Shown here: positions 1 to 64,000 of the stretch, piece after piece
Numbering within the stretch: position 1 is the first letter of the stretch
Layout of the letters: each line of letters starts with the position of its first letter
From: Minisyncoccia bacterium
GTDB taxonomy: Bacteria > Patescibacteriota > Minisyncoccia > Phycocordibacterales > PALSA-1337
Direction of reading: 5' to 3'
Length of the DNA stretch: 64,000 nucleotides
NCBI GenBank assembly: GCA_044228445.1
Contig: JBGAUV010000002.1
Coordinates: 140,600-204,599 of the forward strand
Program-made: the position numbers and the translations under genes
Notes under the pieces: generated by a model
Told to the model about the DNA's origin: nothing
Database searches by the model: none
Seen by the model: the letters and a program-made list of their open reading frames with translations, nothing else

Positions 1-112
1 CACGGCGTTGAACTGGTCTGAAGTCGTAAGAAGGGCTTACTTGGAGCAGAAAAGCGTACACAGGGGCGAACAGGTGGCAAGAAGGGGTAAGTTTGTTGCT
101 GGGTCGCTTCTC

Positions 113-934
113 TTATTTGAAATCACCACCACTTTCATTCTCAAATTCCTTTCTGTATTGCTTCCAGCCAACAAAGTTTCCTACACGCTCATTTTCACTA
201 AGCGCTTGGGCCACATGCTCGAAAGGACTCCAGTGTCCCGATGATGCCAATCGTTCGCAAAGTTTTACATCACTTTCAACATCAGATGGTTTTCCATCAA
301 ATAGGAAATAGCTAACTCGGGCAGAACGTGCCGCACTTATCTTTTTCTTGAGTTCCGCATCAAGTTTATTTTCTTCGCCCTTTACGAAAGGCAAATGCCA
401 TTCACCCACCTTAAGCTTATCTGGCTTGGTCGATTCGAATATATTTATGATCTGTTTTGCTACTACCTGAATCTCTGGTTGTGCCGCAGGGTTGTCACGA
501 AGTTTAAGAAAATTACCCCATTCGGTAGCAGTAAGAACGATCTCTGTCATGATCCAAGGCTCGATCAATCGATTCAGGATTTCTTTATGTAGACCAGCTT
601 TCTCACCAATGTAATGGAAGAAACAAGCCACATATCGGGACCAAAGCCACACACGTTTTATAACAAAAAGTCGGAATCCTGTGATGGCCTCACCTGATGC
701 CATGCCAGCTTTATTTTCCCCGAAATAAACTGGGATGAAAGGTGTCAGGAGTACACGTGCACGCATTTTCTTTGCAGGTACTGCACGGCTTGATGCTGCA
801 TTTCTTGAGAGTGATCGGTGACTATTGATGTGTGGTTGTATGAATTTTGGTACTTTCAAAACAAACGTTGCGATCTTTTTTCCAGTCGCTTCACATTCAG
901 AGAGTGCTATCAGTTTTGTAGTTATTTCATTCAT
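113..934 (-). CDS. ThyX-like (flavin-dependent thymidylate synthase family) protein, apparently circularly permuted
   Basis: N-terminal ~185 aa align to the C-terminal two-thirds of ThyX as I recall it: ATFVLKVPKFIQPHINSHRSLSRNAASSR ~ [31 protein letters not shown], and TATEWGNFLKLRDNPAAQPEIQVVAKQIINIF ~ [34 protein letters not shown]. C-terminal ~90 aa align to the ThyX N-terminus: ISAARSARVSY...SSGHWSPFEH ~ LSAVRAARVSF...KHGHETPFEH. ATGA start/stop overlap with the upstream gene at 931-934. Confidence 0.5.
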   Translation of the reverse strand: MNEITTKLIALSECEATGKKIATFVLKVPKFIQPHINSHRSLSRNAASSRAVPAKKMRARVLLTPFIPVYFGENKAGMASGEAITGFRLFVIKRVWLWSRYVACFFHYIGEKAGLHKEILNRLIEPWIMTEIVLTATEWGNFLKLRDNPAAQPEIQVVAKQIINIFESTKPDKLKVGEWHLPFVKGEENKLDAELKKKISAARSARVSYFLFDGKPSDVESDVKLCERLASSGHWSPFEHVAQALSENERVGNFVGWKQYRKEFENESGGDFK

Positions 935-2055
935 AACTTTTCAATGACATCAGTGACCATTTCTGGTACATCTACGAAGCCCGAGTCTTTGATGTTTGAA
1001 GTAGATGCATACAGGGCTGATCCATAAAGTAAGGCTATCGTTTTTTCTATTTCGATTGGCGTAGATTCATAGCGTTTACCCTTGAATGTGATTGGAAATC
1101 CGTTATTGATAAGAGTGATATTATTCCAACGAATATCGCCATGCACATTGTCGCTTGGTTGTGTGGCTCCATTTCTTAAAAAAGTTGCTGGAAATTCTCT
1201 GTCGGATGAGGACATGCTTATAAGATAGATGCCGCTTGTAATTTTCTTATCGAGTTTGGCGATTTGTTCTGGCGTTAGAATATTTTTTCCCGTAACTCCG
1301 ACGACAGTATTTATGCGATTTTTTACAATAAAATCGACAAGCTCTTTCTCTGAATGAAAAGCTGTATCATGTCCGGTTACAAAATATCCGGCTTCTTGAA
1401 GAATAAGCATGGTATTGTTGCCCATTGGTCCGAGTCCAACTACTAAAATGCGCGGTTCAGTTACATTGTATTTGCGTATTACGTCTTCGATGCGATCGCA
1501 GCCGAGGCGTGCAATAAGTGGGCTTTCTTTATCCAATTTTATTTTAGAACGAGCAACATTGATGATTGGGAAAGATATCGACTTATTCTCAAGTTTGCGA
1601 AAACCAGATGATGTCTGTTCAATACCGACAATTTTTACTGAAATTGGCAGTTTATCTTTACGCTCGTTGAAGATATTTAACAATTCAGCTCCGTCATCAA
1701 TAATAATTACTGTGCTGGTGTCACTCAGTTTTCCTATAAGCTTTGAAAACAAATCTTCACAATTTTCTCTGTGCTGGTCATCAAAGGAGATATTGGGATC
1801 GAATGCTGGTTGCTCTGCGTCGAACCCAGAATCTTGTAATTCTTTTAGTACTTCGGTATTGGTGGAATAGATTTTGCCAATAGTATGAATGTTTTCCTTA
1901 GGTATGCCGAAGTCGGAAAGGAGGGCGAACATTTTCTCTTGTGGCTCCATGAGGTGTTGACATGCGCAAATATGCACATCTTTCAGTGACTCGTTTTGTT
2001 TTGGGAAAGCATCGGTAATGGCTTTCAAAAGTGGATAATTGTAGGAGTCTTTCAT
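931..2055 (-). CDS. S-adenosyl-L-homocysteine hydrolase-like NAD(P)-binding Rossmann protein
   Basis: IVGIEQTSSGFRKL resembles the SAHH GVSEETTTGVHRL motif. NVARSKIKLDKESPLIARLGCDRIEDVIRKYNV..ILVVGLGPMG resembles SAHH [45 protein letters not shown]. GxGxxG dinucleotide fold. 4-nt overlap coupling to the ThyX-like gene. Confidence 0.45.
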   Translation of the reverse strand: MKDSYNYPLLKAITDAFPKQNESLKDVHICACQHLMEPQEKMFALLSDFGIPKENIHTIGKIYSTNTEVLKELQDSGFDAEQPAFDPNISFDDQHRENCEDLFSKLIGKLSDTSTVIIIDDGAELLNIFNERKDKLPISVKIVGIEQTSSGFRKLENKSISFPIINVARSKIKLDKESPLIARLGCDRIEDVIRKYNVTEPRILVVGLGPMGNNTMLILQEAGYFVTGHDTAFHSEKELVDFIVKNRINTVVGVTGKNILTPEQIAKLDKKITSGIYLISMSSSDREFPATFLRNGATQPSDNVHGDIRWNNITLINNGFPITFKGKRYESTPIEIEKTIALLYGSALYASTSNIKDSGFVDVPEMVTDVIEKL

Positions 2056-2203
2056 TTTTTAATGATATCACGGGGACGGATCAAATCCTTAATTTAAGCC
2101 CTTAGATAATAACATAAGTAGTTGACTTTGTAAAGTTTTTGTGCTAGTTTAACCTCAGTAATTTCCGAACGAAAAAACACTCAAAAAACGAAAGGACTTT
2201 GTC

Positions 2204-4066
2204 ATGAAAAAACAATACTGGCTGATTCCGCTTCTCCTGGTGGCATTCATCAGGGCGGAAATGGTCGTAACTCCCGCATGGGACAGTTACGGCAAACCGG
2301 AAATGATCACCTACAACGCCTCACGGCGTGTGTATGTTGATCGGACCAACCGGATGGAAAACTGGGCGATCGCATACCGCAACACCAGCGCAGAAACACA
2401 GAAAATCTACGAGGACTTGAAAAAGCCTTTGGAGATTCCGGCCAAGCGCAAGCTCGTTTTGAAGCTCCGGACAGATTTGTTCTGTGAACAAAGGAACTAC
2501 ACATGCGCAGGCATGATGTTCCTCTCGAAGCATTCTCAAAGACGGCGACTCGTTCTGATCAACGTCGAACGGAAAGCTGACTACGAGGCACAGTATCGGG
2601 TCTGGCCGCATCTTGGCATTCTCTCTGTCGGCACTGCTGCACATGAAGAAGGCTGGGAAGTTGTGCTCTGGGACGAACTTGTCCAAGGACATGCTCCTCT
2701 TGATAAGTTAATTCAGGAGGATGACATTGTCGGATTAAGTCTCATTGTCTCGGGCATTGAACGCGGCATCGATCTTGCTCATGAAGCCAAGGAACGTGGG
2801 GCTCGGTATGTCATCGCTGGAAACGATTCAGCAATCTTCCGAGCAAACCAACTCCTTCGGCTTCCCGACAAACCGATTGACGCGGTCTTCACTTCGAACA
2901 GCCTGAATGCGGTCCGTCGCTTCTTCCGAGAAATCAACAACACGGGCATTGAAGGTATCCGCATTGCCGACGTACAAACTACGCCGGATGTGCAGAATAA
3001 GTCCAATGAACGGAGTCAGTTACTCGTTGAGATGGGCGATCGCAAACAGCTCAAGGATAGAGGAAGGTTCGAATCGGATGATGTCTTCATTGTCCCGAAG
3101 CTCGATCTTTTCCCTGAATCCTACTGGCAGGAGGTCTGGACTAACTATCGGTCGCAGTTCGGGAAGAAACACTCGAACCCAACGACTGTAAAAAATGGTC
3201 TGGCGCTTCTCGCTCAGGGCTGCACCAGGACTCGAGGAATTGATGTGTGCAGGTATTGCAGCATCTACGGCGTTGGAGACCTTCGTTTCCCATACCGCAA
3301 ATACGTTGTGGACCTTGCTGAGACCCTGAAAAGTTTCGGCATCGATATGGTCTTCAATGCAACCGACTCGGCCTTCGAAATGCGTCCTGTAGTTCAATCC
3401 TTGATCGAGGAGAATATCCGCTTCAACGGCTTGGAAATATATGTACGAGCTCAAGGCATCGCTCGAGCTCCGCAGTTGCTCGAAGAATGGATGTCGGTCG
3501 TCAAAGACCGCTTCATTGTCAATTGCGGTATGGACTCCGGTGACGATACTTCGCTCAAGCAAGGCATTGTGAAGTCATCGGTTCGTGGAGGTTCGCGTTT
3601 CGGTGAGAATCGAGAAGCAGTCCTTAACCTCAAGAAAAGTGGGGCACATCTTCACTACTCGCTCATCTTCGGTTCGCCTGGAGAGACGAGGGATACATGC
3701 GAAAGAAGTATGGAGTTTCTTGAGTGGACGATCGATACCTTGGGGAATCAGTTGGATATCTGCGAAACAGATTACTTCTGGCTGAACTTCGGTTCACCGG
3801 CCGCGCAAGTCTTCCACGACTATTCCTACGCACAAGAGCTTGCTGCCATGGCTCAGAAGTCAATCTCAAGGGAGGAATGGGAAATCAACTTTGCAAGTGT
3901 CGCCGATGCACTATCTGTGCCTGACGATACGGAAAAAGCATGGTACCGATTCTTCACGAGGATTGATTACGATACTGCAACGGAATACAACGAACGAGCC
4001 AGGTTGCGAATGGAGAAGGTCACCGGTAGCATTCGTGGCCGAGCGTTCCTTCCGCCGGTAAGTTGA
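2204..4066 (+). CDS. radical SAM superfamily-like protein with N-terminal Rossmann/B12-binding-like region (non-canonical cluster motif)
   Basis: GCTRTRGIDVCRYCS gives a Cx8Cx2C triad where rSAM has CxxxCxxC. HYSLIFGSPGET matches the rSAM GxIxGxPGET-like motif. The upstream region LGILSVGTAAHEEGWEVVLWDE is Rossmann-like. RBS gaaagga lies 8 nt upstream. ~50% G+C by my count of a 200-nt sample. Confidence 0.4.
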   Translation: MKKQYWLIPLLLVAFIRAEMVVTPAWDSYGKPEMITYNASRRVYVDRTNRMENWAIAYRNTSAETQKIYEDLKKPLEIPAKRKLVLKLRTDLFCEQRNYTCAGMMFLSKHSQRRRLVLINVERKADYEAQYRVWPHLGILSVGTAAHEEGWEVVLWDELVQGHAPLDKLIQEDDIVGLSLIVSGIERGIDLAHEAKERGARYVIAGNDSAIFRANQLLRLPDKPIDAVFTSNSLNAVRRFFREINNTGIEGIRIADVQTTPDVQNKSNERSQLLVEMGDRKQLKDRGRFESDDVFIVPKLDLFPESYWQEVWTNYRSQFGKKHSNPTTVKNGLALLAQGCTRTRGIDVCRYCSIYGVGDLRFPYRKYVVDLAETLKSFGIDMVFNATDSAFEMRPVVQSLIEENIRFNGLEIYVRAQGIARAPQLLEEWMSVVKDRFIVNCGMDSGDDTSLKQGIVKSSVRGGSRFGENREAVLNLKKSGAHLHYSLIFGSPGETRDTCERSMEFLEWTIDTLGNQLDICETDYFWLNFGSPAAQVFHDYSYAQELAAMAQKSISREEWEINFASVADALSVPDDTEKAWYRFFTRIDYDTATEYNERARLRMEKVTGSIRGRAFLPPVS

Positions 4067-4083
4067 AGTTCTTTGATCACAAG

Positions 4084-4116
4084 GCCCTCTGGTTCACTCC
4101 GGAGGGTCTTTTTTCG
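4084..4116 (+). terminator. intrinsic terminator after the rSAM-like gene
   Basis: Hairpin CCCTCTGG-N6-CCGGAGGG (one G-U pair) followed by TCTTTTTT. Confidence 0.6.
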
Positions 4117-4133
4117 TGATAAAATGTAAAAAC

Positions 4134-4793
4134 ATGAAAGAAAAAGCCATTGAAATACTGACACAAGTCCAAAAAGATAACCCGTTCATTAAGTCTATTT
4201 ACCTCTGGGGATCGATTACGACAGACGAATATACTGAAGGAAAAAGTGATATAGATGCTATAGCTTTTGTTGAGGAAAACACAGATTCTTCTGCAAGAGA
4301 CAGGATCAATGAAGTTCTTAGTAAAGAAATTTCTAGTCTCAAGATTAATTTTCTTTATGAATCAGAGCTGAATGATGGTCCATCAAAAGGCGGTCTTACG
4401 AAAGTCATACATCCTGCAGTAATTCTTTATGATTTTCCTGCATGGATTTATATAGATGGTGCTCAGTATAGAAAAGAAGATTTTAGTTCAGGTAGAACCT
4501 CATTAGATGAAGTTATAGGTATTTTAACAAACACGATTAAGGACAGGTTCCTACCTATTCCAAACGAGCAGGATTGTGTTTATTTTGTAAAAGCAGTAGC
4601 AAAACTTTTATATTTCAAAAATCAGAGAAGCTTACCATTCAAAGCATTTCGGTATGCTGACTTGATCGTTGATTCTAATGTGGAGGACAAAGATATTGCA
4701 GTTATTATTAGTGAGCTAAAGAAATCAAGTTGGAATCGACAGTTAATAGCTGAAAAAGCACCAGAAATTATTTCTTTTGTTAACCGTCTATAG
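4134..4793 (+). CDS. Pol-beta superfamily nucleotidyltransferase, ANT/AadA/Lnu-like
   Basis: YLWGSITTDEYTEGKSDIDAIAFV matches the GS...[DE]hDhhhhV nucleotidyltransferase signature (compare AadA HLYGSAVDGGLKPHSDIDLLVTV). The track start at 4116 is GTG; ATG at 4134 (MKEKAIEIL) is more likely. Confidence 0.55.
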   Translation: MKEKAIEILTQVQKDNPFIKSIYLWGSITTDEYTEGKSDIDAIAFVEENTDSSARDRINEVLSKEISSLKINFLYESELNDGPSKGGLTKVIHPAVILYDFPAWIYIDGAQYRKEDFSSGRTSLDEVIGILTNTIKDRFLPIPNEQDCVYFVKAVAKLLYFKNQRSLPFKAFRYADLIVDSNVEDKDIAVIISELKKSSWNRQLIAEKAPEIISFVNRL

Positions 4794-4865
4794 ATTTTGA
4801 ATTTGGTAACTTATGGAGTATACTAGGGGTGTTAAAGAGATAGAGGTGGTCCCTTTCTGTAACCT

Positions 4866-5066
4866 ATGAATATGAAAGACAAATTTTTCAAATTTTACGC
4901 CAATCTTCCTATGAATCTTCGTAAGGAGATTGTTTTAGATTTGGGTGCAGACCAAGGTGGTCCTATCACTTGGGAAGTGGCCTATAGAGAAATAGATGCT
5001 GATACAGATTTGGGTAAAAAGATACTTGAAAAATTAATCGAGCTTAAATTCATTCCTACTGAATAA
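4866..5066 (+). CDS. small hypothetical protein (66 aa), paralog of the next ORF
   Basis: RBS agaggtgg upstream. Shares a GKK(I/L)LE/IE..L C-terminal motif and overall pattern with ORF 5070-5306. Confidence 0.4.
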   Translation: MNMKDKFFKFYANLPMNLRKEIVLDLGADQGGPITWEVAYREIDADTDLGKKILEKLIELKFIPTE

Positions 5067-5069
5067 ATT

Positions 5070-5306
5070 ATGAATCAAAATGTAACAAACAATCCAGTAG
5101 AATTAAACCAGGATATCATCAACTTGGTTATTGCTCGTTTGAAGACTATTCCCTCAAACGCAACCCTTTCTGTTGGTAGTGATAAAGAACCGATGTCAGC
5201 AGAAGTTCTTATTGAGGAAGTAAAGAAACAAACTGAAATTGGTAAGAAGCTTATTGAATCACAACTCTTTTTCTTGCGCTCTCTGCAGGATTTACCTGTA
5301 GCCTAA
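5070..5306 (+). CDS. small hypothetical protein (78 aa), paralog of the previous ORF
   Basis: Starts 4 nt after the previous stop. EIGKKLIESQLF resembles DLGKKILEKLIEL of the neighbour. Confidence 0.4.
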   Translation: MNQNVTNNPVELNQDIINLVIARLKTIPSNATLSVGSDKEPMSAEVLIEEVKKQTEIGKKLIESQLFFLRSLQDLPVA

Positions 5307-5314
5307 TATGATTT

Positions 5315-5938
5315 ATGTCACTTCTTATCACTCGCCCAAAATATGAATTGGTCACTCACTATTTCTACCATTGGAGTGAGGAAATTGTAAAAGAAGCTAA
5401 GAAAAGGATATCGAGCGTTATTGATCTTCAAAAAGAGAAGGCTTCTCGAAAACTTGTCGATAGTTATCTTGAGAAACAAAAGCCGGAGATAGCTATTTTC
5501 AATGGTCATGGCAATGATGTATGTATCACAGGACACAATCAAGAGGTCCTTATTGAGTCTGGTAAAAACTCTCACTTACTTAAGGACAAAGTTGTATATA
5601 TGCGCTCATGTGACTCTGGCAAGACGCTCGGACCACAGGCTATAAAAGAGGGCTGTAAGGCATTTATCGGTTATCGAGAACCTTTTAATATTTGGACAGA
5701 CAGAACGTCAGTCAATGAGCCTTTGAAAGATACATACGCTAAACCTTTCTTTGAAACTTCAAACGAAGTGCCACTTTCTCTAATCAAGGGCAAGACTGCC
5801 CGGGAAGCTCATAATGAAAGCATGACTGCATACCGTAAAGTTATCTCTCATCTGCTTACAAGCAATGCTGAAAACTCATTCGTAGTATCTGACCTTATTT
5901 GGAATATGCATAACCAGGTGTGTTTGGAGAAAAATTAG
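5315..5938 (+). CDS. hypothetical protein with His-Gly...Cys dyad reminiscent of clan CD (caspase-like) peptidases
   Basis: IAIFNGHGND and VVYMRSCDSG: each candidate catalytic residue follows a hydrophobic strand, His then Cys, ~35 aa apart. Assignment is tentative. Confidence 0.25.
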   Translation: MSLLITRPKYELVTHYFYHWSEEIVKEAKKRISSVIDLQKEKASRKLVDSYLEKQKPEIAIFNGHGNDVCITGHNQEVLIESGKNSHLLKDKVVYMRSCDSGKTLGPQAIKEGCKAFIGYREPFNIWTDRTSVNEPLKDTYAKPFFETSNEVPLSLIKGKTAREAHNESMTAYRKVISHLLTSNAENSFVVSDLIWNMHNQVCLEKN

Positions 5939-6432
5939 TGATGCATACATTTCTTAAAAAAGATTCATTGGATAGTTGGAATACATTGCCGCCGGTGCCA
6001 ACTGAAAAAATTATAAATGTAAATTGTCACAAATTTGTCTTATGCGAGTTAGGAAAAATTACTTGGGACAATATGGTCTCTGAGAGTAGGGACGAAGATT
6101 TCACTTTTGGTGAGAAAATTCGAGGTATATCAGATCTTTCTTATAGGCATATAACCACTCTCGAATCATTACTGTCACTTGCTGGTGAGGTGTGTAACGT
6201 CGGCAAGATTTACATTGGTCAAATCCGAGACTCGCAAACGGGAGAGATGGCACATTCATTTATTGTTGATGTGCAGCAGAATAATCATTATGTGTGCTTT
6301 GATAAGCCGGGGTTTAAATATCCCTTTCAAGTCAGCAATCTTGAGGAAATCTGGGGCTTCGTCAATAAAGATGGTGAGAGGTCAAATCAAAATCAAGAAT
6401 GGAGATTTATACCAATCGAGGAAGTGAGGTGA
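5920..6432 (+). CDS. hypothetical protein (170 aa)
   Basis: ORF overlapping the previous gene by 19 nt. No recognisable motif. Confidence 0.4.
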   Translation: MFGEKLVMHTFLKKDSLDSWNTLPPVPTEKIINVNCHKFVLCELGKITWDNMVSESRDEDFTFGEKIRGISDLSYRHITTLESLLSLAGEVCNVGKIYIGQIRDSQTGEMAHSFIVDVQQNNHYVCFDKPGFKYPFQVSNLEEIWGFVNKDGERSNQNQEWRFIPIEEVR

Positions 6433-6556
6433 ATATTGCGAACATTGTGCACTTTATCGGGTAAGCACGGCACTTAGGGATTGCAGAGCAAATTTAGTAT
6501 AATCCTTAACACCCGCCAGTTCTGAAAGCCAAGTTGAGGGGTCATGCAATAAAAAC

Positions 6557-6590
6557 AAAGGGCATCTATGATGCCTTTTGTTTTTGTTGC
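6557..6590 (+). terminator. intrinsic terminator
   Basis: AAAGGGCATC-TAT-GATGCCTTTT followed by TGTTTTTGTT. Confidence 0.55.
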
Positions 6591-6885
6591 ATATGATTCT
6601 ACTGGAGATGAGAAGGCCGGACTGAGCGAAGGCGAAGGAGGCGGGGTCGACAGCCGAGCTAGCAGGCGAGGACTAGTGACCGATTCCCTGCAGGGTCACG
6701 ATTGACTTTTATAAAAAGTATGCTATTATTTTAATGCTAGTTCTTTGATTATTTGTCATAGCTGAAAGTGACTTAATTTGTAGGTAATTTTCGGCTATGA
6801 CAAAACCGTGATTGCGGCAATGTCATCTTGTACAAAAAATGGTATTCCTTTCAAGGATACGCCAACAAAGTGAAAGACTAAACCA

Positions 6886-7638
6886 ATGAATGGTACAGCT
6901 GATAAGGTGGAAATTGAAGAAGTTGATCTGTGTGATGATGGAAGGAGCTTGCCAGGGACAGAGTTGTCCTTAGCACACTCACTTTTCTGTGCACTGCGAG
7001 ACGAAGGTTTTGATGAAAGTGACATTGGTAAGCTTGTAAAAGCAAAGCCTGAGTTGCTCGGGTATATCCTCGGATTTCTACGAGGAGAAGTTCAACTTCA
7101 CGATATTCCTTGCGAACTTGTAAACCTGGACAAACATCCTGGTATTAAGCGTGACAAGAAAAAGAAAATCAACTTGTTCAGGGATCTCAGATTGGGTACA
7201 TGGCTCACGGATTGGTCTGACGGGATAAAAATCGCTGGCAAGTATGTTGACATTGTTCGCCCGAGGGGATTAGGTCTGCAGAGCCGTGGCTTTTTTACCC
7301 GAAGTACACTCAATCCTGAAAAAAACAGGGATGAGTATTGTATCGACCTAAATGCGCAGGCGGCAAAGTGGTTCTATGAGAATCACAAAGACGCAACCCG
7401 TAACTTCTTTGAGTGTGTAGGTCGTATAGCGAAATCCGACGAATGGAATGATGATAAAATCTTCTTTTTGGGAACACTTTGGTCAGTGGATGGAGTAGCT
7501 CATGCCATGGCTTTGGTATCGGATAGTGAAGGTTATATTTACTGTCGACTCGAGCCACTTCCAAGTGGTGATTGGCCAGAGAACTGCTATATTGCTGTTC
7601 TGGTTGATAACCTAGAAGTGCTTAAGAGTTACAAGTAG
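6886..7638 (+). CDS. hypothetical protein (250 aa), GC-rich ORFan
   Basis: Long ORF with no recognisable motif. G+C clearly above backbone. Confidence 0.4.
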   Translation: MNGTADKVEIEEVDLCDDGRSLPGTELSLAHSLFCALRDEGFDESDIGKLVKAKPELLGYILGFLRGEVQLHDIPCELVNLDKHPGIKRDKKKKINLFRDLRLGTWLTDWSDGIKIAGKYVDIVRPRGLGLQSRGFFTRSTLNPEKNRDEYCIDLNAQAAKWFYENHKDATRNFFECVGRIAKSDEWNDDKIFFLGTLWSVDGVAHAMALVSDSEGYIYCRLEPLPSGDWPENCYIAVLVDNLEVLKSYK

Positions 7639-7674
7639 CGCTTCATAAGTTGAAGAACTTATTAAAATCTTCAA

Positions 7675-7702
7675 GCCACACCCCGATAGGTGTGGCTTTT
7701 AT
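7675..7702 (+). terminator. intrinsic terminator
   Basis: GCCACACC-CCGATA-GGTGTGGC followed by TTTTATC. A second small hairpin ATAAGTT-GAAG-AACTTAT sits at 7644-7662. Confidence 0.55.
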
Positions 7703-7774
7703 CATATTTAATTTTGCTATAAACAAAGACAATAATTTTTATTTATGCTAAATTAATTTAATACATAAACTAAC

Positions 7775-8374
7775 ATGCCCCAAAAACCCATTATAGCCAT
7801 TGATATTGATGATGTTCTTGCAGAAAATGCTCGTGGTTTTGTGGAATGGAGTAATAAAAGGTTTGATACTAGTTTAACTCCTGATGATTATAATGAACAT
7901 TGGTCTGAAATGTGGAAGATTGACAATGAAGAATTAGAAAAAAGAGCACATGAATTTCGTAACTCAGATCATGTTAGTGCATACAGTGCAATTCCGGGAG
8001 CTAAACAAGCTTTAGAAATACTTAAGACTAAATTCACACTTATTCTTATCACAAGTCGTGTGGCTACAATGAAAAATTTAACAAAAGAATGGATTGAAAA
8101 AAATTATCCAAATATCTTTAGTGACTATATCTTTTGTGGTTTTTATGATGGTCCTGTGTCCAGTGGTTTAAAATTAACAAAAGCAGAATTTGCAAAAGAT
8201 ATAAAAGCTGATTATTTAATAGATGATCAAGTTAAGCATGTGGAAGCATGTTCAAATCTAGGAATTAAATCATTATTATTTGGTAATTATTCTTGGAATA
8301 AGGATGTAAAGCTAAATAATAATATAACTAGGGTAAGTGATTGGGGAGAGGTGTTGAGATATTTTAATTTATAA
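7775..8374 (+). CDS. HAD-superfamily 5'(3')-deoxyribonucleotidase-like phosphatase
   Basis: N-terminal IAIDIDDVLA (DxDxV HAD motif I, like NT5C DMDGVLAD). ~200 aa. Confidence 0.55.
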   Translation: MPQKPIIAIDIDDVLAENARGFVEWSNKRFDTSLTPDDYNEHWSEMWKIDNEELEKRAHEFRNSDHVSAYSAIPGAKQALEILKTKFTLILITSRVATMKNLTKEWIEKNYPNIFSDYIFCGFYDGPVSSGLKLTKAEFAKDIKADYLIDDQVKHVEACSNLGIKSLLFGNYSWNKDVKLNNNITRVSDWGEVLRYFNL

Positions 8375-8382
8375 AACAAAAC

Positions 8383-8414
8383 TCGCGTAGAAGCCGAAGC
8401 ATTCTACGCGAGGG
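8383..8414. terminator. hairpin between convergent genes (mainly a minus-strand terminator)
   Basis: CTCGCGTAGAA-N9-TTCTACGCGAG. A- and T-rich run (AAAACAAAA on the plus strand) lies immediately 5' of the hairpin, giving a U-run in the minus orientation. Confidence 0.5.
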
Positions 8415-8418
8415 TTGG

Positions 8419-8703
8419 TCAAAGGAGTCTGCCGATTTTAGCTTCAATTGACCTAACCACATCAGGGTGTGGGTAATTCTCAGTGATAGCAGTAGCAATG
8501 ACTGCTGCAATACCGCCAGTTGCCCAGTACTTCCAAAAACTAATTTTGTACTGGCCACTTACTGGATCAAATTCAACCCAGTTTTTTGAATTCTTACTTT
8601 TGAACTTAGGTTCTGTCATTGTTCCTTTGACAGTGAGTCCGAATTCCTTCGCAACCTTCCCCAGCTGTTCCTTGCTGAGGACCGACTTTTGAGTTGTTTT
8701 CAT
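8419..8703 (-). CDS. hypothetical protein (94 aa)
   Basis: ORF with the terminator immediately downstream. No known motif. Confidence 0.35.
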   Translation of the reverse strand: MKTTQKSVLSKEQLGKVAKEFGLTVKGTMTEPKFKSKNSKNWVEFDPVSGQYKISFWKYWATGGIAAVIATAITENYPHPDVVRSIEAKIGRLL

Positions 8704-8837
8704 CGTTCTTTTTTTACCGCCACATACTATATAACATATTTCAGGATATAAGTCAATGTTAGATTTTACCTTATTTATTAATCATTTTATAACAATAATA
8801 TTTAATATATAATGTATACAATACTTTTTTAAATAAA

Positions 8838-9455
8838 ATGAATAAGAAATATTTTTTAATTCCCATATTTTTAATCATTGGTTTTATTGCAATATATTTC
8901 TTTACAAATAAGCCTATTATTAAAAACTATCCTCCAAAGAGTCAGACTATTATTGCATTCGGAGATAGCCTTATTAGAGGAACTGGTAGTACATTAGGTA
9001 ATGACTTTATTTCTCTTTTATCAAAAAAATTAAATAAAAATATAATAAATGAAGGTATACCTGGTGAAACTACTAGTGATGCTTTAAATAGAGTTGATGA
9101 AATTATAAATAAAGACCCAGGAATTGTTATTTTATTATTTGGTGGCAATGACTATTTAAGAAATAGACCTCAAACAGAGACTTTTAGTAATTTAAGACTT
9201 CTGATTAAAAAATTACAGGATAATGGTAGTATGGTCATTCTTTTAGGGATTAGAGGGGGACTTTTGGTGGATAAATTTAGCTCTGATTTTGAAAAATTGG
9301 CAGATGAAACTGGTGTTATTTTTATACCAAATGTTCTTGAGGGTCTCATAGGTAAACCAAAGTATATGTCTAGTGATAATATTCACCCAAACAATGAAGG
9401 ATATGCAAGGATTGCTGATAAGGTCTATAATAAAATTAATAAATACATTAAATAA
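8838..9455 (+). CDS. SGNH/GDSL-family hydrolase (lipase/esterase-like), membrane-anchored
   Basis: AFGDSLIRG (GDSL block I), LLFGGND (block III), DNIHPN (DxxH block V). N-terminal TM helix. Confidence 0.8.
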   Translation: MNKKYFLIPIFLIIGFIAIYFFTNKPIIKNYPPKSQTIIAFGDSLIRGTGSTLGNDFISLLSKKLNKNIINEGIPGETTSDALNRVDEIINKDPGIVILLFGGNDYLRNRPQTETFSNLRLLIKKLQDNGSMVILLGIRGGLLVDKFSSDFEKLADETGVIFIPNVLEGLIGKPKYMSSDNIHPNNEGYARIADKVYNKINKYIK

Positions 9456-9974
9456 ATGAAAAAAATATTTTTTATATTAATTACGATTGTGGTACTTATT
9501 TCAGGTGTTTTTTACTATAATAAATTAAATACAGGTTATAAAGTCGTAAATAATAAACTTCATCATTTTTCTTTTAAATACCCAAGTTCATGGAAAATAA
9601 TTGGAAGTGGTAAAACAATTGAACAATCTAGTTTTGTAAGTGTTATAGGTAATAATATTTCTTTTACAATAACTCAATATGATAATACTAAAGGCTATAC
9701 ACCTAAACAGTGGTATGAAAGAGATACAATAGAAAAATTAGGACCTAATAATTATCCATATCCGGAAAAACTTGTTGCAAGTACTCAGAATACTATTTTA
9801 AATGGATACAATGCATATAAGGTAGTTACAAATGATGCAGGTGCTAGTTATGACTATTTTTTATCAAAAGGAAATGAAATATACGTAATTAATATAGAAA
9901 GAAACGATACGATTGATTATTCAAAAAATCAAAGATATATAGATGATATTTTAAACAGTCTGTCTTGGAATTAA
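9456..9974 (+). CDS. hypothetical membrane-anchored protein (172 aa)
   Basis: Starts immediately after the GDSL hydrolase stop. N-terminal TM helix. Confidence 0.45.
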   Translation: MKKIFFILITIVVLISGVFYYNKLNTGYKVVNNKLHHFSFKYPSSWKIIGSGKTIEQSSFVSVIGNNISFTITQYDNTKGYTPKQWYERDTIEKLGPNNYPYPEKLVASTQNTILNGYNAYKVVTNDAGASYDYFLSKGNEIYVINIERNDTIDYSKNQRYIDDILNSLSWN

Positions 9975-10064
9975 TTATTTAAAATGAATAAATTGACATA
10001 AAATAAAAAAGTATTATCCTTTTTGTAGAAGTACAAAAAATCAAAACAACTAAAAGGAGGAAAT

Positions 10065-10931
10065 ATGGAAAAAGATGAAAGGGAGGATTTTCTATTAAAG
10101 AGCTATCTAAATGATGTCCGTGATTACAATCTCATTTCCAGAGATAGAGAGGTTCAACTCGCTCAAGAAATAGCAAAAAGAAATAACGAAGCAAGAAATG
10201 AACTTGCTCTAGCAAATGTACGTTTAGTGATAAAAATCGCTATGGACTTTGACGGCTATGGTCTTTCTATTCATGACTTAATCCAAGAGGGTAACACTGG
10301 TCTCATGAAGGCTGTTGATAGATTTGACCCAACTAAGGGTGCAAAGTTTTCTACTTATGCAGCTTGGTGGATCAAACAGGCAATTAAAAGAGCTTTAAGT
10401 AACTCAGGATTTACCGTAAGGATTCCAGTTCATCTCGTGCAGTCAATTTCTAATTTGAATAGATTCAGAGAAAAATTTGAGAAGGAAAATAGAAGGTTAC
10501 CAAATGATGATGAAATTAAACAAGAACTAGGTCTTGTTGCTGATACAGTTGACGCAGCAAAGACCGTGCGAAATGGTAGAATATCACTTGATTCAAAATT
10601 TGGTGAAAGTGAGATAAGTCTTTCTGATATTCTCGAGGATGAAACATCTATCAATCCATCTTCTGCTAATGAGCTAGATGATCAACTTTCTAATTTAGCT
10701 GATCTAGTTAATAGATTAAGTAACAGAGAAAAAAACATAATCGAGTGTCGTTTTGGTCTTAATGGCAAAGAACAGATGATACTTGATGATATCGGTAAAA
10801 TTTATGGAATAACCCGAGAGAGAGTTAGACAAATTGAGGCAAAAGCACTTAAGAAGTTGCGGAATTGGCTTGATAAAAAGAATTCCGAAGTAGATCTTGA
10901 TTTGCCACCAGCAGTCTACAATGTTGGATAA
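10065..10931 (+). CDS. rpoD: RNA polymerase sigma-70 family factor (compact, 288 aa)
   Basis: Region 2 (DLIQEGNTGLMKAVDRFD, STYAAWWIKQAIKRAL). Region 4 HTH (LDDIGKIYGITRERVRQIEAKALKKLR). Strong RBS aaaggagg upstream. Confidence 0.85.
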   Translation: MEKDEREDFLLKSYLNDVRDYNLISRDREVQLAQEIAKRNNEARNELALANVRLVIKIAMDFDGYGLSIHDLIQEGNTGLMKAVDRFDPTKGAKFSTYAAWWIKQAIKRALSNSGFTVRIPVHLVQSISNLNRFREKFEKENRRLPNDDEIKQELGLVADTVDAAKTVRNGRISLDSKFGESEISLSDILEDETSINPSSANELDDQLSNLADLVNRLSNREKNIIECRFGLNGKEQMILDDIGKIYGITRERVRQIEAKALKKLRNWLDKKNSEVDLDLPPAVYNVG

Positions 10932-10943
10932 AACATACACAAA

Positions 10944-10971
10944 CAGCCTGACTACGTCAGGCTTGTTTTTA
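10944..10971 (+). terminator. intrinsic terminator after rpoD
   Basis: CAGCCTGAC-TAC-GTCAGGCTTG followed by TTTTT. Confidence 0.6.
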
Positions 10972-11130
10972 TATATAAAATAAGACTAAAAAGAGCGATT
11001 TTATCCACAGTTTTAGCTTGCTTTACTTTTTATCTTATGTATGGTATACTCTCTATCAGACGTTTGCAGTACATTGCAAACAAAAAATATTGCTTCGTCC
11101 CTAAGACGAAGCGCAACCAAAGGATAAAGA

Positions 11131-12078
11131 ATGAAAAAGTTCACGGCGATTGTCGTGACATTGTTCACGGCAATCCTTTCCCTTGCGCTCGTCGCAAGGG
11201 GACAAGCACCTGCGGGTGCTGCGGGTGCCATTGTGGTGCCACCGGTGTTCCCGGAGTTCCTGCCAATCGGAGACGAGTGGCAGATGAAGGACTGGGCGGT
11301 GACTAACCGTCAGTTCCGGATGAACGGAAACCCTTACAATGTGTCGACAATCTGGAGTATTGAGTATACTGAGGGTAATGGCTCTACTAGTACAATGGGA
11401 GCATCATCTTCAGGATACAAGTTTCTAGACTGGGATGACTTCATGCATACAGCTCAGAAGATCGGTCTCGATCTTCTGAGGCGCGTAAAGGCTACAAATA
11501 CTTTTGATAATACCAAAACCATGAAGTTCTCAGTGATTCATGGTTATGACAACATTGTCGCTCGAAAGGGTGTCAATGCTGTATATATCCGTAAGGATAT
11601 TGGTCTTGTTGAAGGTGTTGGTCCAGAATCATTTTTGGATGAAACGGGATTGATACTCCTTCAAGGAGTGGTTCGTGTTGATGGTCTTGAGAAGTTCGAA
11701 GTGACCACTAATGGTGGGTACTCTTGGACTGAGAGACCTGTACAAGACTACTTCGTCCTTAAATTTAGTGATCTTGAATCCGGGAATCCTATCCGGTACA
11801 GGGTTACTGCTAAAGGACAGTCTCAGGTTTACACCCAGACCGGAGATAAACTGTCTCAACCTACAGTCAGAGTTTTGAACGATAAAGTGATCGTTCTATA
11901 CAAGACTCCTGGTTCCAAGACTAGGATCGAGTATAAAAACTCTTTTGATGGTGAATGGGTCATTATGAAGGAGTTTCCCTCAACTGACTTGAGCCAGTAC
12001 AAAGAGATACTGAACTATCCACCAGAAATCGGTTCCGGTGGAGTCAGTATAAGGCTCTTCCGAGCCTCGTCGGAATAA
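11131..12078 (+). CDS. secreted hypothetical protein (315 aa), GC-rich
   Basis: Signal-peptide-like N-terminus MKKFTAIVVTLFTAILSLALVA. The 5' UTR holds a perfect hairpin GCTTCGTC-CCTAA-GACGAAGC at 11091-11111. Confidence 0.5.
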   Translation: MKKFTAIVVTLFTAILSLALVARGQAPAGAAGAIVVPPVFPEFLPIGDEWQMKDWAVTNRQFRMNGNPYNVSTIWSIEYTEGNGSTSTMGASSSGYKFLDWDDFMHTAQKIGLDLLRRVKATNTFDNTKTMKFSVIHGYDNIVARKGVNAVYIRKDIGLVEGVGPESFLDETGLILLQGVVRVDGLEKFEVTTNGGYSWTERPVQDYFVLKFSDLESGNPIRYRVTAKGQSQVYTQTGDKLSQPTVRVLNDKVIVLYKTPGSKTRIEYKNSFDGEWVIMKEFPSTDLSQYKEILNYPPEIGSGGVSIRLFRASSE

Positions 12079-12090
12079 ACGAGGTCAAGC

Positions 12091-12124
12091 AAAAAGGGCG
12101 TTACTTGCGTAACGCCCTTTCTTC
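12091..12124. terminator. bidirectional intrinsic terminator between convergent genes
   Basis: AAAAA-GGGCGTTAC-TTGC-GTAACGCCC-TTTCTTC. Confidence 0.65.
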
Positions 12125-12142
12125 TATCATTTTATAAACTAA

Positions 12143-15100
12143 TTAAATTTCACCTGCATTTGATATTCTGAGTAAGGCTGTATTACTAAATTCATCTGGA
12201 ATCATTGGGTCTGCGCTAACACATTTCAAATAGAATGAGTATGTACCTGTTTCAGCTATCTTAGCTTCAAGTCCTAGTGCACTACCGTTTTTGCTATTAT
12301 TAAACCAATTCCATACAGCAGAACCATCGCTTCCATCTGGTTTAATTGTAACTGATGTACAACTATATCCACTCAAGTTATTACTCTTCCACGCTAGATT
12401 GAATGTTCCTGTTGGACCTACTTTGTAAGGTACTACTGCTTTTGGATCTCCGACTACAGGTGTTGTAATTGGCTTATCTATTACTCCAGAGCCACCAATA
12501 AATAATTTAATATTTGGATTAGATGTCACTATTGGAGGTGCAGGAGGTGGAGGATTCTGTCCATTGTTACCTCCTCCGCCGCCACCATTAATTGGATCTG
12601 GTGGAGGTGGTGGAGGAGCAGGTGATGTTACTGTTAATGTTACAGAGTTACTATTTATTGTTGGCGAGTTAGCTTTTGTACATGTGATAGAAAATATATA
12701 TGAACCATCAACTATAGATGAAAGGTTTGTTGGTAAAGAAGTGTTTGTACCAGTTATTGAACCTCCCCAAGCCCATATGCTATTTCCACTACTACCATCA
12801 GGTTTAACATTATTAAATGAACAACTATATCCAATAGGTGGGTTAGCCATTGTCCACTGCAAACCAAATGTATCACCTCTAACAACACTTGTAGAAGGAC
12901 CATAACTTACATCAACTGATTTTTTTATACCAAGACTTAGATTTGAAACGGGACAACCAATTGTAGTTACTTTAGGCGTTATGACACTTGCAACTGGTGA
13001 TGAAGCTAATGTCTTACCTGAAACTACAGCACTAATAACATAGTTATACTTTGTGCCAGTATTAAATACGGGATATTTTTCTGTATTCATTGTTGCAGAG
13101 CCAGATAGGGTATATGTTGCATCAATTTTGTTAATTACTGTATTTAATCTAGTTATTGTATATGAACTAGCATTTGGTATCGGACTCCATGTTTGACTTA
13201 CCCATAATTCAAGCGGTGTACATTTATCAGAAGAAGGTGTTACTGTAAATTGATAGTTCGGAGGAATAATAGGAGCGGGTTGAATTATAATCTTTACTGT
13301 ATTGCTTGATACTATATTTCCATTTGAACAAGATATATTGAGTGTATATGTTCCAATTTCAAGACCTGTAGTTTCCAAACTATTTGCTTGACCATTTATT
13401 TCGGTTCCATATGACCAGATTGAATTGTTTATATTACCAGTAGGCATTGTTGTCTTTTGGTCACATACGGTATAGTCGGGAGTCAAGTTGCTTGCCCATA
13501 GTAAATCAAATTTTTCACCAGAAACAACAGTCGCTGAATTATTCATACTTGATACCGAAGTTTGATAGGTATAGTTTGAAAAGTTAATATTTGAATCTGT
13601 GCTCTTTTTTATAAACAACTTGATTGATTTTGCTACTCCGACTGGACAACCCTCAAGTGGAGCGATTACTGATATTTGTGGAGAAGCTTGTTTTTCTATT
13701 CCACCAACAATAGCTGTAACTTTATAGTAATATTTTTTTCCGGTTTCAAATGTAAAGGTAGGATATACCTCAGTATTTTCTGTTCCTGTAACACTAAATA
13801 TTACCGTTTCTGGTGTACTATCCTTAATTCTGTATAGTTTGTATGAGGTAGCTCCTGGTACTGGACTCCACTTTTGTTTTATCCAAATATCATTTGCTGA
13901 ACATTGGTTTGAAGAAGTTGTAACTGTAAAATTATATACAGGAGGAAGTTCATTTATTGTTATTCTTGAAACATTACTTGTAACTGTATTTCCAGCGGTA
14001 TTTGTACAAGACAGCATTAGCTTATATGTACCGTATGGTTTATTTTGACTTGAAAGACCTGTAACTATTGAATTAAGTCCCGTACCATAAACCCAAAGAC
14101 TATTATTTGTATTATTATTAACATCCTGTGTTGCTTGTCTACATGTATAGTCAGGAGTCAAGTTGCTTACCCATCTTATGTCAAAAGTTTTTCCGGCAAA
14201 TAGACTTACATCGGTATTGGATGCAGAAGTAGTTGTTGTTAATGAATAATTAGACAAGTCTTTTGTCATATCAGTTGATTCTTTTGCAAATAGTTTTATT
14301 GATGGTGAAGCAACACTTTGTGGGCAATTTGCTCCAGTTAAGACTGTTGGTGAGAATGCAAAAACAGAAGGGGATAGTGCCTGCTCTGCTCCAGAAATTA
14401 CAGCTGAAACTTTATATTCATAAAGTTCACTAAATGAAAGTATTTTATCTTCAAATGTAATCTTTCCTGCAACCATATAGTATGGAGTGGTTGTGCTATA
14501 TACTTTTTCAGGTTCGTTCGTGTGCATTCTATAAAGTCTATATGAACTTGCTCCTGGAATTGGACTCCAACTTGCAGTAATTTTTAAATCACTCAAATTA
14601 CAACTATCTGCACTTCTGATTGCTGTAAGGTTATATGGTAATGGCGTAGATTGAACGCTTATATTATATGTTGTTGAGTGTGATATTGTTTGTCCACCAG
14701 TAGTTACAGTTGTGTTTATTGGAACAGAATTACAAGTAAAACCAGTTCCTATATTGTACGGATCACCGTTTATTGTATATCCGCCAGCACCACAACCATA
14801 AGGACCTGTCGCTACAGCTATTCTCTGATTTGCTATCATATCCTTACCTTGATCACCTAATATTTTAGTACCAGTAGATGTTAAACAATCTCCATCATCG
14901 TATTGAATACATTTAACTGAAAATTGTCCACCGTTATTGTAGTCGCTACTTGGAGAAAAACCTGAATCCTTACTACAACCAAAATAGAAACCGTTATACA
15001 TTGTAGGAGAGTTATCATGTGTCCAGTCTACCTTACAATAATAAACATATGGTGTGGTATTTGTTGTTGTAACTACTGTTGTACCTTGTTTTGTATATGT

Positions 15101-16030
15101 ACCTGTAACTTTAACTGTATATGTACCTGGGACTGTACTACCCAATGACTGCACTCTTAGAGTAGAATTTGAACTAGGTGTTAATACTCTTTGTCCGAAA
15201 GCAGTACTACCTACAATAAGACCAGTACTTAAGTCCTTTACTTCAGCACCTGAAGAATCTTTTATTGAATCTACATTTAATGTTACTTCACCAGTAGCAC
15301 CAGCATTTAAATTTGTTAGGCTTATTATACTATCAGCAGGGTCACCAATTATGATAGTTTTATTTCCATCATTTGATATTCCGAAATCAAAACTAGGTGT
15401 TGAAGCTGTATTTGATACAGTAAAGTTAATTGAATCAACACCAATATAGTTATCACCGGTATTATTTGGAAAAAATAGATTGTAATTTGTCCAGGGGTAT
15501 CTGGTTCCTAATCCATCATATAGTACTGGTTGTTCAGCAATTTGTTTTAACCTGGGTATTGTTGTTCCATCTATATAACCAGGAGTAATATCACTTGCTG
15601 CATTGAAGAAAACATGTAGTGTATAGTTTCCTGGCTGAAGGTTTGATAATAAAGTAGAATTGTTTAAATCTGTTTTAATTACATTACTATTTATAATCAT
15701 TCCATTTGGTACTGGGTCATCTGCCCAAAAATCTGTTTTAGCAGGTATTTGAGGATTATAATTAAAACTAGAATTATTTGTTACTCTATATCCTGCAAGT
15801 ATAGTTCTTGATCCATATGTTTTTGGGAAAGTAAGAGAAAGTTGCAAAGAATCACCAGTATTAAAGCTTGTTTTGTTTATGCTTACATTTGCTGTACCGA
15901 TATTTGCACCAATAGTTGAATTTGAGAGATTTACAGTGTTAGCTTTAGCTGTATTTGTAAATATAAAACCAAGAGATAGTACAAATAGTGAAATTGTTAA
16001 TTTATAGGAATTTATTTTCATTTTTTTCAT
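12143..16030 (-). CDS. giant secreted/cell-surface protein (1295 aa) with tandem Ig/FN3-like repeat modules
   Basis: Signal peptide. ~230-aa modules repeated 3-4 times (KLF.K.STD...NLTPDYTC...SIW.YGT...GTY.L..C.N, then WSP(I/V)PGA(S/T)SY.LYR). Pro/Gly linker PPPPPPDPINGGGGGGNNGQNPPPPAPP. Confidence 0.75.
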   Translation of the reverse strand: MKKMKINSYKLTISLFVLSLGFIFTNTAKANTVNLSNSTIGANIGTANVSINKTSFNTGDSLQLSLTFPKTYGSRTILAGYRVTNNSSFNYNPQIPAKTDFWADDPVPNGMIINSNVIKTDLNNSTLLSNLQPGNYTLHVFFNAASDITPGYIDGTTIPRLKQIAEQPVLYDGLGTRYPWTNYNLFFPNNTGDNYIGVDSINFTVSNTASTPSFDFGISNDGNKTIIIGDPADSIISLTNLNAGATGEVTLNVDSIKDSSGAEVKDLSTGLIVGSTAFGQRVLTPSSNSTLRVQSLGSTVPGTYTVKVTGTYTKQGTTVVTTTNTTPYVYYCKVDWTHDNSPTMYNGFYFGCSKDSGFSPSSDYNNGGQFSVKCIQYDDGDCLTSTGTKILGDQGKDMIANQRIAVATGPYGCGAGGYTINGDPYNIGTGFTCNSVPINTTVTTGGQTISHSTTYNISVQSTPLPYNLTAIRSADSCNLSDLKITASWSPIPGASSYRLYRMHTNEPEKVYSTTTPYYMVAGKITFEDKILSFSELYEYKVSAVISGAEQALSPSVFAFSPTVLTGANCPQSVASPSIKLFAKESTDMTKDLSNYSLTTTTSASNTDVSLFAGKTFDIRWVSNLTPDYTCRQATQDVNNNTNNSLWVYGTGLNSIVTGLSSQNKPYGTYKLMLSCTNTAGNTVTSNVSRITINELPPVYNFTVTTSSNQCSANDIWIKQKWSPVPGATSYKLYRIKDSTPETVIFSVTGTENTEVYPTFTFETGKKYYYKVTAIVGGIEKQASPQISVIAPLEGCPVGVAKSIKLFIKKSTDSNINFSNYTYQTSVSSMNNSATVVSGEKFDLLWASNLTPDYTVCDQKTTMPTGNINNSIWSYGTEINGQANSLETTGLEIGTYTLNISCSNGNIVSSNTVKIIIQPAPIIPPNYQFTVTPSSDKCTPLELWVSQTWSPIPNASSYTITRLNTVINKIDATYTLSGSATMNTEKYPVFNTGTKYNYVISAVVSGKTLASSPVASVITPKVTTIGCPVSNLSLGIKKSVDVSYGPSTSVVRGDTFGLQWTMANPPIGYSCSFNNVKPDGSSGNSIWAWGGSITGTNTSLPTNLSSIVDGSYIFSITCTKANSPTINSNSVTLTVTSPAPPPPPPDPINGGGGGGNNGQNPPPPAPPIVTSNPNIKLFIGGSGVIDKPITTPVVGDPKAVVPYKVGPTGTFNLAWKSNNLSGYSCTSVTIKPDGSDGSAVWNWFNNSKNGSALGLEAKIAETGTYSFYLKCVSADPMIPDEFSNTALLRISNAGEI

Positions 16031-16031
16031 A

Positions 16032-16397
16032 TTATCTGTTGTATCTATTAAGGGCTTCTAATATCGTCGCTTTCTCTTCTGTAGTTAATTGCATTTCATT
16101 TCCACTGCTAAACTGAGCTAGTATAGTTCTTTTTTCATATGGTGTTAGAGGTTCTTCATTTATTCTTGCTATTCTTGCAAATAGCTCTGCTTTTTTATCT
16201 GAAATTGAGACTTTCTTATTAATATCGAGACTACCTTGCGGGTTTATATCAATTCTTCTTTGGAGTTTTAATTTATCTCCAACGACATTTCCAATATATT
16301 GCCATAAGAATGACATTCCAATTATGATAAGCAGCACAATTATGAGCCACATTGCTTTCTTGTGACTGTCATCTTTCGGTTTTTTTAAAAATTCCAT
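16032..16397 (-). CDS. small single-TM protein (121 aa) leading the giant-protein operon
   Basis: Stop lies 2 nt before the giant gene start. TM helix WLIIVLLIIIGMSFLW. Confidence 0.5.
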   Translation of the reverse strand: MEFLKKPKDDSHKKAMWLIIVLLIIIGMSFLWQYIGNVVGDKLKLQRRIDINPQGSLDINKKVSISDKKAELFARIARINEEPLTPYEKRTILAQFSSGNEMQLTTEEKATILEALNRYNR

Positions 16398-16499
16398 ATG
16401 ATTTTGGGTTTAGAACTATTAATATGAATTCTATTATACCATTATATTGATTTGTATATTCTGCTTGCTGTGGAAATGTAAATATGATAATTTGGGTCT

Positions 16500-16865
16500 A
16501 TGCAAAATATACATATATTGATAAATATTATCGGACAGGTATTATTCGGAGGTTATTTCTTTTGGAATGGTATAAAGCACTTTAAAGACCATAAGTCATA
16601 CACAATGTATGCTCAAGCAATGGGTGTTCCTTTTGCTAGTATTATGGTTTATTTTAGCGGTTTATTTATATTTTTAGGTGGACTTGGAGTAATATTTAAT
16701 ATTCAAAAGACAATATCTCTTATACTCATACTAGTTTTCTTAGTGCCAGTTACATATAAAATGCATCAATTCTGGAAAAAGGAGAATTCAGCTGAAAAGA
16801 ATAGTGAAATGATAACTTTCCTAAAGAACGTAGCACTTATAGGAGCCGTGTTACTACTAATGTAG
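16500..16865 (+). CDS. DoxX-like small membrane protein
   Basis: Three to four TM helices, 121 aa. Pattern typical of the DoxX family. Confidence 0.45.
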   Translation: MQNIHILINIIGQVLFGGYFFWNGIKHFKDHKSYTMYAQAMGVPFASIMVYFSGLFIFLGGLGVIFNIQKTISLILILVFLVPVTYKMHQFWKKENSAEKNSEMITFLKNVALIGAVLLLM

Positions 16866-16912
16866 TTTCAATTAGGCAGTCTATTGTGCTAAAATAGCCT
16901 TTAAGGCTAAAT

Positions 16913-19114
16913 ATGAATGAAAATTCTAATAACAATTCTTTAAGCAAGTATTCAAGTCCATACAACCCTCAAAATACTGAAAAGAGGATATACGAAATTT
17001 GGGAAAATAGTGGCTTTTTTAATCCTGACAATATTGTAAAAAGTGAGGGTAAACTTGCTATAAATAAAGATAGTAAACCTTTTACTATCATTATGCCACC
17101 TACAAATGCCAATGGTTCTCTTCATGCAGGACATGGTCTTGTTATGACTATAGAGGATATTATGGTTAGGTATAAGAGAATGAAAGGGTATAGAGCTCTA
17201 TGGCTTCCTGGGCTTGATCATGCTGGTTTTGAAACTCAAGTAGTTTATGAAAAAAAGCTTGAAAAAGAAGGAAGAACACGTTTTGATATACCACCAAAAC
17301 AACTTTATGATGAAATTTTGGATTTTACTCTTACAAATTCAAAAAACATAAAGGAACAAATTCGTGCAGTAGGTGCAAGTTGTGATTGGTCACGTGAAAG
17401 ATTCACTTTAGACCCACAAGTTGTTGATATTGTATATGGAACATTCAAAAAGCTTTATGATGATAACTTACTTTACAGAGGAAAAAGAATTGTAAGTTGG
17501 TGTCCAAAGCATCAAACATCATTTTCTGATCTTGAAATAAAAGATGAAGAAAAAACCGAGAGTTTTTACTATTTTAAATACGGTCCTTTTACCATAGGTA
17601 CCTCTAGACCAGAAACAAAGTTCGGAGATAAATACGTTGTAATGCACCCAGATGATAAAAGATATGCAGGCTATAAACATGGTCAAAAAATCGATTTGGA
17701 ATGGATAAATGGACCTATAACAGCGACAATTATAAAAGATGAAAGTGTAGATATGGCTTTTGGAACAGGTGTTATGACTATTACTCCTTGGCATGATGCT
17801 ACAGATTTTGCTATTGCAGAGAAATTTAATTTGGATAAAGAACAAGTAATTGATGAAAAAGGAAAACTTTTACCAATAGCAGGTGAATTTGCTGGGCTTC
17901 ATATTACAAAAGCAAGACCTTTAATAGTAAAAAAGCTACAAGATAAAGGTTTGGTGGAGAAAATTGATGAAAACTACAAACATACAGTACGTACTTGCTA
18001 TAAATGTGGAACTACAATAGAACCTCAGATCAAGAGTCAATGGTTTATTCGTATGAAACCACTTGCAGATAAAGCACTAGAAAAGATAAAATCTGGGGAA
18101 ATAAAATATATTCCAGATCATTATGAAAAGATAACAACTCATTGGTTATCAAATATTATGGATTGGAATATTTCAAGACAAATAGTTTGGGGAATTCCTA
18201 TTCCAGCAAAATTATGCAAACATTGTGGTGAAGGTTTTGTTGATTTAAAAGATGAAATAAATAAATGTAAAAAATGTGGAGGTGAAGTTTATAAGGACAA
18301 TGATACATTTGATACATGGTTTTCTTCTGGACAATGGCCTTTTGCAAGTCTAGGTTTTCCTAATAGCGATGATTTTAAAAACTTCTATCCAACTGATGTT
18401 ATGGAAACAGCTGGAGAAATCATATTCTTTTGGGTAAGTCGTATGATAATGCTTGGTCTATACATGACAGGAAAACTACCTTTCAAAACTGTTTATTTAC
18501 ACGGTCTAGTTCTAGATGCAAAAGGTCAAAAAATGAGTAAGAGTAAAGGAAATGTGATCAATCCTCTAGACTATATGTCAAAATACGGTACCGATTCTTT
18601 TAGAATGGGTCTGGTTATAGGTAATACTCCTGGAACTTCACTTTCTCTTTCTGAAGAGAAAATAAAAGCATATAAACTATTTGCAAATAAACTTTGGAAT
18701 GTTACTAGATTTGTTCTTACCTCTACTTCAGGTATTGAAATAAATAGAGAATTTAATAATTGGAGTACAAAAGATAAACTATATATCGATGAATTTTCTG
18801 CTCTTAAAAAAGAATTAACAAAAGAAATGGATGATTTCAAATTCTATATGGTTGCTGAGAAGATTTATGGTTATGTCTGGCATAACTTTGCTAGTGTTAT
18901 TCTTGAAGAAAGTAAAGTTATCTTTAAAGAGGGAAGTGAAGTTGAAAAAGAGTCTAGAAATCAATTCCTATTAAATGTTTTATATGACATTATTCATCTT
19001 CTTCACCCATTTATGCCTTTTATTACAGAAGAAATATGGGCCGATTTTCCAAAGGGAAAAGATATTGCTGAAAATAAAAATAATTTATTAATGATACAAA
19101 AATGGCCAGAATAA
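16913..19114 (+). CDS. valS: valyl-tRNA synthetase (compact form)
   Basis: PPTNANGSLHAGHG (HIGH), QKMSKSKGNV (KMSKS). RERFTLDP..LYRGKRIVSWCPKHQTSFSDLE parallels ValRS. Confidence 0.85.
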   Translation: MNENSNNNSLSKYSSPYNPQNTEKRIYEIWENSGFFNPDNIVKSEGKLAINKDSKPFTIIMPPTNANGSLHAGHGLVMTIEDIMVRYKRMKGYRALWLPGLDHAGFETQVVYEKKLEKEGRTRFDIPPKQLYDEILDFTLTNSKNIKEQIRAVGASCDWSRERFTLDPQVVDIVYGTFKKLYDDNLLYRGKRIVSWCPKHQTSFSDLEIKDEEKTESFYYFKYGPFTIGTSRPETKFGDKYVVMHPDDKRYAGYKHGQKIDLEWINGPITATIIKDESVDMAFGTGVMTITPWHDATDFAIAEKFNLDKEQVIDEKGKLLPIAGEFAGLHITKARPLIVKKLQDKGLVEKIDENYKHTVRTCYKCGTTIEPQIKSQWFIRMKPLADKALEKIKSGEIKYIPDHYEKITTHWLSNIMDWNISRQIVWGIPIPAKLCKHCGEGFVDLKDEINKCKKCGGEVYKDNDTFDTWFSSGQWPFASLGFPNSDDFKNFYPTDVMETAGEIIFFWVSRMIMLGLYMTGKLPFKTVYLHGLVLDAKGQKMSKSKGNVINPLDYMSKYGTDSFRMGLVIGNTPGTSLSLSEEKIKAYKLFANKLWNVTRFVLTSTSGIEINREFNNWSTKDKLYIDEFSALKKELTKEMDDFKFYMVAEKIYGYVWHNFASVILEESKVIFKEGSEVEKESRNQFLLNVLYDIIHLLHPFMPFITEEIWADFPKGKDIAENKNNLLMIQKWPE

Positions 19115-19794
19115 AGCTATATGCAATTTTGCCGTGGATAATTCAGAGGGGGGTTTTGATATTATTAGTTAAGCCACTTTACTATAGTTTTCTTGATATA
19201 AAAGTAATTGGCCTAAAAAATATTCCTTTAAATCGTAATAATTATATTTTTGCATCTAACCATTCAAGTGAATTAGATCCAACAATAATACCAGCAGTTT
19301 TACCCTTTAATTCAAAATTTATACCTATGTTTTACGTATCTAAAAATAGGAGTTTTTATGATAGAAGTGGATGGAGAAAAATATTTTATGGGGGATTAAT
19401 ATTTAAGTTATTTGGTGCGTATCCTGTAGTAAGTGGATTAAAAAATTATGGTTTGTCAATGAACAGACATATAGAGATTTTAAAGGATGGAAATTCCGTT
19501 CATATTTTTCCAGAGGGTGTTAGAACAATAAATGGGAAGATTGGGGAGGCTAGAGGAGGAATATCTTATCTTTCAATAAAGTCTGGAGTACCAGTTATAC
19601 CAGTATCTATTAAAGGATTCTATAATATCAGCATTAAAGATTTTTTTTCAGATAATAAGGAAGTTGTAATAAACTTTGGCTCCCCAATATATATAAATTC
19701 TAATTTTTCTATTGAAACTGACGTTTTAAAACATAAGGATAATGCATCTATTATTATGAATGAAATTAAGTCACTCTTCAATCACTCGGTTTGA
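19102..19794 (+). CDS. plsC: 1-acyl-sn-glycerol-3-phosphate acyltransferase
   Basis: NHSSELD (HxxxxD) and FPEGVRT acyltransferase motifs. Confidence 0.8.
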   Translation: MARIKLYAILPWIIQRGVLILLVKPLYYSFLDIKVIGLKNIPLNRNNYIFASNHSSELDPTIIPAVLPFNSKFIPMFYVSKNRSFYDRSGWRKIFYGGLIFKLFGAYPVVSGLKNYGLSMNRHIEILKDGNSVHIFPEGVRTINGKIGEARGGISYLSIKSGVPVIPVSIKGFYNISIKDFFSDNKEVVINFGSPIYINSNFSIETDVLKHKDNASIIMNEIKSLFNHSV

Positions 19795-20688
19795 CATTCT
19801 TTCTATAAAATTTCTTTGTTTCTTCTCGTTTCGCAGACTATTTACAAGTAGTAAACCTAAAATAACAACTGAAATAAATGAAATTATTTTATATAAATAA
19901 ATACTCAATAGGTTACCATTAAAAACTACAGATACAATATTGAAACTTATTAGGAGTATGGTAAATACTTCTAACAAATAAATTCTTACCTTAAGAAAAT
20001 CATATTTTATTATAGTATATATTATTATGTATATACTTATTGGACTGACTAATAATCCTATCCATTCGTAATTAAATATATTGATTCTGGGTAATAAAAT
20101 ATTGGTAGTTAAAAGAGATAATATTGTAATTGAAAGTGAAATCAATATGTACAATATGCTACTTCTAACATTTGCATCAAATTTATAGTCTCTATATTTT
20201 TTAATTAGAATTAATACAGAATAAATAAATGATAAGATATAATAAGTTTCGAATATATACCAAATATAACCAAATTCCCACTTTATAATACCACTGTCTA
20301 AAACAAGAGAATCAGATATTACGTAGTTAGTAAATAAAATTAAATAAAAAAATATTATTTCAATAAAAATGAAGAATGAAATGAATTTAAAATCTATTTT
20401 ATTTCTATTTGGATAATTATAACTAAATATTATTAATAATGAAGATGTAATTGTACCAATATAATACGATAGCTTTATTAAAAAATTTATTCCAAATAAC
20501 CGATTACTCTCAACAATAATAGTATTTATTATCCCTAAATTAAATACCCACAGAGAAAAAAATACTAATAGCAGTAGAAATATATTTAGGGATAAATTTC
20601 TTTTATTAAATATATAAATTTTAAAACAAAGCAATAGTGTCGAAACACTTAAAATAAATTCAATGACAGCGTTTATATTGTTGTTCAT
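19771..20688 (-). CDS. polytopic membrane protein resembling the 7TM sensor module of the adjacent kinase (no kinase domain)
   Basis: ~8 predicted TM helices. C-terminal tail LVNSLRNEKKQRNFIERM resembles the kinase linker. Confidence 0.5.
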   Translation of the reverse strand: MNNNINAVIEFILSVSTLLLCFKIYIFNKRNLSLNIFLLLLVFFSLWVFNLGIINTIIVESNRLFGINFLIKLSYYIGTITSSLLIIFSYNYPNRNKIDFKFISFFIFIEIIFFYLILFTNYVISDSLVLDSGIIKWEFGYIWYIFETYYILSFIYSVLILIKKYRDYKFDANVRSSILYILISLSITILSLLTTNILLPRINIFNYEWIGLLVSPISIYIIIYTIIKYDFLKVRIYLLEVFTILLISFNIVSVVFNGNLLSIYLYKIISFISVVILGLLLVNSLRNEKKQRNFIERMSNRVIEE

Positions 20689-20732
20689 GTTGTTAATAAC
20701 ATAAATATATAAGGTGTTATAATATATTACAA

Positions 20733-21659
20733 ATGGATAATATTTTAAACAACATAAAGGAATTAAGTTTACATGTTGCGGTTACATACGATCTAAGTTT
20801 AAAGTTATTTTTTTATATTTATATTAGTTCAATTATACCGTTTTATTTAGGGTATTTTCTAATACTATACGGTAGTACTAGACATTTAAAATTCAAGGAT
20901 ATTTTTAGTTTAGATTTTAAAAATAAAATAAGACTAACTAAACAGACAATAATCGGTATAATTATACATGTTTTTGGTAGATTAATGCCCTACGCATATA
21001 TATTATTTTTTGGTCGAAATCTTCCAACATATTTTTATTTCATAGCAATTATTTTATTAGTAATAAGTATTTATCTATTCATTAATAAAATTTATTTTAA
21101 AAAGAGGAATATTGTCGATACTAGTTTAATTTTCAGTAAAAAACTTCATGTAGATGATAAAACAGAAAGAGAAATTCTATGGGAAATATATAATTCCACA
21201 TTTGAAAAGTTGAATAAAATAAGTCCATGTAAACAAAGTTTGGATGAACACCACTTTATGGAAATTATGGAAAATAGAGATGTTGCTAAATATATCTTAT
21301 CTAAAAATAATCATGGAATAATTGGTATTTGTTTAACCACAAATAATTTTATGAATACACCTTGGATTAGTGAAGATTATTTTAAGGTTAACTTTCCTAA
21401 TGAATTTTTTAAAAATAAAATTCATTATTTTATAGGTTTAGCAATTAGGGAAAATCACAGAAACAATAGTTATTCGATTTCTTTAATAGAAAATGTTATA
21501 GATGATTTACCAACTGATGCTATAATTGGATTTGATCATTCTAAAAATATTAATCCGTTGCTACACTATTTTACGAGGATAGTTAGACAAGCAAAGTTTA
21601 TTCAAAGGAAACATATAGACCAACAGCATTACCATGTTGTTTATAGAAAAAATCAATGA
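20733..21659 (+). CDS. membrane protein with cytoplasmic C-terminal domain (hypothetical)
   Basis: 3-4 N-terminal TM helices plus ~180-aa soluble domain. 4-nt overlap with the kinase gene. Confidence 0.45.
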   Translation: MDNILNNIKELSLHVAVTYDLSLKLFFYIYISSIIPFYLGYFLILYGSTRHLKFKDIFSLDFKNKIRLTKQTIIGIIIHVFGRLMPYAYILFFGRNLPTYFYFIAIILLVISIYLFINKIYFKKRNIVDTSLIFSKKLHVDDKTEREILWEIYNSTFEKLNKISPCKQSLDEHHFMEIMENRDVAKYILSKNNHGIIGICLTTNNFMNTPWISEDYFKVNFPNEFFKNKIHYFIGLAIRENHRNNSYSISLIENVIDDLPTDAIIGFDHSKNINPLLHYFTRIVRQAKFIQRKHIDQQHYHVVYRKNQ

Positions 21660-23251
21660 TATATAACATACTTTCAGTTATAACAATACTTTTCTATTCA
21701 CTAATAGGTATCTATGTCTATCTTAATGACAGGAAAAAACAAATTAATAAATTTTTTCTTCTGTTTAGTTTCAGTGCAGTAATGTGGATTTTTATTAATC
21801 TATTAGTAGATATATCATATAATTTAAATAACGTTGAGCTTCTAAGTAGAATTACAATTATTGCTTCAGGATTTGTAGCTTATTTCCTATATAAAATATC
21901 AACAGTATTTCCTAAGATTAGAAAAATTGGAAAAAATATAGAATTTTTAAATCAGATCTGTCTTTTAATAATAATTTTATTAACACCAACACATTTTAAT
22001 ATTAAAGATGTATATTTATTAGATAACGGCATACCTGCTATAGAGCCAGGTATTTTGTATTATTTTCTTTTAGTTTATTTTATATTTGTAATTGTTGTTT
22101 CATATAAGAATTTCTTTACTGAATATAAATATAATAATGATATTGAAAAAAGACAGGTTCAGTATGTATCGCTCGGTTTGGGAATATCACTTTTATTAGG
22201 ACTTATATCTGATTTGATTTTACCCTTATTTAACAATTCAGATTTTGTTAATTTCGGTCCATATTTTTCTCTTTTCTTTATTATGTTTACATCTTATGCA
22301 ATTATCAAGTTGAAATTATTTGATATTAAGATTGTTACAACTCAAATATTTGTATTTTCAATGTGGGTATTTGTTTTTGTTAGATTATTGATATCTGAAA
22401 ATGGTAATGAGCAAATTATTAATGGAAGTTTGTTATTATTACTAGTTGTTTTTGGCATATTCCTCATCAAATCCGTCATCAAGGAAGTCTCTCAAAGGGA
22501 AAAAATTGAACTTCTTGCTACTGATCTTCAAAAGGCCAATGCTAGACTTACTGAACTTGATAAACAAAAGTCTGAATTCGTTTCTTTTGCTACTCATCAA
22601 CTCCGCGCACCTCTTACTGCTATGAAAGGTTATGCTTCTTTGATTTTGGAAGGGGATATGGGTGTTATTTCTGAAGAGGTTAAAAATGCTATTGTGAGAA
22701 TATATGAATCTTCTGGAACTCTTACAAACATTGTTGATGACTATTTGAATATTTCTAGAATTGAACTTGGTACTATGAAGTATTCTTTTGAAAAAATTGA
22801 TTTAAAGAACTTAGTTAGTGATGTTATGGGCGAATTGAAGCCAAATATTGAAAAGAGCAAGCTCGATGTTGTTTTTGATTGTGATAAGAATAAAAAATAT
22901 ACAGTAAAAGTTGATCCTGATAAATTCAAACAGATAATTATGAATATTATCGATAATTCTATGAAGTATACGCCTAAGGGTAAGATTAATGTTGGTTTGA
23001 GTTTACAGTCTGGTAAAGTACTCTTTTCAGTTAAAGATACTGGTATTGGTATTGCTCCTGAAGTCTTGCCAAAGTTATTTATGAAATTCTCTCGCGCTAC
23101 AAATGGTAGTAGACAAAACATCCATGGTACTGGTCTTGGATTGTTTGTTGCTAAAGAAATTGTAAATGCTCATAAAGGAAAGATTTGGGCAGAATCACAA
23201 GGGGAGGGTAAAGGCTCAAGTTTCTACGTTGAAATAGATCAAGACATATAG
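21656..23251 (+). CDS. sensor histidine kinase with N-terminal 7TM sensor domain
   Basis: H-box ATHQLRAPLTAMKGY, N-box IIMNIIDNSMKYTP, G1 DTGIGI, G2 GTGLGLFVAKEIV. Confidence 0.9.
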   Translation: MIYNILSVITILFYSLIGIYVYLNDRKKQINKFFLLFSFSAVMWIFINLLVDISYNLNNVELLSRITIIASGFVAYFLYKISTVFPKIRKIGKNIEFLNQICLLIIILLTPTHFNIKDVYLLDNGIPAIEPGILYYFLLVYFIFVIVVSYKNFFTEYKYNNDIEKRQVQYVSLGLGISLLLGLISDLILPLFNNSDFVNFGPYFSLFFIMFTSYAIIKLKLFDIKIVTTQIFVFSMWVFVFVRLLISENGNEQIINGSLLLLLVVFGIFLIKSVIKEVSQREKIELLATDLQKANARLTELDKQKSEFVSFATHQLRAPLTAMKGYASLILEGDMGVISEEVKNAIVRIYESSGTLTNIVDDYLNISRIELGTMKYSFEKIDLKNLVSDVMGELKPNIEKSKLDVVFDCDKNKKYTVKVDPDKFKQIIMNIIDNSMKYTPKGKINVGLSLQSGKVLFSVKDTGIGIAPEVLPKLFMKFSRATNGSRQNIHGTGLGLFVAKEIVNAHKGKIWAESQGEGKGSSFYVEIDQDI

Positions 23252-23277
23252 TTCTATAAAAAATCCTTTTTAAAATA

Positions 23278-23724
23278 TTATTTAATTAATTCTTCAACTA
23301 CAGATTTTACATCTGCTCCATCAGCTTTTCCTTTTAAATCTTTCATTAAGCCACCAATAAATTGACCTATCTTTGCTTTATCTATTGTATTTCCTGATAG
23401 CTTTTCTTGAGCTATTTTCCTTATTTCATCTTTAGACATCATGCTTGGTAAAAAAGTCTCAAGTATACTTAGTTCCTGTTTCTCTTTTTCTGCCAAATCA
23501 CTTCTTCCTCCTTTTTCAAATTGCTCTATTGAATCTTTTCTTTGTTTTACACTTCTACGAATAAGTGCAAGTACAGAATCATCATCAAGCAATGGATCAC
23601 TTTTTCCTTTTGCTATAAGTTCATTTGAAAACAGACTTTGAAGACCACGAAGTACCTCAAGCTTCAAGCTATCCTTTGCTCTCATTGCGTCTTTTATCTG
23701 ATCTTTTATTGTTTGGTGTATCAT
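23278..23724 (-). CDS. GatB/YqeY domain protein
   Basis: 148 aa with the typical YqeY pattern (LETFLP..., IGQFIGGLMKDLKGKADG). Confidence 0.75.
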   Translation of the reverse strand: MIHQTIKDQIKDAMRAKDSLKLEVLRGLQSLFSNELIAKGKSDPLLDDDSVLALIRRSVKQRKDSIEQFEKGGRSDLAEKEKQELSILETFLPSMMSKDEIRKIAQEKLSGNTIDKAKIGQFIGGLMKDLKGKADGADVKSVVEELIK

Positions 23725-23775
23725 TTGTTTATTATTATGGTGATATATTGCCTAATATAGTATCATATAATAAAT

Positions 23776-24834
23776 ATGGAAACACTACTTATTATACTTA
23801 TTGTTTTGATTGCAATAGCTATTATTTTAATGGCTATAAACTTTTTTCGTACAAGAAAACCTGAAAAAGTTCAAAATGATGATACAGGTTTCAAGCTTAT
23901 CCTAGAACAATTAAATGAAATAAATAGAACAGTTGATAGTAAAATAAGTGAAAGCTCTAGAAATATGCGTGAATCAATGCATGTTCAATTATCAGAATCA
24001 TCAAGACTCATTCGTGAAGTGACATCTGGTCTTGTAAAACTAGAAGAGGGTAATAAACAAATACTTTCTTTTGCTGATCAACTCCAAAACCTTCAAGATA
24101 TACTAAAGAATCCAAAACAAAGAGGAATTTTGGGCGAATACTATTTGGAAACACTACTTAAAAATGTCTTGGCTCCAGGACAATTTCAAATGCAATACCC
24201 ATTTAAAAATGGAGAAATAGTCGATGCTGTTGTTTTTGTTAAGGATAAGATAATACCTATAGACTCAAAATTCTCACTTGAAAATTACAATAAACTTTCA
24301 GAAGAAAAAAATCCGGTAGAAAGAGAAAAGATAGAAAAAGTCTTTGTTGGAGATTTAAAAATGCGTATTATGGAAACTTCAAAATATATTCGTCCTGAAG
24401 AGGGAACTATGGATTTTGCTTTTATGTTTATACCTCATGAAGCTATATACTATGATCTTTTAATCAATAAAATTGGCGCTATAACAGAGGAAACAGACAA
24501 TCTAATTCAAAGAGCGGCAAGTAAGTATAAGGTAATAATAGTATCTCCAACATCATTCTTGGCTTATCTCCAAACCGTATTACAGGGCTTAAAAGCAATG
24601 CAAATAGAAGAGACAGCAAAAGACATTATAAAGGGTGTAAATGACCTAGGAAACCATTTAAAGAAGTATGAAGAGTATCACAATAAACTAGGTGTATCTC
24701 TTGGCACAGTTGTAAATCACTACAATACATCTATGAAGGAATTAAAGAAAGTAGATAAGGATGTTTTGAGGCTAACAGGCTCATCCCCAGGTATAGAGGC
24801 TACCCTTATTGACCGTCCGGAAGAGATAGTGTAA
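23776..24834 (+). CDS. rmuC: DNA recombination protein RmuC
   Basis: N-terminal TM plus coiled coil. Conserved FMFIPHEAIYYDL block. Confidence 0.75.
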   Translation: METLLIILIVLIAIAIILMAINFFRTRKPEKVQNDDTGFKLILEQLNEINRTVDSKISESSRNMRESMHVQLSESSRLIREVTSGLVKLEEGNKQILSFADQLQNLQDILKNPKQRGILGEYYLETLLKNVLAPGQFQMQYPFKNGEIVDAVVFVKDKIIPIDSKFSLENYNKLSEEKNPVEREKIEKVFVGDLKMRIMETSKYIRPEEGTMDFAFMFIPHEAIYYDLLINKIGAITEETDNLIQRAASKYKVIIVSPTSFLAYLQTVLQGLKAMQIEETAKDIIKGVNDLGNHLKKYEEYHNKLGVSLGTVVNHYNTSMKELKKVDKDVLRLTGSSPGIEATLIDRPEEIV

Positions 24835-24846
24835 TATAGCCATACT

Positions 24847-25197
24847 ATGAACAAACAGGGAGAAAACAAAGAAATAAAGCAAGAAATAGCCGTTATTCAG
24901 ACTGGTGGTAAACAATATACCGTTTCAGTAGGTCAAGAAATTGATATTGAAAAAATAACTGGTGATTATAAAGAAGGTGATTCTATTGTTTTCGATAAAG
25001 TACTCCTTGTTGATAATGGTTCAGACACTACTATAGGTACTCCTTATATAGATGGAGCAAAGGTAAAAGCAAAACTAGTTAAAATAGGAAGAGCTCAAAA
25101 AGTTACGGTTATAAAGTACAAACAAAAGAGTAAATATTTTAAGAAAAACGGTCACAGACAGCCATTCTTTAAGGTTTTGATCGAAGCAGTAAAATAA
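24847..25197 (+). CDS. rplU: 50S ribosomal protein L21
   Basis: IAVIQTGGKQYTVSVGQ...KVTVIKYKQKSKYFKKNGHRQPFFKVLI. Confidence 0.9.
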   Translation: MNKQGENKEIKQEIAVIQTGGKQYTVSVGQEIDIEKITGDYKEGDSIVFDKVLLVDNGSDTTIGTPYIDGAKVKAKLVKIGRAQKVTVIKYKQKSKYFKKNGHRQPFFKVLIEAVK

Positions 25198-25208
25198 ACA
25201 AAACAAAA

Positions 25209-25236
25209 GACACCAAAACGGTGTTTTTTGTTTTAT
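25209..25236 (+). terminator. intrinsic terminator after rplU
   Basis: GACACC-AAAAC-GGTGTT followed by TTTTGTTTT. Confidence 0.6.
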
Positions 25237-25374
25237 ACAAGAACTATTTACATATAACATAATATATGTTATTGTTTCAAACGAGCTCGACTTAAACCTC
25301 GGGCAGAAGTAATCAAAATAATTGAAATTATGAGCTCATGATTCCTTCTGTACCAAAGCAGAAAGGATAGTGAG

Positions 25375-25797
25375 ATGAACAAGAGACCAGCTCTTTTGAT
25401 GGAAGCTCGGGCAATTGTCCACGAGGCAAGGTATGGTGAAGGATCAGTCGGTCACGTGTGGCTTGAGGAGAAGCATAAAGGCAGAGTTAGTGTTGGTTAT
25501 AAGATTGCTTCTCGTATAGTCGCAGTTCGAGGTAGTTCATATCTGTCAGTTGAGGGTAAGAACTATACCGTTAAGTATCCCAAGATAACCATTCTGGGAA
25601 ACTTAGTTCACGACACTACTGAGTTTGTGGGTGAATATATCTGCAAGCTTGTTTGTGATCGTAGAGAAGAACGTGATCGTGAAATCGCAATATGGCTTGC
25701 CAATTGCCGAGTTGTCCGAATTGAGAGAAATGGTCACTACATCTGGCGGGTTGTACTCGTCAGAGGTAAAAAGGGAAAGGAAGAAATTATGAATTAG
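25375..25797 (+). CDS. hypothetical protein (140 aa), GC-rich ORFan
   Basis: ORF with G+C far above the neighbours. No motif recognised. Confidence 0.4.
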   Translation: MNKRPALLMEARAIVHEARYGEGSVGHVWLEEKHKGRVSVGYKIASRIVAVRGSSYLSVEGKNYTVKYPKITILGNLVHDTTEFVGEYICKLVCDRREERDREIAIWLANCRVVRIERNGHYIWRVVLVRGKKGKEEIMN

Positions 25798-25835
25798 TTT
25801 CAAACAAGGGTTGCCTTACGGGGCGCCCTTTTATT

Positions 25836-26444
25836 TTAACCCCTTCTATTTTCCAGAGCATTTTTTATAGTATCTGAATCTAGATATTCAAGCTCACTTC
25901 CAGTAGACAGACCACGACCCAGTGTAGTTAACTTTATATTTCTTTCAGGGAGTTTCTCTTTTATATACTGTTTTAAATAATCTCCAGTATTTTCACCATC
26001 AGCTGTACTATTCATAGAAATAATAATCTCCTTTACATTATCATCTATTCTTTTTATTAATTCTCTAAGTCTCACTCTTTTTTCAGGTTCTTTATCTAGT
26101 ATAGGTATAGTTCCTCCAAGAATAAAATAAAGACCATTATAAGCTTTACTTTTTTCTATTGTTTCAAAATCAACATCCCTTGCAAGTATCATTAATTTTT
26201 CTTTATCTCTATTTAAACTTGAACAAATATTACATAAAGAATTACTTTCTTTATTATTTTGAAAAAATCTAAAACATGATTTGCATATTGTTACGCTATT
26301 TTTTATTTCATTTATTAATTCTGTAATACCATTTATATAACTAGTATTTCTTGTAAGTAAAAAATAAACAAAACGTTTTGCTTGTCTAGGTCCAATACCA
26401 GGAAATTCTCCAAAATATTCAGCGAGTTTATCTAATGGATTCAT
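25836..26444 (-). CDS. recR: recombination protein RecR
   Basis: HhH (GIGPRQAKRFV), C4 zinc finger (CKSCFRF...CNICS), Toprim region. Confidence 0.9.
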   Translation of the reverse strand: MNPLDKLAEYFGEFPGIGPRQAKRFVYFLLTRNTSYINGITELINEIKNSVTICKSCFRFFQNNKESNSLCNICSSLNRDKEKLMILARDVDFETIEKSKAYNGLYFILGGTIPILDKEPEKRVRLRELIKRIDDNVKEIIISMNSTADGENTGDYLKQYIKEKLPERNIKLTTLGRGLSTGSELEYLDSDTIKNALENRRG

Positions 26445-26495
26445 TGAGCCATTATATCAAAACGCTATAAAAGGGGAATTGTTAAGTTGAGCGTA

Positions 26496-27905
26496 CTAAA
26501 AGCCTACAATCTCAGTACCACCACTCTTATTTTCAAAATCTCCAAAATCACTTTTATCAATAGACATAAAGCTTGTCTTCTTTTCATCGAAGTATAGTTC
26601 AACAACACCAGTTGGACCATTTCTATGCTTTTCAATCATAATTTTTGCAATATTTGGTCTTGCTGATTCTTTATTGTATTTATCTTCTCTATGTATAAAC
26701 CAAACCATATCAGCATCCTGCTCAATAGATCCAGAGTCTCTTAGGTCAGATAGTCTAGGTTCACCTCCACGTTGTTCAACTGCACGAGAAAGCTGTGATA
26801 GAGCAATAACAGGAACTTCAAGTTCACGGGCTAGTTGTTTCAAAGATCTTGATATTTCTGTAACCTGCTGAACTACATTGTCAGAATTTCTTGATTGTGT
26901 AGGAACCATAAGCTGTAAGTAATCCACTATAATAAGTCCAAGACCCTTTTCACTCTTTAGTCTTCTTGCTACTGCTCTCATTTTCAAAATATTGTTTGCT
27001 GGTTGATCATCTATGTATATAGGCGCATTTGAAAGTCTATCCATAGCATCTCGAATAGCTTTAAAATCAGTTTCTATAGATAAATTGTGTCCAGTTCTAA
27101 TCTTCCAAGCTTCAACTTGTGATTCAGCAGATAACATACGATCAACTAACTGTTGTGAACTCATTTCAAGAGAAAATATTCCAACAGGAACACTATGTTC
27201 AACTGCTGCTTTTCGAGCAATATCTAGTGCTAGAGATGTTTTTCCCATACTGGGTCTAGCAGCAAGAATAATAAGGTCAGATTTTTGTAAACCTGCAATT
27301 TTATTGTCGAGTGCTTGGAAACCTGTTGGTACTCCACGCATTTCTCCACTACTTCTATGAAGTTTATCAATTCTATCCCAAGCTTCACCTAGTGTATCTT
27401 TAAGTGCTACGAATTTGTGAGTACCTGTAAAGTTTGTAACTTCAAATATCTTTTTTTCTGCTTTATCAAGTAACTCATCAAGTTCTCCCGCTTCATCAAA
27501 ACCAAGATTACCAACATATTCGGAGGCACTTATAAGATCACGCATTATATGCTTTTTTTGAACTATTTCTGCATAATGTTTTGCATTTGTTGAAGAGGGA
27601 ACACTATGAACTATTTCTGTTAAATAACTCATACCCCCAGCTTGTTCAAGTAAGTCTCTTTCTTTCATTCTAGAAGAAACAGATAAAAGATCTATTGCTA
27701 TACCTTTTGTATGAAGTTCAAGCATTATAGACCAAATCATTTTATGTCTATCAGAATAAAAAGATTTTTCAGCAACAATATCGGTAACATCATGCATAAC
27801 TTCCGGACGTATCATAATAGAACCAAGAAGTGCTTTTTCAGCCTCAAGACTCTGCGGAGGAATACGCAAATCTTTTGTTTTAAAATAAGGTGAAGTTGGA
27901 TTCAT
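26496..27905 (-). CDS. dnaB: replicative DNA helicase DnaB
   Basis: PPQSLEAEKALLGSIM N-terminus. Walker A AARPSMGKTSLALD. RecA-like C-terminus. Confidence 0.95.
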   Translation of the reverse strand: MNPTSPYFKTKDLRIPPQSLEAEKALLGSIMIRPEVMHDVTDIVAEKSFYSDRHKMIWSIMLELHTKGIAIDLLSVSSRMKERDLLEQAGGMSYLTEIVHSVPSSTNAKHYAEIVQKKHIMRDLISASEYVGNLGFDEAGELDELLDKAEKKIFEVTNFTGTHKFVALKDTLGEAWDRIDKLHRSSGEMRGVPTGFQALDNKIAGLQKSDLIILAARPSMGKTSLALDIARKAAVEHSVPVGIFSLEMSSQQLVDRMLSAESQVEAWKIRTGHNLSIETDFKAIRDAMDRLSNAPIYIDDQPANNILKMRAVARRLKSEKGLGLIIVDYLQLMVPTQSRNSDNVVQQVTEISRSLKQLARELEVPVIALSQLSRAVEQRGGEPRLSDLRDSGSIEQDADMVWFIHREDKYNKESARPNIAKIMIEKHRNGPTGVVELYFDEKKTSFMSIDKSDFGDFENKSGGTEIVGF

Positions 27906-27991
27906 TTTTTTGTACTAACATTGTATCACGATAAAAATATTTAAGTACAAATGAAATAGTTTATAAACTGTGAAAAACGTGGGGAATAATA

Positions 27992-29359
27992 CTATTTCTT
28001 TTTAATTTCAAATCCACTAGGAGTATCTTTTACTGTATATCCTCTATTTTCAATTTCTATTCTCAAAGCATCTGCTTTATCCCATTCTTTATCATCACGT
28101 GCTTGATCTCGAGCTTCTGCTAGAACGAAAACTTCTTCAGGAATTTCTTGTTTAATTTCTTTTACCTTATCTAGTCCAAGACCAAAAACTTTATCAAAAT
28201 CCAAAAGCATTTTTACTTTATCTTTTGCATAAATTGAATGATCTTTTATCATATCCCATGTTAAAGCTAGAGCTTTTGGCATATCAAAATCGTCATTTAT
28301 ATTATCGATAAATTCACTACGATAATCTCTATTTTCTCCATGAGAATGTATATGTTCGTGTTCTGTATGATAAAGCCTTAAAAAGCTGTCTATAAGGCGA
28401 ATATAGGCCGTTTGAGCCCCTTTTACAGCCTCTAAGGTGAAGTTTACAGGTGATCTATAGTGTGAAGTTAATAGCCAGTATCTAAAACCAATAGGGGATA
28501 TACCCAAGTTCTCTATATCATCAAGTTTATAGAAATTACCCTTGGATTTTGACATCTTTTCATTCTCAACATTTATAAAACCAATATGTATCCAATAATT
28601 TACAAAATGCTTTTCATTTGCTGATTCTGATTGAGCAATTTCATTTGTATGATGAGGAAAAATAAGATCAATACCACCAGTATGAATATCAATAGTTTCA
28701 CCCAAAGTCTTTTTTGACATTGCAGAACATTCTATATGCCAACCAGGACGTCCTTTACCAAAAGGTGCTTCCCAAACTGCTTCAGGACTTTCATTTGTAT
28801 GAAACTTCCATAAAGCAAAGTCTTGAGGATTTTCTTTATCATATTCATCATTTGAAATTCTCTCTTTTGTTTCTCTTTCAGGATTTATATGAGCAAGTTG
28901 ACCATAATCTTTAAATTCATTTATTTTAAAATAAATTCCATCTTTTGTTTTATAGGCAATACCTTTCTTTATTAGACTAGATATCATATCAATCATGTCT
29001 TGAATACATTCTGTAGCCCTAGGTATTTTATTTGGTCTTTTTATATTTAATTTTTCTATATCTTGCAGAAATATTTCTTCATATTTCTTTGTTAGAGTAC
29101 TTAGCGATATCTTTTCGGCAGAACTTCTGTTAATAGTCTTATCATCAACGTCAGTAATATTCATTACTTGATCGACTTTGTATTCATTATATTCAAAAAC
29201 ACGACGAATAATATCATTTGAAATAAATGTTCTAAAATTACCAATATGAGCAGTATCATAAACTGTCGGCCCGCAATGATACATGGTTAAATTGCCTTTT
29301 TTTATAGGCTTAAACACTTCTTTTTTACCTGAAAGGGTATTGTGAATCTTTATTTCCAT
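27992..29359 (-). CDS. cysS: cysteinyl-tRNA synthetase
   Basis: CGPTVYDTAHIGN (HIGH), KMSKSKGN. Confidence 0.95.
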   Translation of the reverse strand: MEIKIHNTLSGKKEVFKPIKKGNLTMYHCGPTVYDTAHIGNFRTFISNDIIRRVFEYNEYKVDQVMNITDVDDKTINRSSAEKISLSTLTKKYEEIFLQDIEKLNIKRPNKIPRATECIQDMIDMISSLIKKGIAYKTKDGIYFKINEFKDYGQLAHINPERETKERISNDEYDKENPQDFALWKFHTNESPEAVWEAPFGKGRPGWHIECSAMSKKTLGETIDIHTGGIDLIFPHHTNEIAQSESANEKHFVNYWIHIGFINVENEKMSKSKGNFYKLDDIENLGISPIGFRYWLLTSHYRSPVNFTLEAVKGAQTAYIRLIDSFLRLYHTEHEHIHSHGENRDYRSEFIDNINDDFDMPKALALTWDMIKDHSIYAKDKVKMLLDFDKVFGLGLDKVKEIKQEIPEEVFVLAEARDQARDDKEWDKADALRIEIENRGYTVKDTPSGFEIKKK

Positions 29360-29433
29360 TTGTATTGTAATAATAGCAATAATTTGAGATAATGGCCAAG
29401 TGTTGTTTCTAAATAATCTTCAAAAATATTTAC

Positions 29434-30702
29434 ATGAATGATATAAACCAGAAAAAAGTTTCATACATCCTTTCAGGGTTGCTTGTAGTTGTAGTAGTTT
29501 TTTTTATAGGAAAATATATTGGTCAGAGAGATTTATTAACTGATACTAGATCAATAAGAATTCCTGATGGAATAGAGATTACAAATGAACAATTTGAACC
29601 TTTTTGGAAGGTTTGGAAAGTTATAAATGATAAATTTGTTACAGCTACTACTACAGATTCACAAAAAAGAGTTTATGGAGCTATTCAAGGTCTAGCTAGT
29701 TCACAAGGTGATCCATATACAGTTTTCTTTCCTCCAGAAGAAAATACAAATTTCAAAAGTGATATAGCAGGAAATTTTGAAGGAGTAGGTATGGAAATTG
29801 GTCTCAAAGATGGCATGTTAACTGTAGTTTCTCCTTTGAAAGGTAGCCCAGCAGAAAAGGCAGGTGTACGTCCAGGTGAAAAAATAATTAAAATAAATGA
29901 TAAAGTTGTAGGTGATTTGCCAGTTGAAAAGGCAGTAAAAATGATAAGGGGACCAAAGGGAACTATAGTAAAAATTACCTTTGTAAAGCCAAGTGGAGAA
30001 CAAGTAGAGCGACCAATTACCCGTGATGTTATAGACATACCAACTATAGAAAAAGGACTAAAGAATTCAAGTTCAAACATAGGTAGCACAACTGCTTCAA
30101 CAAATAATCCAAATAAAATAGGTGATGTATATACAGTTAGACTATATAGCTTTACTGCTCAATCCCCAAGACTATTTAGAGAAGCTATGAGAGATTTTGT
30201 ATTATCAGGTTCACATAAACTCATAATAGATCTACGCGGTAACCCAGGAGGCTATTTGGATGCAGCTTGGGATATGGCAAGCTGGTTTCTACCTGTTGGA
30301 GCAACTGTTGTAACAGAAGACTTTGGCGGCAAAGCAACAAATCAAGTATATAGAAGTAAAGGATACAATATTTTTGATAAAAATCTTAAATTATTAGTAT
30401 TAGTAGATGGAGGTTCAGCCTCTGCTTCAGAAATTCTTGCTGGTGCATTAAAAGAGAATGGTGTAGCAAGACTAGTTGGTAGCAAAACATTTGGAAAAGG
30501 ATCTGTTCAAGAACTTGTGCCTATAACTGAAGATACATCATTTAAAGTAACTATAGCTCGTTGGCTAACACCTAGTGGACACAATTTGTCACATGACGGT
30601 TTGGTGCCTGACTTTGAAGTAAAACCAAGTCAAAAAGACATAGATGCCAAAAAAGATGTTGTAATGGATAAGGCACTTGAAATTTTGAGCAAAGAGCAAT
30701 AG
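29434..30702 (+). CDS. ctpA: carboxyl-terminal processing protease (S41)
   Basis: PDZ (GSPAEKAGVRPGEKII), DLRGNPGG, GSASASEILAG, GKGSVQ. Confidence 0.9.
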   Translation: MNDINQKKVSYILSGLLVVVVVFFIGKYIGQRDLLTDTRSIRIPDGIEITNEQFEPFWKVWKVINDKFVTATTTDSQKRVYGAIQGLASSQGDPYTVFFPPEENTNFKSDIAGNFEGVGMEIGLKDGMLTVVSPLKGSPAEKAGVRPGEKIIKINDKVVGDLPVEKAVKMIRGPKGTIVKITFVKPSGEQVERPITRDVIDIPTIEKGLKNSSSNIGSTTASTNNPNKIGDVYTVRLYSFTAQSPRLFREAMRDFVLSGSHKLIIDLRGNPGGYLDAAWDMASWFLPVGATVVTEDFGGKATNQVYRSKGYNIFDKNLKLLVLVDGGSASASEILAGALKENGVARLVGSKTFGKGSVQELVPITEDTSFKVTIARWLTPSGHNLSHDGLVPDFEVKPSQKDIDAKKDVVMDKALEILSKEQ

Positions 30703-30730
30703 TATTAGGTTATAATAATTAAATAAAAAC

Positions 30731-31174
30731 ATGAAAGTAATACTACTTAAAGACATTCCTAAGATTGGAAAGAAATACGATATAAAAAACGTTGCTGATG
30801 GTTATGCAATAAACCTACTTATACCAAAGAAATTGGCAATACCAGGTACAAATGAAGCTATAAAAAACATTGAAGTTATAAAGTCAAAGGATGAAGGTGA
30901 AAAGAAAATTCAACAAGAACTTTTAGTAAAGAGTTTAAAAGAACTTGAAGAGGCTAGTATAGTTATAAAAGAAAAAGCTAATGAAAAGGGTCACCTATTT
31001 GCAGGTATTCATAAAGAAGAATTGGCAAAAGAAATTGAAAAGCAAACTAGAGTAAATGTATCACCAAGTTTTATTGAAATGGAACACCCAATAAAAGAAA
31101 TAGGGGAGCATATCGTTACTATCAGTGCTTTAGGTAAAAAGGCAAATATAAAGATTACAGTTGAAGCAAAATAG
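30731..31174 (+). CDS. rplI: 50S ribosomal protein L9
   Basis: MKVILLKDIPKIGKKYDIKNVADGYAINLLIPKKLA. Confidence 0.9.
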   Translation: MKVILLKDIPKIGKKYDIKNVADGYAINLLIPKKLAIPGTNEAIKNIEVIKSKDEGEKKIQQELLVKSLKELEEASIVIKEKANEKGHLFAGIHKEELAKEIEKQTRVNVSPSFIEMEHPIKEIGEHIVTISALGKKANIKITVEAK

Positions 31175-31223
31175 GTTCAATTCTTATATTTAAATTTACA
31201 TTAGACTATATAGTGCATATAAC

Positions 31224-31253
31224 AAAAAAGAGCCTTTCGGCTCTTTTTTGTTT
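31224..31253. terminator. bidirectional terminator between rplI and rpmA
   Basis: AAAAAA-GAGCC-TTTC-GGCTC-TTTTTT. Confidence 0.7.
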
Positions 31254-31255
31254 AT

Positions 31256-31528
31256 CTATATAACGTGAACGATTTTCTTTCTTATTATTGAATTATCGAA
31301 GTGTACTTTTCTTTTTGTACCAAACTTCACAACTCCATCTTTTAGTGCAAATAGGGTATGGTCTTTACCCATGCCAATATTCTTACCAGGAAGTACATCT
31401 GTACCTCTTTGGCGAATAATAATATCACCTACGAACACTGCTTGGCCATCATTAACTTTAACCCCCAGGTACTTGGGATTCGAATCTCGACCATTATCTG
31501 TTGAACCTGCTGCTTTTTTGGTTGCCAT
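31256..31528 (-). CDS. rpmA: 50S ribosomal protein L27
   Basis: [24 protein letters not shown]... Confidence 0.95.
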
Positions 31529-31592
31529 ACTCTATATTAATTAGTCACAAAAGTATATATTATTAGCCTCAAAAACGCAAGTATAATGGTAT

Positions 31593-31627
31593 TGACAAGT
31601 AAGTCTAGATATGCTAGTATATAGGTA
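31593..31627 (+). promoter_or_regulatory. sigma70-like promoter for the 31676 gene
   Basis: TTGACA, 17 nt spacer, TAGTAT. Confidence 0.5.
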
Positions 31628-31675
31628 TATGAGGTAAAAGTGAGTGTCTTACTTACAAATACCTCATTTTGATTT

Positions 31676-32137
31676 ATGATAGAAATTACTACAAGTGTTG
31701 TATTTCTTTTGTCCTCTATGTATGGTGCCGGTACTGATAAGGTGGATACAGCAGTTGCAATTAACAACAATTCTACCAATAACCAAAATACTCAGGCTGT
31801 AATACTAACAGGTGATCCAAAAGAAGTTGAAAAGTATGTTCGTGAAAAGTATGCAGATACACCTATTCTTATAGAAATAGCCCGTTGTGAATCTACATTT
31901 AGACATGAAGATAAACAAGGTAATGTTTTAAGAGGAAAGGTAGATAAAGCCGATGTGGGTGTGATGCAGATTAATGAGAGATATCACCTTGAAAAAGCTA
32001 AATCACTAGGTTTCGATCTTCATACAATACAAGGTAACACTGCTTATGCAGAATACCTATATGAAAAAGAAGGTGCAAAACCTTGGAGTGCTTCAGCAAA
32101 ATGTTGGAGTAAAAATGATATAGTAGCTAAAAAATAA
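31676..32137 (+). CDS. small secreted lysozyme-like / lytic transglycosylase (SLT)-like protein
   Basis: IARCESTF (catalytic E-S) and DVGVMQIN resemble SLT family motifs. N-terminal hydrophobic segment. Confidence 0.45.
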   Translation: MIEITTSVVFLLSSMYGAGTDKVDTAVAINNNSTNNQNTQAVILTGDPKEVEKYVREKYADTPILIEIARCESTFRHEDKQGNVLRGKVDKADVGVMQINERYHLEKAKSLGFDLHTIQGNTAYAEYLYEKEGAKPWSASAKCWSKNDIVAKK

Positions 32138-32147
32138 ATAATAAAAC

Positions 32148-32177
32148 AAAAAACCCACATAATGTGGGTTTTTTGTT
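32148..32177 (+). terminator. intrinsic terminator
   Basis: AAAAAA-CCCACA-TAA-TGTGGG-TTTTTTGTTT. Confidence 0.7.
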
Positions 32178-32224
32178 TGGTAAATTTAATTTGACTCTTT
32201 ACATATATAAATGCTAAAAATCTT

Positions 32225-32467
32225 TTGGAGATGAATATAAGTGATATGTTGGGGAAAAGGGTAATGGTGGTAATTAATGAAATTCAGGAAGGAGGAAAAT
32301 ATGGTCCGATTACTTACATTGGGACACTTATAAAAATTGAAGGTAATATAATTACACTTTTTGCTTTAGTAAATTGTACTGGTAACAAATGGAAACATAT
32401 TGTTGGTGAAATGATGGTAAATATAGAAGCTAAATCTTTTGTAAGCATTAATGAGATTAAACAATGA
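32225..32467 (+). CDS. small protein (80 aa) with Sm-like pattern
   Basis: GKRVMVVINE...ITYIGTLIKIEGNIITLFAL resembles the Sm1 motif. MVNIEAKSFVSINEI resembles Sm2. Confidence 0.3.
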   Translation: MEMNISDMLGKRVMVVINEIQEGGKYGPITYIGTLIKIEGNIITLFALVNCTGNKWKHIVGEMMVNIEAKSFVSINEIKQ

Positions 32468-32580
32468 TATGGCACGAGACGATCGTGTCATTTTCTTTTG
32501 TATATTGACTTATATATCATTTATATGTTATAAGTTTAATAGAAAGACAGAAACAGAAACAATCAAAACAAAGGAAGAAG

Positions 32581-33276
32581 ATGACAAAGGAAGAGATTTT
32601 TGCATTGACCTTGGAAAGTCTTGACATCAAGCTTTTGACTCAAGGGGTTAAGCGACACAATCGAATTACTAGGGGTGAAAAGCTGATTACCGTTGGTGAC
32701 GTGTGTCGAAAGTATCCATACCGTCTCAGAACGAGAATGTATCAAAGGTACAATCAAGAAGACCTTGGTGCTGGTAAAGACACTATCAATGAGTTTAAAA
32801 CTAGACTCGTTAAGCTAGGCTTAACAGCCGACGATTGGCCTGGGCTGGTTCCTCACAATGAACTTTTGCTCCATCTCTCAAAAGCAAAAATTCTGGAGTT
32901 ACCATTCCGGGAAGTGTCTCCCAAATTCGACGATTACTTTCATGCTAGGTTGCGTGAAATGGTTGGGCTAGATAGAGTAACATATAGAGAGAAGCCAGTT
33001 GAAGTGACACTTAAAGATGTCATCCTTACAGATCCAGACACCCTTAGTGAGGATACACACAGATATTTGATTGAACCATACAAACGTAGGTTCATGGTTC
33101 TTCGAATGAAGTTAGTTGCAAGAGGGTTCAATGAAAGTGACGGCCCGTTCTTTAAATGGAATCCTGAACCTGATGCAATTTGGAAAGCGGAAAAAATTCT
33201 CCGTGCTGAAGGTATTAAGGGGAAGAGCCTTACAAGGTTTGCTCAAATCGCGGTTAATCGCGGCTGGGTAACCTGA
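32581..33276 (+). CDS. hypothetical protein (231 aa), GC-rich ORFan
   Basis: N-terminus LDIKLLTQGVKRHNRITRGEKLITVGDVCRK looks HhH-like. Confidence 0.4.
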   Translation: MTKEEIFALTLESLDIKLLTQGVKRHNRITRGEKLITVGDVCRKYPYRLRTRMYQRYNQEDLGAGKDTINEFKTRLVKLGLTADDWPGLVPHNELLLHLSKAKILELPFREVSPKFDDYFHARLREMVGLDRVTYREKPVEVTLKDVILTDPDTLSEDTHRYLIEPYKRRFMVLRMKLVARGFNESDGPFFKWNPEPDAIWKAEKILRAEGIKGKSLTRFAQIAVNRGWVT

Positions 33277-33652
33277 TCTAATAGGGAAATACAACCGAGC
33301 TCGGACTAATAATCCGGGCTTCGTTTTTTATAGAGGGAACCCTCTTTCCTCTATATAGGCATGTCGTACAATATATCTTTTACGACATTGTGCATAGTAA
33401 AGCTGTAGAGATAAATGAATATTTCAATTTAATTAATCAGTTTAACGTATGGATGTATCAGTATATTCCCTTCACTTATATAAATTCAATTATTTAAATA
33501 TTATTATAATTAATTTATTAAATTTCGTACCCTGTTTATTTAAATTTGTAGTAAATTATACATATTGACATAATATTAATATTCTGTTATTTTATAACAA
33601 ATAGTCAGAGTGGTAATCACTCCCTTAAAACCGAAGAATCAATTTTCTTTCT

Positions 33653-34282
33653 ATGTCCCAAGGATTACATCTTTTACAGTCTCTAAAGCACTCCCTTTCT
33701 CTAAACCAATTTATTGGCGAAAGAAGTGGAGATATTCCAGTTTATTCTTTACACAGAATTAGAACCTGTGTTGCATCCTCACCATTACCTGTGAGTGCAG
33801 AGGTACAGGTTATGTTTTTGCGTGAGGTGATTATCGCCAACAATACTTATCGTGAAGAAAGTGGTAATGATTGGTATTGTCTTACATCGATTAACTTAGT
33901 TTCTGCTCTTGAAGGACTAGAGGCAAGGTTGAAAGAGGTAAATGATCTTGCATTAGAAACATTACCTAAAGGAGTTAAGGATGTTGTTGAACGTGTCCTG
34001 ACTAATGCACGTATAAAGTGCATTCACGATATTCGTGATTGGTTTGAAGCTAATTACGATGATCTTCTGTACAACATGAAAGGCTCAATTCCTTGGCCAA
34101 TTGTACAGAGACTTCGGCGGAGTCTCAGAGCCTGGTCATTTGGTATTGTTGATCCATTCGGGCAAGATATCGAAGATATGGTAATTGAAGTTGCCAAAGA
34201 ACAGGGTCACCATTGTGATGATGCTGAGTCAGCATGGAAAGCAATGGGCGGAAAGATTCTCGGTAAGACAGATAAAAGATGA
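33653..34282 (+). CDS. hypothetical protein (209 aa), GC-rich ORFan
   Basis: ORF with elevated G+C. No known motif. Confidence 0.4.
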   Translation: MSQGLHLLQSLKHSLSLNQFIGERSGDIPVYSLHRIRTCVASSPLPVSAEVQVMFLREVIIANNTYREESGNDWYCLTSINLVSALEGLEARLKEVNDLALETLPKGVKDVVERVLTNARIKCIHDIRDWFEANYDDLLYNMKGSIPWPIVQRLRRSLRAWSFGIVDPFGQDIEDMVIEVAKEQGHHCDDAESAWKAMGGKILGKTDKR

Positions 34283-34297
34283 GATCTGTCATCAAAA

Positions 34298-34336
34298 GTC
34301 CCGTACTACATTAACTTGTGTACGGGTCTTTTTTTA
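34298..34336. terminator. hairpin terminator between convergent genes
   Basis: CCCGTAC-N13-GTACGGG followed by TCTTTTTTTATTT. The loop region can pair further. Confidence 0.55.
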
Positions 34337-34342
34337 TTTGAA

Positions 34343-34597
34343 CTATTTATTCTTAATTGATTCTAGCAGTGGCGTTATAACTCTATCTAGTAGGATATCT
34401 TTTCCTAAATATGTTGTTGGCTTTTTTAAATATTTTTCCCAAACAAAAATTACTTTTTCTGTTACATAAGAAATGTTTTGTCTCGTTTCAGGCTTTTCTA
34501 AAGCCTTTCTGACATCAAAACCATAATACCCTAGTATGATAAGTACAATAAGTATAAGTATTATCCAATTTAGAAAACCGCCTTGTTTATTTTTCAT
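34343..34597 (-). CDS. small membrane protein (84 aa)
   Basis: One TM helix WIILILIVLIILGYYGF. Confidence 0.4.
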   Translation of the reverse strand: MKNKQGGFLNWIILILIVLIILGYYGFDVRKALEKPETRQNISYVTEKVIFVWEKYLKKPTTYLGKDILLDRVITPLLESIKNK

Positions 34598-34627
34598 ATT
34601 TTAATTTTAGCACGCTTTAAAATGCGA

Positions 34628-35941
34628 TTAAAGGAATGACAGTGGATTTAGATATGCCTTTGGATCAGCAAGTGGCATTAAAACATTTTTACAATTAGCA
34701 CTACCAGGTAGATAAGTAACTTTTACTCCTTGTGAAGCATAAACCCCAAAATGTAAGTGTGGACCAGTTGAATATCCAGTATTACCTGAATATCCAAGTA
34801 ATTGTCCTGTATCTACTTCATCTCCAACTTTAACTGATTGTAACGATAGGTGTGCATATAGAGTTGAAAGACCATTTGAATGTTTTACCATTATCCATTT
34901 ACCATATGAATAACATCTAGGTGCTAAATCCGTATTGGCTACTCCTATAACTGTACCAGATAAAGCTGAGTATACAGGTGTACCTATAGAAGCCGCAAAG
35001 TCTACACCCGTATGTCCTTTACCGTTGTATACTTGAGGGTTTTTTGTTGCAAAAGGTGTATTACCAAAGTATTGTGTGATTTTTAATTTTTGTAGTGGGG
35101 CAGATAAAACTCCAGTTCCTGTATGTGGAATTTTACTTGGATCAATTGCGATTTTTAGTGCTGATTCATATTCAGCTAATTCCCTTTCAAATGCCTCTTT
35201 TTGACTCTGTTTTGCTGAAACTATTTTTTTATAATTCGCCTCAGTATTCTTTGTAGCTTTTAAAATATTATTCTGTTCATTTACTGTATCTGCAATAATC
35301 TGTTTCTGACTTTTTAATTCTTGTTCAAGTTTCACAAGCTCAACCTTTTTTGTTTCAGTTTTCTTTTTGTTTTGCTCAAGTGAAGTTTTTATACTTTGCA
35401 ATTCATGTATTCTATCCTTTACTTCAGATTGCAGATAAGAAAGTCTATCAATATTTGACCAAGTATCGGTAAAGTCTTTTGCGCCAAGTATATTTTCTAG
35501 TATACTTTTTGGAGACATTACACTTATATTTGAAAGGGATTGAGATATCACTCTTCTACTATCCGTAATCCTATTTTGTTTATCCCCTATTTGGCTAGTC
35601 AACTCTTTTATTTCAAGATTGGTTGCTGATATCTTATTTTCCGTAATTGCTAGATCAGCTTCAAGTTTCTTTTTAGATAAAGTTAATTCGCTAAGTGTCT
35701 TTTTTAGTGAATCTGCTTCTTTACCTAGTGATTCTATTTGGCTTTGATAACCTTGTATTTCTTGTTCTAGTTGCTTTATGTTTTCATTTTTTTGATCTAT
35801 TTTTGATTTTATATCTTGTACTAGAGTTTTTGAGGTGTTTTGCGCAAAACTGTATTTATATAAAGATAAAATAATTATTGTTATAAATAATATAGCAAAT
35901 AATATTTTAAGAGTTTTTTTATTTTGCTTATATTGAATCAT
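34628..35941 (-). CDS. M23-family peptidoglycan endopeptidase with N-terminal coiled coil (EnvC-like)
   Basis: Long coiled-coil. C-terminal HTGVDFAA...HLHFGV M23 zinc motifs. Confidence 0.85.
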   Translation of the reverse strand: MIQYKQNKKTLKILFAILFITIIILSLYKYSFAQNTSKTLVQDIKSKIDQKNENIKQLEQEIQGYQSQIESLGKEADSLKKTLSELTLSKKKLEADLAITENKISATNLEIKELTSQIGDKQNRITDSRRVISQSLSNISVMSPKSILENILGAKDFTDTWSNIDRLSYLQSEVKDRIHELQSIKTSLEQNKKKTETKKVELVKLEQELKSQKQIIADTVNEQNNILKATKNTEANYKKIVSAKQSQKEAFERELAEYESALKIAIDPSKIPHTGTGVLSAPLQKLKITQYFGNTPFATKNPQVYNGKGHTGVDFAASIGTPVYSALSGTVIGVANTDLAPRCYSYGKWIMVKHSNGLSTLYAHLSLQSVKVGDEVDTGQLLGYSGNTGYSTGPHLHFGVYASQGVKVTYLPGSANCKNVLMPLADPKAYLNPLSFL

Positions 35942-37232
35942 AGGCAGATTTTAGTCTTGCCAAAGTCTCTTTTTTCCCAATTATTGAAGAAATAACAAAT
36001 GGATCAGGAGATTTGTCTTTACCAGATAGAGCATAACGCATAGGCCAAAGAACATTTCCTTTTCCATTCTTTTCAGCATAAGGCCATATAAGATCTTTTA
36101 TTTCCTGTTGAGTAAAGTTTTCATTTAGACCACTCATCATTTCTATTACACTACCAATATGACTTTTAGTTATACTTATATCCTTTTCTTGTTTCCACAT
36201 TAACTTTTCTCTTTCATATTTTGCTACTGATTTTATAAAAGAAAGTTCATCATCAAATAGACTAGGTATTTGGCTAAAGTACTGAACTTTTTCTCTAAGT
36301 AAAGGTAAAACTTTATTTGATATTTTTTCTGAAGAGAAAATATCACAGTATTTTATAAAGTCTTCATCAGAGAGCTTTTCTATATATTGTCTATTCATCC
36401 AATTTAATTTTTCTTCATTGAATATTGCTCCGGACTTGTGAACTTTATCAAGACTAAATTCCTTTATAATTTCTTGTAGAGACATTATTTCTCTCTCATC
36501 TCCAGGATTCCAGCCCAAGAAAGCCATGTAGTTTATAATTGCTTCATTTAAATATCCTCTATTTTTGTATTCACTTATCGGTAAAGCACCCTTTCTTTTT
36601 GAGAGTTTTGATCTGTCTGAACCTAGAACTAAGGGTATGTGTGCATACTGAGGTAAACTTGCTCCTAAAGCTTCATATATGAGAATTTGGCGTGGTGTAT
36701 TTGATATATGGTCTTCACCTCTAATAATGTGAGTTACACTCATATCATTATCATCAACAACTACAACAAGATGAAATACTGGTTCATCAAAACTCTTTGC
36801 AATAACAAAATCACCAAGTTCTGTCGTATCAAATTCTACTTTACCTCTTATTATATCAATCCAAGTTACTTTTTTATTTGGATTTTTAAACCTTATTACT
36901 TCACTTCTCCCACCCTCTTCTTTTGGAGTCTCTTTTGAAATATATGCATGACCATTGGCTATTAATTTTTCAATAGCTTTTTTGTGTATATCTACTCTTT
37001 CACTTTGTCTATAGAATTCATCATAATCAAGATTCATCCATTTTAAACTCTCAACTATATTATCTTCATATTCTTTTTTTGATCGAGCTTTATCTGTATC
37101 TTCTATTCTTAATATAAATTTACCACCATTTTTTTTAGCATAAATATATGCAAAAAGAGCAGTTCTATAACTTCCTACATGAAAAAGTCCTGTTGGTGAT
37201 GGTGCAAATCTTGTTACAACTCTATTATTCAT
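35928..37232 (-). CDS. gltX: glutamyl-tRNA synthetase
   Basis: RFAPSPTGLFHVGS (HIGH-like), KLSKRKG. Confidence 0.9.
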   Translation of the reverse strand: MNNRVVTRFAPSPTGLFHVGSYRTALFAYIYAKKNGGKFILRIEDTDKARSKKEYEDNIVESLKWMNLDYDEFYRQSERVDIHKKAIEKLIANGHAYISKETPKEEGGRSEVIRFKNPNKKVTWIDIIRGKVEFDTTELGDFVIAKSFDEPVFHLVVVVDDNDMSVTHIIRGEDHISNTPRQILIYEALGASLPQYAHIPLVLGSDRSKLSKRKGALPISEYKNRGYLNEAIINYMAFLGWNPGDEREIMSLQEIIKEFSLDKVHKSGAIFNEEKLNWMNRQYIEKLSDEDFIKYCDIFSSEKISNKVLPLLREKVQYFSQIPSLFDDELSFIKSVAKYEREKLMWKQEKDISITKSHIGSVIEMMSGLNENFTQQEIKDLIWPYAEKNGKGNVLWPMRYALSGKDKSPDPFVISSIIGKKETLARLKSAYDSI

Positions 37233-37298
37233 AATTGTTGTATTATAACAAAAAAGTACCCTTTTAGGTACCTTTTTGTAACATATTAGGTATTATAA

Positions 37299-37802
37299 TT
37301 AACCTTTTATTTCTGTAACGCTTGATGTTGCTCTGAAAAGCTTCATTATGATACCTCCCTTTGAATCCTTTAGAGGAGCATCTTTTGAAGCATCAAATTT
37401 CTTATCTCCATCATCTGAATGAAGCATAGCGTAATACATCATTCCTTCTTTTGTGTTCTCCTTTAGATTTACTTTTCCTGGGTTAATTCCTTTGTCAAAA
37501 TATGTATATCCTATTACATCTCCTGGTTTTCCATTGTTATCTTTATGTATAACAATCCAACCTGGTGCAGCAAACTGTGCTGAAGAAATATATACTATAT
37601 TTCCTGGATATTGATCTGAGACTACAACACGATTAACTTCTTTTGTAGATGAATCATCGTTATCAACTACTGATGAATTTGTGTCTGAAGGTGACTTTGA
37701 ATCTGTTCCTTTGTACATGTAATAACCAAGTACTACTAGTATTATTATTACAACTACTGTAACAAACCATTGCCATCCCTTTATACCTTGATTTGGTTCC
37801 AT
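37299..37802 (-). CDS. hypothetical membrane-anchored protein (167 aa)
   Basis: N-terminal TM helix. No motif. Confidence 0.4.
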   Translation of the reverse strand: MEPNQGIKGWQWFVTVVVIIILVVLGYYMYKGTDSKSPSDTNSSVVDNDDSSTKEVNRVVVSDQYPGNIVYISSAQFAAPGWIVIHKDNNGKPGDVIGYTYFDKGINPGKVNLKENTKEGMMYYAMLHSDDGDKKFDASKDAPLKDSKGGIIMKLFRATSSVTEIKG

Positions 37803-37872
37803 TTGTTTTAAAATTAATTATAAATCTCTAATAATTTAATATTATAGGATATGACCTATATTACCATATTTA

Positions 37873-38997
37873 CTAGTCGTGTTCCAGCCCAATTTCAAGT
37901 AAAGCATCAGCAATTTTGATAGGTGCATCAGAATGGCTAAATTGCTTGGCGGATTCGGACATTCGACTTGAAATATGCTGATTATTCATGATTCTGTCAA
38001 TCTCTGATATTAAAATATGTGAGCTTAAATTATGCTCCTCAATAACTGTGCAAGCACCTGATCTAGCGTAAGAAAAAGCATTTTCTACTTGATCATGGCT
38101 AATTTCTTTTGGTAAAGGAATAATAATTGAAGGTAAACCCCAACTAGCAATTTCAAATATTGATGATCCACCTCTTGAAACTACGATACTCGATACCCCA
38201 GCAGACATTCTCATTGATAAATCATTTAAATAATCAAAAGGATGATAACGAAGTATTTTATCATTATCCTTTAAAACTACTTTTGCTGTTTCTTTTACAG
38301 ATTCAAAATTCTTTTTACCAGTTTGGTGAATAATTTCATATCTATTTACCAATTCTGATAATGAATCAATAACAGCATCATTTATTTTTTGAGATCCTTG
38401 TGAACCTCCTAGAACTAAAATTACTGGTGTACTTTCTTCTAAATTTAATAATTGTCTAGCTCCGTTTGTTAGTTTATCTTTTACTTCTTTTCTAATTGGC
38501 ATACCTGTAAATGCCACTTTTTCTTTCGGAAAATATTCGATTGATTCAGGATATGATATAGCTATTTTTTTTGCAAACTTCCCTGCCCATTTATTTACAA
38601 TACCTGGACTTGTATCTGACTCATGGATTATTACAGGAATACCAAGTATTCTAGCCGCCACTAATGCTGGAAAACTTCCATGCCCCCCTTTACCAAAGAC
38701 CACATCAGGATAAATTCTATACATTTTTATAGTTGCAATTACAATACCCCAAATAGTTTTAAATAAATCAAAAAAATTTAATATTGAAAAATATCTTCTC
38801 CATTTTCCGGCTGTAATACCTACATATTCAATATCATTATCAAAAAGCGCTTTAGGGTTGTATTTTCCTGGAGCCATAAAGTATAGACTTGGCTTTAGAA
38901 TTTTTCTTTCTTTTGCTCTATCGTATATTGATTCAGCAATAGCAATTATCGGATAAAAATGTCCACCTGTCCCTCCTCCTGTAAAAAGTATTTTCAT
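37873..38997 (-). CDS. murG: UDP-GlcNAc:lipid I N-acetylglucosaminyltransferase MurG
   Basis: MKILFTGGGTGGHFYP N-terminus. GT28 architecture. Confidence 0.9.
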   Translation of the reverse strand: MKILFTGGGTGGHFYPIIAIAESIYDRAKERKILKPSLYFMAPGKYNPKALFDNDIEYVGITAGKWRRYFSILNFFDLFKTIWGIVIATIKMYRIYPDVVFGKGGHGSFPALVAARILGIPVIIHESDTSPGIVNKWAGKFAKKIAISYPESIEYFPKEKVAFTGMPIRKEVKDKLTNGARQLLNLEESTPVILVLGGSQGSQKINDAVIDSLSELVNRYEIIHQTGKKNFESVKETAKVVLKDNDKILRYHPFDYLNDLSMRMSAGVSSIVVSRGGSSIFEIASWGLPSIIIPLPKEISHDQVENAFSYARSGACTVIEEHNLSSHILISEIDRIMNNQHISSRMSESAKQFSHSDAPIKIADALLEIGLEHD

Positions 38998-38999
38998 AT

Positions 39000-40100
39000 T
39001 TATAACGATTTTTGATATCTAGAAATGTTTGCAACAATTCCAACTGCTAATAGTGTAACTATAAGTGCTGTACCTCCATGGCTAATAAATAATAATGGCA
39101 TTCCAGAAAGTGGAAGCAAACCAGTCATTGAAGATATATTCATAAATGACTCTGTTGTAATAAGTATAACAATTCCTATAGTTACAAGTCCACTAAATAC
39201 ATCCGGTGCTTTAACTGATATTTTAAAACCTCTAATTACAAAGAAAATAAATAAAGCAATAATAGTCAAACTTCCAACAAAACCGAATTCCTCTGCTTGA
39301 ACAGCAAATATTGAATCTCCTATTGGCTCTGGTAAATAATTAAACTTTTGAACACTCTGCCCATAACCTCTACCAAATAATTTCCCCGAACCTATTGCTA
39401 TCAGGGATTGTTGTATTTGATAACCAGAACCTTGAGTATTAGAATTTGGTCTAAAAAAAGTCATAATTCTATCCCTTATATATGGTCTTGCAATTGCCAA
39501 GCCAGCAATAAGACCAAGTAAAATTACACCAATTAAGATTATATTTCTAAACTTTGCTCCTGAAGCAAAAAGCATAGCAATTCCAGTCCCTGCTATTACT
39601 ACAAGAGTATCAGTATCTGATTGAGAGATCAAAAGTAAACTAAGTATTCCAGTTATTATAAGATAAGGTAGTATTCCATATCTAAATTCTTTAATTTTAT
39701 CCTTAAAATGTGATAACCAAGCAGCCATATAAATAATATAAGCAATCTTTAAAAATTCTGATGGCTGAAATGTAATAAAGCCTAAATCTATCCATCTACT
39801 TGCCCCACCATGATTTAAGGTAAATGAAGGAATAAATAATAAAAGATTTATACCTATAGCTAACATGAAAATATAAAATGAATACTTTCTAAGTATTTTA
39901 TAGTTAATTCTAGACATAGTATAAAAAGCAATCATACCAAGTATCAAACCCGCTGTTTGGTTTAATGCTACAGATTTAAAATTTGCACCATCTCTTGCTA
40001 ATAAACCAAGTGAAGCAGAGGTAAAAATAAAAAAGCCTAATAGTGTTAAAACTAGTATTGTAATTAAATATATTTTATCTATTTTGAGTTTTTCACTCAT
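39000..40100 (-). CDS. ftsW: FtsW/RodA/SpoVE family peptidoglycan polymerase
   Basis: 10-TM SEDS-like protein immediately upstream of murG. Confidence 0.8.
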   Translation of the reverse strand: MSEKLKIDKIYLITILVLTLLGFFIFTSASLGLLARDGANFKSVALNQTAGLILGMIAFYTMSRINYKILRKYSFYIFMLAIGINLLLFIPSFTLNHGGASRWIDLGFITFQPSEFLKIAYIIYMAAWLSHFKDKIKEFRYGILPYLIITGILSLLLISQSDTDTLVVIAGTGIAMLFASGAKFRNIILIGVILLGLIAGLAIARPYIRDRIMTFFRPNSNTQGSGYQIQQSLIAIGSGKLFGRGYGQSVQKFNYLPEPIGDSIFAVQAEEFGFVGSLTIIALFIFFVIRGFKISVKAPDVFSGLVTIGIVILITTESFMNISSMTGLLPLSGMPLLFISHGGTALIVTLLAVGIVANISRYQKSL

Positions 40101-40123
40101 AATGTTTATCTTAATTCATTATT

Positions 40124-40696
40124 TTAAACTTGATTTTCATTTTGCTGTTCTGTTTCATTTTCATTTTTTATCAAATCTATCTTTTTTCTAATCTCTTCAT
40201 ATTCAGGCATATCATCGAGTTTTGATAAACCCAGATGTGAAATTAGTTGTAGACTAGGTTTGTATAAATAGCTTCTTGCATCTTTTGTATTCTCAACTTT
40301 TTCAATCAACCCTCTCATAAGTAAGTTTCTAACAATAAACTGGGAATTTACCCCTCTTATATAGTCTATTTCAGCTCTACTTACTGGACCTTGATAAATT
40401 ATGATTGATAAGGTTTCAATTCCTGCTTTTCCAAGATCTCTATTTAATTCATCTTTTCTAACCTTTTCAATTATTTCGGAAGTCTCACCAGAAGTTGTGA
40501 GTGTATATTCATCTTCATGTTCAACTAAAGTAATACCTCTGTCTTTTAGATCTTGTTTTAATTCTTGTATACCTTGTTTTATATCTTGCTCTTTTACTTC
40601 AAGGATATTACATAACTTTTTCAAGGATAAAGGTTCGGCTTTATAAAAAAGTATTGCTTCGATATTTTTTGAAAGTGAATTCTTTTTATTTTCCAT
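40124..40696 (-). CDS. scpB: segregation and condensation protein B
   Basis: Winged-helix ScpB pattern (IEAILFYKAEPLSLKKL...). Confidence 0.8.
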   Translation of the reverse strand: MENKKNSLSKNIEAILFYKAEPLSLKKLCNILEVKEQDIKQGIQELKQDLKDRGITLVEHEDEYTLTTSGETSEIIEKVRKDELNRDLGKAGIETLSIIIYQGPVSRAEIDYIRGVNSQFIVRNLLMRGLIEKVENTKDARSYLYKPSLQLISHLGLSKLDDMPEYEEIRKKIDLIKNENETEQQNENQV

Positions 40697-40699
40697 ATA

Positions 40700-41434
40700 T
40701 TAATTATACCTTGGAATAGAAAGCTTTTTTGTTTCCATGTTTATATCTCCAAAATTCTTGTCTTGATTTGCATCAATAATTCCTTGTTTTACGAGTTCAA
40801 GCATAGCCAAAAAGCTAACAATTACATTTACCTTTTCTTGTTTATGTTCTTTTGTAAATTCATTAAAACTCATTTTAAGACCTGAAGTTATTCTTTCTGT
40901 TAACTTCGTTATACTTTCTTCAAGACTTATTATTTTTCTAACTACAGCTTTTGGTATAGCCTCCTTTTTTGGCATGCTATTTATTATATTTTTTATACCT
41001 AAAACTATATTTGGTATATCCATTGTTTTATGTGGAGAAAATATAGGTTCAAACTTTCTATCCCCTTCTTGTAAATATAAAACATTTTTACCAAAAAGAT
41101 TTGTTATGTTTTGACTAGCGTCTTTTATTTGTTTGTATATTTTAAGTCTAGTTTCTAGATCTTCAATACCTTGTTCCTCTTCTTCAGTTAGAGTCAAACT
41201 AGGTAGAAGAGATTTTGATTTTATTAAAAGTAAAGTCGAAGCAATAAGTATAAACTGAGCAGAATCACCCATACTATTTCTATTATTCGTATGATTTAGA
41301 CTTTCTACATATTTTATAAAATCATCAGTTACTTTTGAGAGAGCAATATCATTTATAAGTAATTTTCTTTTTTCAATAAGATCAAGTAGTAACTCGAGTG
41401 GACCTACAAAACTTTCAGTCTTTATTTCAAACAT
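40700..41434 (-). CDS. scpA: segregation and condensation protein A
   Basis: FVGPLELLLDLIEKRKLLINDIALSKVTDDF. Confidence 0.8.
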   Translation of the reverse strand: MFEIKTESFVGPLELLLDLIEKRKLLINDIALSKVTDDFIKYVESLNHTNNRNSMGDSAQFILIASTLLLIKSKSLLPSLTLTEEEEQGIEDLETRLKIYKQIKDASQNITNLFGKNVLYLQEGDRKFEPIFSPHKTMDIPNIVLGIKNIINSMPKKEAIPKAVVRKIISLEESITKLTERITSGLKMSFNEFTKEHKQEKVNVIVSFLAMLELVKQGIIDANQDKNFGDINMETKKLSIPRYN

Positions 41435-41448
41435 TACTAAATAATAAT

Positions 41449-42531
41449 CTAAAATCCTTCTTTCCTCAATTCCTCAATAGTCTTTTTTGCAGATTTTGAA
41501 AGCTTTTTTGGCATATCAATTATGACTGTGATAAGTAAATCACCTCTTTTATTTCCTCTTTCATGAGGTACACCCTTTCCTCTTACTCTCAAAACCTCAC
41601 CATGAATTACTCCTTCAGGTATATGCAAATCTATATCACCATCAAGTGTTTTTATAGGAATATCACCACCAAGCAGAGCTGTTGAAAGTTTGATATGTAA
41701 ATCCATTAATATATTTTCTCCATCCTTTTCGAAAACTGGGTGATCTTGAACATGGATTTTTACATAAAGATCTCCTGATTGACCACCAGATATTGCTTCA
41801 CCCATACCAGAAAGACGTACCATTTCCCCATCATTTACTCCTGGAGGAATTTTTACTGATATTTCATGTCTACCTTCTGTTATACCTTCACCTTTACATG
41901 TTGAACACTTTTCTTTTGGAATTTCACCCTTTCCTTTACATTCATCACATACACGAGTAGTTGAAAATGCACCCATGAAAGTCTTCTTTGTTTCATGTAT
42001 TTTTCCTTTACCTGCACACTTTACACAAGTCTTACTTCCAGATCCTGGTTTACCTCCTGTACCATTACATGTACTGCATGTGGCTGATTTTGTTAAAACA
42101 ATATCTCTTTCAACACCGAAAACAGATTCAGAAAAATTAATTTCAATATCTATAGATATATCTCTACCTCTTTTTGTTCTTCTTTGTCCCCCACCACCGA
42201 ATATATCACCAAATATATCTCCAAGATCAAACTCTACACCACCATTTTGAGTAAAGCCTGAAAAGTCAAAACCACCGAAACCTTGTCCTCCAAAGCCTCC
42301 TTGTCCTGGATTGAATCCTGCACCAGCTTGTCCATATGTATCATATTGTTTTCTTTTATTATCATCACTAAGCACACTATATGCTTCACTAGCTTCTTTA
42401 AACTTTTGATTAGAAGTTTCACCACCACCTTTATCTGGGTGATGTTCATGGGCAATCTTTCTAAATGCCTTTTTTATATCGTCTTTTGAAGCGCTTTTAT
42501 CCACGCCTAGGATTTTGTAATAGTCTTTCAT
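41449..42531 (-). CDS. dnaJ: chaperone DnaJ
   Basis: J domain with HPD. G/F-rich region. Four CxxCxGxG repeats. Track start at 42636 is a TTG extension; ATG at 42531 precedes MKDYYKILGV. Confidence 0.95.
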   Translation of the reverse strand: MKDYYKILGVDKSASKDDIKKAFRKIAHEHHPDKGGGETSNQKFKEASEAYSVLSDDNKRKQYDTYGQAGAGFNPGQGGFGGQGFGGFDFSGFTQNGGVEFDLGDIFGDIFGGGGQRRTKRGRDISIDIEINFSESVFGVERDIVLTKSATCSTCNGTGGKPGSGSKTCVKCAGKGKIHETKKTFMGAFSTTRVCDECKGKGEIPKEKCSTCKGEGITEGRHEISVKIPPGVNDGEMVRLSGMGEAISGGQSGDLYVKIHVQDHPVFEKDGENILMDLHIKLSTALLGGDIPIKTLDGDIDLHIPEGVIHGEVLRVRGKGVPHERGNKRGDLLITVIIDMPKKLSKSAKKTIEELRKEGF

Positions 42532-42649
42532 TGGTATAAATAATAACAAATTTATGGGAGAGTTAGTATTGACTGTTTTACTTATAAATGTTATTGTTTT
42601 TTTATGTATCAAGACCGGCCTCTCCTTGTGAGACAAGCCGGTTTTCTTA

Positions 42650-42900
42650 TTGACAGCATAAGATACTTTGTTAGAATATAAATACAGGTGGCGTGTTGAG
42701 GTTGAATCAAGCTCACGCCAATATATGTATCATATACTGCGCATGCGTATGTATGTGAAAACATCCTGATGATGAACCATGGTTCATCCGCATAACGGCG
42801 ACTTAAGTCCGTAAGGATCCTAGTTTATCTGGTGTAGTAAATTAGAGAGTTCGTCTATGTTATGTAGCACCATTGGCGCATTCAACCTGCGCCTTTTCTA
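42650..42900 (+). ncRNA. candidate ~215-nt small RNA (unclassified) with promoter and terminator
   Basis: TTGACA (42650-55), 16 nt spacer, TAGAAT (42672-77). Terminator GGCGCA-TTCAACC-TGCGCC-TTTTCTATTT (42875-42903). Body is GC-rich relative to the surroundings and contains the perfect 18-bp palindrome GATGAACCATGGTTCATC (42771-88). No ORF of plausible size. Confidence 0.4.
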
Positions 42901-42915
42901 TTTAATTTAAAAAAA

Positions 42916-42950
42916 CCAGCCTATCCTTTCGGAAAGCTGGCTTTTTCTTC
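42916..42950. terminator. bidirectional hairpin terminator
   Basis: AAAAA-CCAGC..CTTTCGGAAAG..GCTGG-CTTTTTCTTC. Confidence 0.5.
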
Positions 42951-43213
42951 TCTTATTAATATTGCAATAAGAAGCAATATCGCGGAAAAGATTTTGATAT
43001 GAAGGAATTCTATGTTCCAGGACAAAATCGCGAGGAATAGCAGAAGTGCTGATAAAATTTTTTCTTTCATTCTTTGCTCTTTATATATTAAGGAAAAAAT
43101 GATGTCAAATTGATGTGTAGCTCTACACCATGAAGCTACTAACTTCATATTGCCTATATGTATAGTCAATATGAAAAAAGAGGGTGCTCTGGCTCCCTCT
43201 TTTTTCTATTTAC

Positions 43214-45115
43214 CTACTTTTTCTCTTTAAACTCCGCATCTCTTACATTATCCCCTTCACTTCCTCCATTTTGTCCACCTTGATTTTGATCTGTATTTCC
43301 ACCCTGTGGAGGTTGCTGTTGATTCATGTACTGCCCTATCTTTTGAAGCTCTGTAGACAATGCCTCGGTAGAAGACTTTATAGCCCCTACATCACTACCA
43401 TCCTTTACCCCTTTTAATGCACTTATTTTGTCTTCTATAGCCTTTTTTAGGTCTGCTGGAGCCTTATCACCTGTATCCTTCAAAGCCTTTTCTGAGGTGT
43501 ATATAAGCTGTTCTGCAACATTCTTTACTTCTATTGCATCTTTCTTTGCTTTATCTTCAGCTTCATGTTTTGCAGCTTCTGATTTCATCTTTTCTACTTC
43601 ATCCTTTGAAAGACCTGAGCTTGCTGTGATCTTTATACTATTTGCTTTACCTGTAGCTTTATCTTTTGCTGTTACGCTCAATATTCCATTTGCATCAACA
43701 TCAAAGCTAACTTCCACTTGTGGCATACCACGAGGTGCTGGAGCTATTCCATCTAGGATAAATCTACCTAGAGACTTGTTGTCACTTGCCATTGCTCTTT
43801 CACCTTGTGTTATATGTATTTCAACTGATGTCTGATTGTCAGCGGCAGTTGAAAATACTTGTGAACGCTGTGTTGGAACTGTTGTATTTTTTTCTATTAA
43901 CTTTGTGGCTACTCCACCAAGTGTTTCTATACTTAGTGATAGCGGGATAACATCTAGAAGTAGCACATCTTTTACTTCACCACCTAAGATTCCTCCTTGA
44001 ATAGCAGCACCTACCGCAACCACCTCATCGGGATTCACACCCATATGAGGATCTTTGCCAAACATATTCTTTACTGCAGTCTGAAGCGCTGGCATACGCG
44101 TCTGACCTCCAACTAGAATAACTTCATTTATTTCACCTACTTTAAATGGTGAAGCATCCATTGCCCTCTTTGTAATCATCATAGCTCGGTCTATGAACTC
44201 CTGACATAGCTCTTCTAGTTTTGCTCTAGTTAGAGTTACAAGTAAGTGCTTTGGACCATCAGAACCTGATGATATGAAAGGAATATTTATTTCAGTTTGC
44301 ACTGCAGTTGAAAGTTCTATCTTTGCTTTTTCAGCAGCTTCATCTAGTCTCTGTAATGCAAGTGCATCTTTCTTTAGATCAATTCCATTTTCCTTTTGGA
44401 AAGTATCAGCTAGCCAAGAGACGATTTTTGCATCAATATCACGACCTCCAAGGTGTGAGTCTCCGTCAGTTGATTTTACTTCAACAACATCATCTCCAAC
44501 TTCAAGTACAGATATATCAAATGTACCTCCACCGAAGTCGAATACTGCTATTTTTTCATCTTTCTTCTTATTGAAACCATAAGCAAGAGCAGCTGCTGTA
44601 GGTTCATTTATTATTCTTTTTACATCAAGGCCTGCAATTTTTCCTGCATCCTTTGTAGCTTGTCTTTGTGAATCGTTAAAATAAGCAGGAACTGTAATAA
44701 CAGCTTCTGTTATTTTTTCTCCAAGACGAGCTTCGGCATCATTCTTTAATTTCTGAAGTATCATGGCTGAAACTTCTTCTGGACGAATCCATTTTCCACC
44801 ATAGTTTACTTCTATACCTCCATTTGATGATTTTCTAACTTCGAAAGGAATATTTTTAATATCCTTTTGAACACTTTCTTCATCAAAGTTATGCCCAATG
44901 AATCTTTTTATTTGGTATATAGTATTCTTTGGGTTTGTAACTGCTTGTCGCTTTGCTAGAAGTCCTACTAGTCTCTCTCCAGTCTTTGACTGAGCAACTA
45001 TAGAAGGAGTAGTTCTAGCGCCTTCTGCATTTTCCAAAACCTTTGGAACACCTGCTTCCATAACAGCGACTGCGGAAAAGGTAGTTCCAAGGTCGATTCC
45101 AATTATTTTTGACAT
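43214..45115 (-). CDS. dnaK: chaperone DnaK (Hsp70)
   Basis: [18 protein letters not shown] and other Hsp70 signatures. Own terminator at ~43168-43207. Confidence 0.97.
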
Positions 45116-45241
45116 AGATTAATTTACTAATTAATAATTTTATGTATAATTCCTAAAGAAAGGAAACTAATAATATGTGGGGAGAATAAATCAAAAAAAA
45201 GGGTAATGAAATAGCAAATGCTAAAGTAATTCCCTTATTTT

Positions 45242-45559
45242 TTATATTTGGGATGGTGCCCTAGTTGGTTGATTGGCTAAAATAAGGTCAAAGTTAAAAG
45301 GAGATATAAAAGATATAAATGAAGTTGTTCTATTAAAATATATTGAAACTATATTTTTTGAACTACATGGTAGATATATACTTTCAGTTTTTTCTACAAG
45401 TTTAACTAAAGGTTCAGCAGATATAATCTGACCTTGGAATACCCCATTTATTTCAACAATAGTAAAACGCACTCGGATAAGTAAACCATTTTTATCCTTT
45501 ACAATTCTCTCAAAAATATTGTTTAATTGTTTATTTTGAGTAGTTAACATATATAGCAA
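45242..45559 (-). CDS. hypothetical protein (105 aa) between grpE and dnaK
   Basis: ORF only. Position within the chaperone operon. Confidence 0.3.
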   Translation of the reverse strand: MLYMLTTQNKQLNNIFERIVKDKNGLLIRVRFTIVEINGVFQGQIISAEPLVKLVEKTESIYLPCSSKNIVSIYFNRTTSFISFISPFNFDLILANQPTRAPSQI

Positions 45560-45603
45560 TATTATATCAGTATTGTTTATATTGTCTAGATTAAATATAA
45601 AAT

Positions 45604-46167
45604 TTACCCCTTAAACTCCCCTACCTTTACCTTTGCTGGAATAAGTATTTTTCCATTTAACTTATATCCTTTATTTATTACAGCTATAACCTTATTATCC
45701 ATATTTTTATCTGAAACTGTTTCATATGAACTAGCATCATGTAGTGAATGATCAAAGTTTTCACCAATAGCTTTTATTTCTTCAAGTCCATTATCACTCA
45801 AGGCTTTTGTAAGTTGAGAATATATGTATTCAACTCCTATTCTCCAGTTTTTATCTGCTTTTTCCCAAGCCTCCTTATTTCCCATTGCCATATCAAAGCT
45901 TTGTAGTACTGGAAGTAAATCCTCTATCATTCTTTCATTTGCAAACTTTATATATTCCCTCTTTTCTTCCTCATCTCTTTTTCTTGCATTCAAAAGATCA
46001 GCTTTTGCTCTTTGCCAACCATTTAAATATTCAGATCTTTCTGCCAGAGCTTTTTTTAATTTCTCCTTTAAAACTTTAACAGTTTGAACAGCAGTCTCTT
46101 CAGTTATGACAGAGTCATCGATATTTTCATCCATATCGTATTTAATTTCATTAGTTTCATCGTTCAT
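45604..46167 (-). CDS. grpE: nucleotide exchange factor GrpE
   Basis: ADLLNARKRDEEEKREYIKFANERMIEDLLPVLQSFD. Track start at 46209 is TTG; ATG at 46167 (MNDETNE) follows a TATACT -10-like box. Confidence 0.9.
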   Translation of the reverse strand: MNDETNEIKYDMDENIDDSVITEETAVQTVKVLKEKLKKALAERSEYLNGWQRAKADLLNARKRDEEEKREYIKFANERMIEDLLPVLQSFDMAMGNKEAWEKADKNWRIGVEYIYSQLTKALSDNGLEEIKAIGENFDHSLHDASSYETVSDKNMDNKVIAVINKGYKLNGKILIPAKVKVGEFKG

Positions 46168-46225
46168 AGTGAAATTAGTATACGGCACTAAATTAAATTT
46201 GCAAGCCAAGATAAAAGAAAACCCC

Positions 46226-46253
46226 TCTTCGGGGCTTTCTTTATTACTATCTT
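46226..46253 (-). terminator. terminator after rpsI
   Basis: On the minus strand: GCCCCGAAGAGGGG hairpin followed by UUUUCUUUU. Confidence 0.55.
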
Positions 46254-46654
46254 TTACTCCACTGTGGGCTCTTTCTCGCTTTCTTGAGACCGAACTTACG
46301 TCTTTCTTTAGCTCTAGGATCTCTCTTTAGAAGACCTGCTTTCTTTAATCTTCCACGAAGTTCTGCATCATATTCTATTAATGCTCTTGATATACCGTGT
46401 CTTAAAGCATCAGCTTGAGCGCTTAGTCCACCACCTTTTATAACAGCTGTAATTTTAAACTTTGTAGTAGTTAATTTTGAAGTAGTCATAGCTTCTGTAG
46501 CTGTAATCTGCATTTCCTTTACTGGGAAATAAGCTTCAACAGATTTACCGTTTATTTCATAAGAACTCTTATCTGAAGGAGTAATACGAACACGTGCTAC
46601 TGCTGTTTTTCTTCTTCCTACTGTTTCTATGTATTTATTTGCTATTGCTGACAT
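46247..46654 (-). CDS. rpsI: 30S ribosomal protein S9
   Basis: GGGLSAQADALRHGISRAL...RDPRAKERRKFGLKKARK. Confidence 0.95.
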   Translation of the reverse strand: MSAIANKYIETVGRRKTAVARVRITPSDKSSYEINGKSVEAYFPVKEMQITATEAMTTSKLTTTKFKITAVIKGGGLSAQADALRHGISRALIEYDAELRGRLKKAGLLKRDPRAKERRKFGLKKARKSPQWSKR

Positions 46655-46658
46655 AATA

Positions 46659-47006
46659 TTATTTTGTTATTGAAAGATTTTTCATCATTTCTTTTCTAAG
46701 GCTATTACTTGGAAGCATTCTATATACTGCTCTTCTGAAAGCCTCTTCAGTTCCTTTTCTTTCTATAAGATCAGAAAGCTTTTCAGTATTTATACCTCCT
46801 CTAAAACCTGTGAAAGTTACGTATTTTTTATCTTGTTTCTTCTTTTCATTTATATAAGCTTTATCACAGTTTATTATTGAAACCTTAACTTGTGGAGCTC
46901 TATTTCTAACAAAAGTAACTGTGTTTTTTCCCATCAGATAATTTGCAGCTTCTGATGCTACTCTTCCTAGTTTTTTGCCTTGTGCGTCTATGGTGTAATT
47001 TTTCAT
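46659..47006 (-). CDS. rplM: 50S ribosomal protein L13
   Basis: AQGKKLGRVASEAANYLMGK...TGFRGG pattern of L13. Confidence 0.9.
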   Translation of the reverse strand: MKNYTIDAQGKKLGRVASEAANYLMGKNTVTFVRNRAPQVKVSIINCDKAYINEKKKQDKKYVTFTGFRGGINTEKLSDLIERKGTEEAFRRAVYRMLPSNSLRKEMMKNLSITK

Positions 47007-47020
47007 GTTTTTATTTCGTA

Positions 47021-47371
47021 TTATACAAATTCAATCATTGCCATAGGGGCTGCGTCAAGTCCTCTAGGTTCAAGCTTTATAATTCTTGTGTAACCACCTT
47101 TTCTATCCATATATTTTGGAGCAAGTTTTTCAACTAGGTGTTTTACTTCATCTTCACCGTGTATTTTTGAAATTAATACCCTTCTTGAAGCTACTGTATT
47201 TAGCTTTCCTTTTGTAACTAGTTTTTCAACATAAGGACGTAGGCTCTTTGCTTTTGCTAAAGTAGTTGTAATTCTACCTTCATTAATAAGGTTGCGAGCC
47301 AAAGATCTAAGCAGAGCGTCTCTCTGTCCCATCTCTCTTCCGAATTTTCTGTTTTTTGAATGGTGTCGCAT
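47021..47371 (-). CDS. rplQ: 50S ribosomal protein L17
   Basis: MRHHSKNRKFGREMGQRDALLRSLARNLI. Confidence 0.95.
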   Translation of the reverse strand: MRHHSKNRKFGREMGQRDALLRSLARNLINEGRITTTLAKAKSLRPYVEKLVTKGKLNTVASRRVLISKIHGEDEVKHLVEKLAPKYMDRKGGYTRIIKLEPRGLDAAPMAMIEFV

Positions 47372-47387
47372 GGTATTAAATTAATTA

Positions 47388-48356
47388 CTACTTCAAATTT
47401 ATATTATATTGAGCCAATACTTTCTTTATCTCTTGAACTCCTTTGCTTCCAAGTCCATCAACATCAAGAATATCTGCTTCCTTCTTTCTTGCTAAACCTC
47501 CTACTGTTCTTATGTTTGCATTTGATAATGCTTTTACAGTTCTTGGTGAAAGTCCTATAGCATCTATTCTTGTCTTTAGGAATTCAACATCTAGTTCTTG
47601 CCTATCACCTCCTGCATCTTCTGTATCATCAGATTTTTCTGAGCTCTCAATCTCTATTTCTGGTTCTTTGAAACCAACTATAGCTTTTAGTTGAGTAATC
47701 ATTATTGATATTGATTCTTCAAGAGCCTCTTTTGGTGTAAGTGTACCATCTGTTTCTATTGAAAGTCTTAGACGGTTGAAATCTGTTCTATCACCAACAC
47801 GCATGTTCTCTACTTCATAGTTTACTCTCTTAATAGGTGTGAATGAAGCATCTAGAGATATACTTCCTATATCAACACGATCTTTATGTAGAGTTTCTTT
47901 TAGAACGAAACCAAGACCTTTTTCTACTGTAATATCCATATCTACTTCTGTAGCTTTATTTGTTATTTCAAATATTGTTAGATCTGGATTTAGGATTTCT
48001 ACTTGTCCTGGGAATTCAATATCCTTTGCTGTAACTTTCTTTACTCCCTTAGCTTTGATTGTAAGAATCTGAGGTTCATCTCCAGTTATTCTTATTCTAA
48101 GCTTTTTTAGATTTAGAAGGATAGTTATAACATCCTCTTTTACACCTTCTATACTTGAAAATTCATGTTCTACTCCACTTATTCTTACTTTTGTTACTGC
48201 TGCACCTGGAAGTGATGAAAGAATAATACGTCTTAGTGAATTACCAAGAGTATGACCATATCCAGGATATAGACCATCTATTTCGTATACACCACTAAAA
48301 CCCTCTTCACGAACAATTCTTGGTTTTGATGGTAGAACAATGTTATTGTTTGACAT
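47388..48356 (-). CDS. rpoA: DNA-directed RNA polymerase subunit alpha
   Basis: N-terminal dimerisation domain plus C-terminal alpha-CTD HhH (LSPRTVKALSNANIRTVGGL). Confidence 0.95.
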   Translation of the reverse strand: MSNNNIVLPSKPRIVREEGFSGVYEIDGLYPGYGHTLGNSLRRIILSSLPGAAVTKVRISGVEHEFSSIEGVKEDVITILLNLKKLRIRITGDEPQILTIKAKGVKKVTAKDIEFPGQVEILNPDLTIFEITNKATEVDMDITVEKGLGFVLKETLHKDRVDIGSISLDASFTPIKRVNYEVENMRVGDRTDFNRLRLSIETDGTLTPKEALEESISIMITQLKAIVGFKEPEIEIESSEKSDDTEDAGGDRQELDVEFLKTRIDAIGLSPRTVKALSNANIRTVGGLARKKEADILDVDGLGSKGVQEIKKVLAQYNINLK

Positions 48357-48389
48357 ATTATTTTTATTAAAATTATTACCTTATTAAAA

Positions 48390-48995
48390 TTAACGACTAT
48401 AAAAACCTATAACAGTATCTGGATCGAATAGGAGTTCTGTCTTTGAGGCTGTAGGTATACCATCAACTGTAATAGTTTTTTTATCAAAATCAAGCTTTAA
48501 CCAAGCTGGTAGCTTAATTGTCTTTAATTTTTCGTCTAGATTTGCGAATAGAGCTTTCTTTTTACTTCCTTCTCTTATTCCTATAACATCACCAATTTTT
48601 ACTTGGTATGAAGGAGTAGTTACTTTTACACCATTTACTGTTAGGTGACCATGAGAAGTCATTTGACGTGCAGCTTGGCGAGTATTTGCAAAACCAGATC
48701 TTAGAGCAATATTATCAATTCTACTTTCTAGAGTTCTAACTAGTATTTCACCAGAATTTCCCTTTTTAGCAATTGAATTTTTTACGTATTTTGCAAATTG
48801 TTTTGCTGTAACTCCGTAACTAAATCTTGCTCTCTGCTTTTCTTGCATTCCAAGTCCGTAGTCACTCTTTGCTTTTCCTCCTTCTGATCTCTTACCATTT
48901 TGTCCAGTACGAATAGCATATTTTTGAGTTTGAGTTTTCTCAAATACTGGTGCTCCTAGTCTTTTTGCAATTTTATATCTTGGTCCAATTATCAT
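48390..48995 (-). CDS. rpsD: 30S ribosomal protein S4
   Basis: N-terminal block GPRYKIAKRLG..PVFEKTQ. S4 RNA-binding domain. Confidence 0.95.
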   Translation of the reverse strand: MIIGPRYKIAKRLGAPVFEKTQTQKYAIRTGQNGKRSEGGKAKSDYGLGMQEKQRARFSYGVTAKQFAKYVKNSIAKKGNSGEILVRTLESRIDNIALRSGFANTRQAARQMTSHGHLTVNGVKVTTPSYQVKIGDVIGIREGSKKKALFANLDEKLKTIKLPAWLKLDFDKKTITVDGIPTASKTELLFDPDTVIGFYSR

Positions 48996-49006
48996 AAATT
49001 TATATA

Positions 49007-49432
49007 TTATACTCTTCTTGGTTTCTTAGGCTTTGGTCCATTCATAGGAACTGGTGTAGCATCCTTTATTGTATTTATTATTACACCCTTTGAAATGAAT
49101 CCTCTAACCGCTGATTCACGTCCTGAACCAACTCCCTTTATTACAACATCAATCTCTTTTAATCCCATAGGTTCAGCTTTTGTAGCTAGAGTTTCTCCAA
49201 CCTTTGCAGCAGCAAATGGTGTACCCTTTTTTGCACCCTTAAATCCAAGTGCTCCACTTGATGACCAGATAATAGCATTACCAAGTTTATCAGTTAGTAA
49301 TACCTTGGTGTTATTGTATGTAGATTCAACATATAGAATACCTGAATCAAGTTTTCTTTTACCAGAAGAAGCTGGCTTTTTTGCCATTTCTTTCTTTGCT
49401 CCATCTTCATTTGTAATTTTTTTCTTTGCCAT
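49007..49432 (-). CDS. rpsK: 30S ribosomal protein S11
   Basis: GILYVESTYNNTKVLLTD..G....WSSSG, C-terminal PKPKKPRRV. Confidence 0.95.
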   Translation of the reverse strand: MAKKKITNEDGAKKEMAKKPASSGKRKLDSGILYVESTYNNTKVLLTDKLGNAIIWSSSGALGFKGAKKGTPFAAAKVGETLATKAEPMGLKEIDVVIKGVGSGRESAVRGFISKGVIINTIKDATPVPMNGPKPKKPRRV

Positions 49433-49444
49433 ATTATAAAATTA

Positions 49445-49825
49445 TTACTTCTTCTCTTCTTTCTTTCTTCCTGAACCCATGGTCTTTCTAACATTTCCGC
49501 GAACTGTTCTGCTATTTGTCTTTGTTCTTTGTCCACGCGCAGGAAGTCTTCTAGCATGTCTACTTCCTCTATATGCTTTTATATCCTTTAGTCTTTTTAT
49601 GTTTTGAGCTACTTCACGCTTTAGGTCTCCTTCAATTCTAAAGCTTTCAACTATTTTTCTTATTTCATTTTCTTGCTCAACAGTTAAGTCTTTAGACTTT
49701 AGTGAAGCATTAACCTTTGCCTTTTTTAATATATGTAGAGCTCTTGGTCTACCTATACCATAAAGTGTTGTTAGAGCAATCTCTAGTCTTTTGTTTTCTG
49801 GAATTGTTATACCTAGTATACGCAT
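49445..49825 (-). CDS. rpsM: 30S ribosomal protein S13
   Basis: MRILGITIPENKRLEIALTTLYGIGR. Confidence 0.95.
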   Translation of the reverse strand: MRILGITIPENKRLEIALTTLYGIGRPRALHILKKAKVNASLKSKDLTVEQENEIRKIVESFRIEGDLKREVAQNIKRLKDIKAYRGSRHARRLPARGQRTKTNSRTVRGNVRKTMGSGRKKEEKK

Positions 49826-49834
49826 AAATTTTAT

Positions 49835-49951
49835 TTATCCTTGGCGCTGTTTATGGCGAGGATTTGACTTACAGATAACATAAACATATCCCTTACGTCT
49901 TACAACGCTGCATTTTGGACATATTTTTTTTACTGAAGCTTTTACTTTCAT
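49835..49951 (-). CDS. rpmJ: 50S ribosomal protein L36 (38 aa; absent from ORF track)
   Basis: My hand translation of the minus strand gives [38 protein letters not shown], then stop. This matches the L36 C-x2-C...C...H zinc-ribbon pattern. Confidence 0.85.
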
Positions 49952-49958
49952 TTTTTAT

Positions 49959-50198
49959 TTAAAGTCTTTTGGTAATTCTTGCTCTTCCTCCGTATGGATC
50001 GAGTATCATTTCTACTCTATCACCTATGAGAACCTTTATTCTGTGCATTCTCATTTTTCCTGCCAAATAGGCCATGATAATTTCTTCTCTATCATCTAAT
50101 TTAACTCTAAAAAGAGTATTAGGAAGAGCCTCAGTTATTGTACCTTTAGCTGAATTTAATTCAGTATTTTTTGGCTTATCTGTGCTGTTTTTATCCAT
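49959..50198 (-). CDS. infA: translation initiation factor IF-1
   Basis: GTITEALPNTLFRVKLDDREEIIMAYLAGKMRMHRIKVLIGDRVEMILDPYGGRARI. Confidence 0.9.
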   Translation of the reverse strand: MDKNSTDKPKNTELNSAKGTITEALPNTLFRVKLDDREEIIMAYLAGKMRMHRIKVLIGDRVEMILDPYGGRARITKRL

Positions 50199-50229
50199 TA
50201 AAATTGAACAGTTTCTTATATTATCAGAA

Positions 50230-50262
50230 AGGTGTATAAAAAGTCAACAGGTAAATCAATTC
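50230..50262 (-). promoter_or_regulatory. sigma70-like promoter for the infA-rpmJ-rpsM operon
   Basis: Minus-strand reading: TTGACT, 18 nt spacer, TAATAT, ~40 nt before the infA ATG. Confidence 0.4.
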
Positions 50263-50309
50263 CCAGTTTGCCTTTTGCGATTGGGTCTTACTTATCGGCT
50301 ATACAACCT

Positions 50310-51755
50310 TTAATCTGATTTAATGTTAAGTATAATCTTTTCTTTTGAATTTGGGAAGGACCTCATCCAAAATGGTGTTATAAGTGCATAAGCACTACTT
50401 ATAGATGGGTACTTCGCAAATATACTATTACTTTCTTTTAATTTCTTTCCTAATAACTCTGTTTTCAGACTATCTTCTGAAAATGTACCTGTCATGCTAA
50501 GTTTTCCATCAACATTTAATATTAAAGTATTTTCTTTTTTTGGTGAAAAGTCTTTTATATTATCTATTGATACATTTAAGTCTTTAATACCCTTTATCGT
50601 ATAGCTATTTGATGGGAATCTTTCAACTTGTTCTTGAGCAATATATTTAAACATTTGATCTGCATCAAATACTACGGCTCTTATAACACCTTGAACATTT
50701 ATTTGTGTTTCAACAGTCTTATTTGCAGCACTTGTATCAGTTTTTTGTGATTGTACAGGTAGCACTACGTATTCAATTGAACTTAATTTTGGATAAAGTA
50801 TATCTTCACTTGATATACTTTCTTTTATTTTTTCTTCAAGTACTGCTTTTAAACTCGCTTTTAAGCTTTCAACTGCTTCTTTCTCATCTTTTGGTAAGAC
50901 TGTAAGTTTATTTCCAGAGTAACCACCACTAAAATCAGCTTTTGTCTTTGCATATATAGTATCGTATTTAGCACTACCCTTATACGCAATAACTTTCAAT
51001 ACTTCACCTATAGAATTTGTTTTATTGAATTCCGAACCTGGTTTATCAGCAATAACACTTACAGAAATAGAGCCTGGATTCTTTTTATCAGATAAATTCT
51101 TCATTCCTGGAATTATTACAGTACTAGTAGTTCTATAAACTAAGTTATTGGAATCAGATAATCTAGTTCCAGCAAGGAGCTTTTGTGGTGTTGTACTATT
51201 ATAGTTATATAGCGCTACTAAACCCTTAGATTTTGTTTGTATAAGTGGCCCTTTAACAGCATTTACTGTCTTTGTTTGCGTGCTTGTAGCAGTAATTATA
51301 TTGTATTGTAGTTCTTTCAATGAAACATTCTTTTTTGATGTTACCTTTTGATTAACCTGAAAATTGGCAGTTTTTGGTGTAATTGTTACAACTGCTTTTG
51401 AATACAGTAATGATAATGCAATAGCTATGACCCCAACACTGACAAAAATAACTAAAAAAGTAGCAATTGTATTTGAAATTAATTTTCTACCAGAGCCTTT
51501 TTTATTAGTATTTAATACACTATTAGCTACAGGTCTGTCTTTTGTTTTATTTACTCTTGGTGAAGGTCTTTCACTATCTTCTTTCAGTTCTCTTCTTCTA
51601 ATTAGTCTCTTTACTACTTCTTCATGCTCAATTCTACCGCTTTCTTCTTCATCTCTATCGGCCATGGATATATTTCTAATAGTCCTCTTTTCATTTGGAA
51701 ATATATCTCTAACTACTTTCTTGGAGTTATTTTTTTCTATTTTTCTATCTGCCAT
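50310..51755 (-). CDS. hypothetical bitopic membrane protein (481 aa) with Lys/Arg-rich N-terminal tail
   Basis: N-terminal ~90 aa highly basic. Single TM LISNTIATFLVIFVSVGVIAIALSLLY. Large extracytoplasmic domain. Confidence 0.5.
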   Translation of the reverse strand: MADRKIEKNNSKKVVRDIFPNEKRTIRNISMADRDEEESGRIEHEEVVKRLIRRRELKEDSERPSPRVNKTKDRPVANSVLNTNKKGSGRKLISNTIATFLVIFVSVGVIAIALSLLYSKAVVTITPKTANFQVNQKVTSKKNVSLKELQYNIITATSTQTKTVNAVKGPLIQTKSKGLVALYNYNSTTPQKLLAGTRLSDSNNLVYRTTSTVIIPGMKNLSDKKNPGSISVSVIADKPGSEFNKTNSIGEVLKVIAYKGSAKYDTIYAKTKADFSGGYSGNKLTVLPKDEKEAVESLKASLKAVLEEKIKESISSEDILYPKLSSIEYVVLPVQSQKTDTSAANKTVETQINVQGVIRAVVFDADQMFKYIAQEQVERFPSNSYTIKGIKDLNVSIDNIKDFSPKKENTLILNVDGKLSMTGTFSEDSLKTELLGKKLKESNSIFAKYPSISSAYALITPFWMRSFPNSKEKIILNIKSD

Positions 51756-51783
51756 ATTTATTATATTCTAACATAAATAAAAA

Positions 51784-52971
51784 TTATTTTTTATCTTTAT
51801 TCACATCCTTAATTGCTCTAACGTACATACCCATTAACCAACTACGTTCTTCAGGCTTTTCAAAGCTAACAGCTTCATCAACTAGTGAATCATCAAAATG
51901 TACTACTTCAAATCCAACTTCTTTTATAGCTTTTTCAAATATCTTAAAATGTTCATGTATAGAAAGATATATGATATGTGGAATACTTACACCTTCTCTT
52001 GAGTTTAAAGTATTATTCAAATCCCTTTTCCAACCCTCCATAACATCACCAAGTATTTCTTCAAAATTAGTTTTCTGTTTATTTTCAAGTTTATCATCTT
52101 CATATAGTGTTAACATAGATTTAACATTTTCTGGGCTTATTCTCATTAATTTCGATATTTTTCTTACCAATGTATATGCACCGAATGGAAATGAAGCTAA
52201 AAATACACCAGAGCCTTTATTTACTATAACTATATCTGTAAGTTCTCCATGAACATGTAGTGAGGTATACTCATCTCTATTTGGAGATAGGCTTCTTAAT
52301 GCTAAATAGTGGAGTAGAAGTGAACCATGCAAATATTCCTTCTTTACATGAAATACCTTATCGACTTCATTTTTAATTTTATTTAAAATATTTTGTGATG
52401 CCAATGTAATTGCAAAAGATACTTCTAAAACACTTGTTTTTTTACCTGAATAATTATTTACAGAATATCCATTTAGTCTTATATCAAATATTTTTTGCTC
52501 AAAAAGTACTATATCAAGATTAGTAGACTTTTCTTTTTCTAAGTCTAAAATAAATTCATTCATCAATAATCTACTTTCATTCGTTATGATTTCCTCTATT
52601 GTCTTTTCATTAATACTTACCTCTTTTTTATAATCAGCGCGAATTTTTTGTGCATGAGAAACTGCCCATGGTGAAGATAGTGCATAATATATATCATGAA
52701 TATTATTATCATTATATCCAATCGTTTTTGCTCTTGCTAAACCGTTTTTTTGAACAGTTGATAATACATCATTCAATGTCTTAAGCATTACCTTTGTCAT
52801 ATATGGACCACCGTTACTTTGTCCTCTATCAAGTGAAATATGTTTTGTATAGTTATATATAATATGAGGTTTAGTGCCTTTATCAAATACAACGAGCGAT
52901 CCTCTTATAAGACCACTTTGAATATCAAGTACCAATGATAAAGTGTTTTCCTTTTTATTTAAGAAAGACAT
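51784..52971 (-). CDS. actin-fold ATPase-like protein (FtsA/PilM-like) with degenerate nucleotide motifs
   Basis: N-terminal LSLVLDIQSGLIRGSLVVF resembles phosphate-1 (DIGS/T). LHVHGELTDIVIV resembles phosphate-2 (DIGGGTTDI), but GGG is replaced by HGE. Confidence 0.35.
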   Translation of the reverse strand: MSFLNKKENTLSLVLDIQSGLIRGSLVVFDKGTKPHIIYNYTKHISLDRGQSNGGPYMTKVMLKTLNDVLSTVQKNGLARAKTIGYNDNNIHDIYYALSSPWAVSHAQKIRADYKKEVSINEKTIEEIITNESRLLMNEFILDLEKEKSTNLDIVLFEQKIFDIRLNGYSVNNYSGKKTSVLEVSFAITLASQNILNKIKNEVDKVFHVKKEYLHGSLLLHYLALRSLSPNRDEYTSLHVHGELTDIVIVNKGSGVFLASFPFGAYTLVRKISKLMRISPENVKSMLTLYEDDKLENKQKTNFEEILGDVMEGWKRDLNNTLNSREGVSIPHIIYLSIHEHFKIFEKAIKEVGFEVVHFDDSLVDEAVSFEKPEERSWLMGMYVRAIKDVNKDKK

Positions 52972-53034
52972 AAATAATTTAAATAAATTATATCATATAT
53001 AAAATGATTTAAACTATGATGTTTGTTAACACTA

Positions 53035-54831
53035 TTATTGCAAAACTGCCTTTATTCTTCTTACTCCTTGAGCCACAGCCTCTTCTTTTTGAATTTTGAA
53101 CACTAGATTACCATTTTCACCCTTTAATTCTTTTGTATTTTTAACATGAGGACCTCCACAGAATTCTTTTGAATAAGCAGAATCAATATCATTACCTATA
53201 AAGTAAATGCTTACTTCATCACTGTATTTTTCTCCAAAAAAATGTTTTGCTCCAGTCTTTTCAGCGTCTTCTTTTTTCATAACTACCATGTTTACAGGCA
53301 AACTCTCATTCATTTTTTGATTTACTATATCTTCTACTTTCTTTTTTTGTTCATCAGTCATTTTTCCAGTGTAAGAGAAATCAAATCTAAGTCTCTCTGG
53401 AGTAATGTTTGACCCTTTTTGCATAATACCTTGTCCTAAAACATCATGTAAAGCTTGGTGTAGTAAATGTGTAGCAGTATGATAACGAAGTGAATTATCA
53501 CTAGTATCTCCTAGTCCTCCTTTAAACTTCTTTTCTGCTCCGGAACGAGAGAGTTCTTGGTGTTTTTTGAATTCTTCATCAAAACTAGCTATATCAATTT
53601 TTATTCCTTTTACTTTAGCTAGTTCAAGAGTTAGATCAATTGGAAAACCGTAACTACTAAATAATGTAAATGCTTGTTGGCCACTTATATCATTTTTACT
53701 AATTTTCTCAAATTCTTTCATTCCATTCTCAATAGTCTTTCCGAACTTCTCACATTCTTTGTATATAACATCAATAATATTATCTCTTTGTGACATTATA
53801 TTTGTATATACACCTGCATATTTACGACAAACTATATCTACAAATTTTTCAATACTAGCTCTATCTAGTTTTCTATTAATAGTATTGAAAACTGCTCTAC
53901 GAATAAGTCTTCTTAATATATATCCTTGATCTGTATTTCCAGGTAAAACGCCATCTGAAATAAGGAAAATTGAGGAACGAATATGATCAGATAGAATTCT
54001 TCTGCTTTTTATATTGTCAGTAATACTTCCTGCCAGTTCCATTATTTCTGAAAATAAATCAGTATCATAAACATTAGTCTTATTTTGCAAAACGGTAGTT
54101 ATTCTTTCAAAGCCTGCTCCTGTATCAACATTCTTCTTTGCCAATTTTGAAATGATTTTTCCATCTTTCTTTTCAAATTCCATAAAAACATCATTCCAAA
54201 TCTCAACTATTTTCTGTTCATCATCAGCTTTATTGTATTGTTCTAGTGTCATATCACCTAAACCTTGTTCGGTAAGATCATAAAACATTTCACTACAAGG
54301 GCCAGTAGGACCTGTCCAAGTATCCTTACCCTTTACTGCTGGCCACCAGTTTGCACTTGCATCCTTAAAATATATTCTATTTTCTGGCATTCCTGCCTCC
54401 ATCCAAATCTTTTTTGCTTGTTCATCAGCAGGACTATTTTCATCTCCTTTAAATACTGTTACATAAAGTCTTTTTGGATCTAGACCAAAACCATATTGTT
54501 TTGAAGTTAATAATTCATAACTCCACTTTATGGCCTCTTCTTTGAAATAACTACCTAAAGACCAATTACCCATCATTTCAAAGAAAGTAAGGTGAGTATT
54601 ATCCCCTACGTCCTCTATATCAGTAGTTCTTACACACTTTTGTATATTTGCTAGTTTATCACCATTTGGGTGTGTTTTACCCATTAAATACGGCACTAAA
54701 GGTTGCATACCAGCAGTGTTAAATAGAACACTAGGATCATTTTCTGGAACTAGTGGTGAACTTGGTAGTATATAGTGTCCTCTTTCTTTAAAAAAGGATA
54801 TGAATCTGTTACGAATTTCTTCTGATTTCAT
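53035..54831 (-). CDS. alaS: alanyl-tRNA synthetase (compact, 598 aa)
   Basis: FNTAGMQPLVPY, CVRTTDIEDVGDNTHLTFFEMMGNWS. Editing-domain motif HTATHLLHQALH. Confidence 0.9.
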   Translation of the reverse strand: MKSEEIRNRFISFFKERGHYILPSSPLVPENDPSVLFNTAGMQPLVPYLMGKTHPNGDKLANIQKCVRTTDIEDVGDNTHLTFFEMMGNWSLGSYFKEEAIKWSYELLTSKQYGFGLDPKRLYVTVFKGDENSPADEQAKKIWMEAGMPENRIYFKDASANWWPAVKGKDTWTGPTGPCSEMFYDLTEQGLGDMTLEQYNKADDEQKIVEIWNDVFMEFEKKDGKIISKLAKKNVDTGAGFERITTVLQNKTNVYDTDLFSEIMELAGSITDNIKSRRILSDHIRSSIFLISDGVLPGNTDQGYILRRLIRRAVFNTINRKLDRASIEKFVDIVCRKYAGVYTNIMSQRDNIIDVIYKECEKFGKTIENGMKEFEKISKNDISGQQAFTLFSSYGFPIDLTLELAKVKGIKIDIASFDEEFKKHQELSRSGAEKKFKGGLGDTSDNSLRYHTATHLLHQALHDVLGQGIMQKGSNITPERLRFDFSYTGKMTDEQKKKVEDIVNQKMNESLPVNMVVMKKEDAEKTGAKHFFGEKYSDEVSIYFIGNDIDSAYSKEFCGGPHVKNTKELKGENGNLVFKIQKEEAVAQGVRRIKAVLQ

Positions 54832-54866
54832 ATTGAAATGAGTTTATCATAAAAACACTGTTCTCT

Positions 54867-56665
54867 CTACTTTTTTATTTTCTTCTTATTTGCCTCATTA
54901 ACCAGTCTTTCGAATTCATTTATATCACTTTCAATAGACTCTATACCTTTTTCAAATATATTATCCTTAATAATATCTATTCCTACAGATTTCAATATAT
55001 TTTCAGGTGTATCATTTCCTCCAGCAGAAAGAATTTTTTCTATCTTTTCCTTAAATGTTTTATCTTTATAATATTGACTTAATAAATATTTTGAAAGCAA
55101 ACCACCATAAGCATATGTATATACATAAAAGAAATATCTTAAATGATTCCATCCTACGAAAGAATACCCGTCCTTTTGTTCAAATTTAAATACTGGACCA
55201 AGATAATTTGACATATTTTTATTATGTAAATTAGCTATTTGTTCTTTTGATAAATATCCTTTTTCTTTTATTTCTTTATGAAGGTCCTTTTCATAGTTAT
55301 AACAAGCAATTTGTCTAAATACTGTAGAAATATCATTAGATATTTTATCGTGTAAAGCTGTAATTCTATCCTTTTTAGGTAATTGATTTATTGTGTGATT
55401 AATTGCTAAATTTTCAAAAAATGTACTTGCAGTCTCAGCGATTGAAGTAGAATAATCCATATCAAATATAGTATTATTTCTACATAATTCACTATGGAAA
55501 GCATGTCCCATTTCATGAGCAATTGTTCCAAATGATTTAAAACTATCTGTATGATTTAATAAAACGTAAGTAGGATTGGTATATGTTGATGAACAAAATG
55601 CTCCACCTTTTTTACCAATTTTTGGATATACATCTATTTGACCGTTTTTAATAAAGTTATCAAAAATATCAGAATACTTTTTATCAAATTCTCCAAATAT
55701 ATCCTTTAATATTTTTACACTATGTTCAAAAGTAAATTTTTGATTTATTTTACCTATTTTTTCATGTCTATCAGAATAAGATAATGTTTTTTGTTTCATT
55801 ATCTTTACTTTTATTTTATAAAATCTATTTGAAATTTTAAAACCTCTTGTAACTATATTTACAAGATTATCTACTACCTGTTTATCATTTCGATAATTTT
55901 TAATTGTGATTTCGTCTGGAGATTTTGCTCCTCTTAAATCATCGTCTATCTTTTTATTTTTAATTACAGCATTTATTTCAGCTTCAGAAAATACGGATAT
56001 TTCTTGTAACTTATCAGTTATTTTACTATATAAATCATCTCTCTCTCTTTCTTTTTTAGATCCTGAATCTTACCCAATGCTTCATTTATCGGTAATATCT
56101 TTCCTTTATATTTAACTGATAGTGAATTTAGTATTTTTGAATTCGTACTTGTCCATAGACCATGAGATACATTATATTTTAGACTCAATATTTGTTCTTC
56201 TTTATCGCTTAAGTAATACTTTGAATCAATAAAAATACATTTTAAAAGAAAATGAAATTTCTTTAATTTATCATTATTCAAAATTTCTTCTTGTCTCTCA
56301 GGTTTTATACTACCTAAAGAAAGCTTAAAGAATAGTATTTTATTTTCAGCTTTTGTTAAAATATCATTAAATTGATTCTTGAGTTGAATTACCTTTTTAT
56401 CACTAGAATTAAGAACTTCTCTATAGTAAAGATATAGTAAAGGATTTTTATCCGAAATAATTGTTATCTTTTCAAAATCATTTAAAGCTTCAAGTAGTTT
56501 ATTATCATCAATTAAATATTGTTTATCCTTATTATCATATTTTAAAGCAAAATCCTCATAGGCTTTTACTATATTTTCTATTGAAGTCCTTATATTATTA
56601 TCGTCTAGAGATTTATATAGTGGATTCAAATTCCACTCATATTTTTTATTCTTTTTATCTTTCAT
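54867..56665 (-). pseudogene. pepF: oligoendopeptidase F (M3 family) gene split into two ORFs (56018-56665 N-terminal part; 54867-55799 catalytic part)
   Basis: The downstream ORF has HEMGHAFH (HExxH). The upstream ORF looks like a PepF N-terminal domain. Same strand, 218-nt gap containing a CT-rich tract. Confidence 0.55.
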
Positions 56666-56677
56666 AGTCTATTTATA

Positions 56678-57517
56678 CTATACCCCCATTACTTCAGCAA
56701 TCTCTTTCTCTACACTAGCAATTTCTTGAGCTGTCATACCTATTTCATGCAAATAGTTTTTATGTTCAAGAATTTCTTTACATAGTACTATGCCTTTTGA
56801 AAGCAAAGTTTTTTTATGAGTATTTGAAAGTGAAGCCAAGCATGTAGAAGGATGAAGTCTTAATTGTTCTATTATATCTTGAAGATTTCCTTTGGCAGGA
56901 TAATTCCAACCAATTAACTTTATACCATTACATTCACTATATCGTATTGCTTGATCAGTAAACTTTGTATTTGTAATTATATATCCTTGTTTTAAACGAA
57001 GCTTTTTACCACCATATTCAAATGTATTTTCTTTCAAATCATCAAAGCGAGCTTTTACATAAAGAGCCACCTTTAAATCTGATTTTAAACCAAATTCATT
57101 GTGGAATTTTGCTTCTACCATAACCAAGTCTTCACCTTTCCAAGCAACAACATCCATTTCATGAGGTACACAACCACCAAAGACAGTTTGATCTGTAAGA
57201 GTTTGGTATCCCCAAGCATTAAATATCTTTGAAATATATTTTTCAAAAGGAAAACCATCTGGACCTAATTCTGATAAAGCTCTTCTAAGAGAATACTTTA
57301 TAGCAATAGGCATTGAGTATTGTCTAAGTAGTTTGAAAGCATGAGAATAAATATGGCCTGTCGTCATTCCATCTTTTATCTCTTTACCTATATGCTCTAT
57401 TATCTTATCTATTATCTCTTCATTACCACCTGCATTTAAAAGAGAATCTACAAGCTTTTGCTCTTCGAATAATTCTCTTGTTCCATCTGCTTTTGTAACG
57501 GTTATAAGGTGATTCAT
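56678..57517 (-). CDS. ATP-cone domain protein fused to a restriction-endonuclease-like (Mrr-type) domain
   Basis: N-terminal ATP-cone-like MNHLITVTKADGTRELFEEQKLVDSL. C-terminal HEMDVVAWKGEDLVMVEAKFHNE resembles the PD-(D/E)xK Mrr catalytic core. Confidence 0.45.
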   Translation of the reverse strand: MNHLITVTKADGTRELFEEQKLVDSLLNAGGNEEIIDKIIEHIGKEIKDGMTTGHIYSHAFKLLRQYSMPIAIKYSLRRALSELGPDGFPFEKYISKIFNAWGYQTLTDQTVFGGCVPHEMDVVAWKGEDLVMVEAKFHNEFGLKSDLKVALYVKARFDDLKENTFEYGGKKLRLKQGYIITNTKFTDQAIRYSECNGIKLIGWNYPAKGNLQDIIEQLRLHPSTCLASLSNTHKKTLLSKGIVLCKEILEHKNYLHEIGMTAQEIASVEKEIAEVMGV

Positions 57518-57546
57518 AATAAAGATATTATATCACCATAAATAAT

Positions 57547-58668
57547 CTACGCTATACTTCCCCCACCCAAACACAACTCTCCATCATAAATAACTAGTGA
57601 TTGTCCACTTGATATAGTGTATTGCTCATTTTTAAATTCAACTTCATTTTCACTTATAACTTTTATATCCTGCAATTCTTCTCTATATCTAGATCTAGCT
57701 TTAAGCCAAGCATTCATAGGTACACTTCCTTGATTCCAGTTTACATTTTTTAACTTAATTCTTTTTATAGAACTTGGTAATTCACCTTTTTCATTTTTAT
57801 TTGCAACAGTAATTGTATTTTTATCTATATCTTTCGAAATAACATAATAAGGTGCATCATTTGGTGTTTTTTTAAATATTTCAAAGCCATGTCTTTCTCC
57901 AATGGTAAAAAAGAAAGCACCATTATGACTACCTACAATATTTCTCTTTTCATCTAGTACATCACCCTTTTTTTCTTGTATAAATCTAGCTAGAAAATCT
58001 TTTATATCAACTTTTCCTATAAAACAAAGTCCTTGGCTATCTTTTTTAATAGCATTCGGAAGGTTAAATTTCTTGGCCAATTCTCTTACTTGAGTCTTTT
58101 CTATATTTCCAACTGGAAATAATGTTTTATTTAAATGCTCTTTTTTTAAAGTATATAGAAAGTATGATTGATCTTTATTTTTATCTGTACCTGCATATAG
58201 TTTTCCATCCTTAATCTGTGCATAATGTCCAGTGGCTACAAAATCAGCACCGTTTTTAATTGCCCAATCAAAGAATCCACCAAATTTAACATATTGATTA
58301 CACATTACATCAGGATTTGGAGTTTTCCCTTTTTTATATTCGTCTATCATATAGTCTACAACCTCCTTTTTATATTCTTCTTCAAGATCAAGAGTTATAA
58401 AAGGTATATCAAGTAAGCTTGCTACTCTCATTGCATCTCTTCTGTCCTCCTTTGAGGTACAATTTATCCAACTTGGTTGCCAGACATTTATAAAAACACC
58501 CGTAACATCATAGCCTTGTTCTTTAAGTAAACAGGCAGAAACTGAGCTATCAACACCACCTGACATACCCAAAAATACCCTTTTTTTAGGGTTATTTTTA
58601 TGGTTCAACGTATTTTGTTCGGTTTTTAAGGTGTTCATTATATGTCTCAGCATAGTGCACTTTTCCAT
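57547..58668 (-). CDS. mnmA: tRNA 2-thiouridylase MnmA
   Basis: RVFLGMSGGVDSSVSACLL PP-loop. Start probably internal (MNTLKTEQ..., ~58638) rather than 58668. Confidence 0.9.
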   Translation of the reverse strand: MEKCTMLRHIMNTLKTEQNTLNHKNNPKKRVFLGMSGGVDSSVSACLLKEQGYDVTGVFINVWQPSWINCTSKEDRRDAMRVASLLDIPFITLDLEEEYKKEVVDYMIDEYKKGKTPNPDVMCNQYVKFGGFFDWAIKNGADFVATGHYAQIKDGKLYAGTDKNKDQSYFLYTLKKEHLNKTLFPVGNIEKTQVRELAKKFNLPNAIKKDSQGLCFIGKVDIKDFLARFIQEKKGDVLDEKRNIVGSHNGAFFFTIGERHGFEIFKKTPNDAPYYVISKDIDKNTITVANKNEKGELPSSIKRIKLKNVNWNQGSVPMNAWLKARSRYREELQDIKVISENEVEFKNEQYTISSGQSLVIYDGELCLGGGSIA

Positions 58669-59575
58669 CCTTATCTGTCAAGAAGAAGAAATATTTAGTA
58701 GGTAAAGGATTCAATGTTGCTTCAATTGATTCAAGTCCAGGGTTTGATATTGGTGTTGGTGGTAATCCTTTATGTTTATATAGGTTATATGGTGAATCCA
58801 TAGCTAGATCAGATAAGGTTATTTCTGCGCTAGTTTTATTTAATATATACCAGAATGGAGTATCGAATTGTAAAAACATATTTTTATCCATTCTATTCTT
58901 TATTATTCCTGCAACAATTCTTTTATCCTGATAATCACGAACCTCTTTTTCTATAAGTGAAGCAATCGTGATTACTTTTTTTATACCATCCTCAGAAAGT
59001 TTATATTTATCTAAAATAGGTTTCGCTTTTTTATTAAAATTATCTTGCATAACTTTTATAACTTCCCTTGCACCCACATTTTCATAAAATATATAAGTAT
59101 CTGGTAATAAATATCCTTCATATGGTTTTGCTAAAGCAACAAAACCTGGTGCATTAAAATTTGGAATTGATTTTAATATTGTTAAAGCCATATCTGATGC
59201 TGTACTACCTTCATATATAACTATTTTAACTTTGGAAAAACCAAACCTTCCTTCTGATAATCTACTAGCAATAGTAAATAAATTTTGTGGATAGTTGAAT
59301 CTATATTCACCTGAAAGAATCTTACCCTTTTGACCTAGTATCATAACTGCAAGTTTTAACATAAAAGGAGAGCGAATTATTTTTTGTTCAAACAATGTTT
59401 CACTTAGTTCAGATATACCTACACCTTGTTTTACTTCTATATCAATTTTCTTAGGGAAATTTTCTGGGGGTCTAGAAAAATACATTACAAAACCACCAAT
59501 TACTATTAAAAGTAAAATTGAAACTATAGATTTAATATACTTTTTAATGTCCTGATTCATCTTTATATTAAACAT
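58598..59575 (-). CDS. mltG: endolytic murein transglycosylase MltG (YceG-like)
   Basis: N-terminal TM helix. YceG domain with conserved C-terminal GLPPTPISNPG. Confidence 0.85.
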   Translation of the reverse strand: MFNIKMNQDIKKYIKSIVSILLLIVIGGFVMYFSRPPENFPKKIDIEVKQGVGISELSETLFEQKIIRSPFMLKLAVMILGQKGKILSGEYRFNYPQNLFTIASRLSEGRFGFSKVKIVIYEGSTASDMALTILKSIPNFNAPGFVALAKPYEGYLLPDTYIFYENVGAREVIKVMQDNFNKKAKPILDKYKLSEDGIKKVITIASLIEKEVRDYQDKRIVAGIIKNRMDKNMFLQFDTPFWYILNKTSAEITLSDLAMDSPYNLYKHKGLPPTPISNPGLESIEATLNPLPTKYFFFLTDKDGKVHYAETYNEHLKNRTKYVEP

Positions 59576-59584
59576 ATAGGTATT

Positions 59585-60841
59585 TTATATAGGTAGATTT
59601 GATGGTGCTTCCCCTTTCTTTGAAGGAACTCTGTCTAGTGTTGGAGTACCTGCAACCTGTCCTGGGAAATGATATACCGTTGCCAATTCCTCACTATTTA
59701 AAATTACAAACTTACTTGTCCAAGGTGCATGAAAGAAACATCTTCTTTTATATGCATCAAGAACATTTGCTCCATGCTTATCTCTTTTTTTATTTGCTGG
59801 ATCTTCCCATGGAACTCCTTTCATCTTTGGGTGCCATTTTTCACCATTAGTCTTGAAACCATTTAAATGTTCAGAACCGAAATGTTTGAAGCCAGCATTT
59901 ATACCTCCAGAACCAAATGGTGGGTTAAATTTATCTTTTTTATCTATATATAAAGCACGTATACCAACTTCAAAAGGGGTTTTTGATATACTTCTTTCAA
60001 GTGCATATACAATCTCTTTTTCTCCCTCAGTAATACTTAATGTTTGTCCTTTACCATCCTTATCCTTTCCTGCAATTTTTGTTTTTGAGTCTCTGATTAA
60101 AATATCATTAATTTCTTTTTTTGCTTCATCTTTCCAAGCATCTGTTTCACCAAATAAAGTTCCTGGTTTATGATCATCACCCTTATGTCCTCTTACGACA
60201 AACTGTATCCATATTTGTTGTTCTGGACCGAGACTTCCTAAAAATTCAATAAATGGAACAAGTGGGTCAACTTTATATTCTTCTTTTGGATCTTTATCAA
60301 GACCATAGTCAACATAGGTTTTTATTGGATAAGCATTCTTTTTTGTAAAAATAAACTCTCCTCCCCAAATTCTCCAAACTTTTGGATCAAATACGAAGGG
60401 TTTGGTATAGTCTTCTGCTTCTGTAATTTCTATTCCAGGAAATTGAGAATATAGCGCAGACATTAGATTGGATTTTCTCCTGTCTTCTGTTCTTATAAAA
60501 AATTTTACTCTTCCACCTAGCGATACTAATTCAAGAGAGTATTCAGGTCTCAATTCACCCTTCCACCATCTGCTAAATTTATTTCCATCTGAAGCATTGT
60601 ATATAGAATTTAAAAATACCTCCATTGCTAATGGTGATTTGAATATATCTTTTGGTAGTCTTATTTCAAGTAATGTGTATTTCAGATTTAAAATAAAGCT
60701 TGATTGAATATAGTCTAACCAAAGTGGCCAGAATACAATCCAAAGTATATAAGTAAGAACTAATGGAGACAGATAAATTATTATACTTATAACAGTTGGA
60801 AATATTTCTACTAAAAATGAATTATATAGAGATTCGAACAT
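59585..60841 (-). CDS. hypothetical membrane-anchored protein (418 aa)
   Basis: Two N-terminal TM helices, Lys-rich soluble domain. No motif. Confidence 0.45.
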   Translation of the reverse strand: MFESLYNSFLVEIFPTVISIIIYLSPLVLTYILWIVFWPLWLDYIQSSFILNLKYTLLEIRLPKDIFKSPLAMEVFLNSIYNASDGNKFSRWWKGELRPEYSLELVSLGGRVKFFIRTEDRRKSNLMSALYSQFPGIEITEAEDYTKPFVFDPKVWRIWGGEFIFTKKNAYPIKTYVDYGLDKDPKEEYKVDPLVPFIEFLGSLGPEQQIWIQFVVRGHKGDDHKPGTLFGETDAWKDEAKKEINDILIRDSKTKIAGKDKDGKGQTLSITEGEKEIVYALERSISKTPFEVGIRALYIDKKDKFNPPFGSGGINAGFKHFGSEHLNGFKTNGEKWHPKMKGVPWEDPANKKRDKHGANVLDAYKRRCFFHAPWTSKFVILNSEELATVYHFPGQVAGTPTLDRVPSKKGEAPSNLPI

Positions 60842-60885
60842 ATATAGGTAAATTTATTACCCATATATTGTAACATCAAAGTATA

Positions 60886-61917
60886 TTAACCAACAATAGA
60901 ATACTTACCGTCTTTATCTTTTTTAAAATGCTTTTGGTTTTGGAGATTAACCATAATTGTATTGTCCTTTACATATCTTTCCTTCAGAACTTTCGCAATT
61001 ATTTCTTCTTTTGTAAGAGGACCATTCTTTTCTATAATTTTCTTTATAACATCTCTAACAACACCTGACATATAGCCCCATTCCTTAAGAGCATAAAGTC
61101 CTCTACCTACTAGTACAAAACGAGGATCTTTTATAAGTTCATTATGAGTTGTAGCAACATGAGCTTTCTTTTTGAAAACTTGAGTAATTTGTTTTGCAAC
61201 TTCACGGAAATGTATTGGAGAACCATGTTTCCTTATAACTAGGAAAGCATAATCTCTCATACCTTTTGTTTTTACATTTGGAGAATGAGAAACACCCCAT
61301 TCACCTATTGCATTTTTGCCAATAGCCTTTGATATTGAAAGCCATCTCTTCATTACTTCTTGATTTTTATATTTTTCTGAGACCTCACCTAGATGAGATA
61401 TGAACTTTGATATCATTTCTGATTCTGGTAATAGATCTTCATTTGTTAGGCTTGAGTATAGCTTCTTTAGAGATTCTTCAACTTGTCTTGCTACAGCTTC
61501 ATTTACATGTAAACGATGTTTGAAATGTTCATCTTCTTTTCTTTTCTTAAATGAATCACCAATAACCAAGATAAAGTTTACACTATTTTGTAGTGATGTA
61601 TCTTTTGAAACTGAACCAAGGAAATCTTCCTCAACAACAATTCCTCCTAGTGTATGTATTAAACCTTCAAGCTCATCAGATATAGCTTTTTCTGCTTTAT
61701 AAGCATCTGACTTTCTTATATTTTGTATAGCATAGTTTTCGATCTGACGAACACGTTCACGTGTAATACCATATATTTTACCAATAGCATCTAGAGTCAT
61801 CTTTGTAGTGCTAGTTCCTAGTCCATAACGCTTTATAATTACGTCTTTAGCTCTCTCAGGGAGAACTGATAGTAAACGCTTAACAGATTGCTTTGGTTTA
61901 AATGTTATATTTGCCAT
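60886..61917 (-). CDS. sigma-70 region-4 HTH protein with C-terminal HARE-HTH-like domain
   Basis: N-terminus LDAIGKIYGITRERVRQIE is 18/19 identical to rpoD region 4. C-terminal SPIHFREVAKQI...IKDPRFVLVGRGLYALKEW fits the HARE-HTH pattern of the RNA polymerase delta N-terminal domain. Confidence 0.5.
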   Translation of the reverse strand: MANITFKPKQSVKRLLSVLPERAKDVIIKRYGLGTSTTKMTLDAIGKIYGITRERVRQIENYAIQNIRKSDAYKAEKAISDELEGLIHTLGGIVVEEDFLGSVSKDTSLQNSVNFILVIGDSFKKRKEDEHFKHRLHVNEAVARQVEESLKKLYSSLTNEDLLPESEMISKFISHLGEVSEKYKNQEVMKRWLSISKAIGKNAIGEWGVSHSPNVKTKGMRDYAFLVIRKHGSPIHFREVAKQITQVFKKKAHVATTHNELIKDPRFVLVGRGLYALKEWGYMSGVVRDVIKKIIEKNGPLTKEEIIAKVLKERYVKDNTIMVNLQNQKHFKKDKDGKYSIVG

Positions 61918-62003
61918 ACTTTTAATTTGTTTGTTGATTAATTTATATCATTAGCTTGTAAATAAGTCAAACTTAACGAAAATGTATGAATTTTTACATT
62001 AAA

Positions 62004-64000
62004 TTAAACAACAATATTAATTAATCTATCTTTAACGATAATTACCTTTTTAATTTTATTTTGTTCAATGATTTTCTTTATTTCAGGCATATTTAAAGCC
62101 GTATTTTGAATATAATTATCATCCATACCCTTTGAAGTTTCAAAACTAGCTTTTATTTTTCCATTAACTTGAACAACAATTGTAATTTTATTTGAACTAG
62201 TTTTTGAAATATCTGCATTTGGCCAAATCTGTGTATGAATTGAAGCTTTATTACCTATTATTGACCATAGTTCTTCTGTAACATGTGGAATAAATGGAGA
62301 TAAAATCAAAATTAAATTTTCAAAAGTCTTTTTTGAAATTGCTTTTTCTTTTTCCAAATCATTTACAGCGATCATAAGTGAACTTACTGCCGTATTAAAT
62401 GACATATTTTCAATATCGTCACTTACTTTTTTAATAACTTTATTTATCGTTATTTCCGTACTTTCTGTATCTTTATACCCTTTTGTATAATTTATTTTAT
62501 CTTGCAATTTCCACACTCTCTCTATAAATCTTCTAGGACCAGCTATATTATCTGTTTCCCATGATATAGCTTGATCAAAAGGACCCATAAACATTTCATA
62601 TAGACGTAGAGTATCGGCACCAACATTGTTTACAATATCGTCTGGGTTCACAACATTGCCTCTTGATTTTGACATTTTTTCTCCTCCTCCTGCTAATATA
62701 AGTCCATGTGATGTTCTCTTTTGATAAGGTTCTTTTGTAGATACAACTCCTATATCAAATAAAAACTTATGCCAAAAACGAGAATACAATAAGTGAAGAG
62801 TTGTATGTTCCATACCACCATTGTACCAATCAACTGGAGTCCAATATTTTAGCTTTTCTTTATCAGAAAGTGCCTTTTTATTTTTTGGATCAGTATATCT
62901 CAAATAATACCAACTAGAACCCGCCCAGTTAGGCATTGTATCTGTTTCTCTTTTTGCTTTACTTTTACACTTTGGACATTTAACATTTACCCATTTTGTA
63001 ATAGCTGCAAGTGGTGATTCACCATTTTCTGTAGGTAAATAATTTTTAACTTTTGGAAGTTTTATTGGTAAATCCTTTTCTGGAACTGGTACTATTCCAC
63101 ATTTATTACAATGAATTACAGGAATAGGTTCACCCCAATATCTTTGTCTTGAGAATACCCAGTCTCTAAGTTTGAATTTATTTACCCAATTTCCTTTTAC
63201 ATATTTTGTAATATCTTTCTTAATATCCTCTGACTTTTTACCGTTAAAATCTTTTGAATTTATAAGGATACCGTTTCCTGTATATGCTTGAGATTTATTT
63301 GTAAATCTATGTAACCATATACTCATTTCAGCATGAGTCATTTTTTCTTCATTTACATCTTTTTCATTCATCCAAATAGTTTCGTGTGCATCACTTTCTT
63401 CAACTGAAACATCGTCTTTATCCTCATTTTCTAGAGTAAATAGAACAGCGGTTGTTAAAGATATTCTATTTTCACCTTTATGTGCAGCATAATATTCTGC
63501 CATAACTTGTCCTCCTAATATTCTGGGATCTTTTAAATTTTTATATCCTGTTTCCTCATAAACTTCTCTTTTTGCTGCAGTAATAACATCTTCTTTATCT
63601 TCAACACCTCCCATTGGAAAAGTTGTCCATGGATGTTTCTTCCATTTCAAACCAAGTATTCTGCCATTTTTAGGATTATAAACTATTGCATGAACATTTC
63701 TTCTTGTTACTGTTTTCTTTCCCTGAATAGGAGGATTTCTTTTATCTACTACATGTGGAATAACTACTTCTTTTATAGGTAGACCGTATTTATTTGCAAA
63801 TACATAATCTCTATCATCATGCGCTGGCACCGCCATAACAGCTCCAGTACCATAATCTCCAAGTACATAATCACTGATCCAAACTGGTATAGTTTCTCCA
63901 TTAGCTGGGTTTATTGCACTAATTCCTTTTATGCATACCCCTGTCTTTTCTTTATCAGCATTTGTTCTTTCTATTTCGTCTTTTGCTTTTGCTTGTGATA
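62004..64000 (-). CDS. leuS: leucyl-tRNA synthetase, 3' portion (gene continues beyond window) with inserted Nudix domain
   Basis: MAVPAHDDRDYVFANKYGLPI, RDWVFSRQRYWGEPIP, EKMSKSRGNV (KMSKS). My in-frame translation upstream of the track ATG (63836) reaches the window edge with no stop: ...AINPANGETIPVWISDYVLGDYGTGAVMAVPAHD. Insertion contains GGVEDKEDVITAAKREVYEETGY. Confidence 0.9.
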   Translation of the reverse strand, partial: SQAKAKDEIERTNADKEKTGVCIKGISAINPANGETIPVWISDYVLGDYGTGAVMAVPAHDDRDYVFANKYGLPIKEVVIPHVVDKRNPPIQGKKTVTRRNVHAIVYNPKNGRILGLKWKKHPWTTFPMGGVEDKEDVITAAKREVYEETGYKNLKDPRILGGQVMAEYYAAHKGENRISLTTAVLFTLENEDKDDVSVEESDAHETIWMNEKDVNEEKMTHAEMSIWLHRFTNKSQAYTGNGILINSKDFNGKKSEDIKKDITKYVKGNWVNKFKLRDWVFSRQRYWGEPIPVIHCNKCGIVPVPEKDLPIKLPKVKNYLPTENGESPLAAITKWVNVKCPKCKSKAKRETDTMPNWAGSSWYYLRYTDPKNKKALSDKEKLKYWTPVDWYNGGMEHTTLHLLYSRFWHKFLFDIGVVSTKEPYQKRTSHGLILAGGGEKMSKSRGNVVNPDDIVNNVGADTLRLYEMFMGPFDQAISWETDNIAGPRRFIERVWKLQDKINYTKGYKDTESTEITINKVIKKVSDDIENMSFNTAVSSLMIAVNDLEKEKAISKKTFENLILILSPFIPHVTEELWSIIGNKASIHTQIWPNADISKTSSNKITIVVQVNGKIKASFETSKGMDDNYIQNTALNMPEIKKIIEQNKIKKVIIVKDRLINIVV

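Follow-up and report, generated by a model that had tools for sequence, protein, structure and literature searches.

The window, as we call the whole analysed stretch of 64,000 nt, carries at its left end three genes, as initially noted: a gene for a 273-aa ThyX-like protein (113..934, minus strand), a gene for a 374-aa SAHH-like protein (931..2055, minus strand), and a gene for a 620-aa radical-SAM protein (2204..4066, plus strand). The last is, as had also been noted, transcribed divergently from the SAHH-like gene across a shared spacer of 148 nt (2056-2203). Further cargo with 34-45% G+C follows at 4116..7638 on the plus strand. It comprises a nucleotidyltransferase gene (4116-4793), two small ORFs, and ORFs of 207 aa (5315-5938), 170 aa (5920-6432) and 250 aa (6886-7638). 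When the contig is extended leftwards, the ThyX-like gene is followed by genes for a 401-aa protein, a DUF5659 protein, a 452-aa protein with a Walker A motif, proteins of 198 and 74 aa, and a 563-aa serine recombinase with Resolvase and Recombinase domains (phrog_95, 2.5e-50). Beyond the recombinase lie murF-ftsI-ftsL-rsmH. No family could be assigned to the backbone proteins of 401, 452 and 198 aa.

A foreign island running off the left edge had been proposed, and this is borne out: 5.9 kb at 42.2% G+C precede the window up to the large serine recombinase, located 4-6 kb left of the window, and are followed by a fall to 30% G+C at the host murF. The proposed bounds of 1-4120 proved too narrow, since raised G+C extends 5.9 kb past the left edge and continues rightward beyond 4120 to ~7650. 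The island measures ~13.5 kb, with the recombinase at one end adjoining murF. The reported G+C of about 50% applies to 2173-4114 alone (50.5%, z = 6.2 against 1942-nt windows over 12.1-64 kb with a mean of 31.4%, sd 3.1% and maximum 38.7%) and not to the SAHH-like/ThyX-like block 88-2172 (40.1%, z = 2.8); 4115-7700 has 38.9%. GC3 amounts to 0.14-0.25 in host genes, 0.35-0.36 in the SAHH-like/ThyX-like pair, 0.57 in the radical-SAM gene and 0.37-0.41 in the right-hand cargo, the nucleotidyltransferase gene (0.25) excepted.

The island is modular, and its cargo modules are independent and exchangeable. Comparison with the related elements L072-L075 by blastn reveals homology breakpoints at 87/88, 2172/2173 and 4114/4115. 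Left of the first, the recombinase backbone (window -5842..87) is 77-78% identical at the nucleotide level; its end within the window, 1..87 (no strand), is a spacer that separates the 401-aa backbone gene from the cargo. The segment 88..2172 (minus strand), a swapped-in cassette of 2.09 kb holding the pair and its promoter region, is absent from L072-L075, whose conserved flanks enclose ~2.8 kb of other genes at this place. The separate radical-SAM module (2173..4114, plus strand) is again conserved at 86% nucleotide identity with sharp ends, and GrpB and NYN genes stand in place of the 4116..7638 segment. Among related elements, the radical-SAM gene occurs alone in L072-L076, the pair alone in L005, and both in the window. 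L005 additionally has a homologue of the 170-aa ORF (55% aa) after its ThyX-like gene; in L064-L067 a 163-aa gene, similar in size to this ORF, occupies its position.

The element is mobile between hosts. Its proteins are 84-93% identical to those of L072-L075, against 39-56% for the flanking host proteins, and the insertion neighbour is murF in the window, L072 and L005, and uvrC in L074. It shares with large-serine-recombinase integrative elements and prophages the terminal recombinase, the site-specific insertion beside a housekeeping gene, the G+C step, the conserved backbone with variable cargo, and a between-host identity above that of host genes. In contrast to these, it is very small (~13.5 kb) and has no recognisable genes for capsid, terminase or conjugation.

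The ThyX-like protein belongs, according to Thy1, phrog_85 and BFVD, to the circularly permuted, phage-type putative flavin-dependent thymidylate synthases. Residues 22-171 match positions 59-190 of the Pfam Thy1 profile (PF02511; 48.4 bits). The permutation proposed initially is evident from a non-collinear alignment to T. maritima ThyX (TM0449), in which residues 197-272 fall on ThyX 31-103 and residues 114-171 on ThyX 152-211; unlike in canonical ThyX, residues ~60-220 thus come first and ~1-100 last. This motif order recurs in 107 of 120 homologues. In common with canonical ThyX are the Thy1 domain, the H-R...S...S-x-R motif (H39, R40, S48, R50), the dUMP-polarising Arg (R146; Tm R174) and the FAD/folate-site His/Glu/His (H234/E239/H240; Tm H53/E58/H59), all of these residues being invariant. 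Differences are a degenerate second motif copy at the C-terminus, an RHR motif whose first Arg is replaced by Ser/Thr across the whole permuted family, a score under the TIGR02170 equivalog cut-off, and a structurally alignable region of ~150 columns. The closest known kind is the phage "N4 gp30-like" putative thymidylate synthase family (phrog_85, 9.5e-57; Schitoviridae, ICP1, rV5-like, Pakpunavirus, phiCbK-like), found in 1033 cultured phage records, 1001 of them collinear over >=80% of the query, at 32-42% aa identity. Many of these homologues are annotated as thymidylate synthase, and they share the permuted segment order, the conserved motif residues and a near-identical predicted fold (BFVD, TM 0.89 over 270 columns). 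N4 gp30 homologues are putative thyX genes by annotation and adjoin a dCMP deaminase gene (PMC2784036). Unlike the phage genes, the gene in the window belongs to a small recombinase element within a chromosome of Patescibacteria type and is coupled, with fusions in relatives, to an SAHH-like gene; such a gene is absent from all cultured phages of INPHARED.

The partner, as judged by fold model and family profile, is a divergent protein of SAHH fold that carries a Rossmann motif of the NAD type. It has no match in Pfam, and the SAHH equivalogs score 27-31 bits on it against cut-offs of 275-498. The profile of its family, however, recovers PDB SAHH at 3e-10, and the top 50 PDB fold matches of its model (pLDDT 91.6) consist entirely of SAHH and SAHH-like proteins. 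It resembles SAHH (AhcY) and the archaeal S-inosyl-homocysteine hydrolase in the two-domain fold (Foldseek E 1e-14, TM about 0.7) and in the motifs DDG, E-x-T-x-x-G, N-V..K, and GxGxxG followed by an acidic residue; the equivalents of H55, D131, K186 and D190 are kept in the family along with GxGxxG. It differs from SAHH in being 15-20% identical and about 55 residues shorter, in a Gln for Glu156, and, by motif inspection, in the apparent absence of equivalents of His301, His353 and the adenine-contacting Thr57/Glu59. These changes, together with the scores far below cut-offs, suggest that the protein may use a different nucleoside or may not hydrolyse. The family has conserved motifs of its own (CQH, EQTSSGFRKLE, SSSDREF, NNGFPITFKG). 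Its commonest gene neighbours are SAM methyltransferases, to which P0405, P0448 and P0451 are fused; NUDIX fusions and neighbours occur as well, as do the operons SAHH-like-SHMT-Tmk-MazG (L025) and SAHH-like..SHMT-FolD (L045). Upstream of the gene, inside the cassette, lies a promoter-like site (2106..2134, minus strand; TTTACA-17-TATTAT with TG), proposed from the consensus match alone, with three such sites found against 6.3 expected from shuffles.

That the SAHH-like gene and the permuted ThyX-like gene form a genuine functional unit is supported by their translational coupling, by their conserved position side by side and by fusions in either order. The ATGA overlap at 931..934 (minus strand), suggested initially as a sign of coupling, is real, because the junction reads ...AAG TTA TGA in one frame and ATG AAT GAA in the other, with stop and start overlapping. 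A genome scan with two peptide patterns yielded 47 SAHH-like loci, so that its numbers are minima and possibly biased; a ThyX-like gene is immediately downstream in nine of them, including one 650-aa fusion, and 38 are without a ThyX-like neighbour. The SAHH-to-ThyX fusions P0204, P0206 and P0217 share just 58-65% mutual identity, and an independent ThyX-to-SAHH fusion, P0422, is accompanied by a SET methyltransferase and an AdoMet decarboxylase. This pairing is new; the other parts of the island are of known kinds.

The radical-SAM protein combines a PF04055 domain (33.9 bits) with an invariant Cx8CxxC (C340, C349, C352), a B12-binding-like domain (PF02310, 20.4 bits, under its cut-off) and a hydrophobic N-terminus. 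Its module is closed by an intrinsic-terminator-like hairpin with a 12-bp stem and a T run (4081..4110, plus strand). Like the class B cobalamin-dependent enzymes (HpnR, PhpK, ladderane-associated, HpnJ), it has an N-terminal Rossmann-like B12-type domain before the radical-SAM core, but all its class-B NCBIfam matches are weak and far under their cut-offs, the cysteine motif is not CxxxCxxC, and the hydrophobic N-terminal anchor sets it apart. The family occurs across Patescibacteria and has no solved relative.

With moderate confidence, we favour the view that positions 1-7650 are the cargo end of a ~13.5-kb integrative element bearing a mobile one-carbon/thymidylate module and an independent radical-SAM gene. 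The large serine recombinase would mobilise the element, which is inserted beside murF in a low-GC Patescibacteria-type chromosome. Module 1 (88-2172) would be a two-gene operon driven by its own putative promoter, in which the ThyX-like protein is predicted to convert dUMP to dTMP with FAD and methylene-tetrahydrofolate. The SAHH-like protein is predicted to be a divergent hydrolase of S-adenosylhomocysteine or of a related nucleosyl-homocysteine, which would sustain a linked methyl/one-carbon cycle and allow the nucleoside to be salvaged. Module 2 (2173-4114), inherited separately, encodes a radical-SAM enzyme with a B12-like domain that is probably membrane-anchored and lies outside the pathway of module 1. 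Such an element could provide a portable one-carbon/thymidylate supply for a metabolically reduced host or for itself. Besides the divergence of the SAHH-like protein from SAHH, three observations sit less easily with this view: a plain SAH hydrolase has no obvious need for fusion to a folate-dependent thymidylate synthase, the ThyX-like genes of cultured phages have no SAHH-like partner, and the RHR motif of the permuted family begins with Ser/Thr in place of Arg.

The translational coupling and the fusions maintained in both orders despite their divergence would also fit a novel two-component or fused thymidylate synthase, in which the permuted ThyX-like enzyme cannot catalyse the reaction without the SAHH-fold protein. 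This partner might pass NADH reducing equivalents to the flavin, or it might process a one-carbon donor or by-product that contains an adenosyl group (SAM/SAH), replacing the canonical folate/NADPH chemistry. Accordant with this are the position of the SAHH-like gene beside SHMT and Tmk in L025, a place that would suit a thymidylate synthase gene, the recurrent methyl-transfer partners, and the seeming replacement of the hydrolase-specific His positions in a protein that retains the redox Lys, the acid residue and the NAD motif. We nevertheless regard it as unlikely: the permuted family works, or at least persists, in >1000 phages without the SAHH-like gene, all members of the paired clade retain the equivalent of the folate-stacking His53, most SAHH-like loci have no ThyX-like neighbour, and Patescibacteria possess folate enzymes (L025, L045; PMC11974145).

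It is quite improbable that the product of the pair is a modified pyrimidine nucleoside or nucleotide instead of dTMP, with the SAHH-fold enzyme performing 3'-keto sugar chemistry; examples would be 5-methyl-UMP in the manner of PolB, a precursor of a hypermodified base for element DNA, or a nucleoside signal or antimetabolite. PolB of polyoxin biosynthesis, a ThyX-homologous flavoenzyme that C5-methylates UMP/dUMP, is indeed among the best PDB fold matches of the ThyX-like protein (4p5a; TM 0.46-0.48) and gives the longest alignments (213-216 columns). The base-contacting residues of SAHH are unconserved in the SAHH-like family, NUDIX partners occur, and a mobile element carries the pair. However, PolB is not permuted, and phmmer against PDB recovered T. 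maritima ThyX and not PolB. PADLOC gave no matches, and the pair loci contain no PolA/NikO, PolH, glycosyltransferase, kinase or DNA-modification genes. The nucleoside-antibiotic analogy drawn initially is therefore not upheld, the protein belonging to a large phage family annotated as thymidylate synthase. Many host phages of this family, e.g., the N4-like phages, are not known to carry modified thymine.

The initial annotation had further placed all three enzymes in a single cassette for C-methylation or tailoring in several steps, under shared control from the divergent spacer, in accord with the gene layout and with the SAM/one-carbon chemistry used by or related to all three families. This cassette is unsupported, because the pair is found in other places unaccompanied by the radical-SAM gene, and we consider it very improbable. 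All tests applied show the radical-SAM gene and the pair to be independent of each other. None of the 47 SAHH-like loci has a radical-SAM homologue within 10 kb, nor do the closest relatives of the pair have one beside them. Conversely, radical-SAM copies of 92-93% aa identity occur in members of this element family that lack the pair, and remoter homologues are solitary among chromosomal housekeeping genes. Furthermore, the 2172/2173 breakpoint falls exactly between the pair and the radical-SAM gene, which also differ in G+C and GC3 (0.36 vs 0.57).

That the G+C steps are an assembly chimera of different organisms' sequences, as breaks in Logan assemblies at ~2185-2213 and ~4107 could suggest, is almost certainly wrong, since independently assembled contigs from other samples (L001-L003, L061) cross each of the three junctions: L001-L003, from three samples, pass 2172/2173 and reach 41 nt into the radical-SAM block, and L061 crosses 4114/4115. 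The breaks arise because alternative cargo flanks the shared block, which forms a 1923-nt Logan contig of its own (L004, window 2185-4107), and the same recombinase element holds the radical-SAM gene in four other assemblies.

The window is a segment of a low-GC bacterial chromosome; it encodes DnaK, RpoA, aminoacyl-tRNA synthetases and a sigma-70 factor, and its part from 12.1 to 64 kb has a G+C content of 31.4%. The three genes described at its left end in the initial annotation all exist, namely a ThyX-like gene of 273 aa (113..934, minus strand), an SAHH-like gene of 374 aa (931..2055, minus strand) and a radical-SAM gene of 620 aa (2204..4066, plus strand). For the island genes, the names of the matches point towards Patescibacteria (Paceibacteria, Tayloriibacteriota). 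The G+C content of about 50% that had been ascribed to the whole segment holds for the block 2173-4114 (50.5%, z = 6.2 vs background windows) and fails for the two minus-strand genes, whose block has 40.1% (z = 2.8 vs background windows); positions 4115-7700 have 38.9%. Third-position G+C (GC3) falls into three classes, with 0.14-0.25 for host genes, 0.35-0.41 for most island genes and 0.57 for the radical-SAM gene.

As had been presumed, the island runs off the left edge of the window. A 52-kb Logan contig (L001), which encodes the exact ThyX-like protein, is identical to window positions 1-2213 and continues leftward. Here, the ThyX-like gene is followed on its left, in order, by ORFs of 401 aa, 101 aa (DUF5659), 452 aa (Walker A), 198 aa and 74 aa, beyond which lies a large serine recombinase of 563 aa (Resolvase and Recombinase; phrog_95 at 2.5e-50). 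Past the recombinase come murF, ftsI, ftsL and rsmH at 30% G+C. The recombinase stands at this end of the element, where G+C falls from 42% to 30% towards murF. On the right side, the raised G+C stops near 7650, ahead of a host-like NT5C gene (GC3 0.18). From the leftward ORFs, the recombinase and the right-hand drop in G+C, we conclude that the island is a recombinase-bounded element of approximately 13.5 kb adjoining the cell-division (dcw) gene cluster.

In a repeat search of positions 1-13000, all repeats were short and at the level of chance, with none resembling terminal att repeats, and the 29-mer at the Logan break has no second copy in the window. Since a tRNA scan and an Rfam scan of the window were both empty, the window contains neither a tRNA integration site nor a riboswitch. 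PADLOC gave no defence-system match among ten island proteins. The backbone proteins of 401, 452, 198 and 74 aa have no family in PHROGs or Pfam, and hence there are no grounds to class the element as a prophage. Within the island, a nucleotidyltransferase gene (NTP_transf_2; 4116-4793, plus strand, GTG start) has a host-like GC3 of 0.25 despite its location; it shows a weak MntA-antitoxin-like match, and no HEPN partner was recognised.

The cargo of this element is modular. Radical-SAM proteins sharing 92% or more identity with that of the window (P0503, P0504) are encoded on contigs of four other assemblies (L072-L075), where the gene resides within the same recombinase element and the pair of SAHH-like and ThyX-like genes is missing. 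On a further contig (L076), which does not extend as far as the backbone, this radical-SAM gene is preceded by the same cargo and the pair is again absent. In blastn comparisons with L072-L075, positions -5842..87 (negative values lie left of the window) show 77-78% and positions 2173..4114 show 86% nucleotide identity; 88..2172 and the region from 4115 onward have no counterpart, and other genes stand in their place. A more distant copy in a metagenome-assembled Tayloriibacteriota genome (L005) comprises backbone and pair, but no radical-SAM gene. Because element proteins are 84-93% identical between copies, as against 39-56% for the flanking host proteins (murF 53%, GDSL 56%, sigma factor 39%), the element has moved between hosts.

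Assembly chimerism was rejected as a source of this arrangement, as L001-L003 and L061, contigs obtained independently from other samples, cross the junctions. The breaks of Logan contigs at approximately 2185-2213 and 4107 form the pattern that alternative cargo flanking a shared block would be expected to produce in an assembly graph. A late, private insertion of the radical-SAM gene was likewise dismissed, the gene being conserved cargo in sister elements.

An unassigned protein of 163-171 aa is encoded directly 3' of the ThyX-like gene in L005 (11966-12481) and at L064-L067, loci of close pair relatives (L064 4654-5145). The L005 protein shares 55% aa identity with the 170-aa ORF of the window (5920-6432, plus strand), to which the L064-L067 gene is likened by size only. 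In the window this ORF lies 5 kb from the ThyX-like gene, across the radical-SAM gene, whereas its L005 counterpart is adjacent; therefore, the cargo has been rearranged. The ORF-free stretch 6433-6885 holds a 24-nt inverted repeat at 6752-6804 (83% complementary, 5-nt loop), and 6429-6699, part of the same stretch, is conserved at 76% of nucleotides in L074 and L075. One chromosomal locus was seen in two samples: L068 encodes a 533-aa serine recombinase beside the pair (3905-6185), and the equivalent stretch of L071 (3929-5530) has no large called gene, just a 46-aa ORF. The difference may reflect decay of the recombinase or a gap in gene calling.

The proposal that the three genes constitute a common tailoring cassette is not supported by these comparisons. 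A radical-SAM homologue occurs within 10 kb of the SAHH-like gene in 0 of 47 loci. Where the pair's nearest relatives occur (88% and 76% identity), a serine recombinase adjoins them and the radical-SAM gene is missing; the 88%-identical ones have a 163-aa gene 3' of the ThyX-like gene. Conversely, the radical-SAM gene is found without the pair, both in L072-L075 and among housekeeping genes elsewhere. The suggested nucleoside-antibiotic context is not supported either: neither the window nor L001 nor any pair locus contains PolA/NikO-type, PolH-type or other tailoring partner genes. What looked like a three-enzyme "C-methylation cassette" arose by chance, through the shuffling of cargo within a mobile element. 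This correction is the main result of the analysis, and such false operons deserve attention in genomes from the candidate phyla radiation (CPR).

The radical-SAM protein is an independent cargo gene product. It belongs to a Patescibacteria-wide family and has a B12-like domain and a hydrophobic N-terminus. Compared with class B (cobalamin-dependent) radical-SAM enzymes, it has the expected core, for which the profile PF04055 scores 33.9 bits, above its cut-off of 29.5, and the B12-binding profile PF02310 stays below its cut-off (20.4 vs 32.1 bits), with a precomputed PF02310 match in some homologues. Invariant cysteines C340, C349 and C352 form a Cx8CxxC motif in place of the canonical CxxxCxxC. 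Neither sequence nor profile searches of the PDB returned an informative relative. More distant homologues (58-76% identity) are isolated genes in housekeeping surroundings, and for two of the three examined the G+C content exceeds that of the flanks, at L052 (8001-9860; 47.6% vs 37-38%) and L057 (8001-9857; 52.5% vs 32-42%), which hints that the family moves horizontally as a single gene.

The pair, on the other hand, is a genuine unit. The ATGA overlap noted for the two minus-strand genes is borne out by the junction sequence (AAG TTA TGA / ATG AAT GAA), and a ThyX-like gene lies directly downstream of the SAHH-like gene in nine of the 47 loci. Both proteins are also joined in natural fusions. 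Three SAHH-to-ThyX fusions (P0204, P0206, P0217) share 58-65% mutual identity, and an independent fusion in the order ThyX-to-SAHH (P0422) shares 54% and 35% identity with the two proteins of the window and lies next to genes for a SET methyltransferase and an AdoMet decarboxylase. SAM methyltransferases are the commonest neighbours of SAHH-like genes and are fused to SAHH-like proteins too (P0405, P0448, P0451). In the literature searched, we found nothing relevant on a link between ThyX and SAHH in Patescibacteria. Two operons with an SAHH-like gene and no ThyX-like gene were observed, one of the order SAHH-like, SHMT, Tmk (thymidylate kinase) and MazG (L025 136-3985), the other running from the SAHH-like gene to SHMT and FolD (L045 1-3511).

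The description of the ThyX-like protein as permuted was correct. The Thy1 profile PF02511 matches significantly (48.4 bits vs a cut-off of 24.8), and the thyX equivalog TIGR02170 remains below its cut-off (49.9 vs 87.9 bits). The N-terminal part aligns with positions 59-190 of the Thy1 profile, and the first third of T. maritima ThyX (Tm) finds its match in the C-terminal part; residues 197-272 correspond to Tm 31-103 and residues 114-171 to Tm 152-211, such that the canonical segment order is not kept. Motif order is reversed in 107 of the 120 top homologues and canonical in none of them. The ThyX motif RHRxxSxxxxSxR reads S-H-R-S-L-S-R-N-A-A-S-S-R here, with H39, R40, S43, S48 and R50 invariant and the first arginine of RHR replaced by Ser/Thr. 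Further invariant site residues are R146 (Tm R174, the dUMP-polarising Arg) and H234, E239 and H240 (Tm H53, E58 and H59 of the FAD/folate site).

Judged by its homologues, the protein is a member of a known phage family (phrog_85, N4 gp30-like) of putative thymidylate synthases. It matches phrog_85 "thymidylate synthase" at 9.5e-57 and has 1033 matches in cultured phages, of which 1001 are collinear in one place over at least 80% of the query. The carriers include N4-like phages, ICP1 and rV5-like phages, among others, and many of the proteins are annotated as thymidylate synthase or ThyX-like; for N4 gp30 homologues, the annotation as putative thyX dates back to 2009 (PMC2784036). The AlphaFold model (pLDDT 91.8) superposes on the predicted viral model BFVD A0A0B5A4Q6 with TM 0.89 and rmsd 2.3 over 270 columns at 36% identity, the fold and topology being the same. 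On canonical ThyX or PolB the superposition is partial only, with approximately 150 columns aligned to canonical ThyX structures by Foldseek; the PolB entry 4p5a reaches TM 0.46-0.48 vs 0.34-0.45 for most ThyX chains. T. maritima ThyX was the sole PDB entry found by phmmer. In the PDB we found neither a structure nor an assay for the phage permuted family, and in the literature searched no description of a circular permutation of ThyX. A very common phage "thymidylate synthase" family, present in more than 1000 cultured phages, is a circular permutant of ThyX, a lead worth following.

The SAHH-like protein is more remote from its namesake. NF004005 and TIGR00936 score 31.5 and 27.2 bits vs cut-offs of 275 and 497.6, and Pfam offers no family. 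The family profile nevertheless finds PDB SAHH entries at 3e-10, and the predicted model (pLDDT 91.6) has the two-domain SAHH fold: its best 50 PDB Foldseek matches are all SAHH or SAHH-like (E down to 9.9e-15, TM 0.60-0.74). In the HMMER alignment, the invariant residues G207-L-G-P-x-G212, D230, H34, D120/D121, K173 and E177 align to SAHH motifs. Equivalents of His55, Asp131, Lys186 and Asp190 (human numbering), the redox/ribose residues of SAHH, are invariant, as are the NAD-binding GxGxxG and its acidic residue; the Glu156 position is an invariant Q147. The positions of His301/His353 (hydrolysis) and Thr57/Glu59 (adenine contact) look changed on inspection of the motifs SSSDREF, NNGFP and HLMEPQ, and the C-terminal half of the family, used as a profile, gave no significant alignment to SAHH (E 0.22).

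The family comprises 656 clusters at 50% identity (E <= 1e-30). No match was obtained among INPHARED cultured phages, nor by a pattern scan in IMG/VR contigs. Its genomic loci came from an alignment-based contig scan; a single-protein scan of the same contigs gave nothing. Other fusions join the SAHH-like domain either to a histidine kinase and receiver (P0419, 778 aa), where it may act as a ligand sensor, or to a NUDIX hydrolase (P0415, 514 aa). Weak Pfam matches of two fusion proteins to HcgC were judged generic Rossmann-fold similarity, and this identity was discarded.

The most economical reading is that the pair forms a mobile one-carbon/thymidylate module, with both activities inferred: the ThyX-like enzyme would make dTMP, and the SAHH-fold enzyme would remove or recycle S-nucleosyl-homocysteine in a linked methyl cycle. 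As fusions exist in both orders, there is room for a tighter, novel partnership of the two proteins, although we regard it as improbable. In one form of it, likewise improbable, the SAHH-fold protein would be an obligate partner altering how the permuted ThyX-like enzyme works, and both, separate or naturally fused, would be a previously unrecognised two-component thymidylate synthase of Patescibacteria. The one-carbon unit or reducing power would then be delivered via the adenosyl/NAD-binding subunit, for example as carbon derived from SAM, the SAH being removed locally, or by NADH-to-flavin transfer, replacing the canonical free NADPH/CH2-THF ping-pong. Returning to the one-carbon/thymidylate module, its genes are carried from host to host by a small recombinase element. 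The uncharacterised SAHH-fold family is recurrently fused or co-operonic with ThyX-like proteins (in both orders), SAM methyltransferases, SHMT, FolD and Tmk, and these associations provide a specific connection, open to testing, of the SAM cycle with thymidylate synthesis in organisms of minimal metabolism.

Elsewhere in the window, a second foreign-looking gene (11131-12078, plus strand; 315 aa, 46% G+C, GC3 0.475) is located beyond the island, past the gene for the host sigma factor. It has no Pfam or PHROG family and is followed 3' by a 17-nt inverted repeat (hairpin 12088-12125). A 610-aa ORF (62004-63836, minus strand) contains LeuRS-type pieces, i.e., the end of an editing domain, tRNA-synt_1 and an anticodon-binding part, together with a NUDIX match at residues 44-170; as its N-terminus begins inside the editing-domain profile, the gene may be split or extend further upstream. 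At approximately 34000-35000, gene orientation shifts from mostly plus to uniformly minus and the cumulative GC skew peaks at 2.43, a convergent, terminus-like pattern that may be a gene-strand effect only.

Follow-up and report, generated by a model that had tools for sequence, protein, structure and literature searches.

Profile comparisons place the helical hairpin after the core in a large ThyX-like protein family long annotated as thymidylate synthase

The ThyX-like gene and its surroundings

At the start of the 64,000-nucleotide stretch of Minisyncoccia DNA that we analysed (the window) lies a minus-strand reading frame for a rearranged ThyX-like protein; at higher coordinates come its upstream neighbour, a gene for an S-adenosylhomocysteine-hydrolase (SAHH)-like enzyme, and several other genes. 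The features of the locus, with the segments of the ThyX-like protein given as matches to the Pfam family Thy1 and to T. maritima ThyX (TmThyX), are as follows.

113..934, minus strand: rearranged ThyX-like ORF, 273 aa plus stop codon, complete, with an ATG start
878..934, minus strand: aa 1-19, N-terminal β-strand (aa 5-14) and turn, from the secondary structure of the AlphaFold2 model
410..877, minus strand: aa 20-175, ThyX core, Thy1 59-190, TmThyX about 61-199; carries R122 and R146
785..823, minus strand: aa 38-50, ThyX signature SHRSLSRNAASSR, family consensus THRxLSRNSASSR, with H39, R40, S43, S48, S49 and R50 invariant
347..409, minus strand: aa 176-196, linker with the family-specific GEWHLPF, H180 and P182 invariant; joins the core to the apparently relocated module
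209..346, minus strand: aa 197-242, apparently relocated helical hairpin, Thy1 12-58, TmThyX 18-60
116..208, minus strand: aa 243-273, C-terminal tail with GNFxGWKQYRKEF, strongly conserved in the family
931..2055, minus strand: SAHH-like NAD enzyme, 374 aa, upstream of the ThyX-like ORF and overlapping it by 4 nt
2204..4066, plus strand: B12-binding radical SAM protein, 620 aa, divergently oriented, about 50% GC against about 31% for the genome
4116..4793: nucleotidyltransferase, within the GC-atypical region
7775..8374: NT5C-like 5'-deoxynucleotidase, within the GC-atypical region

The ThyX-like gene is translationally coupled to the SAHH-like gene. This partner gene stands immediately upstream of the ThyX-like gene in all 16 loci of the candidate-phyla-radiation (CPR) clade and in none of the more distant loci, and three natural fusions of the two proteins, 642-651 aa in length, occur in CPR. 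The partner shares only 18% identity with S-adenosyl-L-homocysteine hydrolase and falls about 60-100 residues short of its length; with 27 bits it stays far from the TIGR00936 cut-off of 498, and it is restricted to CPR bacteria. Stand-alone homologues at 47-52% identity are also encoded away from ThyX-like genes in other CPR genomes; the linkage is thus frequent rather than obligatory, and the idea of an invariable association was rejected. Perhaps the partner is no more than a compact SAH hydrolase as found in CPR.

The surroundings of the gene pair are unusual in composition. GC content in the first 4 kb of the window is 39-52%, against about 31% for most of the remainder, and positions 1 to about 8400 form a GC-atypical mosaic with several ORFs lacking a family match. 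The independent contig L001 extends beyond the window start and carries, after the ThyX-like gene, four genes without family match, then the gene for a large serine recombinase (563 aa, PHROG 95 integrase), and beyond this murE, a penicillin-binding-protein gene and rsmH (L001 2380-8013). As a serine recombinase followed by cell-wall genes lies just past the window start, the ThyX-like gene is probably located within an integrative element. Three independent Logan contigs identical to window positions 1-2213 all end at position 2213, 10 nt inside the radical SAM gene, which points to either a strain-variable junction or an assembly break.

Some features of the wider window may be recorded here. 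A minus-strand ORF of 1,295 aa at 12143..16030 has a weak Y_Y_Y domain as its sole Pfam match. At about 36 kb, the GC skew changes sign from positive to strongly negative, in agreement with a change in the strand that holds most of the coding sequence. Scans of the 64 kb window detected neither tRNA genes nor any Rfam family at gathering score.

Segment order, fold and catalytic residues

Is the protein a ThyX, and in which order does it carry the ThyX segments? Searched as a whole, it matches Thy1 (PF02511) in two stretches with E=1.3e-12 and 48.4 bits, well above the gathering cut-off of 24.8, which places it in the ThyX/Thy1 superfamily. The earlier note had proposed that the N-terminal part of the protein corresponds to the C-terminal portion of ThyX and its end to the ThyX N-terminus, and scanning the two halves separately bears this out, as the resulting matches are complementary: aa 22-171, from a scan of aa 1-175, cover Thy1 positions 59-190 (E=1.5e-7, 31.9 bits), and aa 200-242, from a scan of aa 176-273, cover positions 12-58 (E=6e-4). 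The C-terminal half is also matched by TIGR02170 positions 14-59 (E=3e-5). The order breaks exactly at Thy1 profile position 58/59, directly after the PFEH motif. The motifs quoted in that note were likewise found in the translation, namely SHRSLSRNAASSR at aa 38-50, WGNFLKLRDNPAAQPEIQ at aa 139-156, SAARSARVSY at aa 200-209 and GHWSPFEH at aa 233-240.

Comparison with solved structures yielded the same picture. A search of the PDB with the single sequence gave a best match of only E about 2e-5. With a family profile (A1) built from 59 homologues down to 43% identity, aa 197-242 align to native residues 18-60 of TmThyX, aa 21-50 to residues 61-90, and aa 132-171 to residues 160-199; here, the 12-residue tag was subtracted from the PDB numbering, an offset that we verified and that is confirmed by the PDB mutants S88A, R174K and Y91F. 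In native order, hhalign aligns the family profile to TmThyX over 73 columns only (E=1.1e-7). Moving the C-terminal module to the front restores one colinear alignment over Tm 18-200, with 176 columns and an E-value of about 1e-12 to 1e-13, and the module alone (aa 196-242) aligns with E=1.4e-9. The first 20 residues gave no signal against TmThyX in hhalign. These comparisons of sequence profiles show a permuted order of the ThyX segments, with the helical hairpin following the core. In canonical ThyX (T. maritima TM0449, PDB 1KQ4/1O26; M. tuberculosis 2AF6), by contrast, the order is N-terminal strand, α1-α2 hairpin and core, such that the hairpin of Tm 18-60 stands before the core. The protein also differs from canonical ThyX in the additional conserved GEWHLPF linker and GNFxGWKQYRK tail, and in a score below the TIGR02170 equivalog cut-off (49.9 vs 87.9 bits).

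The AlphaFold2 model computed on the family profile is a single compact domain with a mean pLDDT of 93.3 and a pTM of 0.89, in which the strand of aa 5-14 pairs in a tight hairpin with aa 20-29, the counterpart of strand β3 of ThyX. In Foldseek comparisons with viral models, proteins of the same subfamily match over their full length (TMq 0.91, 275 columns), and most canonical-order phage ThyX match over about 150-180 columns only (TMq 0.40-0.47), as is expected from a sequential aligner if only the core matches in order. The core has a ThyX fold, and the top structural neighbour is PolB (PDB 4P5A). On the strength of sequence homology and motif conservation, we infer that aa 197-242 are spatially equivalent to Tm 18-60; the relocated hairpin would then take the same place in space as it does in canonical ThyX. 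In a mean-field DCA of 243 family sequences (Neff about 197), gap and indel artefacts dominate the signal for contacts of the relocated module.

Across the 59 sequences, 37 columns are invariant, and these include, as in canonical ThyX, the counterparts of many TmThyX residues which we take to have functional roles. In the hairpin, Tm H53 corresponds to H234 and E58/H59 to E239/H240, within GHWSPFEH, and R25/R28/S30 correspond to R203/R206/S208, within SAARSARVSY. In the core, H79/R80 correspond to H39/R40, S83 to S43, S88 to S48, R90 to R50, R147 to R122 and R174 to R146. Three Tm positions to which we presume functional roles as well, R78, E86 and Y91, are not conserved in the family, being occupied by Ser here and Thr in the consensus, by Ala or Ser, and by Ala, respectively. 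Accordingly, the motif that we take to be the ThyX signature, RHRX7-8S, is replaced by S38-H39-R40-X7-S48, in which H, R and S are invariant; the loss of the first Arg, which the earlier note had pointed out and which is seen in SHRSLSRNAASSR as a Ser, extends to the whole family. The C-terminal tail is strongly conserved within the family, with N253 and R261 invariant and W257, Q259, K262 and E267 at ≥90%, and one may speculate that R261 compensates for the missing first Arg of RHR (Tm R78).

A large family and the origin of its segment order

The rearrangement is not unique to this protein but characterises a very large family whose members have been labelled thymidylate synthase for many years, and the protein studied here is an ordinary member of it. 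A homologue search returned 3,897 matches, and the best 120 were checked for the same order: all are colinear with the query over 56-100% of its length, 91 of them over ≥97%. The shorter matches come from truncated proteins (162-232 aa), whereas full-length members measure 266-346 aa. When 1.84 billion representatives of clusters at 50% identity were searched exhaustively with the profile, 6,824 clusters reached E≤1e-3 and 4,206 reached E≤1e-30, and the best 150 representatives match profile positions of about 2-273 in order. The protein shares with this subfamily full-length colinearity that includes GEWHLPF, SxARCARVSY, GHWSPFEH and GNFxGWKQYRK.

The family is spread over both phages and cellular lineages. 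PHROG 85, 'thymidylate synthase', matches aa 21-267 of the ORF product with E=9.5e-57, and tblastn found 1,021 phage records, 1,001 of which have a query coverage of 80% or more; most of the phage records listed are annotated as 'thymidylate synthase' or 'FAD-dependent thymidylate synthase'. Phage members of PHROG 85 such as ORF106 of Escherichia phage rV5 (ABI79172.1) and gp193 of Vibrio phage ICP1 (QVV99405.1) belong to the same subfamily, as do proteins of N4-like, Pakpunavirus and Campylobacter phages; they are 30-41% identical to the query and colinear with it along about 95% of the length. The rV5 and ICP1 proteins start at Thy1 position 60 near their own N-termini, and their genes lie near ribonucleotide reductase (RNR) genes. 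The PHROG 85 phage proteins differ from the one described here in being about 320 aa long, with inserts, in being encoded among RNR and nucleotide-metabolism genes, and in lacking the SAHH-like partner; we know of no biochemical characterisation of any of them. Among bacteria and archaea, with one genome taken per species, 413 loci encode a relative. The nearest are from CPR, with 75% identity in Ca. Tayloriibacteriota and 57-63% in Saccharibacteria, and relatives at 39-46% identity are found in many Eremiobacterota/Vulcanimicrobiota, in Acidobacteriota, Thermosynechococcus and others. In one Eremiobacterota chromosome, the gene stands directly after ftsA-ftsZ, and its product has the same two-part Pfam pattern.

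In a full-text literature search, with most subscription journals outside its coverage, no paper turned up that describes a permuted or rearranged ThyX; the word 'permuted' appeared only in unrelated senses. Within the literature searched, the impression in the earlier note that a permuted ThyX had not been described therefore stands. The Pakpunavirus enzyme is treated as an ordinary flavin-dependent thymidylate synthase, acting with dCMP deaminase and RNR in the dTMP pathway (PMC12846349), and in a paper on Asgard ThyX the enzyme is modelled on canonical ThyX structures, with the rearranged order unmentioned. All solved ThyX structures that we found have the canonical chain order, and our search for an assayed or structurally solved member of the rearranged subfamily found none. 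It thus seems that the chain rearrangement has gone undescribed at the family level, and that no member has been characterised.

How could such an order have arisen? Two readings describe it equally well. In one, the α1-α2 hairpin has moved from between the N-terminal strand and β3 to the C-terminus; in the other, the chain is a circular permutation that has acquired new terminal elements. The hhalign scores of the two orderings are equal. In its strict form, circular permutation would imply that thyX was duplicated in tandem and then lost sequence from either end, so that the tail would be the vestige of a second β3, α3 and RHR region. For this speak the order of Thy1 59-190 followed by 12-58, with its break exactly at 58/59, the colinearity regained upon re-ordering, and the tail itself, whose best local alignment to TmThyX is in register on residues 75-91, in a full alignment that matches aa 196-271 with Tm 18-90. 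However, the tail on its own reaches no better than E=0.59 and raises the score of the module alignment by only about 2.6 units, the N-terminal strand precedes β3 where a strict permutation predicts remnants of α2, and moving the hairpin scores just as well. For Thy1 12-190 the order is cyclically shifted, with the extra strand of aa 5-14 and the tail outside the matched range.

The earlier note had seen in the tail, which carries FVGWKQYRKEFENESGGDFK at the C-terminus of the protein, a second, degenerate copy of the RHR region. This part of its proposal did not survive an internal repeat test: in a profile-profile comparison by hhalign, aa 236-273 showed no similarity to the RHR region near the N-terminus of the same protein (aa 1-60), and the second copy was dropped. 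As it is not detectable, the main argument for an origin by duplication and trimming is missing. Nor were tandem-duplicated ThyX domains, the expected intermediates, present among the ten longest of the best 150 representatives, in which inteins or additional sequence at the N- or C-terminus were seen instead, one of the proteins having a MazG domain. Duplication and trimming are still plausible as an origin; that they produced a strict circular permutation with a vestigial RHR copy, we consider possible but doubtful.

Some family members carry additional elements. Inteins or LAGLIDADG endonuclease domains are found in P0275, P0280, P0348, P0333 and P0353, and in P0280 and P0348 the match breaks at profile position about 234-236, which falls within the catalytic motif as GH|WSPFEH. 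In P0313 (456 aa), an N-terminal MazG nucleotide pyrophosphohydrolase domain is fused to the rearranged ThyX, a combination that fits a route from dUTP via dUMP to dTMP. Inteins are typical of essential nucleotide-metabolism enzymes, and both the inteins and the MazG fusion are in keeping with an important enzyme of nucleotide metabolism.

Likely function and alternative readings

What do these data suggest about the reaction catalysed? Canonical ThyX is an FAD-bound homotetramer that converts dUMP to dTMP with methylenetetrahydrofolate and NAD(P)H. We consider it likely, with a probability of about 0.7, that the protein is a ThyX-type dTMP enzyme from a large and ancient subfamily of the ThyX/Thy1 flavin-dependent thymidylate synthases in which the hairpin follows the core. 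Its most likely function, held with similar confidence, is the flavin-dependent methylation of dUMP to dTMP. In this mechanism, the protein would assemble into a ThyX-type oligomer and bind FAD, and it would use NAD(P)H and methylenetetrahydrofolate to methylate dUMP via the flavin, like canonical ThyX.

An alternative, which we regard as unlikely, is that the CPR-clade protein and its SAHH-like partner act on another nucleoside or nucleotide, for instance by methylating UMP, as PolB does, or a modified nucleotide. The close association with the partner in the CPR clade, through the invariable upstream position, the 4 nt overlap seen here and the fusions, would suit such a role, as would a GC-rich setting where genes for a nucleotidyltransferase and an NT5C-like 5'-nucleotidase lie nearby. 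Moreover, PolB, the top structural neighbour, is not a housekeeping enzyme but a C5-methylase of UMP and dUMP in the biosynthesis of the antibiotic polyoxin. PolB, however, has the canonical segment order, and there is no sign of a nucleoside-antibiotic cluster at this locus. Weighing further against a different substrate, the CPR proteins share every invariant residue with the members from phages and from Eremiobacterota, which seem to be ordinary suppliers of dTMP, other CPR genomes encode the SAHH-like protein by itself, so that it may be the CPR version of SAH hydrolase, and no PADLOC defence model matches the ThyX-like protein or the partner, nor does one match the radical SAM neighbour. 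Similarly small is the chance that the subfamily as a whole constitutes a structurally distinct class of flavin-dependent nucleotide methylases which, in CPR, forms a physical complex, at times one polypeptide, with the minimal SAHH-like enzyme and either transforms nucleotides or nucleosides in a way that goes beyond plain dTMP synthesis or couples dTMP synthesis to the methyl cycle in a new manner.

That the ORF is a frameshifted, misassembled or decaying ordinary thyX, a doubt that the earlier note had itself raised, is vanishingly improbable: while the gene sits close to the edge of the window, at a distance of 112 nt, within a mosaic region of atypical GC, and three assemblies break at window position 2213, the identical 273-aa protein and 2,213 identical bases in three independent assemblies, the thousands of colinear full-length homologues and the 37 invariant columns exclude an assembly artefact or frameshift, the AlphaFold2 model is confident and single-domain, and both halves match Thy1 rather than unrelated families.

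Returning to the reading as a ThyX-type dTMP enzyme, the rearrangement matters beyond this locus. ThyX serves as a drug target and is a classic example of an enzyme replaced by a non-homologous one, and the rearranged family spans the presumed thymidylate synthases of rV5, ICP1, N4-like and Pakpunavirus phages and of lineages such as the Eremiobacterota. Annotation based on motifs or equivalog models can miss or mis-score its members, and work on the inhibitors and mechanism of canonical ThyX may not carry over to them. At the same time, the family provides a natural experiment on how far the multi-subunit active site of ThyX tolerates an altered chain connectivity. In CPR, the pairing and fusion with the SAHH-like enzyme offers a lead into the one-carbon and nucleotide metabolism of organisms with minimal genomes.

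A last observation concerns the integrity of the phage genes, some of which may be broken in two, or have a mobile element inserted, close to where the core meets the relocated module. In Escherichia phage vB_EcoM-ECP26, the rearranged thymidylate synthase is annotated as two proteins, with the BFVD entries A0A4Y5TVX3 (245 aa) and A0A4Y5TVY4 (97 aa), and in Flavobacterium phage Fpv3 (H39), the gene adjoins an HNH endonuclease.

What the first reader, a model, noticed from the sequence alone, without database searches (positions are those of the whole stretch)
2204..4066. Radical-SAM-like enzyme with Cx8Cx2C instead of CxxxCxxC
The only Cys triad near the expected position is GCTRTRGIDVCRYCS (C-x8-C-x2-C). 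The downstream GxIxGxPGET-type glycine-rich motif (HYSLIFGSPGET) is intact. An N-terminal ~100-aa extension begins with a hydrophobic signal-like segment, which is unusual for a cytoplasmic Fe-S enzyme. A Rossmann-like region precedes the core, as in class B (cobalamin) rSAMs, but I do not see a clear DxHxxG.
Basis: partly seen in the sequence, partly recalled or inferred. Interest (0 to 1): 0.5.

Follow-up and report, generated by a model that had tools for sequence, protein, structure and literature searches.

The report
Membrane-tagged radical SAM enzyme, stretched cluster loop
This gene encodes an uncharacterised radical SAM enzyme with the two-domain build of the vitamin-B12-type class, found only in tiny symbiotic (CPR) bacteria; its iron-sulfur-binding cysteines are spaced further apart than the textbook motif, which is unusual but has precedents, and its substrate is unknown.

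Summary

The three Cys align with Cys1-3 of the canonical motif, and the extra residues all lie between Cys1 and Cys2. The other SAM-binding motifs are kept.

The long loop is not a one-off. Nearly all of the 150 nearest protein clusters have 4-12 residues there (mostly 6-9). Published precedents exist (QueE CX14CX2C, HmdB CX5CX2C, ELP3/YhcC).

Missing DxHxxG is normal for class B. Cobalamin binding is untested.

The family is restricted to Patescibacteria, patchy, monocistronic and has no partner enzyme. The only recurring neighbour is a divergent TrmB-type regulator.

Specific to the long form are a 12-residue hydrophobic N-terminus and a basic ~100-aa domain with no PDB fold match.

The gene is systematically GC-richer than its hosts, which is unexplained.

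Verdict: a real, probably active enzyme; a new variant of a known kind; substrate unknown.

The parts
2190..2196 (+). Ribosome-binding site GAAAGGA, 8 nt upstream of the ATG
   Evidence: Read directly from the sequence.
2204..4066 (+). Whole ORF, 620 aa plus TGA stop: class-B-architecture radical SAM protein of a Patescibacteria-restricted family
   Evidence: ORF list. More than 200 homologues of ~600-635 aa at 47-80% identity. AF2 model pLDDT 83.9, pTM 0.76.
2216..2251 (+). N-terminal hydrophobic segment YWLIPLLLVAFI (res 5-16), preceded by KK and followed by a conserved [KR]-[AV]-[ED]; proposed uncleaved membrane tether
   Evidence: The uncharged run is most often 12 residues across 109 full-length members, with 1-2 K/R before it. 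It is modelled as a helix at residues 3-14. The would-be -1 residue is small in only ~28% of members.
2204..2542 (+). Family-specific N-terminal extension (res 1-113): small alpha/beta domain, basic (pI 9.8, net +9), faster-evolving than the core, absent from short-form relatives
2543..2983 (+). Rossmann / flavodoxin-like B12-binding-type domain (res 114-260) with no conserved Cys and no DxHxxG; the most conserved part (WPHLG..VGT, DIVGLS, GNDSAIFRA, PIDAVFTSN)
2984..3193 (+). Helical linker between the Rossmann domain and the barrel (res 261-330)
   Evidence: Secondary structure of the model, helices 270-285 and 305-322.
3194..3793 (+). Radical SAM (beta/alpha)6 partial TIM-barrel core (res 331-530)
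3221..3259 (+). Cluster-binding loop CTRTRGIDVCRYC = C340-x8-C349-x2-C352, with an aromatic residue (Y351) before the last Cys
   Evidence: Invariant Cys. Present in 119/120 members. Aligns with Cys1/2/3 of canonical GCPYxCxFC, with the insertion wholly between Cys1 and Cys2.
3356..3382 (+). beta2 motif NATDSAFEM, aligned to the canonical 'DDxF' motif of related radical SAM enzymes
   Evidence: N385, T387, D388, S389, E392 and M393 are invariant. Alignment with canonical relatives.
3521..3544 (+). beta4 motif NCGMDSGD, aligned to the canonical G[IF]ESG
   Evidence: N440, G442 and S445 are invariant. Alignment.
3653..3688 (+). beta5 motif HYSLIFGSPGET (GxIxGxxE-type), followed by the invariant C499 (nt 3698-3700)
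   Evidence: C499 is Leu, Trp or Ser in the sister clades, so it is family-specific and not part of the SAM cluster.
3794..4063 (+). C-terminal helical domain (res 531-620) with the aromatic WYxxFTxI motif (res 580-587), shared only with the expanded-loop clade
   Evidence: W580, Y581, F584, T585 and I587 are invariant. The motif is present in sisters with x6-x12 loops and absent from canonical-loop relatives.
4081..4110 (+). Intrinsic terminator (12-bp stem, 7 GC pairs, T-run) 15 nt after the stop; the gene is monocistronic
   Evidence: Terminator scan and sequence.

Best explanation
The gene encodes a functional single-cluster radical SAM enzyme with class B (B12-binding-domain type) architecture.

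Shown:
- An N-terminal Rossmann/B12-type domain followed by a (beta/alpha)6 radical SAM barrel.
- Three invariant Cys in the beta1-alpha1 loop that align with the canonical triad. The first loop is lengthened by five conserved residues (TRTxG).
- The beta2, beta4 and beta5 SAM-binding motifs are retained.
- There are no further conserved Cys clusters.

Inferred:
- C340, C349 and C352 hold a [4Fe-4S] cluster, and its fourth iron binds SAM.
- One-electron reduction cleaves SAM to a 5'-deoxyadenosyl radical, which abstracts a hydrogen atom from the substrate.
- The extra loop residues bulge outward, as in QueE, without changing the site.

Less certain (about 40%): the strongly conserved Rossmann domain binds cobalamin base-off, and the enzyme C-methylates an unactivated carbon as TsrM, TokK and CysS do.

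Inferred localisation: the 12-residue hydrophobic N-terminus plus the basic orphan domain tether the long form to the cytoplasmic face of the membrane.

Inferred substrate class: a small molecule or membrane-associated metabolite that is scavenged or imported, with the enzyme expressed on demand. This follows from the gene being stand-alone and, across the wider clade, repeatedly paired with a divergent local transcription factor and sometimes with transport components. A ribosomal peptide, RNA or housekeeping protein target is less likely.

The confidence value refers to the identity-and-mechanism core, not to the substrate guess.
For: - Profile: PF04055 is above its gathering score, and 24/32 members match.
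- Cys triad: invariant, in 119/120 members, and aligned to canonical Cys1-3 with the insertion only between Cys1 and Cys2. The beta2, beta4 and beta5 motifs are retained.
- Precedent: an extended first loop coexists with a canonical site in QueE CX14CX2C, which has a solved structure, and in HmdB CX5CX2C (PMC4389238). Other variant spacings are catalogued in PMC9477430.
- Single cluster: only four Cys are invariant.
- Class B without DxHxxG is the rule (PMC12931638).
- Stand-alone gene: own RBS and terminator. No recurrent partner among 127 nearest neighbours except TrmB, with 7. TrmB adjacency has odds ratio 7.7, p = 7.5e-4.
- Sister loci carry divergent HTH_10 or tandem Lrp/AsnC regulators, plus Peripla_BP_6, LysE and ABC components.
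- N-terminal features.
Against: - No biochemical data exist for any member or for the sister clade.
pLDDT in the loop (residues 341-360) is only 66-70.
- By the positive-inside rule the N-terminus (K/R, then 12 hydrophobic residues) could be read as an export signal, which would contradict a cytoplasmic Fe-S enzyme.
- The context evidence for a small-molecule substrate is heterogeneous. The LysE link did not generalise (0 of 14 metagenomic sister loci). The window itself has no regulator next to the gene.
Confidence: 0.8

Rival explanations
1. A cobalamin-independent radical SAM enzyme of the AprD4 type. The Rossmann-like domain is a substrate-binding or structural module, and the chemistry is a radical dehydration, isomerisation or similar reaction on a sugar-like or other small metabolite. 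It is not a methylation.
Against: The Rossmann domain is the most conserved part of the protein, with many invariant polar residues, which suggests a bound cofactor. 19/32 members and all the sisters examined do match PF02310. TsrM, MgmA, CysS and TokK, which all bind cobalamin, score almost as well as AprD4. The NCBIfam AprD4 model (NF033070) is not among the window protein's hits at E<=1, and the nearest sister P0128 scores only 30 bits against a cutoff of 500.
Confidence: 0.3
2. A membrane-lipid-modifying enzyme. The N-terminal tether places a class B radical SAM methylase or cyclase on the bilayer, where it alters acyl or isoprenoid chains of lipids scavenged from the host. This would be analogous to the hopanoid methylases HpnP/HpnR, the ladderane radical SAM protein or the archaeal GDGT-modifying enzymes.
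For: A conserved hydrophobic N-terminus plus a basic domain. The window protein's best NCBIfam local hits are HpnR and the 'lipid biosynthesis B12-binding/radical SAM protein'. Lipid genes lie nearby in some loci: FA_desaturase in L001, CMAS in L003, and a GDSL lipase and a PlsC-type acyltransferase in the window. One sister sits next to a polyprenyl synthase.
Against: The NCBIfam hits are 26-27 bits against cutoffs of 360-650. No lipid gene is a recurrent neighbour in the 127-protein census. Short forms without the tether exist and keep the same catalytic core. Tes and GDGT-MAS did not appear among the fold hits.
Confidence: 0.2
3. A macromolecule-modifying enzyme (protein, rRNA or tRNA), like MgmA/Mmp10 acting on methyl-coenzyme M reductase or RimO/MiaB. 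It would be stand-alone because its substrate is encoded elsewhere.
Against: The family has only ~209 clusters at 90% identity and a patchy spread, so it is not universal in CPR. Dedicated divergent regulators are atypical for housekeeping modification enzymes. The catalytic body is acidic, with family pI ~6.1 and net charge -8. There is no auxiliary-cluster Cys in the N-terminal domain as methylthiotransferases have. MiaB/RimO family models are not among the window protein's NCBIfam hits at E<=1.
Confidence: 0.12
4. A RiPP maturase acting on a small ribosomal precursor peptide, like the class B radical SAM C-methyltransferases of the rSAM_ocin_1 or PoyC type.
For: The sisters' best sub-threshold NCBIfam hit is often 'RiPP maturation radical SAM C-methyltransferase'. 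A thiopeptide cluster lies 3 kb from the Streptomyces sister.
Confidence: 0.04

Closest known systems
Class B (cobalamin-dependent) radical SAM methyltransferases with solved structures: TsrM (6WTE), TokK (7KDX), CysS (9N1B), MgmA/QCMT (9CCB)
   Different: Only 11-16% identity, and a family profile finds none of them by sequence. They use the canonical CXXXCXXC (PMC12931638), while this family has Cx8Cx2C. This family adds a ~113-aa N-terminal extension with a hydrophobic tip. Cobalamin binding is untested here. All curated class B NCBIfam models score far below their cutoffs.
AprD4 radical SAM 1,2-diol dehydratase (6FD2)
   Different: 13% identity. AprD4 does not bind cobalamin and works in an aminoglycoside gene cluster (the partner reductase AprD3 is from my own knowledge). 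This family has no partner or cluster. The NCBIfam AprD4 model (NF033070) is not among the window protein's hits, and the nearest sister P0128 scores 30 bits against a cutoff of 500.
Radical SAM enzymes with expanded Cys1-Cys2 loops: QueE (CX14CX2C), HmdB (CX5CX2C), ELP3/YhcC (CX7/CX11CX2C), DUF5131 (CX6CX2C), Megacluster-4-6 sub-clusters (CX8/CX9CX2C)
   Same: The same kind of deviation: extra residues between the first two Cys, with the CxxC end preserved. For QueE a structure shows a canonical site with one extended loop (PMC4389238; PMC9477430).
   Different: These are different subgroups of the superfamily with different architectures and no B12-type domain. The RadicalSAM.org list names no variant spacing for the B12-binding subgroup, Megacluster-2-1.
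Sister clade annotated 'B12-binding domain-containing radical SAM protein' (~497 aa) in Streptomyces, Tenacibaculum, Salegentibacter and metagenomes (P0142 family)
   Same: Nearest relatives outside the CPR family (147 bits to the family profile). Same domain order, an expanded loop, GxPGET, and the C-terminal W..FTH motif. Also patchy and uncharacterised. Often next to a divergent transcription factor.
   Different: Cx6Cx2C instead of Cx8Cx2C. No N-terminal extension or hydrophobic tip. They pass PF02310. C499 is replaced by Leu. Found in free-living bacteria, next to LysE in two phyla, but that link is not general.
Methylthiotransferases RimO (4JC0) and MiaB (7MJV)
   Different: Methylthiotransferases carry three Cys in the N-terminal domain for an auxiliary cluster, plus a C-terminal TRAM domain (my own knowledge). 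This family has no conserved Cys in residues 114-260.

Membership tests
Radical SAM superfamily (PF04055) | Profile score at or above Pfam's gathering threshold | tested here: met
   33.9 bits against 29.5, residues 338-506. 24 of 32 family members match at E<=0.01. Detection is marginal: about half of the database members carry no precomputed Pfam hit.
Radical SAM superfamily (PF04055) | Canonical CX3CX2C spacing of the three cluster Cys | tested here: not met
   No C...C..C in the protein or in any of 120 members; the spacing is Cx8Cx2C. Variant spacings are accepted within the superfamily, so this does not exclude membership.
Radical SAM superfamily (PF04055) | Three conserved Cys in the loop after beta1, ending in C-x-aromatic-C, positionally equivalent to the canonical triad | tested here: met
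   C340, C349 and C352 are invariant. They align with Cys1-3 of GCPYxCxFC relatives. The loop lies between strand 331-334 and helix 365-378 of the model.
Radical SAM superfamily (PF04055) | Partial (beta/alpha)6 TIM-barrel fold | tested here: met
Radical SAM superfamily (PF04055) | SAM-binding motifs on beta2, beta4 and beta5 (GGE-equivalent, ribose motif, GxIxGxxE) | tested here: met
   TDSAFE, GMDSGD and IFGSPGET are conserved and align with DDxF, G[IF]ESG and GxPGET of canonical relatives.
Radical SAM superfamily (PF04055) | Binds a [4Fe-4S] cluster and reductively cleaves SAM | not testable with these tools
   Needs biochemistry. Thiolate geometry could not be measured because model coordinates are not exposed.
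Class B / B12-binding-domain radical SAM enzymes | N-terminal Rossmann-type B12-binding domain (PF02310) preceding the barrel | tested here: inconclusive
Class B / B12-binding-domain radical SAM enzymes | Binds cobalamin (base-off) and uses it in catalysis | not testable with these tools
   There is no sequence signature to test, since DxHxxG is absent from all solved members. AprD4 and ArsL show that the fold alone does not prove binding.
Any curated class B equivalog (HpnR, HpnJ, BchE, PhpK, ladderane rSAM, MgmA, BzaD, AprD4, rSAM_ocin_1) | NCBIfam score at or above the model's curated cutoff | tested here: not met
   The window protein's best hits are HpnR at 27.5 against 650 and ladderane B12 at 25.9 against 360. 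Ten sister proteins also pass none.
Methylthiotransferases (MiaB/RimO) | Three conserved Cys in the N-terminal domain for an auxiliary [4Fe-4S] cluster | tested here: not met
   No conserved Cys between residues 114 and 260. Only C340, C349, C352 and C499 are invariant.
SPASM/twitch radical SAM enzymes | C-terminal Cys-rich auxiliary-cluster domain | tested here: not met
   The C-terminal domain (residues 531-620) has no conserved Cys.
Sec-type cleavable signal peptide | n-region, h-region and a c-region with small residues at -3 and -1 | tested here: not met
   The n-region (1-2 K/R) and a 12-residue h-region are present. The would-be -1 residue is Val 48, Ile 13 and Pro 8 against Ala 19 and Thr 9 of 109 members, so about 28% are small. 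The following residues form a confident strand of the N-domain. No dedicated predictor such as SignalP was available.
RiPP maturase | Adjacent precursor peptide and/or an RRE (PqqD-like) recognition domain | tested here: not met
Known anti-phage defence or phage protein families | Match to a PADLOC or PHROGs model | tested here: not met
   No hit in either library. No relative on IMG/VR contigs.

The most novel reading that the evidence does not exclude
The N-terminus is a genuine export or type-II anchor signal (K/R n-region, 12-residue h-region, no other hydrophobic segment). The whole catalytic body would then sit on the outside of the CPR cell at the host interface. That would make it an extracytoplasmic radical SAM enzyme acting directly on host-surface or environmental molecules. 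It would require an unknown route for Fe-S (and cobalamin) loading and for supply of SAM and electrons outside the cytoplasm.
Probability: 0.04. Interest if true: 0.9.

Novelty: new variant of a known kind. Interest (0 to 1): 0.4.

Why it matters
CPR/Patescibacteria have very small genomes and few recognisable enzymes of secondary or cofactor-dependent chemistry. A conserved, costly Fe-S (and possibly B12-dependent) enzyme that they keep, or keep acquiring, is likely tied to how they exploit hosts or scavenged metabolites.

The family also shows that the B12-domain branch of the radical SAM superfamily contains a sizeable clade that has abandoned the CX3CX2C spacing. In that clade the first loop has 4-12 residues and varies in length between sub-families. 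The clade is barely detected by Pfam, and no NCBIfam family model names it; sources call its members 'hypothetical' or give generic names such as 'radical SAM protein'. For annotation, motif-based filters that require CxxxCxxC will miss it.

For enzymology, the clade includes members from culturable Streptomyces and Tenacibaculum. These offer tractable entry points for finding the chemistry and for learning what the longer loop does.

It is not a new kind of system, and many uncharacterised radical SAM families exist, so the interest is moderate.

Tried and rejected
1. ThyX-like and AHCY-like neighbours as a functional context (nucleotide modification, SAH recycling). Rejected: neither clusters with any neighbour in 38 other loci, and the closest relative (76% identity) has a different context.
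2. A conserved operon or partner enzyme. None was found in all-vs-all clustering of 560 flanking ORFs or in a Pfam census of 127 nearest neighbours.
3. Tes/GDGT-type lipid synthase. The paper was read. The architecture is unrelated and there is no fold hit.
4. Defence-system or phage origin. There are no PADLOC or PHROGs hits and no viral contigs.
5. LysE-exporter module. It looked promising in Tenacibaculum and Streptomyces but failed to generalise, with 0 of 14 metagenomic sister loci.
6. Sequence-based link to any solved structure. Neither phmmer nor the family profile found one.
8. Measuring Cys-Cys distances in the model.
9. AFDB50 fold search. The library was not installed.
10. Literature on CPR plus radical SAM plus cobalamin or lipid. 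Nothing specific to this family.
11. Looking up the window's own contig. Only a 1.9-kb duplicate was on record.
Full report
**1. What is there**

The window carries an ORF at 2204-4066 on the + strand. It encodes 620 aa, starts at an ATG with a GAAAGGA ribosome-binding site 8 nt upstream, and ends in TGA. A strong intrinsic terminator follows 15 nt later at 4081-4110, with a 12-bp stem, 7 GC pairs and a T-run. The upstream gene is transcribed divergently across a 148-bp spacer. The gene therefore looks monocistronic.

The protein has eight Cys. The only triad is C340-x8-C349-x2-C352, inside GCTRTRGIDVCRYCS. There is no CxxxCxxC and no DxHxxG. HYSLIFGSPGET is at residues 484-495. Residues 5-16 (YWLIPLLLVAFI) are hydrophobic and follow KK.

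**2. It is a conserved family, not a chance motif**

A search of 5.8 billion proteins returned 209 clusters. Nearly all are 600-635 aa with 47-80% identity to the query. Where the source names an organism, it is almost always a Patescibacteria/CPR lineage: Parcubacteria, Microgenomates, Berkelbacteria or Buchananbacteria. The proteins are annotated 'hypothetical' or with the generic COG name YgiQ/UPF0313.

A scan of species-representative genomes gave 36 loci. Their titles name CPR lineages (Paceibacteria, Kerfeldbacteria, Uhrbacteria, Moranbacteria, Doudnabacteria, Zambryskiibacteria and others), apart from three metagenome-assembled genomes labelled Gammaproteobacteria.

In a 32-sequence alignment, C340, C349, C352 and C499 are invariant, within the block AQGC[TG]R[TA]xGxxxCxYC[ST]I. 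GC-x8-C-x-[FYWH]-C occurs in 119 of 120 members. None has the canonical spacing.

**3. Fold and family**

- Pfam: Radical_SAM scores 33.9 bits (cutoff 29.5) over residues 338-506. B12-binding scores 20.4 bits (cutoff 32.1) over residues 133-220. Across the family, 24/32 and 19/32 members match these at E<=0.01.
- NCBIfam: only weak local hits to class B families (HpnR, ladderane B12 rSAM, PhpK, HpnJ), far below their cutoffs.
- Sequence against the PDB: neither the protein nor a family profile finds any solved structure.
- AlphaFold2 model from the family alignment: confident, with pLDDT 83.9 and pTM 0.76. It shows a Rossmann-type domain (114-260), a helical linker, six beta/alpha units (331-530) and a helical C-terminal domain.
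- Foldseek against the PDB: the top 13 hits are all class B radical SAM enzymes (TsrM, AprD4, MgmA, TokK, CysS), with E from 2e-13 to 3e-8.

**4. The Cys spacing in context**

I aligned the protein with relatives of every spacing class, including canonical GCPYxCxFC proteins. C340, C349 and C352 fall on Cys1, Cys2 and Cys3, and all the extra residues lie between Cys1 and Cys2. The beta2 (TDSAFE ~ DDxF), beta4 (GMDSGD ~ G[IF]ESG) and beta5 (GSPGET) motifs are kept.

An exhaustive profile search of 1.84 billion representatives found 740 proteins at E<=1e-3. The family proper collapses to a few 50%-identity clusters. The score then falls from at least 378 bits to about 147 bits, into proteins of ~450-520 aa that lack the N-terminal extension.

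Reading the loop in the best 150 representatives gives this picture:
- the CPR family has x8;
- its closest short relatives have x6 to x8;
- the next clades have mostly x6, x7, x8 (a C.WR.K.GGC.FC group) or x9, up to x12;
- the canonical x3 appears only in the weakest tail.

None of ten sisters passes any NCBIfam cutoff.

The long loop is therefore a clade-wide, length-variable trait. Published precedents exist:
- QueE has CX14CX2C, and its structure shows a canonical site with one extended loop. HmdB has CX5CX2C (PMC4389238).
- RadicalSAM.org lists CX4 to CX11 variants in ELP3/YhcC, DUF5131 and Megacluster-4 sub-clusters. It lists none for the B12-binding subgroup (PMC9477430).
- A 2026 review states that all solved B12-dependent radical SAM enzymes use CXXXCXXC and bind cobalamin base-off without DxHxxG. 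It also states that AprD4 and ArsL have Rossmann-like domains but no cobalamin (PMC12931638).

It follows that the missing DxHxxG is uninformative, that the spacing is unusual for this architecture but not for the superfamily, and that cobalamin binding cannot be decided from sequence or fold.

**5. The N-terminal extension**

- The hydrophobic run is most often 12 residues in 109 full-length members. It is preceded by 1-2 K/R and followed by a conserved [KR]-[AV]-[ED].
- That is too short for a standard transmembrane helix. Its length fits a signal-peptide h-region. However, the would-be -1 residue is small in only about 28% of members and is usually Val.
- The next residues (16-24) are a confident beta-strand of the domain.
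- The extension is basic (pI 9.8, net +9), while the rest of the protein is acidic.
- It evolves faster than the core, with 32% against 58% mean column identity.
- It is absent from short-form relatives that keep Cx8Cx2C (L031, L033, L041, P0125, P0126).

I read it as an uncleaved membrane tether plus an orphan adaptor domain. An export signal is not formally excluded.

**6. Genomic context**

All-vs-all clustering of 560 flanking ORFs from 39 loci found no recurrent enzyme, carrier or small ORF. A Pfam census of the 127 nearest neighbours gave TrmB 7, ABC_tran 4, EamA 3, Polbeta 3, and nothing else above 2.

The TrmB-type regulator is usually immediately upstream and divergent. Adjacency is enriched, with odds ratio 7.7 and Fisher p = 7.5e-4, not corrected for phylogeny. 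It also appears two genes upstream of the closest sister, P0128.

The window's own neighbours are not conserved context: a phage-type ThyX-like gene, a very divergent AHCY-like gene and an MntA-like nucleotidyltransferase.

In the wider clade the same position is occupied by other transcription factors:
- HTH_10 in L047/L048 and L063;
- tandem Lrp/AsnC in L054, L062 and L065.

Transport components also recur:
- Peripla_BP_6 directly upstream in L044 and L067;
- an ABC operon in L049;
- LysE directly adjacent in Tenacibaculum and Streptomyces.

The LysE link did not generalise, with 0 of 14 metagenomic loci. One caveat applies: the tandem AsnC proteins could be NirDL/AhbAB-like rather than regulators, since there is a weak sub-threshold hit.

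Overall, the context favours an inducible small-molecule function over a housekeeping macromolecule modification or a RiPP. This evidence is indirect.

**7. Composition**

The gene has the highest GC3 of all 50 ORFs of at least 150 aa in the window, 0.574 against a median of 0.177. Across 37 loci its GC3 exceeds the median of flanking ORFs in 32, by a median of +0.11 (Wilcoxon p = 3e-6). It ranks first in 15 loci.

The distribution is patchy and identity is high across CPR lineages. Together these suggest repeated lateral transfer. The one-directional bias is not explained by that alone. No copy was found on viral contigs, and there are no defence or phage family hits.

**8. Mechanism**

Shown: the architecture, the conserved triad in the right place, the retained SAM motifs, and the absence of auxiliary-cluster Cys.

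Inferred: a [4Fe-4S] cluster on C340/C349/C352 binds SAM and generates a 5'-deoxyadenosyl radical for H-atom abstraction. The five extra, conserved loop residues (TRTxG) bulge away from the cluster as in QueE. They might contribute to substrate or reductant docking.

Whether a cobalamin-mediated methyl transfer follows, or cobalamin-independent chemistry as in AprD4, is open. I put cobalamin-dependent methylation at about 40% and AprD4-like chemistry at about 30%. For substrate class, my rough split is 45% small molecule or imported metabolite, 20-25% membrane lipid, about 12% protein or RNA, and about 4% RiPP.

**9. Verdict**

This is a real and probably active enzyme. It is a new variant of a known kind. 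Its features are class B architecture, a systematically expanded cluster loop, a CPR-specific membrane-tether module, no named family and unknown function. Interest is moderate at 0.4.

Noticed in passing
window 113-934 (-) and 931-2055 (-): A ThyX-like protein (Pfam Thy1 48 bits; PHROGs phrog_85 thymidylate synthase 194 bits) overlaps by 4 nt with a very divergent adenosylhomocysteinase-like / Rossmann protein (NCBIfam 31 bits; PDB 6aph E 7.8e-4). This may be a nucleotide-modification pair of phage type. Neither gene is a conserved neighbour of the radical SAM family.
   Followed up: partly
window 1-7700 versus 7775 onward; also 11131-12078 (+): The first ~7.7 kb has raised GC and GC3 (0.25-0.57), against 0.12-0.25 for the genes beyond. 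It may be a laterally acquired island that contains the radical SAM gene. ORF 11131-12078 (315 aa, no Pfam hit) is a second GC3 outlier at 0.476.
   Followed up: partly
37 related loci (L001-L041) and window 2204-4066: The radical SAM gene is GC3-richer than its flanking ORFs in 32 of 37 genomes (median +0.11, p = 3e-6) and ranks first in 15. Lateral transfer alone does not explain a bias in one direction.
   Followed up: partly
window 4116-4793 (+), 4866-5306 (+): An MntA-like nucleotidyltransferase (Pfam NTP_transf_2 31.7 bits; NCBIfam MntA antitoxin 18 bits) has no obvious HepT toxin partner. Two small ORFs of 66 and 78 aa with unknown function follow it.
   Followed up: no
window ~34000-36000: Cumulative GC skew peaks here, and gene orientation switches from mostly + to uniformly - at 34.3-34.6 kb. 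This is the pattern expected at a replication terminus.
   Followed up: no
window 62004-63836 (-): A class I aminoacyl-tRNA synthetase (LeuRS-like: editing-domain fragment, catalytic core, anticodon-binding domain) carries a NUDIX domain at residues 43-169. This is either an unusual domain insertion or a split/fused gene. A second class I aaRS lies at 16913-19114.
   Followed up: no
window 12143-16030 (-): A 1295-aa ORF whose only Pfam hit is a weak Y_Y_Y domain. It is probably a large surface protein of unknown function.
   Followed up: no
L050 (Tenacibaculum CP116303) 9324-11488; L052 (Streptomyces OZ186850) 10001-12197: In two distant phyla the Cx6Cx2C sister radical SAM gene lies directly next to a co-directional LysE-family exporter (gaps of 48 and 23 bp), in opposite gene order. 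In Tenacibaculum the pair lies ~5 kb downstream of a phage-type integrase gene. The linkage is absent from 14 metagenomic sister loci.
   Followed up: yes
L054, L062, L065 (upstream of the sister radical SAM genes): Tandem Lrp/AsnC-type proteins of 316-322 aa are transcribed divergently ~100 bp upstream. They could be regulators or NirDL/AhbAB-like siroheme-decarboxylase homologues (NirdL-like_HTH 22.8 bits, below cutoff). The second reading would hint at tetrapyrrole chemistry, and the sisters' best sub-threshold NCBIfam hit is often BchE.
   Followed up: no
L005 12139-13502: A Thoeris-like pair (ThsA_Macro and ThsB_TIR) lies 2-3 kb from the family member in one CPR genome. A TIR protein also lies near sister P0164 (L046). 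There is no systematic association with defence genes.
   Followed up: no

Follow-up and report, generated by a model that had tools for sequence, protein, structure and literature searches.

The genes g2, g3 and g4, located in a window of 64,000 nucleotides (the whole stretch of DNA that was analysed) from a Minisyncoccia bacterium, form a previously undescribed operon, all three genes of which are conserved together in ultra-small organisms of the CPR (bacteria) and DPANN (archaea) groups; a full-text literature search found the cassette described nowhere in the papers searched. In all 68 fetched loci in which g4 is complete and its 5' DNA is available (about 60 of them non-redundant), homologues of g2 and g3 directly precede g4 in the same orientation. 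The functional unit is an operon of three genes and about 1.1 kb, which comprises a promoter at 4797-4824 and g2, g3 and g4, and which ends at position 5938. The original prediction had assumed a single module of five genes, including g1 and g5 on either side of the trio. Dispersal of the genes in relatives, which bears directly on this assumption, was found for g1 and g5, refuting the five-gene module, whereas g2-g3-g4 proved to be syntenic throughout.

A three-gene operon among five co-directional genes

The open reading frames g1 to g5 (4116/4134-4793, 4866-5066, 5070-5306, 5315-5938 and 5920/5941-6432) are all encoded in the same direction on the forward strand and, as had been noted before, are tightly spaced. 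The distances between them are 72, 3, 8 and -19 nt; if g5 starts at the ATG at 5941, the overlap of g4 and g5 is replaced by a gap of +2 nt. All five are real genes, and homologues of each are conserved elsewhere. The reading frame of g1 reaches a GTG at 4116 and g5 has an alternative GTG start at 5920; however, the ATG codons at 4134 and 5941 are probably the starts, because they are the starts chosen in a separate annotation of an identical contig (L001).

The two bounding terminators and the intermediate G+C content of the original prediction were likewise recovered. A terminator-like hairpin at 4076-4120 on the forward strand has a stem of 12 bp, of which 7 are G-C pairs, and a T-run behind it, with a folding energy of -25 kcal/mol (z = -6.6); it closes the upstream B12/radical-SAM gene and lies outside the g2-g3-g4 cassette. 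On the other side, a perfect 22-bp palindrome with A- and T-runs either side (6545-6591; -30.3 kcal/mol, z = -9.4, on the plus strand and -21.8 kcal/mol, z = -6.3, on the minus strand) looks like a bidirectional terminator. The G+C content of the five-gene stretch is 0.37, compared with 0.48-0.50 just upstream and about 0.31 in the remaining window. An Rfam scan of the whole window yielded no RNA family.

The 72-nt gap 3' of g1 contains a predicted promoter, TTGAAT-N16-TATACT, at 4797-4824 on the forward strand, with 9 of 12 consensus matches. Both hexamers are kept 5' of g2 in seven of eight aligned related copies of the cassette (L012a/b, L013, L014 and L016-L018), while in the eighth (L024) the -10 alone aligns. 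A perfect TATAAT is present within 60 nt of g2 in 36 of 58 bacterial loci, compared with 6.1 +/- 2.3 in shuffles, a six-fold enrichment, and in archaeal loci a TATA-like box is discernible by eye about 27 nt 5' of the ATG. These patterns indicate that the cassette has its own promoter, which is conserved in the clade of the window.

The cassette loci are spread over many lineages of Patescibacteria as well as DPANN archaea, and the gaps between the cassette genes range from -38 to +24 nt across the 68 loci. As the genome scan used two peptide patterns only, the 60 loci represent a lower bound and do not amount to a prevalence figure. A fourth component was not detected: after BLAST clustering, any other neighbour family was confined to at most 5 of 57 loci, and any Pfam family to at most 2 of the 105 immediate neighbours. 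The pairwise identities of g2, g3 and g4 are correlated (r = 0.70-0.81), that is, the three proteins have diverged together. They also exhibit a consistent charge pattern, g2 and g3 being acidic (pI 5.4, as the median, and 5.1, respectively) and g4 basic (8.5), and for none of the three was a membrane segment or a signal peptide predicted.

The two acidic mini-proteins

The first gene of the cassette, g2 (4866-5066, forward strand), encodes an acidic mini-protein of 66 aa with the invariant residues P15, R19, W36 and E42, and its mean pairwise identity of 0.55 is the highest of the three cassette proteins (0.44 for g4). The following gene, g3 (5070-5306, forward strand), encodes an acidic mini-protein of 78 aa in which L24, G36 and G58 are invariant. 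Its core of helix, beta-hairpin, helix and helix is preceded by a polar N-terminal tail that varies in sequence and comprises 9-21 residues. In both proteins, a variable C-terminal tail follows the conserved core. Sequence, profile and family-wide scans gave no PDB or Pfam match for g2; for g3, the PDB sequence and profile searches gave nothing significant, and structure searches detected no fold relative of either protein. A weak match to DUF1380 in 5 of 56 g3 members (best E value 3.7e-5) is a lead, not an assignment.

The suggestion that the two mini-proteins are paralogous appears probable. An hhalign comparison aligned g2 and g3 in register with P = 0.003, albeit at a probability of 10%, and the g2 profile matched g3 at an E value of 5e-4, while the reverse profile search found nothing. 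Two proteins, P0136 and P0137, contain g2 and g3 fused in nature, although they might be assembly or frameshift artefacts. The fold of g2 and g3 was taken from a model of the fusion P0136, which was chosen because MAFFT split the rows containing g2 only onto the g3 half. In this model, the g3 half has a pLDDT of 89-96, the g2 half is of moderate confidence, and the arrangement of the two domains is uncertain (pTM 0.47); a common beta-beta-alpha-alpha core is predicted for both proteins. A ribbon-helix-helix or sigma-region-4-like fold for g2 and g3 was also considered; this reading was dropped because both fold searches failed to support it and both proteins are acidic.

A predicted minimal caspase-fold peptidase

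The third gene, g4 (5315-5938, forward strand), encodes a single-domain protein of 207 aa that is predicted, from its modelled structure and an invariant dyad, to be a clan CD cysteine peptidase of the caspase/gingipain/CHAT fold. The structure was predicted with high confidence (pLDDT 97.1, pTM 0.92), and the model shows the fold that characterizes clan CD, an alpha/beta/alpha sandwich around a mostly parallel central sheet, of the kind that can be superposed on caspases, gingipains and legumain. Across 42 sequences, down to 30% identity, the residues N63-G64-H65-G66, C99, G106, G119-Y120 and D139 are invariant. The His-Gly and Cys arrangement that had been recognized before was thus confirmed: the motif N63-G64-H65-G66 follows a strand at 59-63 and C99 a strand at 93-97, so that His65, with the adjacent Gly66, precedes Cys99 in the order of the dyad. 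According to the model, g4 is probably a minimal cytoplasmic clan CD cysteine peptidase that is active with a His65/Cys99 dyad.

The homologues of g4 comprise 2742 clusters at 50% identity, and nearly all of the 150 best-scoring ones are about 205-220 aa long. Neither g4 nor the 42 family members matched a clan CD family of Pfam (Peptidase_C14, C25, C13, C11, CHAT, C50, C80 or U57) at gathering score, and g4 had no match in NCBIfam, PHROGs, PADLOC or the PDB sequence search. Weak matches to YabG/U57 in 4 of the 42 members, with E values of 0.03-0.07 far under the cut-off, are a lead and not an assignment. g4 represents a new minimal, sequence-orphan family within clan CD.

Several known members of the clan were compared with g4. 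The catalytic domain of the gingipains R and K (MEROPS C25; RgpB prodomain complex, PDB 4ief and 4rbm) shares 11% identity with g4, which lacks a Pfam C25 match. Unlike g4, a single domain of 207 aa without a signal peptide, the gingipains are virulence proteases of large size and several domains that are secreted, and the partner of RgpB is a prodomain, whereas the candidate partners of g4 are two separate genes. The CHAT defence proteases that were compared, namely SAVED-CHAT (8tl0), the Craspase Csx29 with Csx30, Csx31 and RpoE (7y83, 7y9x and 7zoq) and the anti-sigma factor DdvA (8rot), are proteins of 480-900 aa with sensor domains such as SAVED and TPR. g4 lacks any additional domain, its surroundings contain neither CRISPR nor CBASS genes, and neither Pfam nor PADLOC yielded a CHAT match. 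Separase (MEROPS C50) is eukaryotic, far larger and without sequence relation to g4, and its partner securin is intrinsically disordered, while g3 is predicted to be folded. In comparison with the metacaspases and orthocaspases (MEROPS C14B), g4 is shorter, has no Peptidase_C14 match, lacks a p10-like region and an autoprocessing loop, and is always paired with two small genes.

Another cysteine protease conserved in CPR bacteria, CPR-C4, resembles g4 in that it had no sequence annotation and was recognized through its structure only (PMC9108980). However, it belongs to a different family and fold, which is transglutaminase/vasohibin-like, its catalytic order is Cys61 followed by His93, the reverse of that in g4, and no conserved gene neighbourhood was reported for it (PMC9108980). 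An identity of g4 or g5 with the CPR-C4/vasohibin-like proteases was rejected, as neither matched any PDB chain and the order of the dyad in g4 is reversed.

Possible functions of the operon

On balance it appears probable, if only just, that g2-g3-g4 constitute a self-contained proteolytic switch in which g4 is combined with a dedicated partner formed by g2 and g3. The tightly coupled reading frames would allow g2 and g3 to be made in a fixed ratio with g4; g2 and g3 would then, most likely as a heterodimer, bind the basic protease as its dedicated partner, and this partner might be a regulator, a pseudosubstrate inhibitor or the substrate of g4 itself. In the ultra-small bacteria of the CPR and archaea of the DPANN group, the three proteins would then provide a proteolytic switch that is self-contained and located in the cytoplasm. 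The proteolytic activity of g4, the dimerization of g2 and g3, their binding to g4 and the function as a switch are all four what we infer from the predicted fold, the charge pattern, the synteny and the co-divergence.

A second and rather unlikely explanation takes the three genes as a tripartite module for toxin-antitoxin action or for defence by abortive infection: g4 would be a protease toxin restrained by the labile acidic antitoxins g2 and g3, and it would be freed upon stress or phage attack and cleave essential host proteins. Type II toxin-antitoxin systems consist of a small labile antitoxin with an autoregulatory DNA-binding domain and a coupled toxin, and are patchily distributed and horizontally mobile. 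In the cassette, which has its own promoter, small acidic genes precede the gene of a basic enzyme in overlapping or coupled frames, and this order, coupling and charge pattern would fit such a system; a DNA-binding domain was not detected in g2 or g3 by sequence, profile or fold searches. Moreover, antitoxins usually evolve faster than toxins, whereas g2, with its mean identity of 0.55, is more conserved than the enzyme g4 (0.44).

With respect to mobility, the genomic context of the cassette differs in each lineage, one genome contains two copies with g4 proteins that are 97% identical, one copy (on an IMG/VR contig) is located at the border of an inovirus-like prophage, next to an integrase, 7 of 58 loci have a tRNA gene no more than 250 nt away, and the G+C content of the cassette is on average 4 points under that of its flanks. 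Nevertheless, the G+C content of the cassette follows that of the host (r = 0.78), the four archaeal sequences form one clade and the bacterial clades loosely track taxonomy, g4 was not found in GenBank phages or PLSDB plasmids, and the immediate neighbours show no enrichment of genes for mobile elements or defence. Clan CD proteases of the CHAT type, which are among the PDB matches of g4, are known as effectors of CRISPR type III-E and CBASS systems; yet no model of PADLOC-DB 2.0 matches g2, g3 or g4 (nor g5), and g1 had only weak matches there, so that the PADLOC search lent no support to the toxin-antitoxin or defence reading of the original prediction. If such a reading applies at all, it concerns the g2-g3-g4 cassette and not the nucleotidyltransferase g1.

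In a third explanation, which we consider distinctly improbable, g2 and g3 would be precursors or have a structural role, and g4 would be dedicated to their processing or transpeptidation, its cleavage releasing or attaching a peptide. By analogy, this would parallel the legumain-type ligases, the GPI transamidase and the sortase-like C25 enzymes, and the invariant Arg19 of g2, the variable polar N-terminal tail of g3 and the variable C-terminal tails of both proteins might be seen in this light. However, the tail boundaries carry no conserved cleavage motif, the conserved residues are located in the folded cores and do not conform to a leader/core peptide layout, none of the three proteins has a signal peptide or membrane segment, and no transporter or modification enzyme recurs nearby.

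The flanking genes g1 and g5

The genes g1 and g5 are unrelated genes that flank the cassette by chance in this genome. g1 (4134-4793, forward strand) encodes a Pol-beta-type nucleotidyltransferase of 219 aa, and the original assignment to this superfamily holds: the match to Pfam NTP_transf_2 (PF01909; E value 2.1e-7, 31.7 bits) exceeds the cut-off of 21, and the motif G26-S27 ... D39-I-D41 is conserved in a relative with 66% identity (L072), which is itself located without the cassette and without a HEPN partner. This was the sole assignment obtained when all five proteins were scanned against Pfam, NCBIfam, PHROGs and PADLOC. Judged from its sequence, g1 is a generic member of the superfamily. 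The core motif G-S ... D-x-D is shared with MNT/MntA (PDB 1ylq, AF0614) and with the ANT/Lnu enzymes, but g1 remains under all family thresholds, has an extra helical, unannotated C-terminal half of about 130 aa, and has no HEPN partner. The likeness to aminoglycoside or lincosamide adenylyltransferases that had been noted is confined to this common motif, as g1 matched no ANT or Lnu model of NCBIfam at E <= 1, and PDB searches with g1 itself and with a profile of two sequences gave nothing significant and no ANT/Lnu chain at E <= 10; both collections presumably hold such models and chains. An antibiotic-resistance reading is left without support by these results.

Systems of the MNT-HEPN type (type VII toxin-antitoxin) combine a minimal nucleotidyltransferase of about 100-140 aa with a HEPN toxin that has the motif R-x4-6-H and is either fused to it or encoded next to it. 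Membership of g1 was rejected in view of its 219 aa, its score against MntA (18.3 bits in NCBIfam, with a cut-off of 60) and the lack of a partner: no neighbour matched a HEPN family, and direct reading revealed no R-x4-6-H in the C-terminal half of g1. Matches of g1 to the PADLOC candidate nucleotidyltransferase models PDC-S09 and PDC-M70A were weak (E values about 1e-3).

g5 (5941-6432, forward strand) encodes a conserved Patescibacteria protein of 163 aa with the invariant residues C29-H30, H105 and C119. It is not an ORFan, as had been supposed, since at least 59 protein clusters contain homologues with 43-67% identity, although no match was found in Pfam, NCBIfam, PHROGs or PADLOC, nothing consistent in family-wide Pfam scans and nothing significant in PDB searches. 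It is absent next to the cassette except in near-identical contigs, and its relatives occur in different surroundings; in UBA5187, the closest relative genome, g5 has an NT5C gene as its neighbour, an arrangement that is almost matched in this window. g5 is probably co-transcribed with the cassette here, yet it is not a cassette member.

A five-gene accessory module, with g1 as an ANT-like antibiotic-modifying enzyme accompanied by hitchhikers or as part of an MNT/HEPN-type toxin-antitoxin pair, is hardly credible and is largely refuted by synteny, for the co-directional arrangement of five genes between two hairpins, the Pol-beta motif of g1 and its sub-threshold MntA match are outweighed by the occurrence of g1 and g5 with the trio in near-identical contigs only (g1 is absent beside the cassette in all non-identical loci), by the different context of the 66%-identical relative of g1, by the lack of ANT/Lnu matches, HEPN partner and R-x4-6-H, and by the conserved promoter between g1 and g2. 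Tight spacing between two terminators does not make a module, and the observation that three of the five genes travel together here is a caution for annotation.

Implications

A large part of microbial diversity belongs to the CPR bacteria and DPANN archaea, but, to our knowledge, functions have been assigned to only a minority of the conserved genes that are specific to these lineages. The cassette offers a tractable entry point, as it is compact, easily synthesized and contains an enzymatic core of about 207 aa with exactly two candidate partners; this combination of a compact operon, a clear enzymatic core and two candidate partners makes a defined biochemical experiment possible. As a new minimal family of clan CD, g4 bears on the origins of the caspase, metacaspase and CHAT proteases and on the minimum size of a regulated caspase-fold enzyme. 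It is conceivable, although somewhat doubtful, that the operon encodes a cross-domain proteolytic system specific to ultra-small episymbionts, comprising the smallest known stand-alone caspase-fold protease and a paralogous heterodimer of new fold. If this were true, the system would govern a lifestyle decision of the episymbionts, for example, dormancy or cell death, attachment to the host, or the turnover of a conserved target.

The conserved unit within the five-gene stretch

Five open reading frames follow one another on the forward strand of the window: a nucleotidyltransferase gene, g1 (4116-4793 from a GTG or 4134-4793 from an ATG), two mini-protein genes, g2 (4866-5066) and g3 (5070-5306), the gene for a His-Gly/Cys protein, g4 (5315-5938), and g5 (5920-6432 from a GTG or 5941-6432 from an ATG). 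They are separated by 72, 3, 8 and -19 nt, the last gap being +2 nt if g5 starts at the ATG at 5941. The stretch is flanked by terminator-like hairpins, one at 4076-4120 (-25 kcal/mol, z = -6.6) and one with a 22-bp palindrome at 6545-6591 (-30.3 kcal/mol, z = -9.4), both of which are far more stable than shuffled sequence, and its G+C content of 0.37 lies between that just upstream (~0.49) and that of the remaining window (~0.31). The closest relatives of the window are Patescibacteria/Paceibacterota MAGs. The anatomy described in the original prediction, that is, the five genes with their spacing, the flanking hairpins and the intermediate G+C, is thus real, but the grouping of all five genes into one module is wrong, because only g2-g3-g4 are kept together across loci.

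Distant homologues of g4 have two small ORFs immediately 5' in every context checked, and neither a nucleotidyltransferase gene nor g5. Searches with the five window proteins recovered homologues of g2 and g3 in 68 of 71 fetched loci; in the other three, upstream DNA is missing (L003, L069) or only a C-terminal remnant of g4 is present (L071). The gene order g2, g3, g4 on a single strand does not vary, with distances of -26 to +24 nt and -38 to +12 nt, and g1 and g5 accompany the trio only in L001-L003, contigs encoding proteins identical to those of the window. There is no sign of a fourth recurrent component: on clustering, no other neighbour family is shared by more than 5 of 57 loci, and no Pfam family is present in more than two of 105 immediate neighbours. 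The mean pairwise identity is highest for g2 (0.55), followed by g4 (0.44) and g3 (0.42), and the correlation of these identities (r = 0.70-0.81) indicates that the three proteins diverge together.

A promoter-like consensus match, TTGAAT-N16-TATACT, lies in the g1-g2 gap (4797-4824, forward strand). Both hexamers are kept 5' of g2 in seven of eight aligned related cassettes, the eighth (L024) aligning only at the -10 box, and a perfect TATAAT occurs at most 60 nt upstream of g2 in 36 of 58 bacterial loci, versus 6.1 +/- 2.3 in shuffles. In many loci, including L033, L038, L045, L050, L053, L054, L063, L064 and L070, only 6-12 nt separate the end of a perfect or extended -10 box from the g2 ATG, a distance that suggests leaderless or near-leaderless cassette transcripts. 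Inspection by eye of the four archaeal loci revealed a TATA-like box roughly 27 nt upstream of the ATG. Across the window-clade cassettes, the alignment of upstream regions (A11) shows a conserved CGTCT motif some 15 nt 5' of the -35 hexamer; in the window this motif overlaps the final g1 codons and the stop codon (4785-4793), so that conservation at the left end of the cassette extends into the 3' end of g1. Comparison across loci shows a predicted autonomous unit, with three genes that are co-transcribed, translationally coupled and co-diverging.

A clan-CD fold in g4

No sequence family was matched by g4 in Pfam, NCBIfam, PHROGs, PADLOC or PDB sequences, or in a family-wide Pfam scan. An AlphaFold2 model of very high confidence (pLDDT 97.1, pTM 0.92) has the fold and catalytic dyad of clan CD, the caspase/gingipain/CHAT-fold cysteine peptidases. 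The His-Gly/Cys arrangement noticed earlier is borne out by an alignment of 42 sequences, in which N63-G64-H65-G66, C99, G106, G119-Y120 and D139 are invariant. Overall, g4 is a putative cytoplasmic enzyme of clan-CD fold with an invariant dyad, and since it lies outside every described clan-CD sequence family that could be tested, it is best described, on its predicted structure, as a new family within the clan. A profile search with a cut-off of E <= 1e-3 retrieved 2742 clusters (50% identity), 412 of them with E <= 1e-30, and the best-scoring 150 of the 2742 are nearly all single-domain proteins of ~205-220 aa.

The mini-proteins g2 and g3

Neither g2 nor g3 matched Pfam, NCBIfam, PHROGs, PADLOC or PDB sequences. 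Both are acidic (median pI 5.4 and 5.1, respectively) and g4 is basic (8.5); no membrane-like segment was found in any of the three. That the two mini-proteins are paralogues, as originally proposed, is probable and moderately supported: a g2 profile matches g3 among the window ORFs (E 5e-4), hhalign pairs 32 in-register columns (P = 0.003, probability 10%), and MAFFT co-alignment yields the common pattern (L/I)P-x-N ... G ... E(V/I) ... (T/D)x(L/I)GKKIxE, but BLASTP between the two detected no similarity and the g3 profile did not match g2 among the window ORFs. A joint profile collects 948 proteins, two of which are in-frame g2-g3 fusions, P0136 (153 aa) and P0137 (133 aa, labelled Nanoarchaeota), which could be genuine or artefacts of assembly or frameshift. 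In the model of P0136 (overall pTM 0.47), the g3 half is confident (pLDDT 89-96) and consists of a helix, a beta-hairpin and two further helices, and the moderately confident g2 half has the same beta-beta-alpha-alpha core. Five of 56 g3 homologues (alignment A5) weakly match Pfam DUF1380 (best E 3.7e-5), an enterobacterial plasmid protein family of unknown function.

The flanking genes and the surrounding DNA

The Pol-beta nucleotidyltransferase signature of g1 is genuine (Pfam NTP_transf_2, E 2.1e-7, above threshold; G26-S27 and D39-x-D41). The proposed resemblance to aminoglycoside (ANT) or lincosamide (Lnu) nucleotidyltransferases was not upheld: no ANT, Lnu or MntA family was reached at threshold in NCBIfam, and a PDB search returned no ANT or Lnu structure, its sole match being the minimal nucleotidyltransferase AF0614 (E 0.07-0.27). 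The C-terminal half of g1 (~130 aa) is unannotated, and direct reading found no HEPN R-x4-6-H motif in it. A relative at 66% identity is flanked by unrelated genes in a context of its own.

Far from being an ORFan, g5 has homologues in 59 Patescibacteria clusters (43-67% identity), with invariant N28-C29-H30, D97, T100, E102, H105-S106-F107, C119 and W154-R155. The order Cys ... His ... Cys/Asp would suit a papain-type thiol hydrolase; no known family was matched in Pfam or PDB. Relatives of g5 occupy other genomic contexts (L073-L077). In UBA5187, the Patescibacteria genome with the closest cassette, the g5 homologue lies on a different contig from the cassette and directly 5' of an NT5C gene; as the window also has an NT5C gene (7775-8374), 1.3 kb downstream of g5, g5 belongs to the right-hand context. 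In this strain, the cassette is placed between g1 and g5.

Composition is patchy over positions 1-12000 of the window (G+C 0.26 to 0.50, near 0.49 in a B12-binding radical-SAM gene at 2204-4066) and steady near 0.30-0.33 over the remaining 52 kb; the first 12 kb may represent a foreign or accessory gene island. The 450 nt at 6433-6885 have no convincing ORF and no Rfam match. The palindromic terminator lies in this stretch, as do a patch rich in G+C (~6600-6700) and a strong promoter-like site (6702-6729; 10/12 matches, extended TG).

Distribution and mobility

When one genome per GTDB species was scanned with two peptide patterns, 60 loci were recovered, a lower bound, under labels that include Paceibacterota, Nomura-, Wolfe-, Giovannoni-, Yanofsky-, Staskawicz-, Buchanan-, Jackson-, Kuenen- and Uhrbacteria, Gracilibacteria, Peribacteria, Levyibacteriota, Woesearchaeota and other archaea. 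Source names on members of the three families are mostly CPR or DPANN; the few GTDB labels Gammaproteobacteria, Bdellovibrionales and Methanosarcinales are considered doubtful, because these sequences group with CPR or DPANN in the tree. In this simple neighbour-joining distance tree of about 60 g4 sequences, the four sequences from archaea make up a single clade, and the bacteria fall into loosely coherent groups, Gracilibacteria and Peribacteria, for instance, being placed together. Cassette G+C follows that of the flanks (r = 0.78), with a mean 4 points lower.

Signs of mobility exist and are minor. The whole cassette occurs twice in UBA5187, as direct copies (L012:3251-4391 and L012:8617-9757) that lie 5366 nt apart and have g4 proteins that are 97% identical, indicating recent duplication. 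In an IMG/VR UViG (3300025162_000499, L078:2657-6621), the cassette lies directly downstream of tyrosine integrase, Rep-like and Zot-like P-loop genes, at the edge of an apparent integrated inovirus-like element, and a host ABC-transporter gene borders the cassette on its opposite flank. In 7 of 58 loci (L039, L041, L054, L056, L060, L061, L064) a tRNA gene is found within about 250 nt of the cassette, against a rough chance expectation of ~2, L054 and L056 being near-duplicates. GenBank phages and PLSDB plasmids yielded no g4. Decay of g4 was also observed: at L070:4261-4906 the coding sequence is broken between two frames, and the remnant at L071:2859-3143 has no g2 or g3 nearby.

Discussion

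From the paralogy of g2 and g3, their adjacency and coupling, and the few fusions, we infer that the two would pair as a heterodimer. This heterodimer would bind the basic g4 as its dedicated regulator, pseudosubstrate or substrate, and the three proteins together would form a self-contained proteolytic switch, a general reading that we hold to be somewhat better than an even bet. Its protease-plus-partner logic has precedents in securin-separase, the RgpB prodomain and Csx30-Craspase, systems that the cassette would resemble in its manner of working. CHAT systems have sensor domains and locus partners, whereas the cassette has neither.

A toxin-antitoxin or abortive-infection module, to which we give perhaps one chance in a few, would account for the gene order and charge pattern as well as for the variable context and the duplicate copy; however, PADLOC gave no match, no DNA-binding fold was found, the tree is lineage-coherent, and g2 is conserved above the putative enzyme g4. 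Rather improbable is a precursor-processing or transpeptidase system, for although clan-CD ligases are known and the variable tails fit, conservation sits in the folded cores and the cassette lacks export or modification partners. A five-gene module centred on an ANT enzyme is essentially refuted by synteny and is hardly tenable.

It should be noted that a literature search in a limited full-text library found no description of the cassette, which is not proof of novelty. CPR-C4, which is unrelated to g4, is likewise a CPR-wide cysteine protease recognised via structure alone. The value of the locus lies in an undescribed three-gene caspase-fold protease cassette that is common to CPR bacteria and DPANN archaea.
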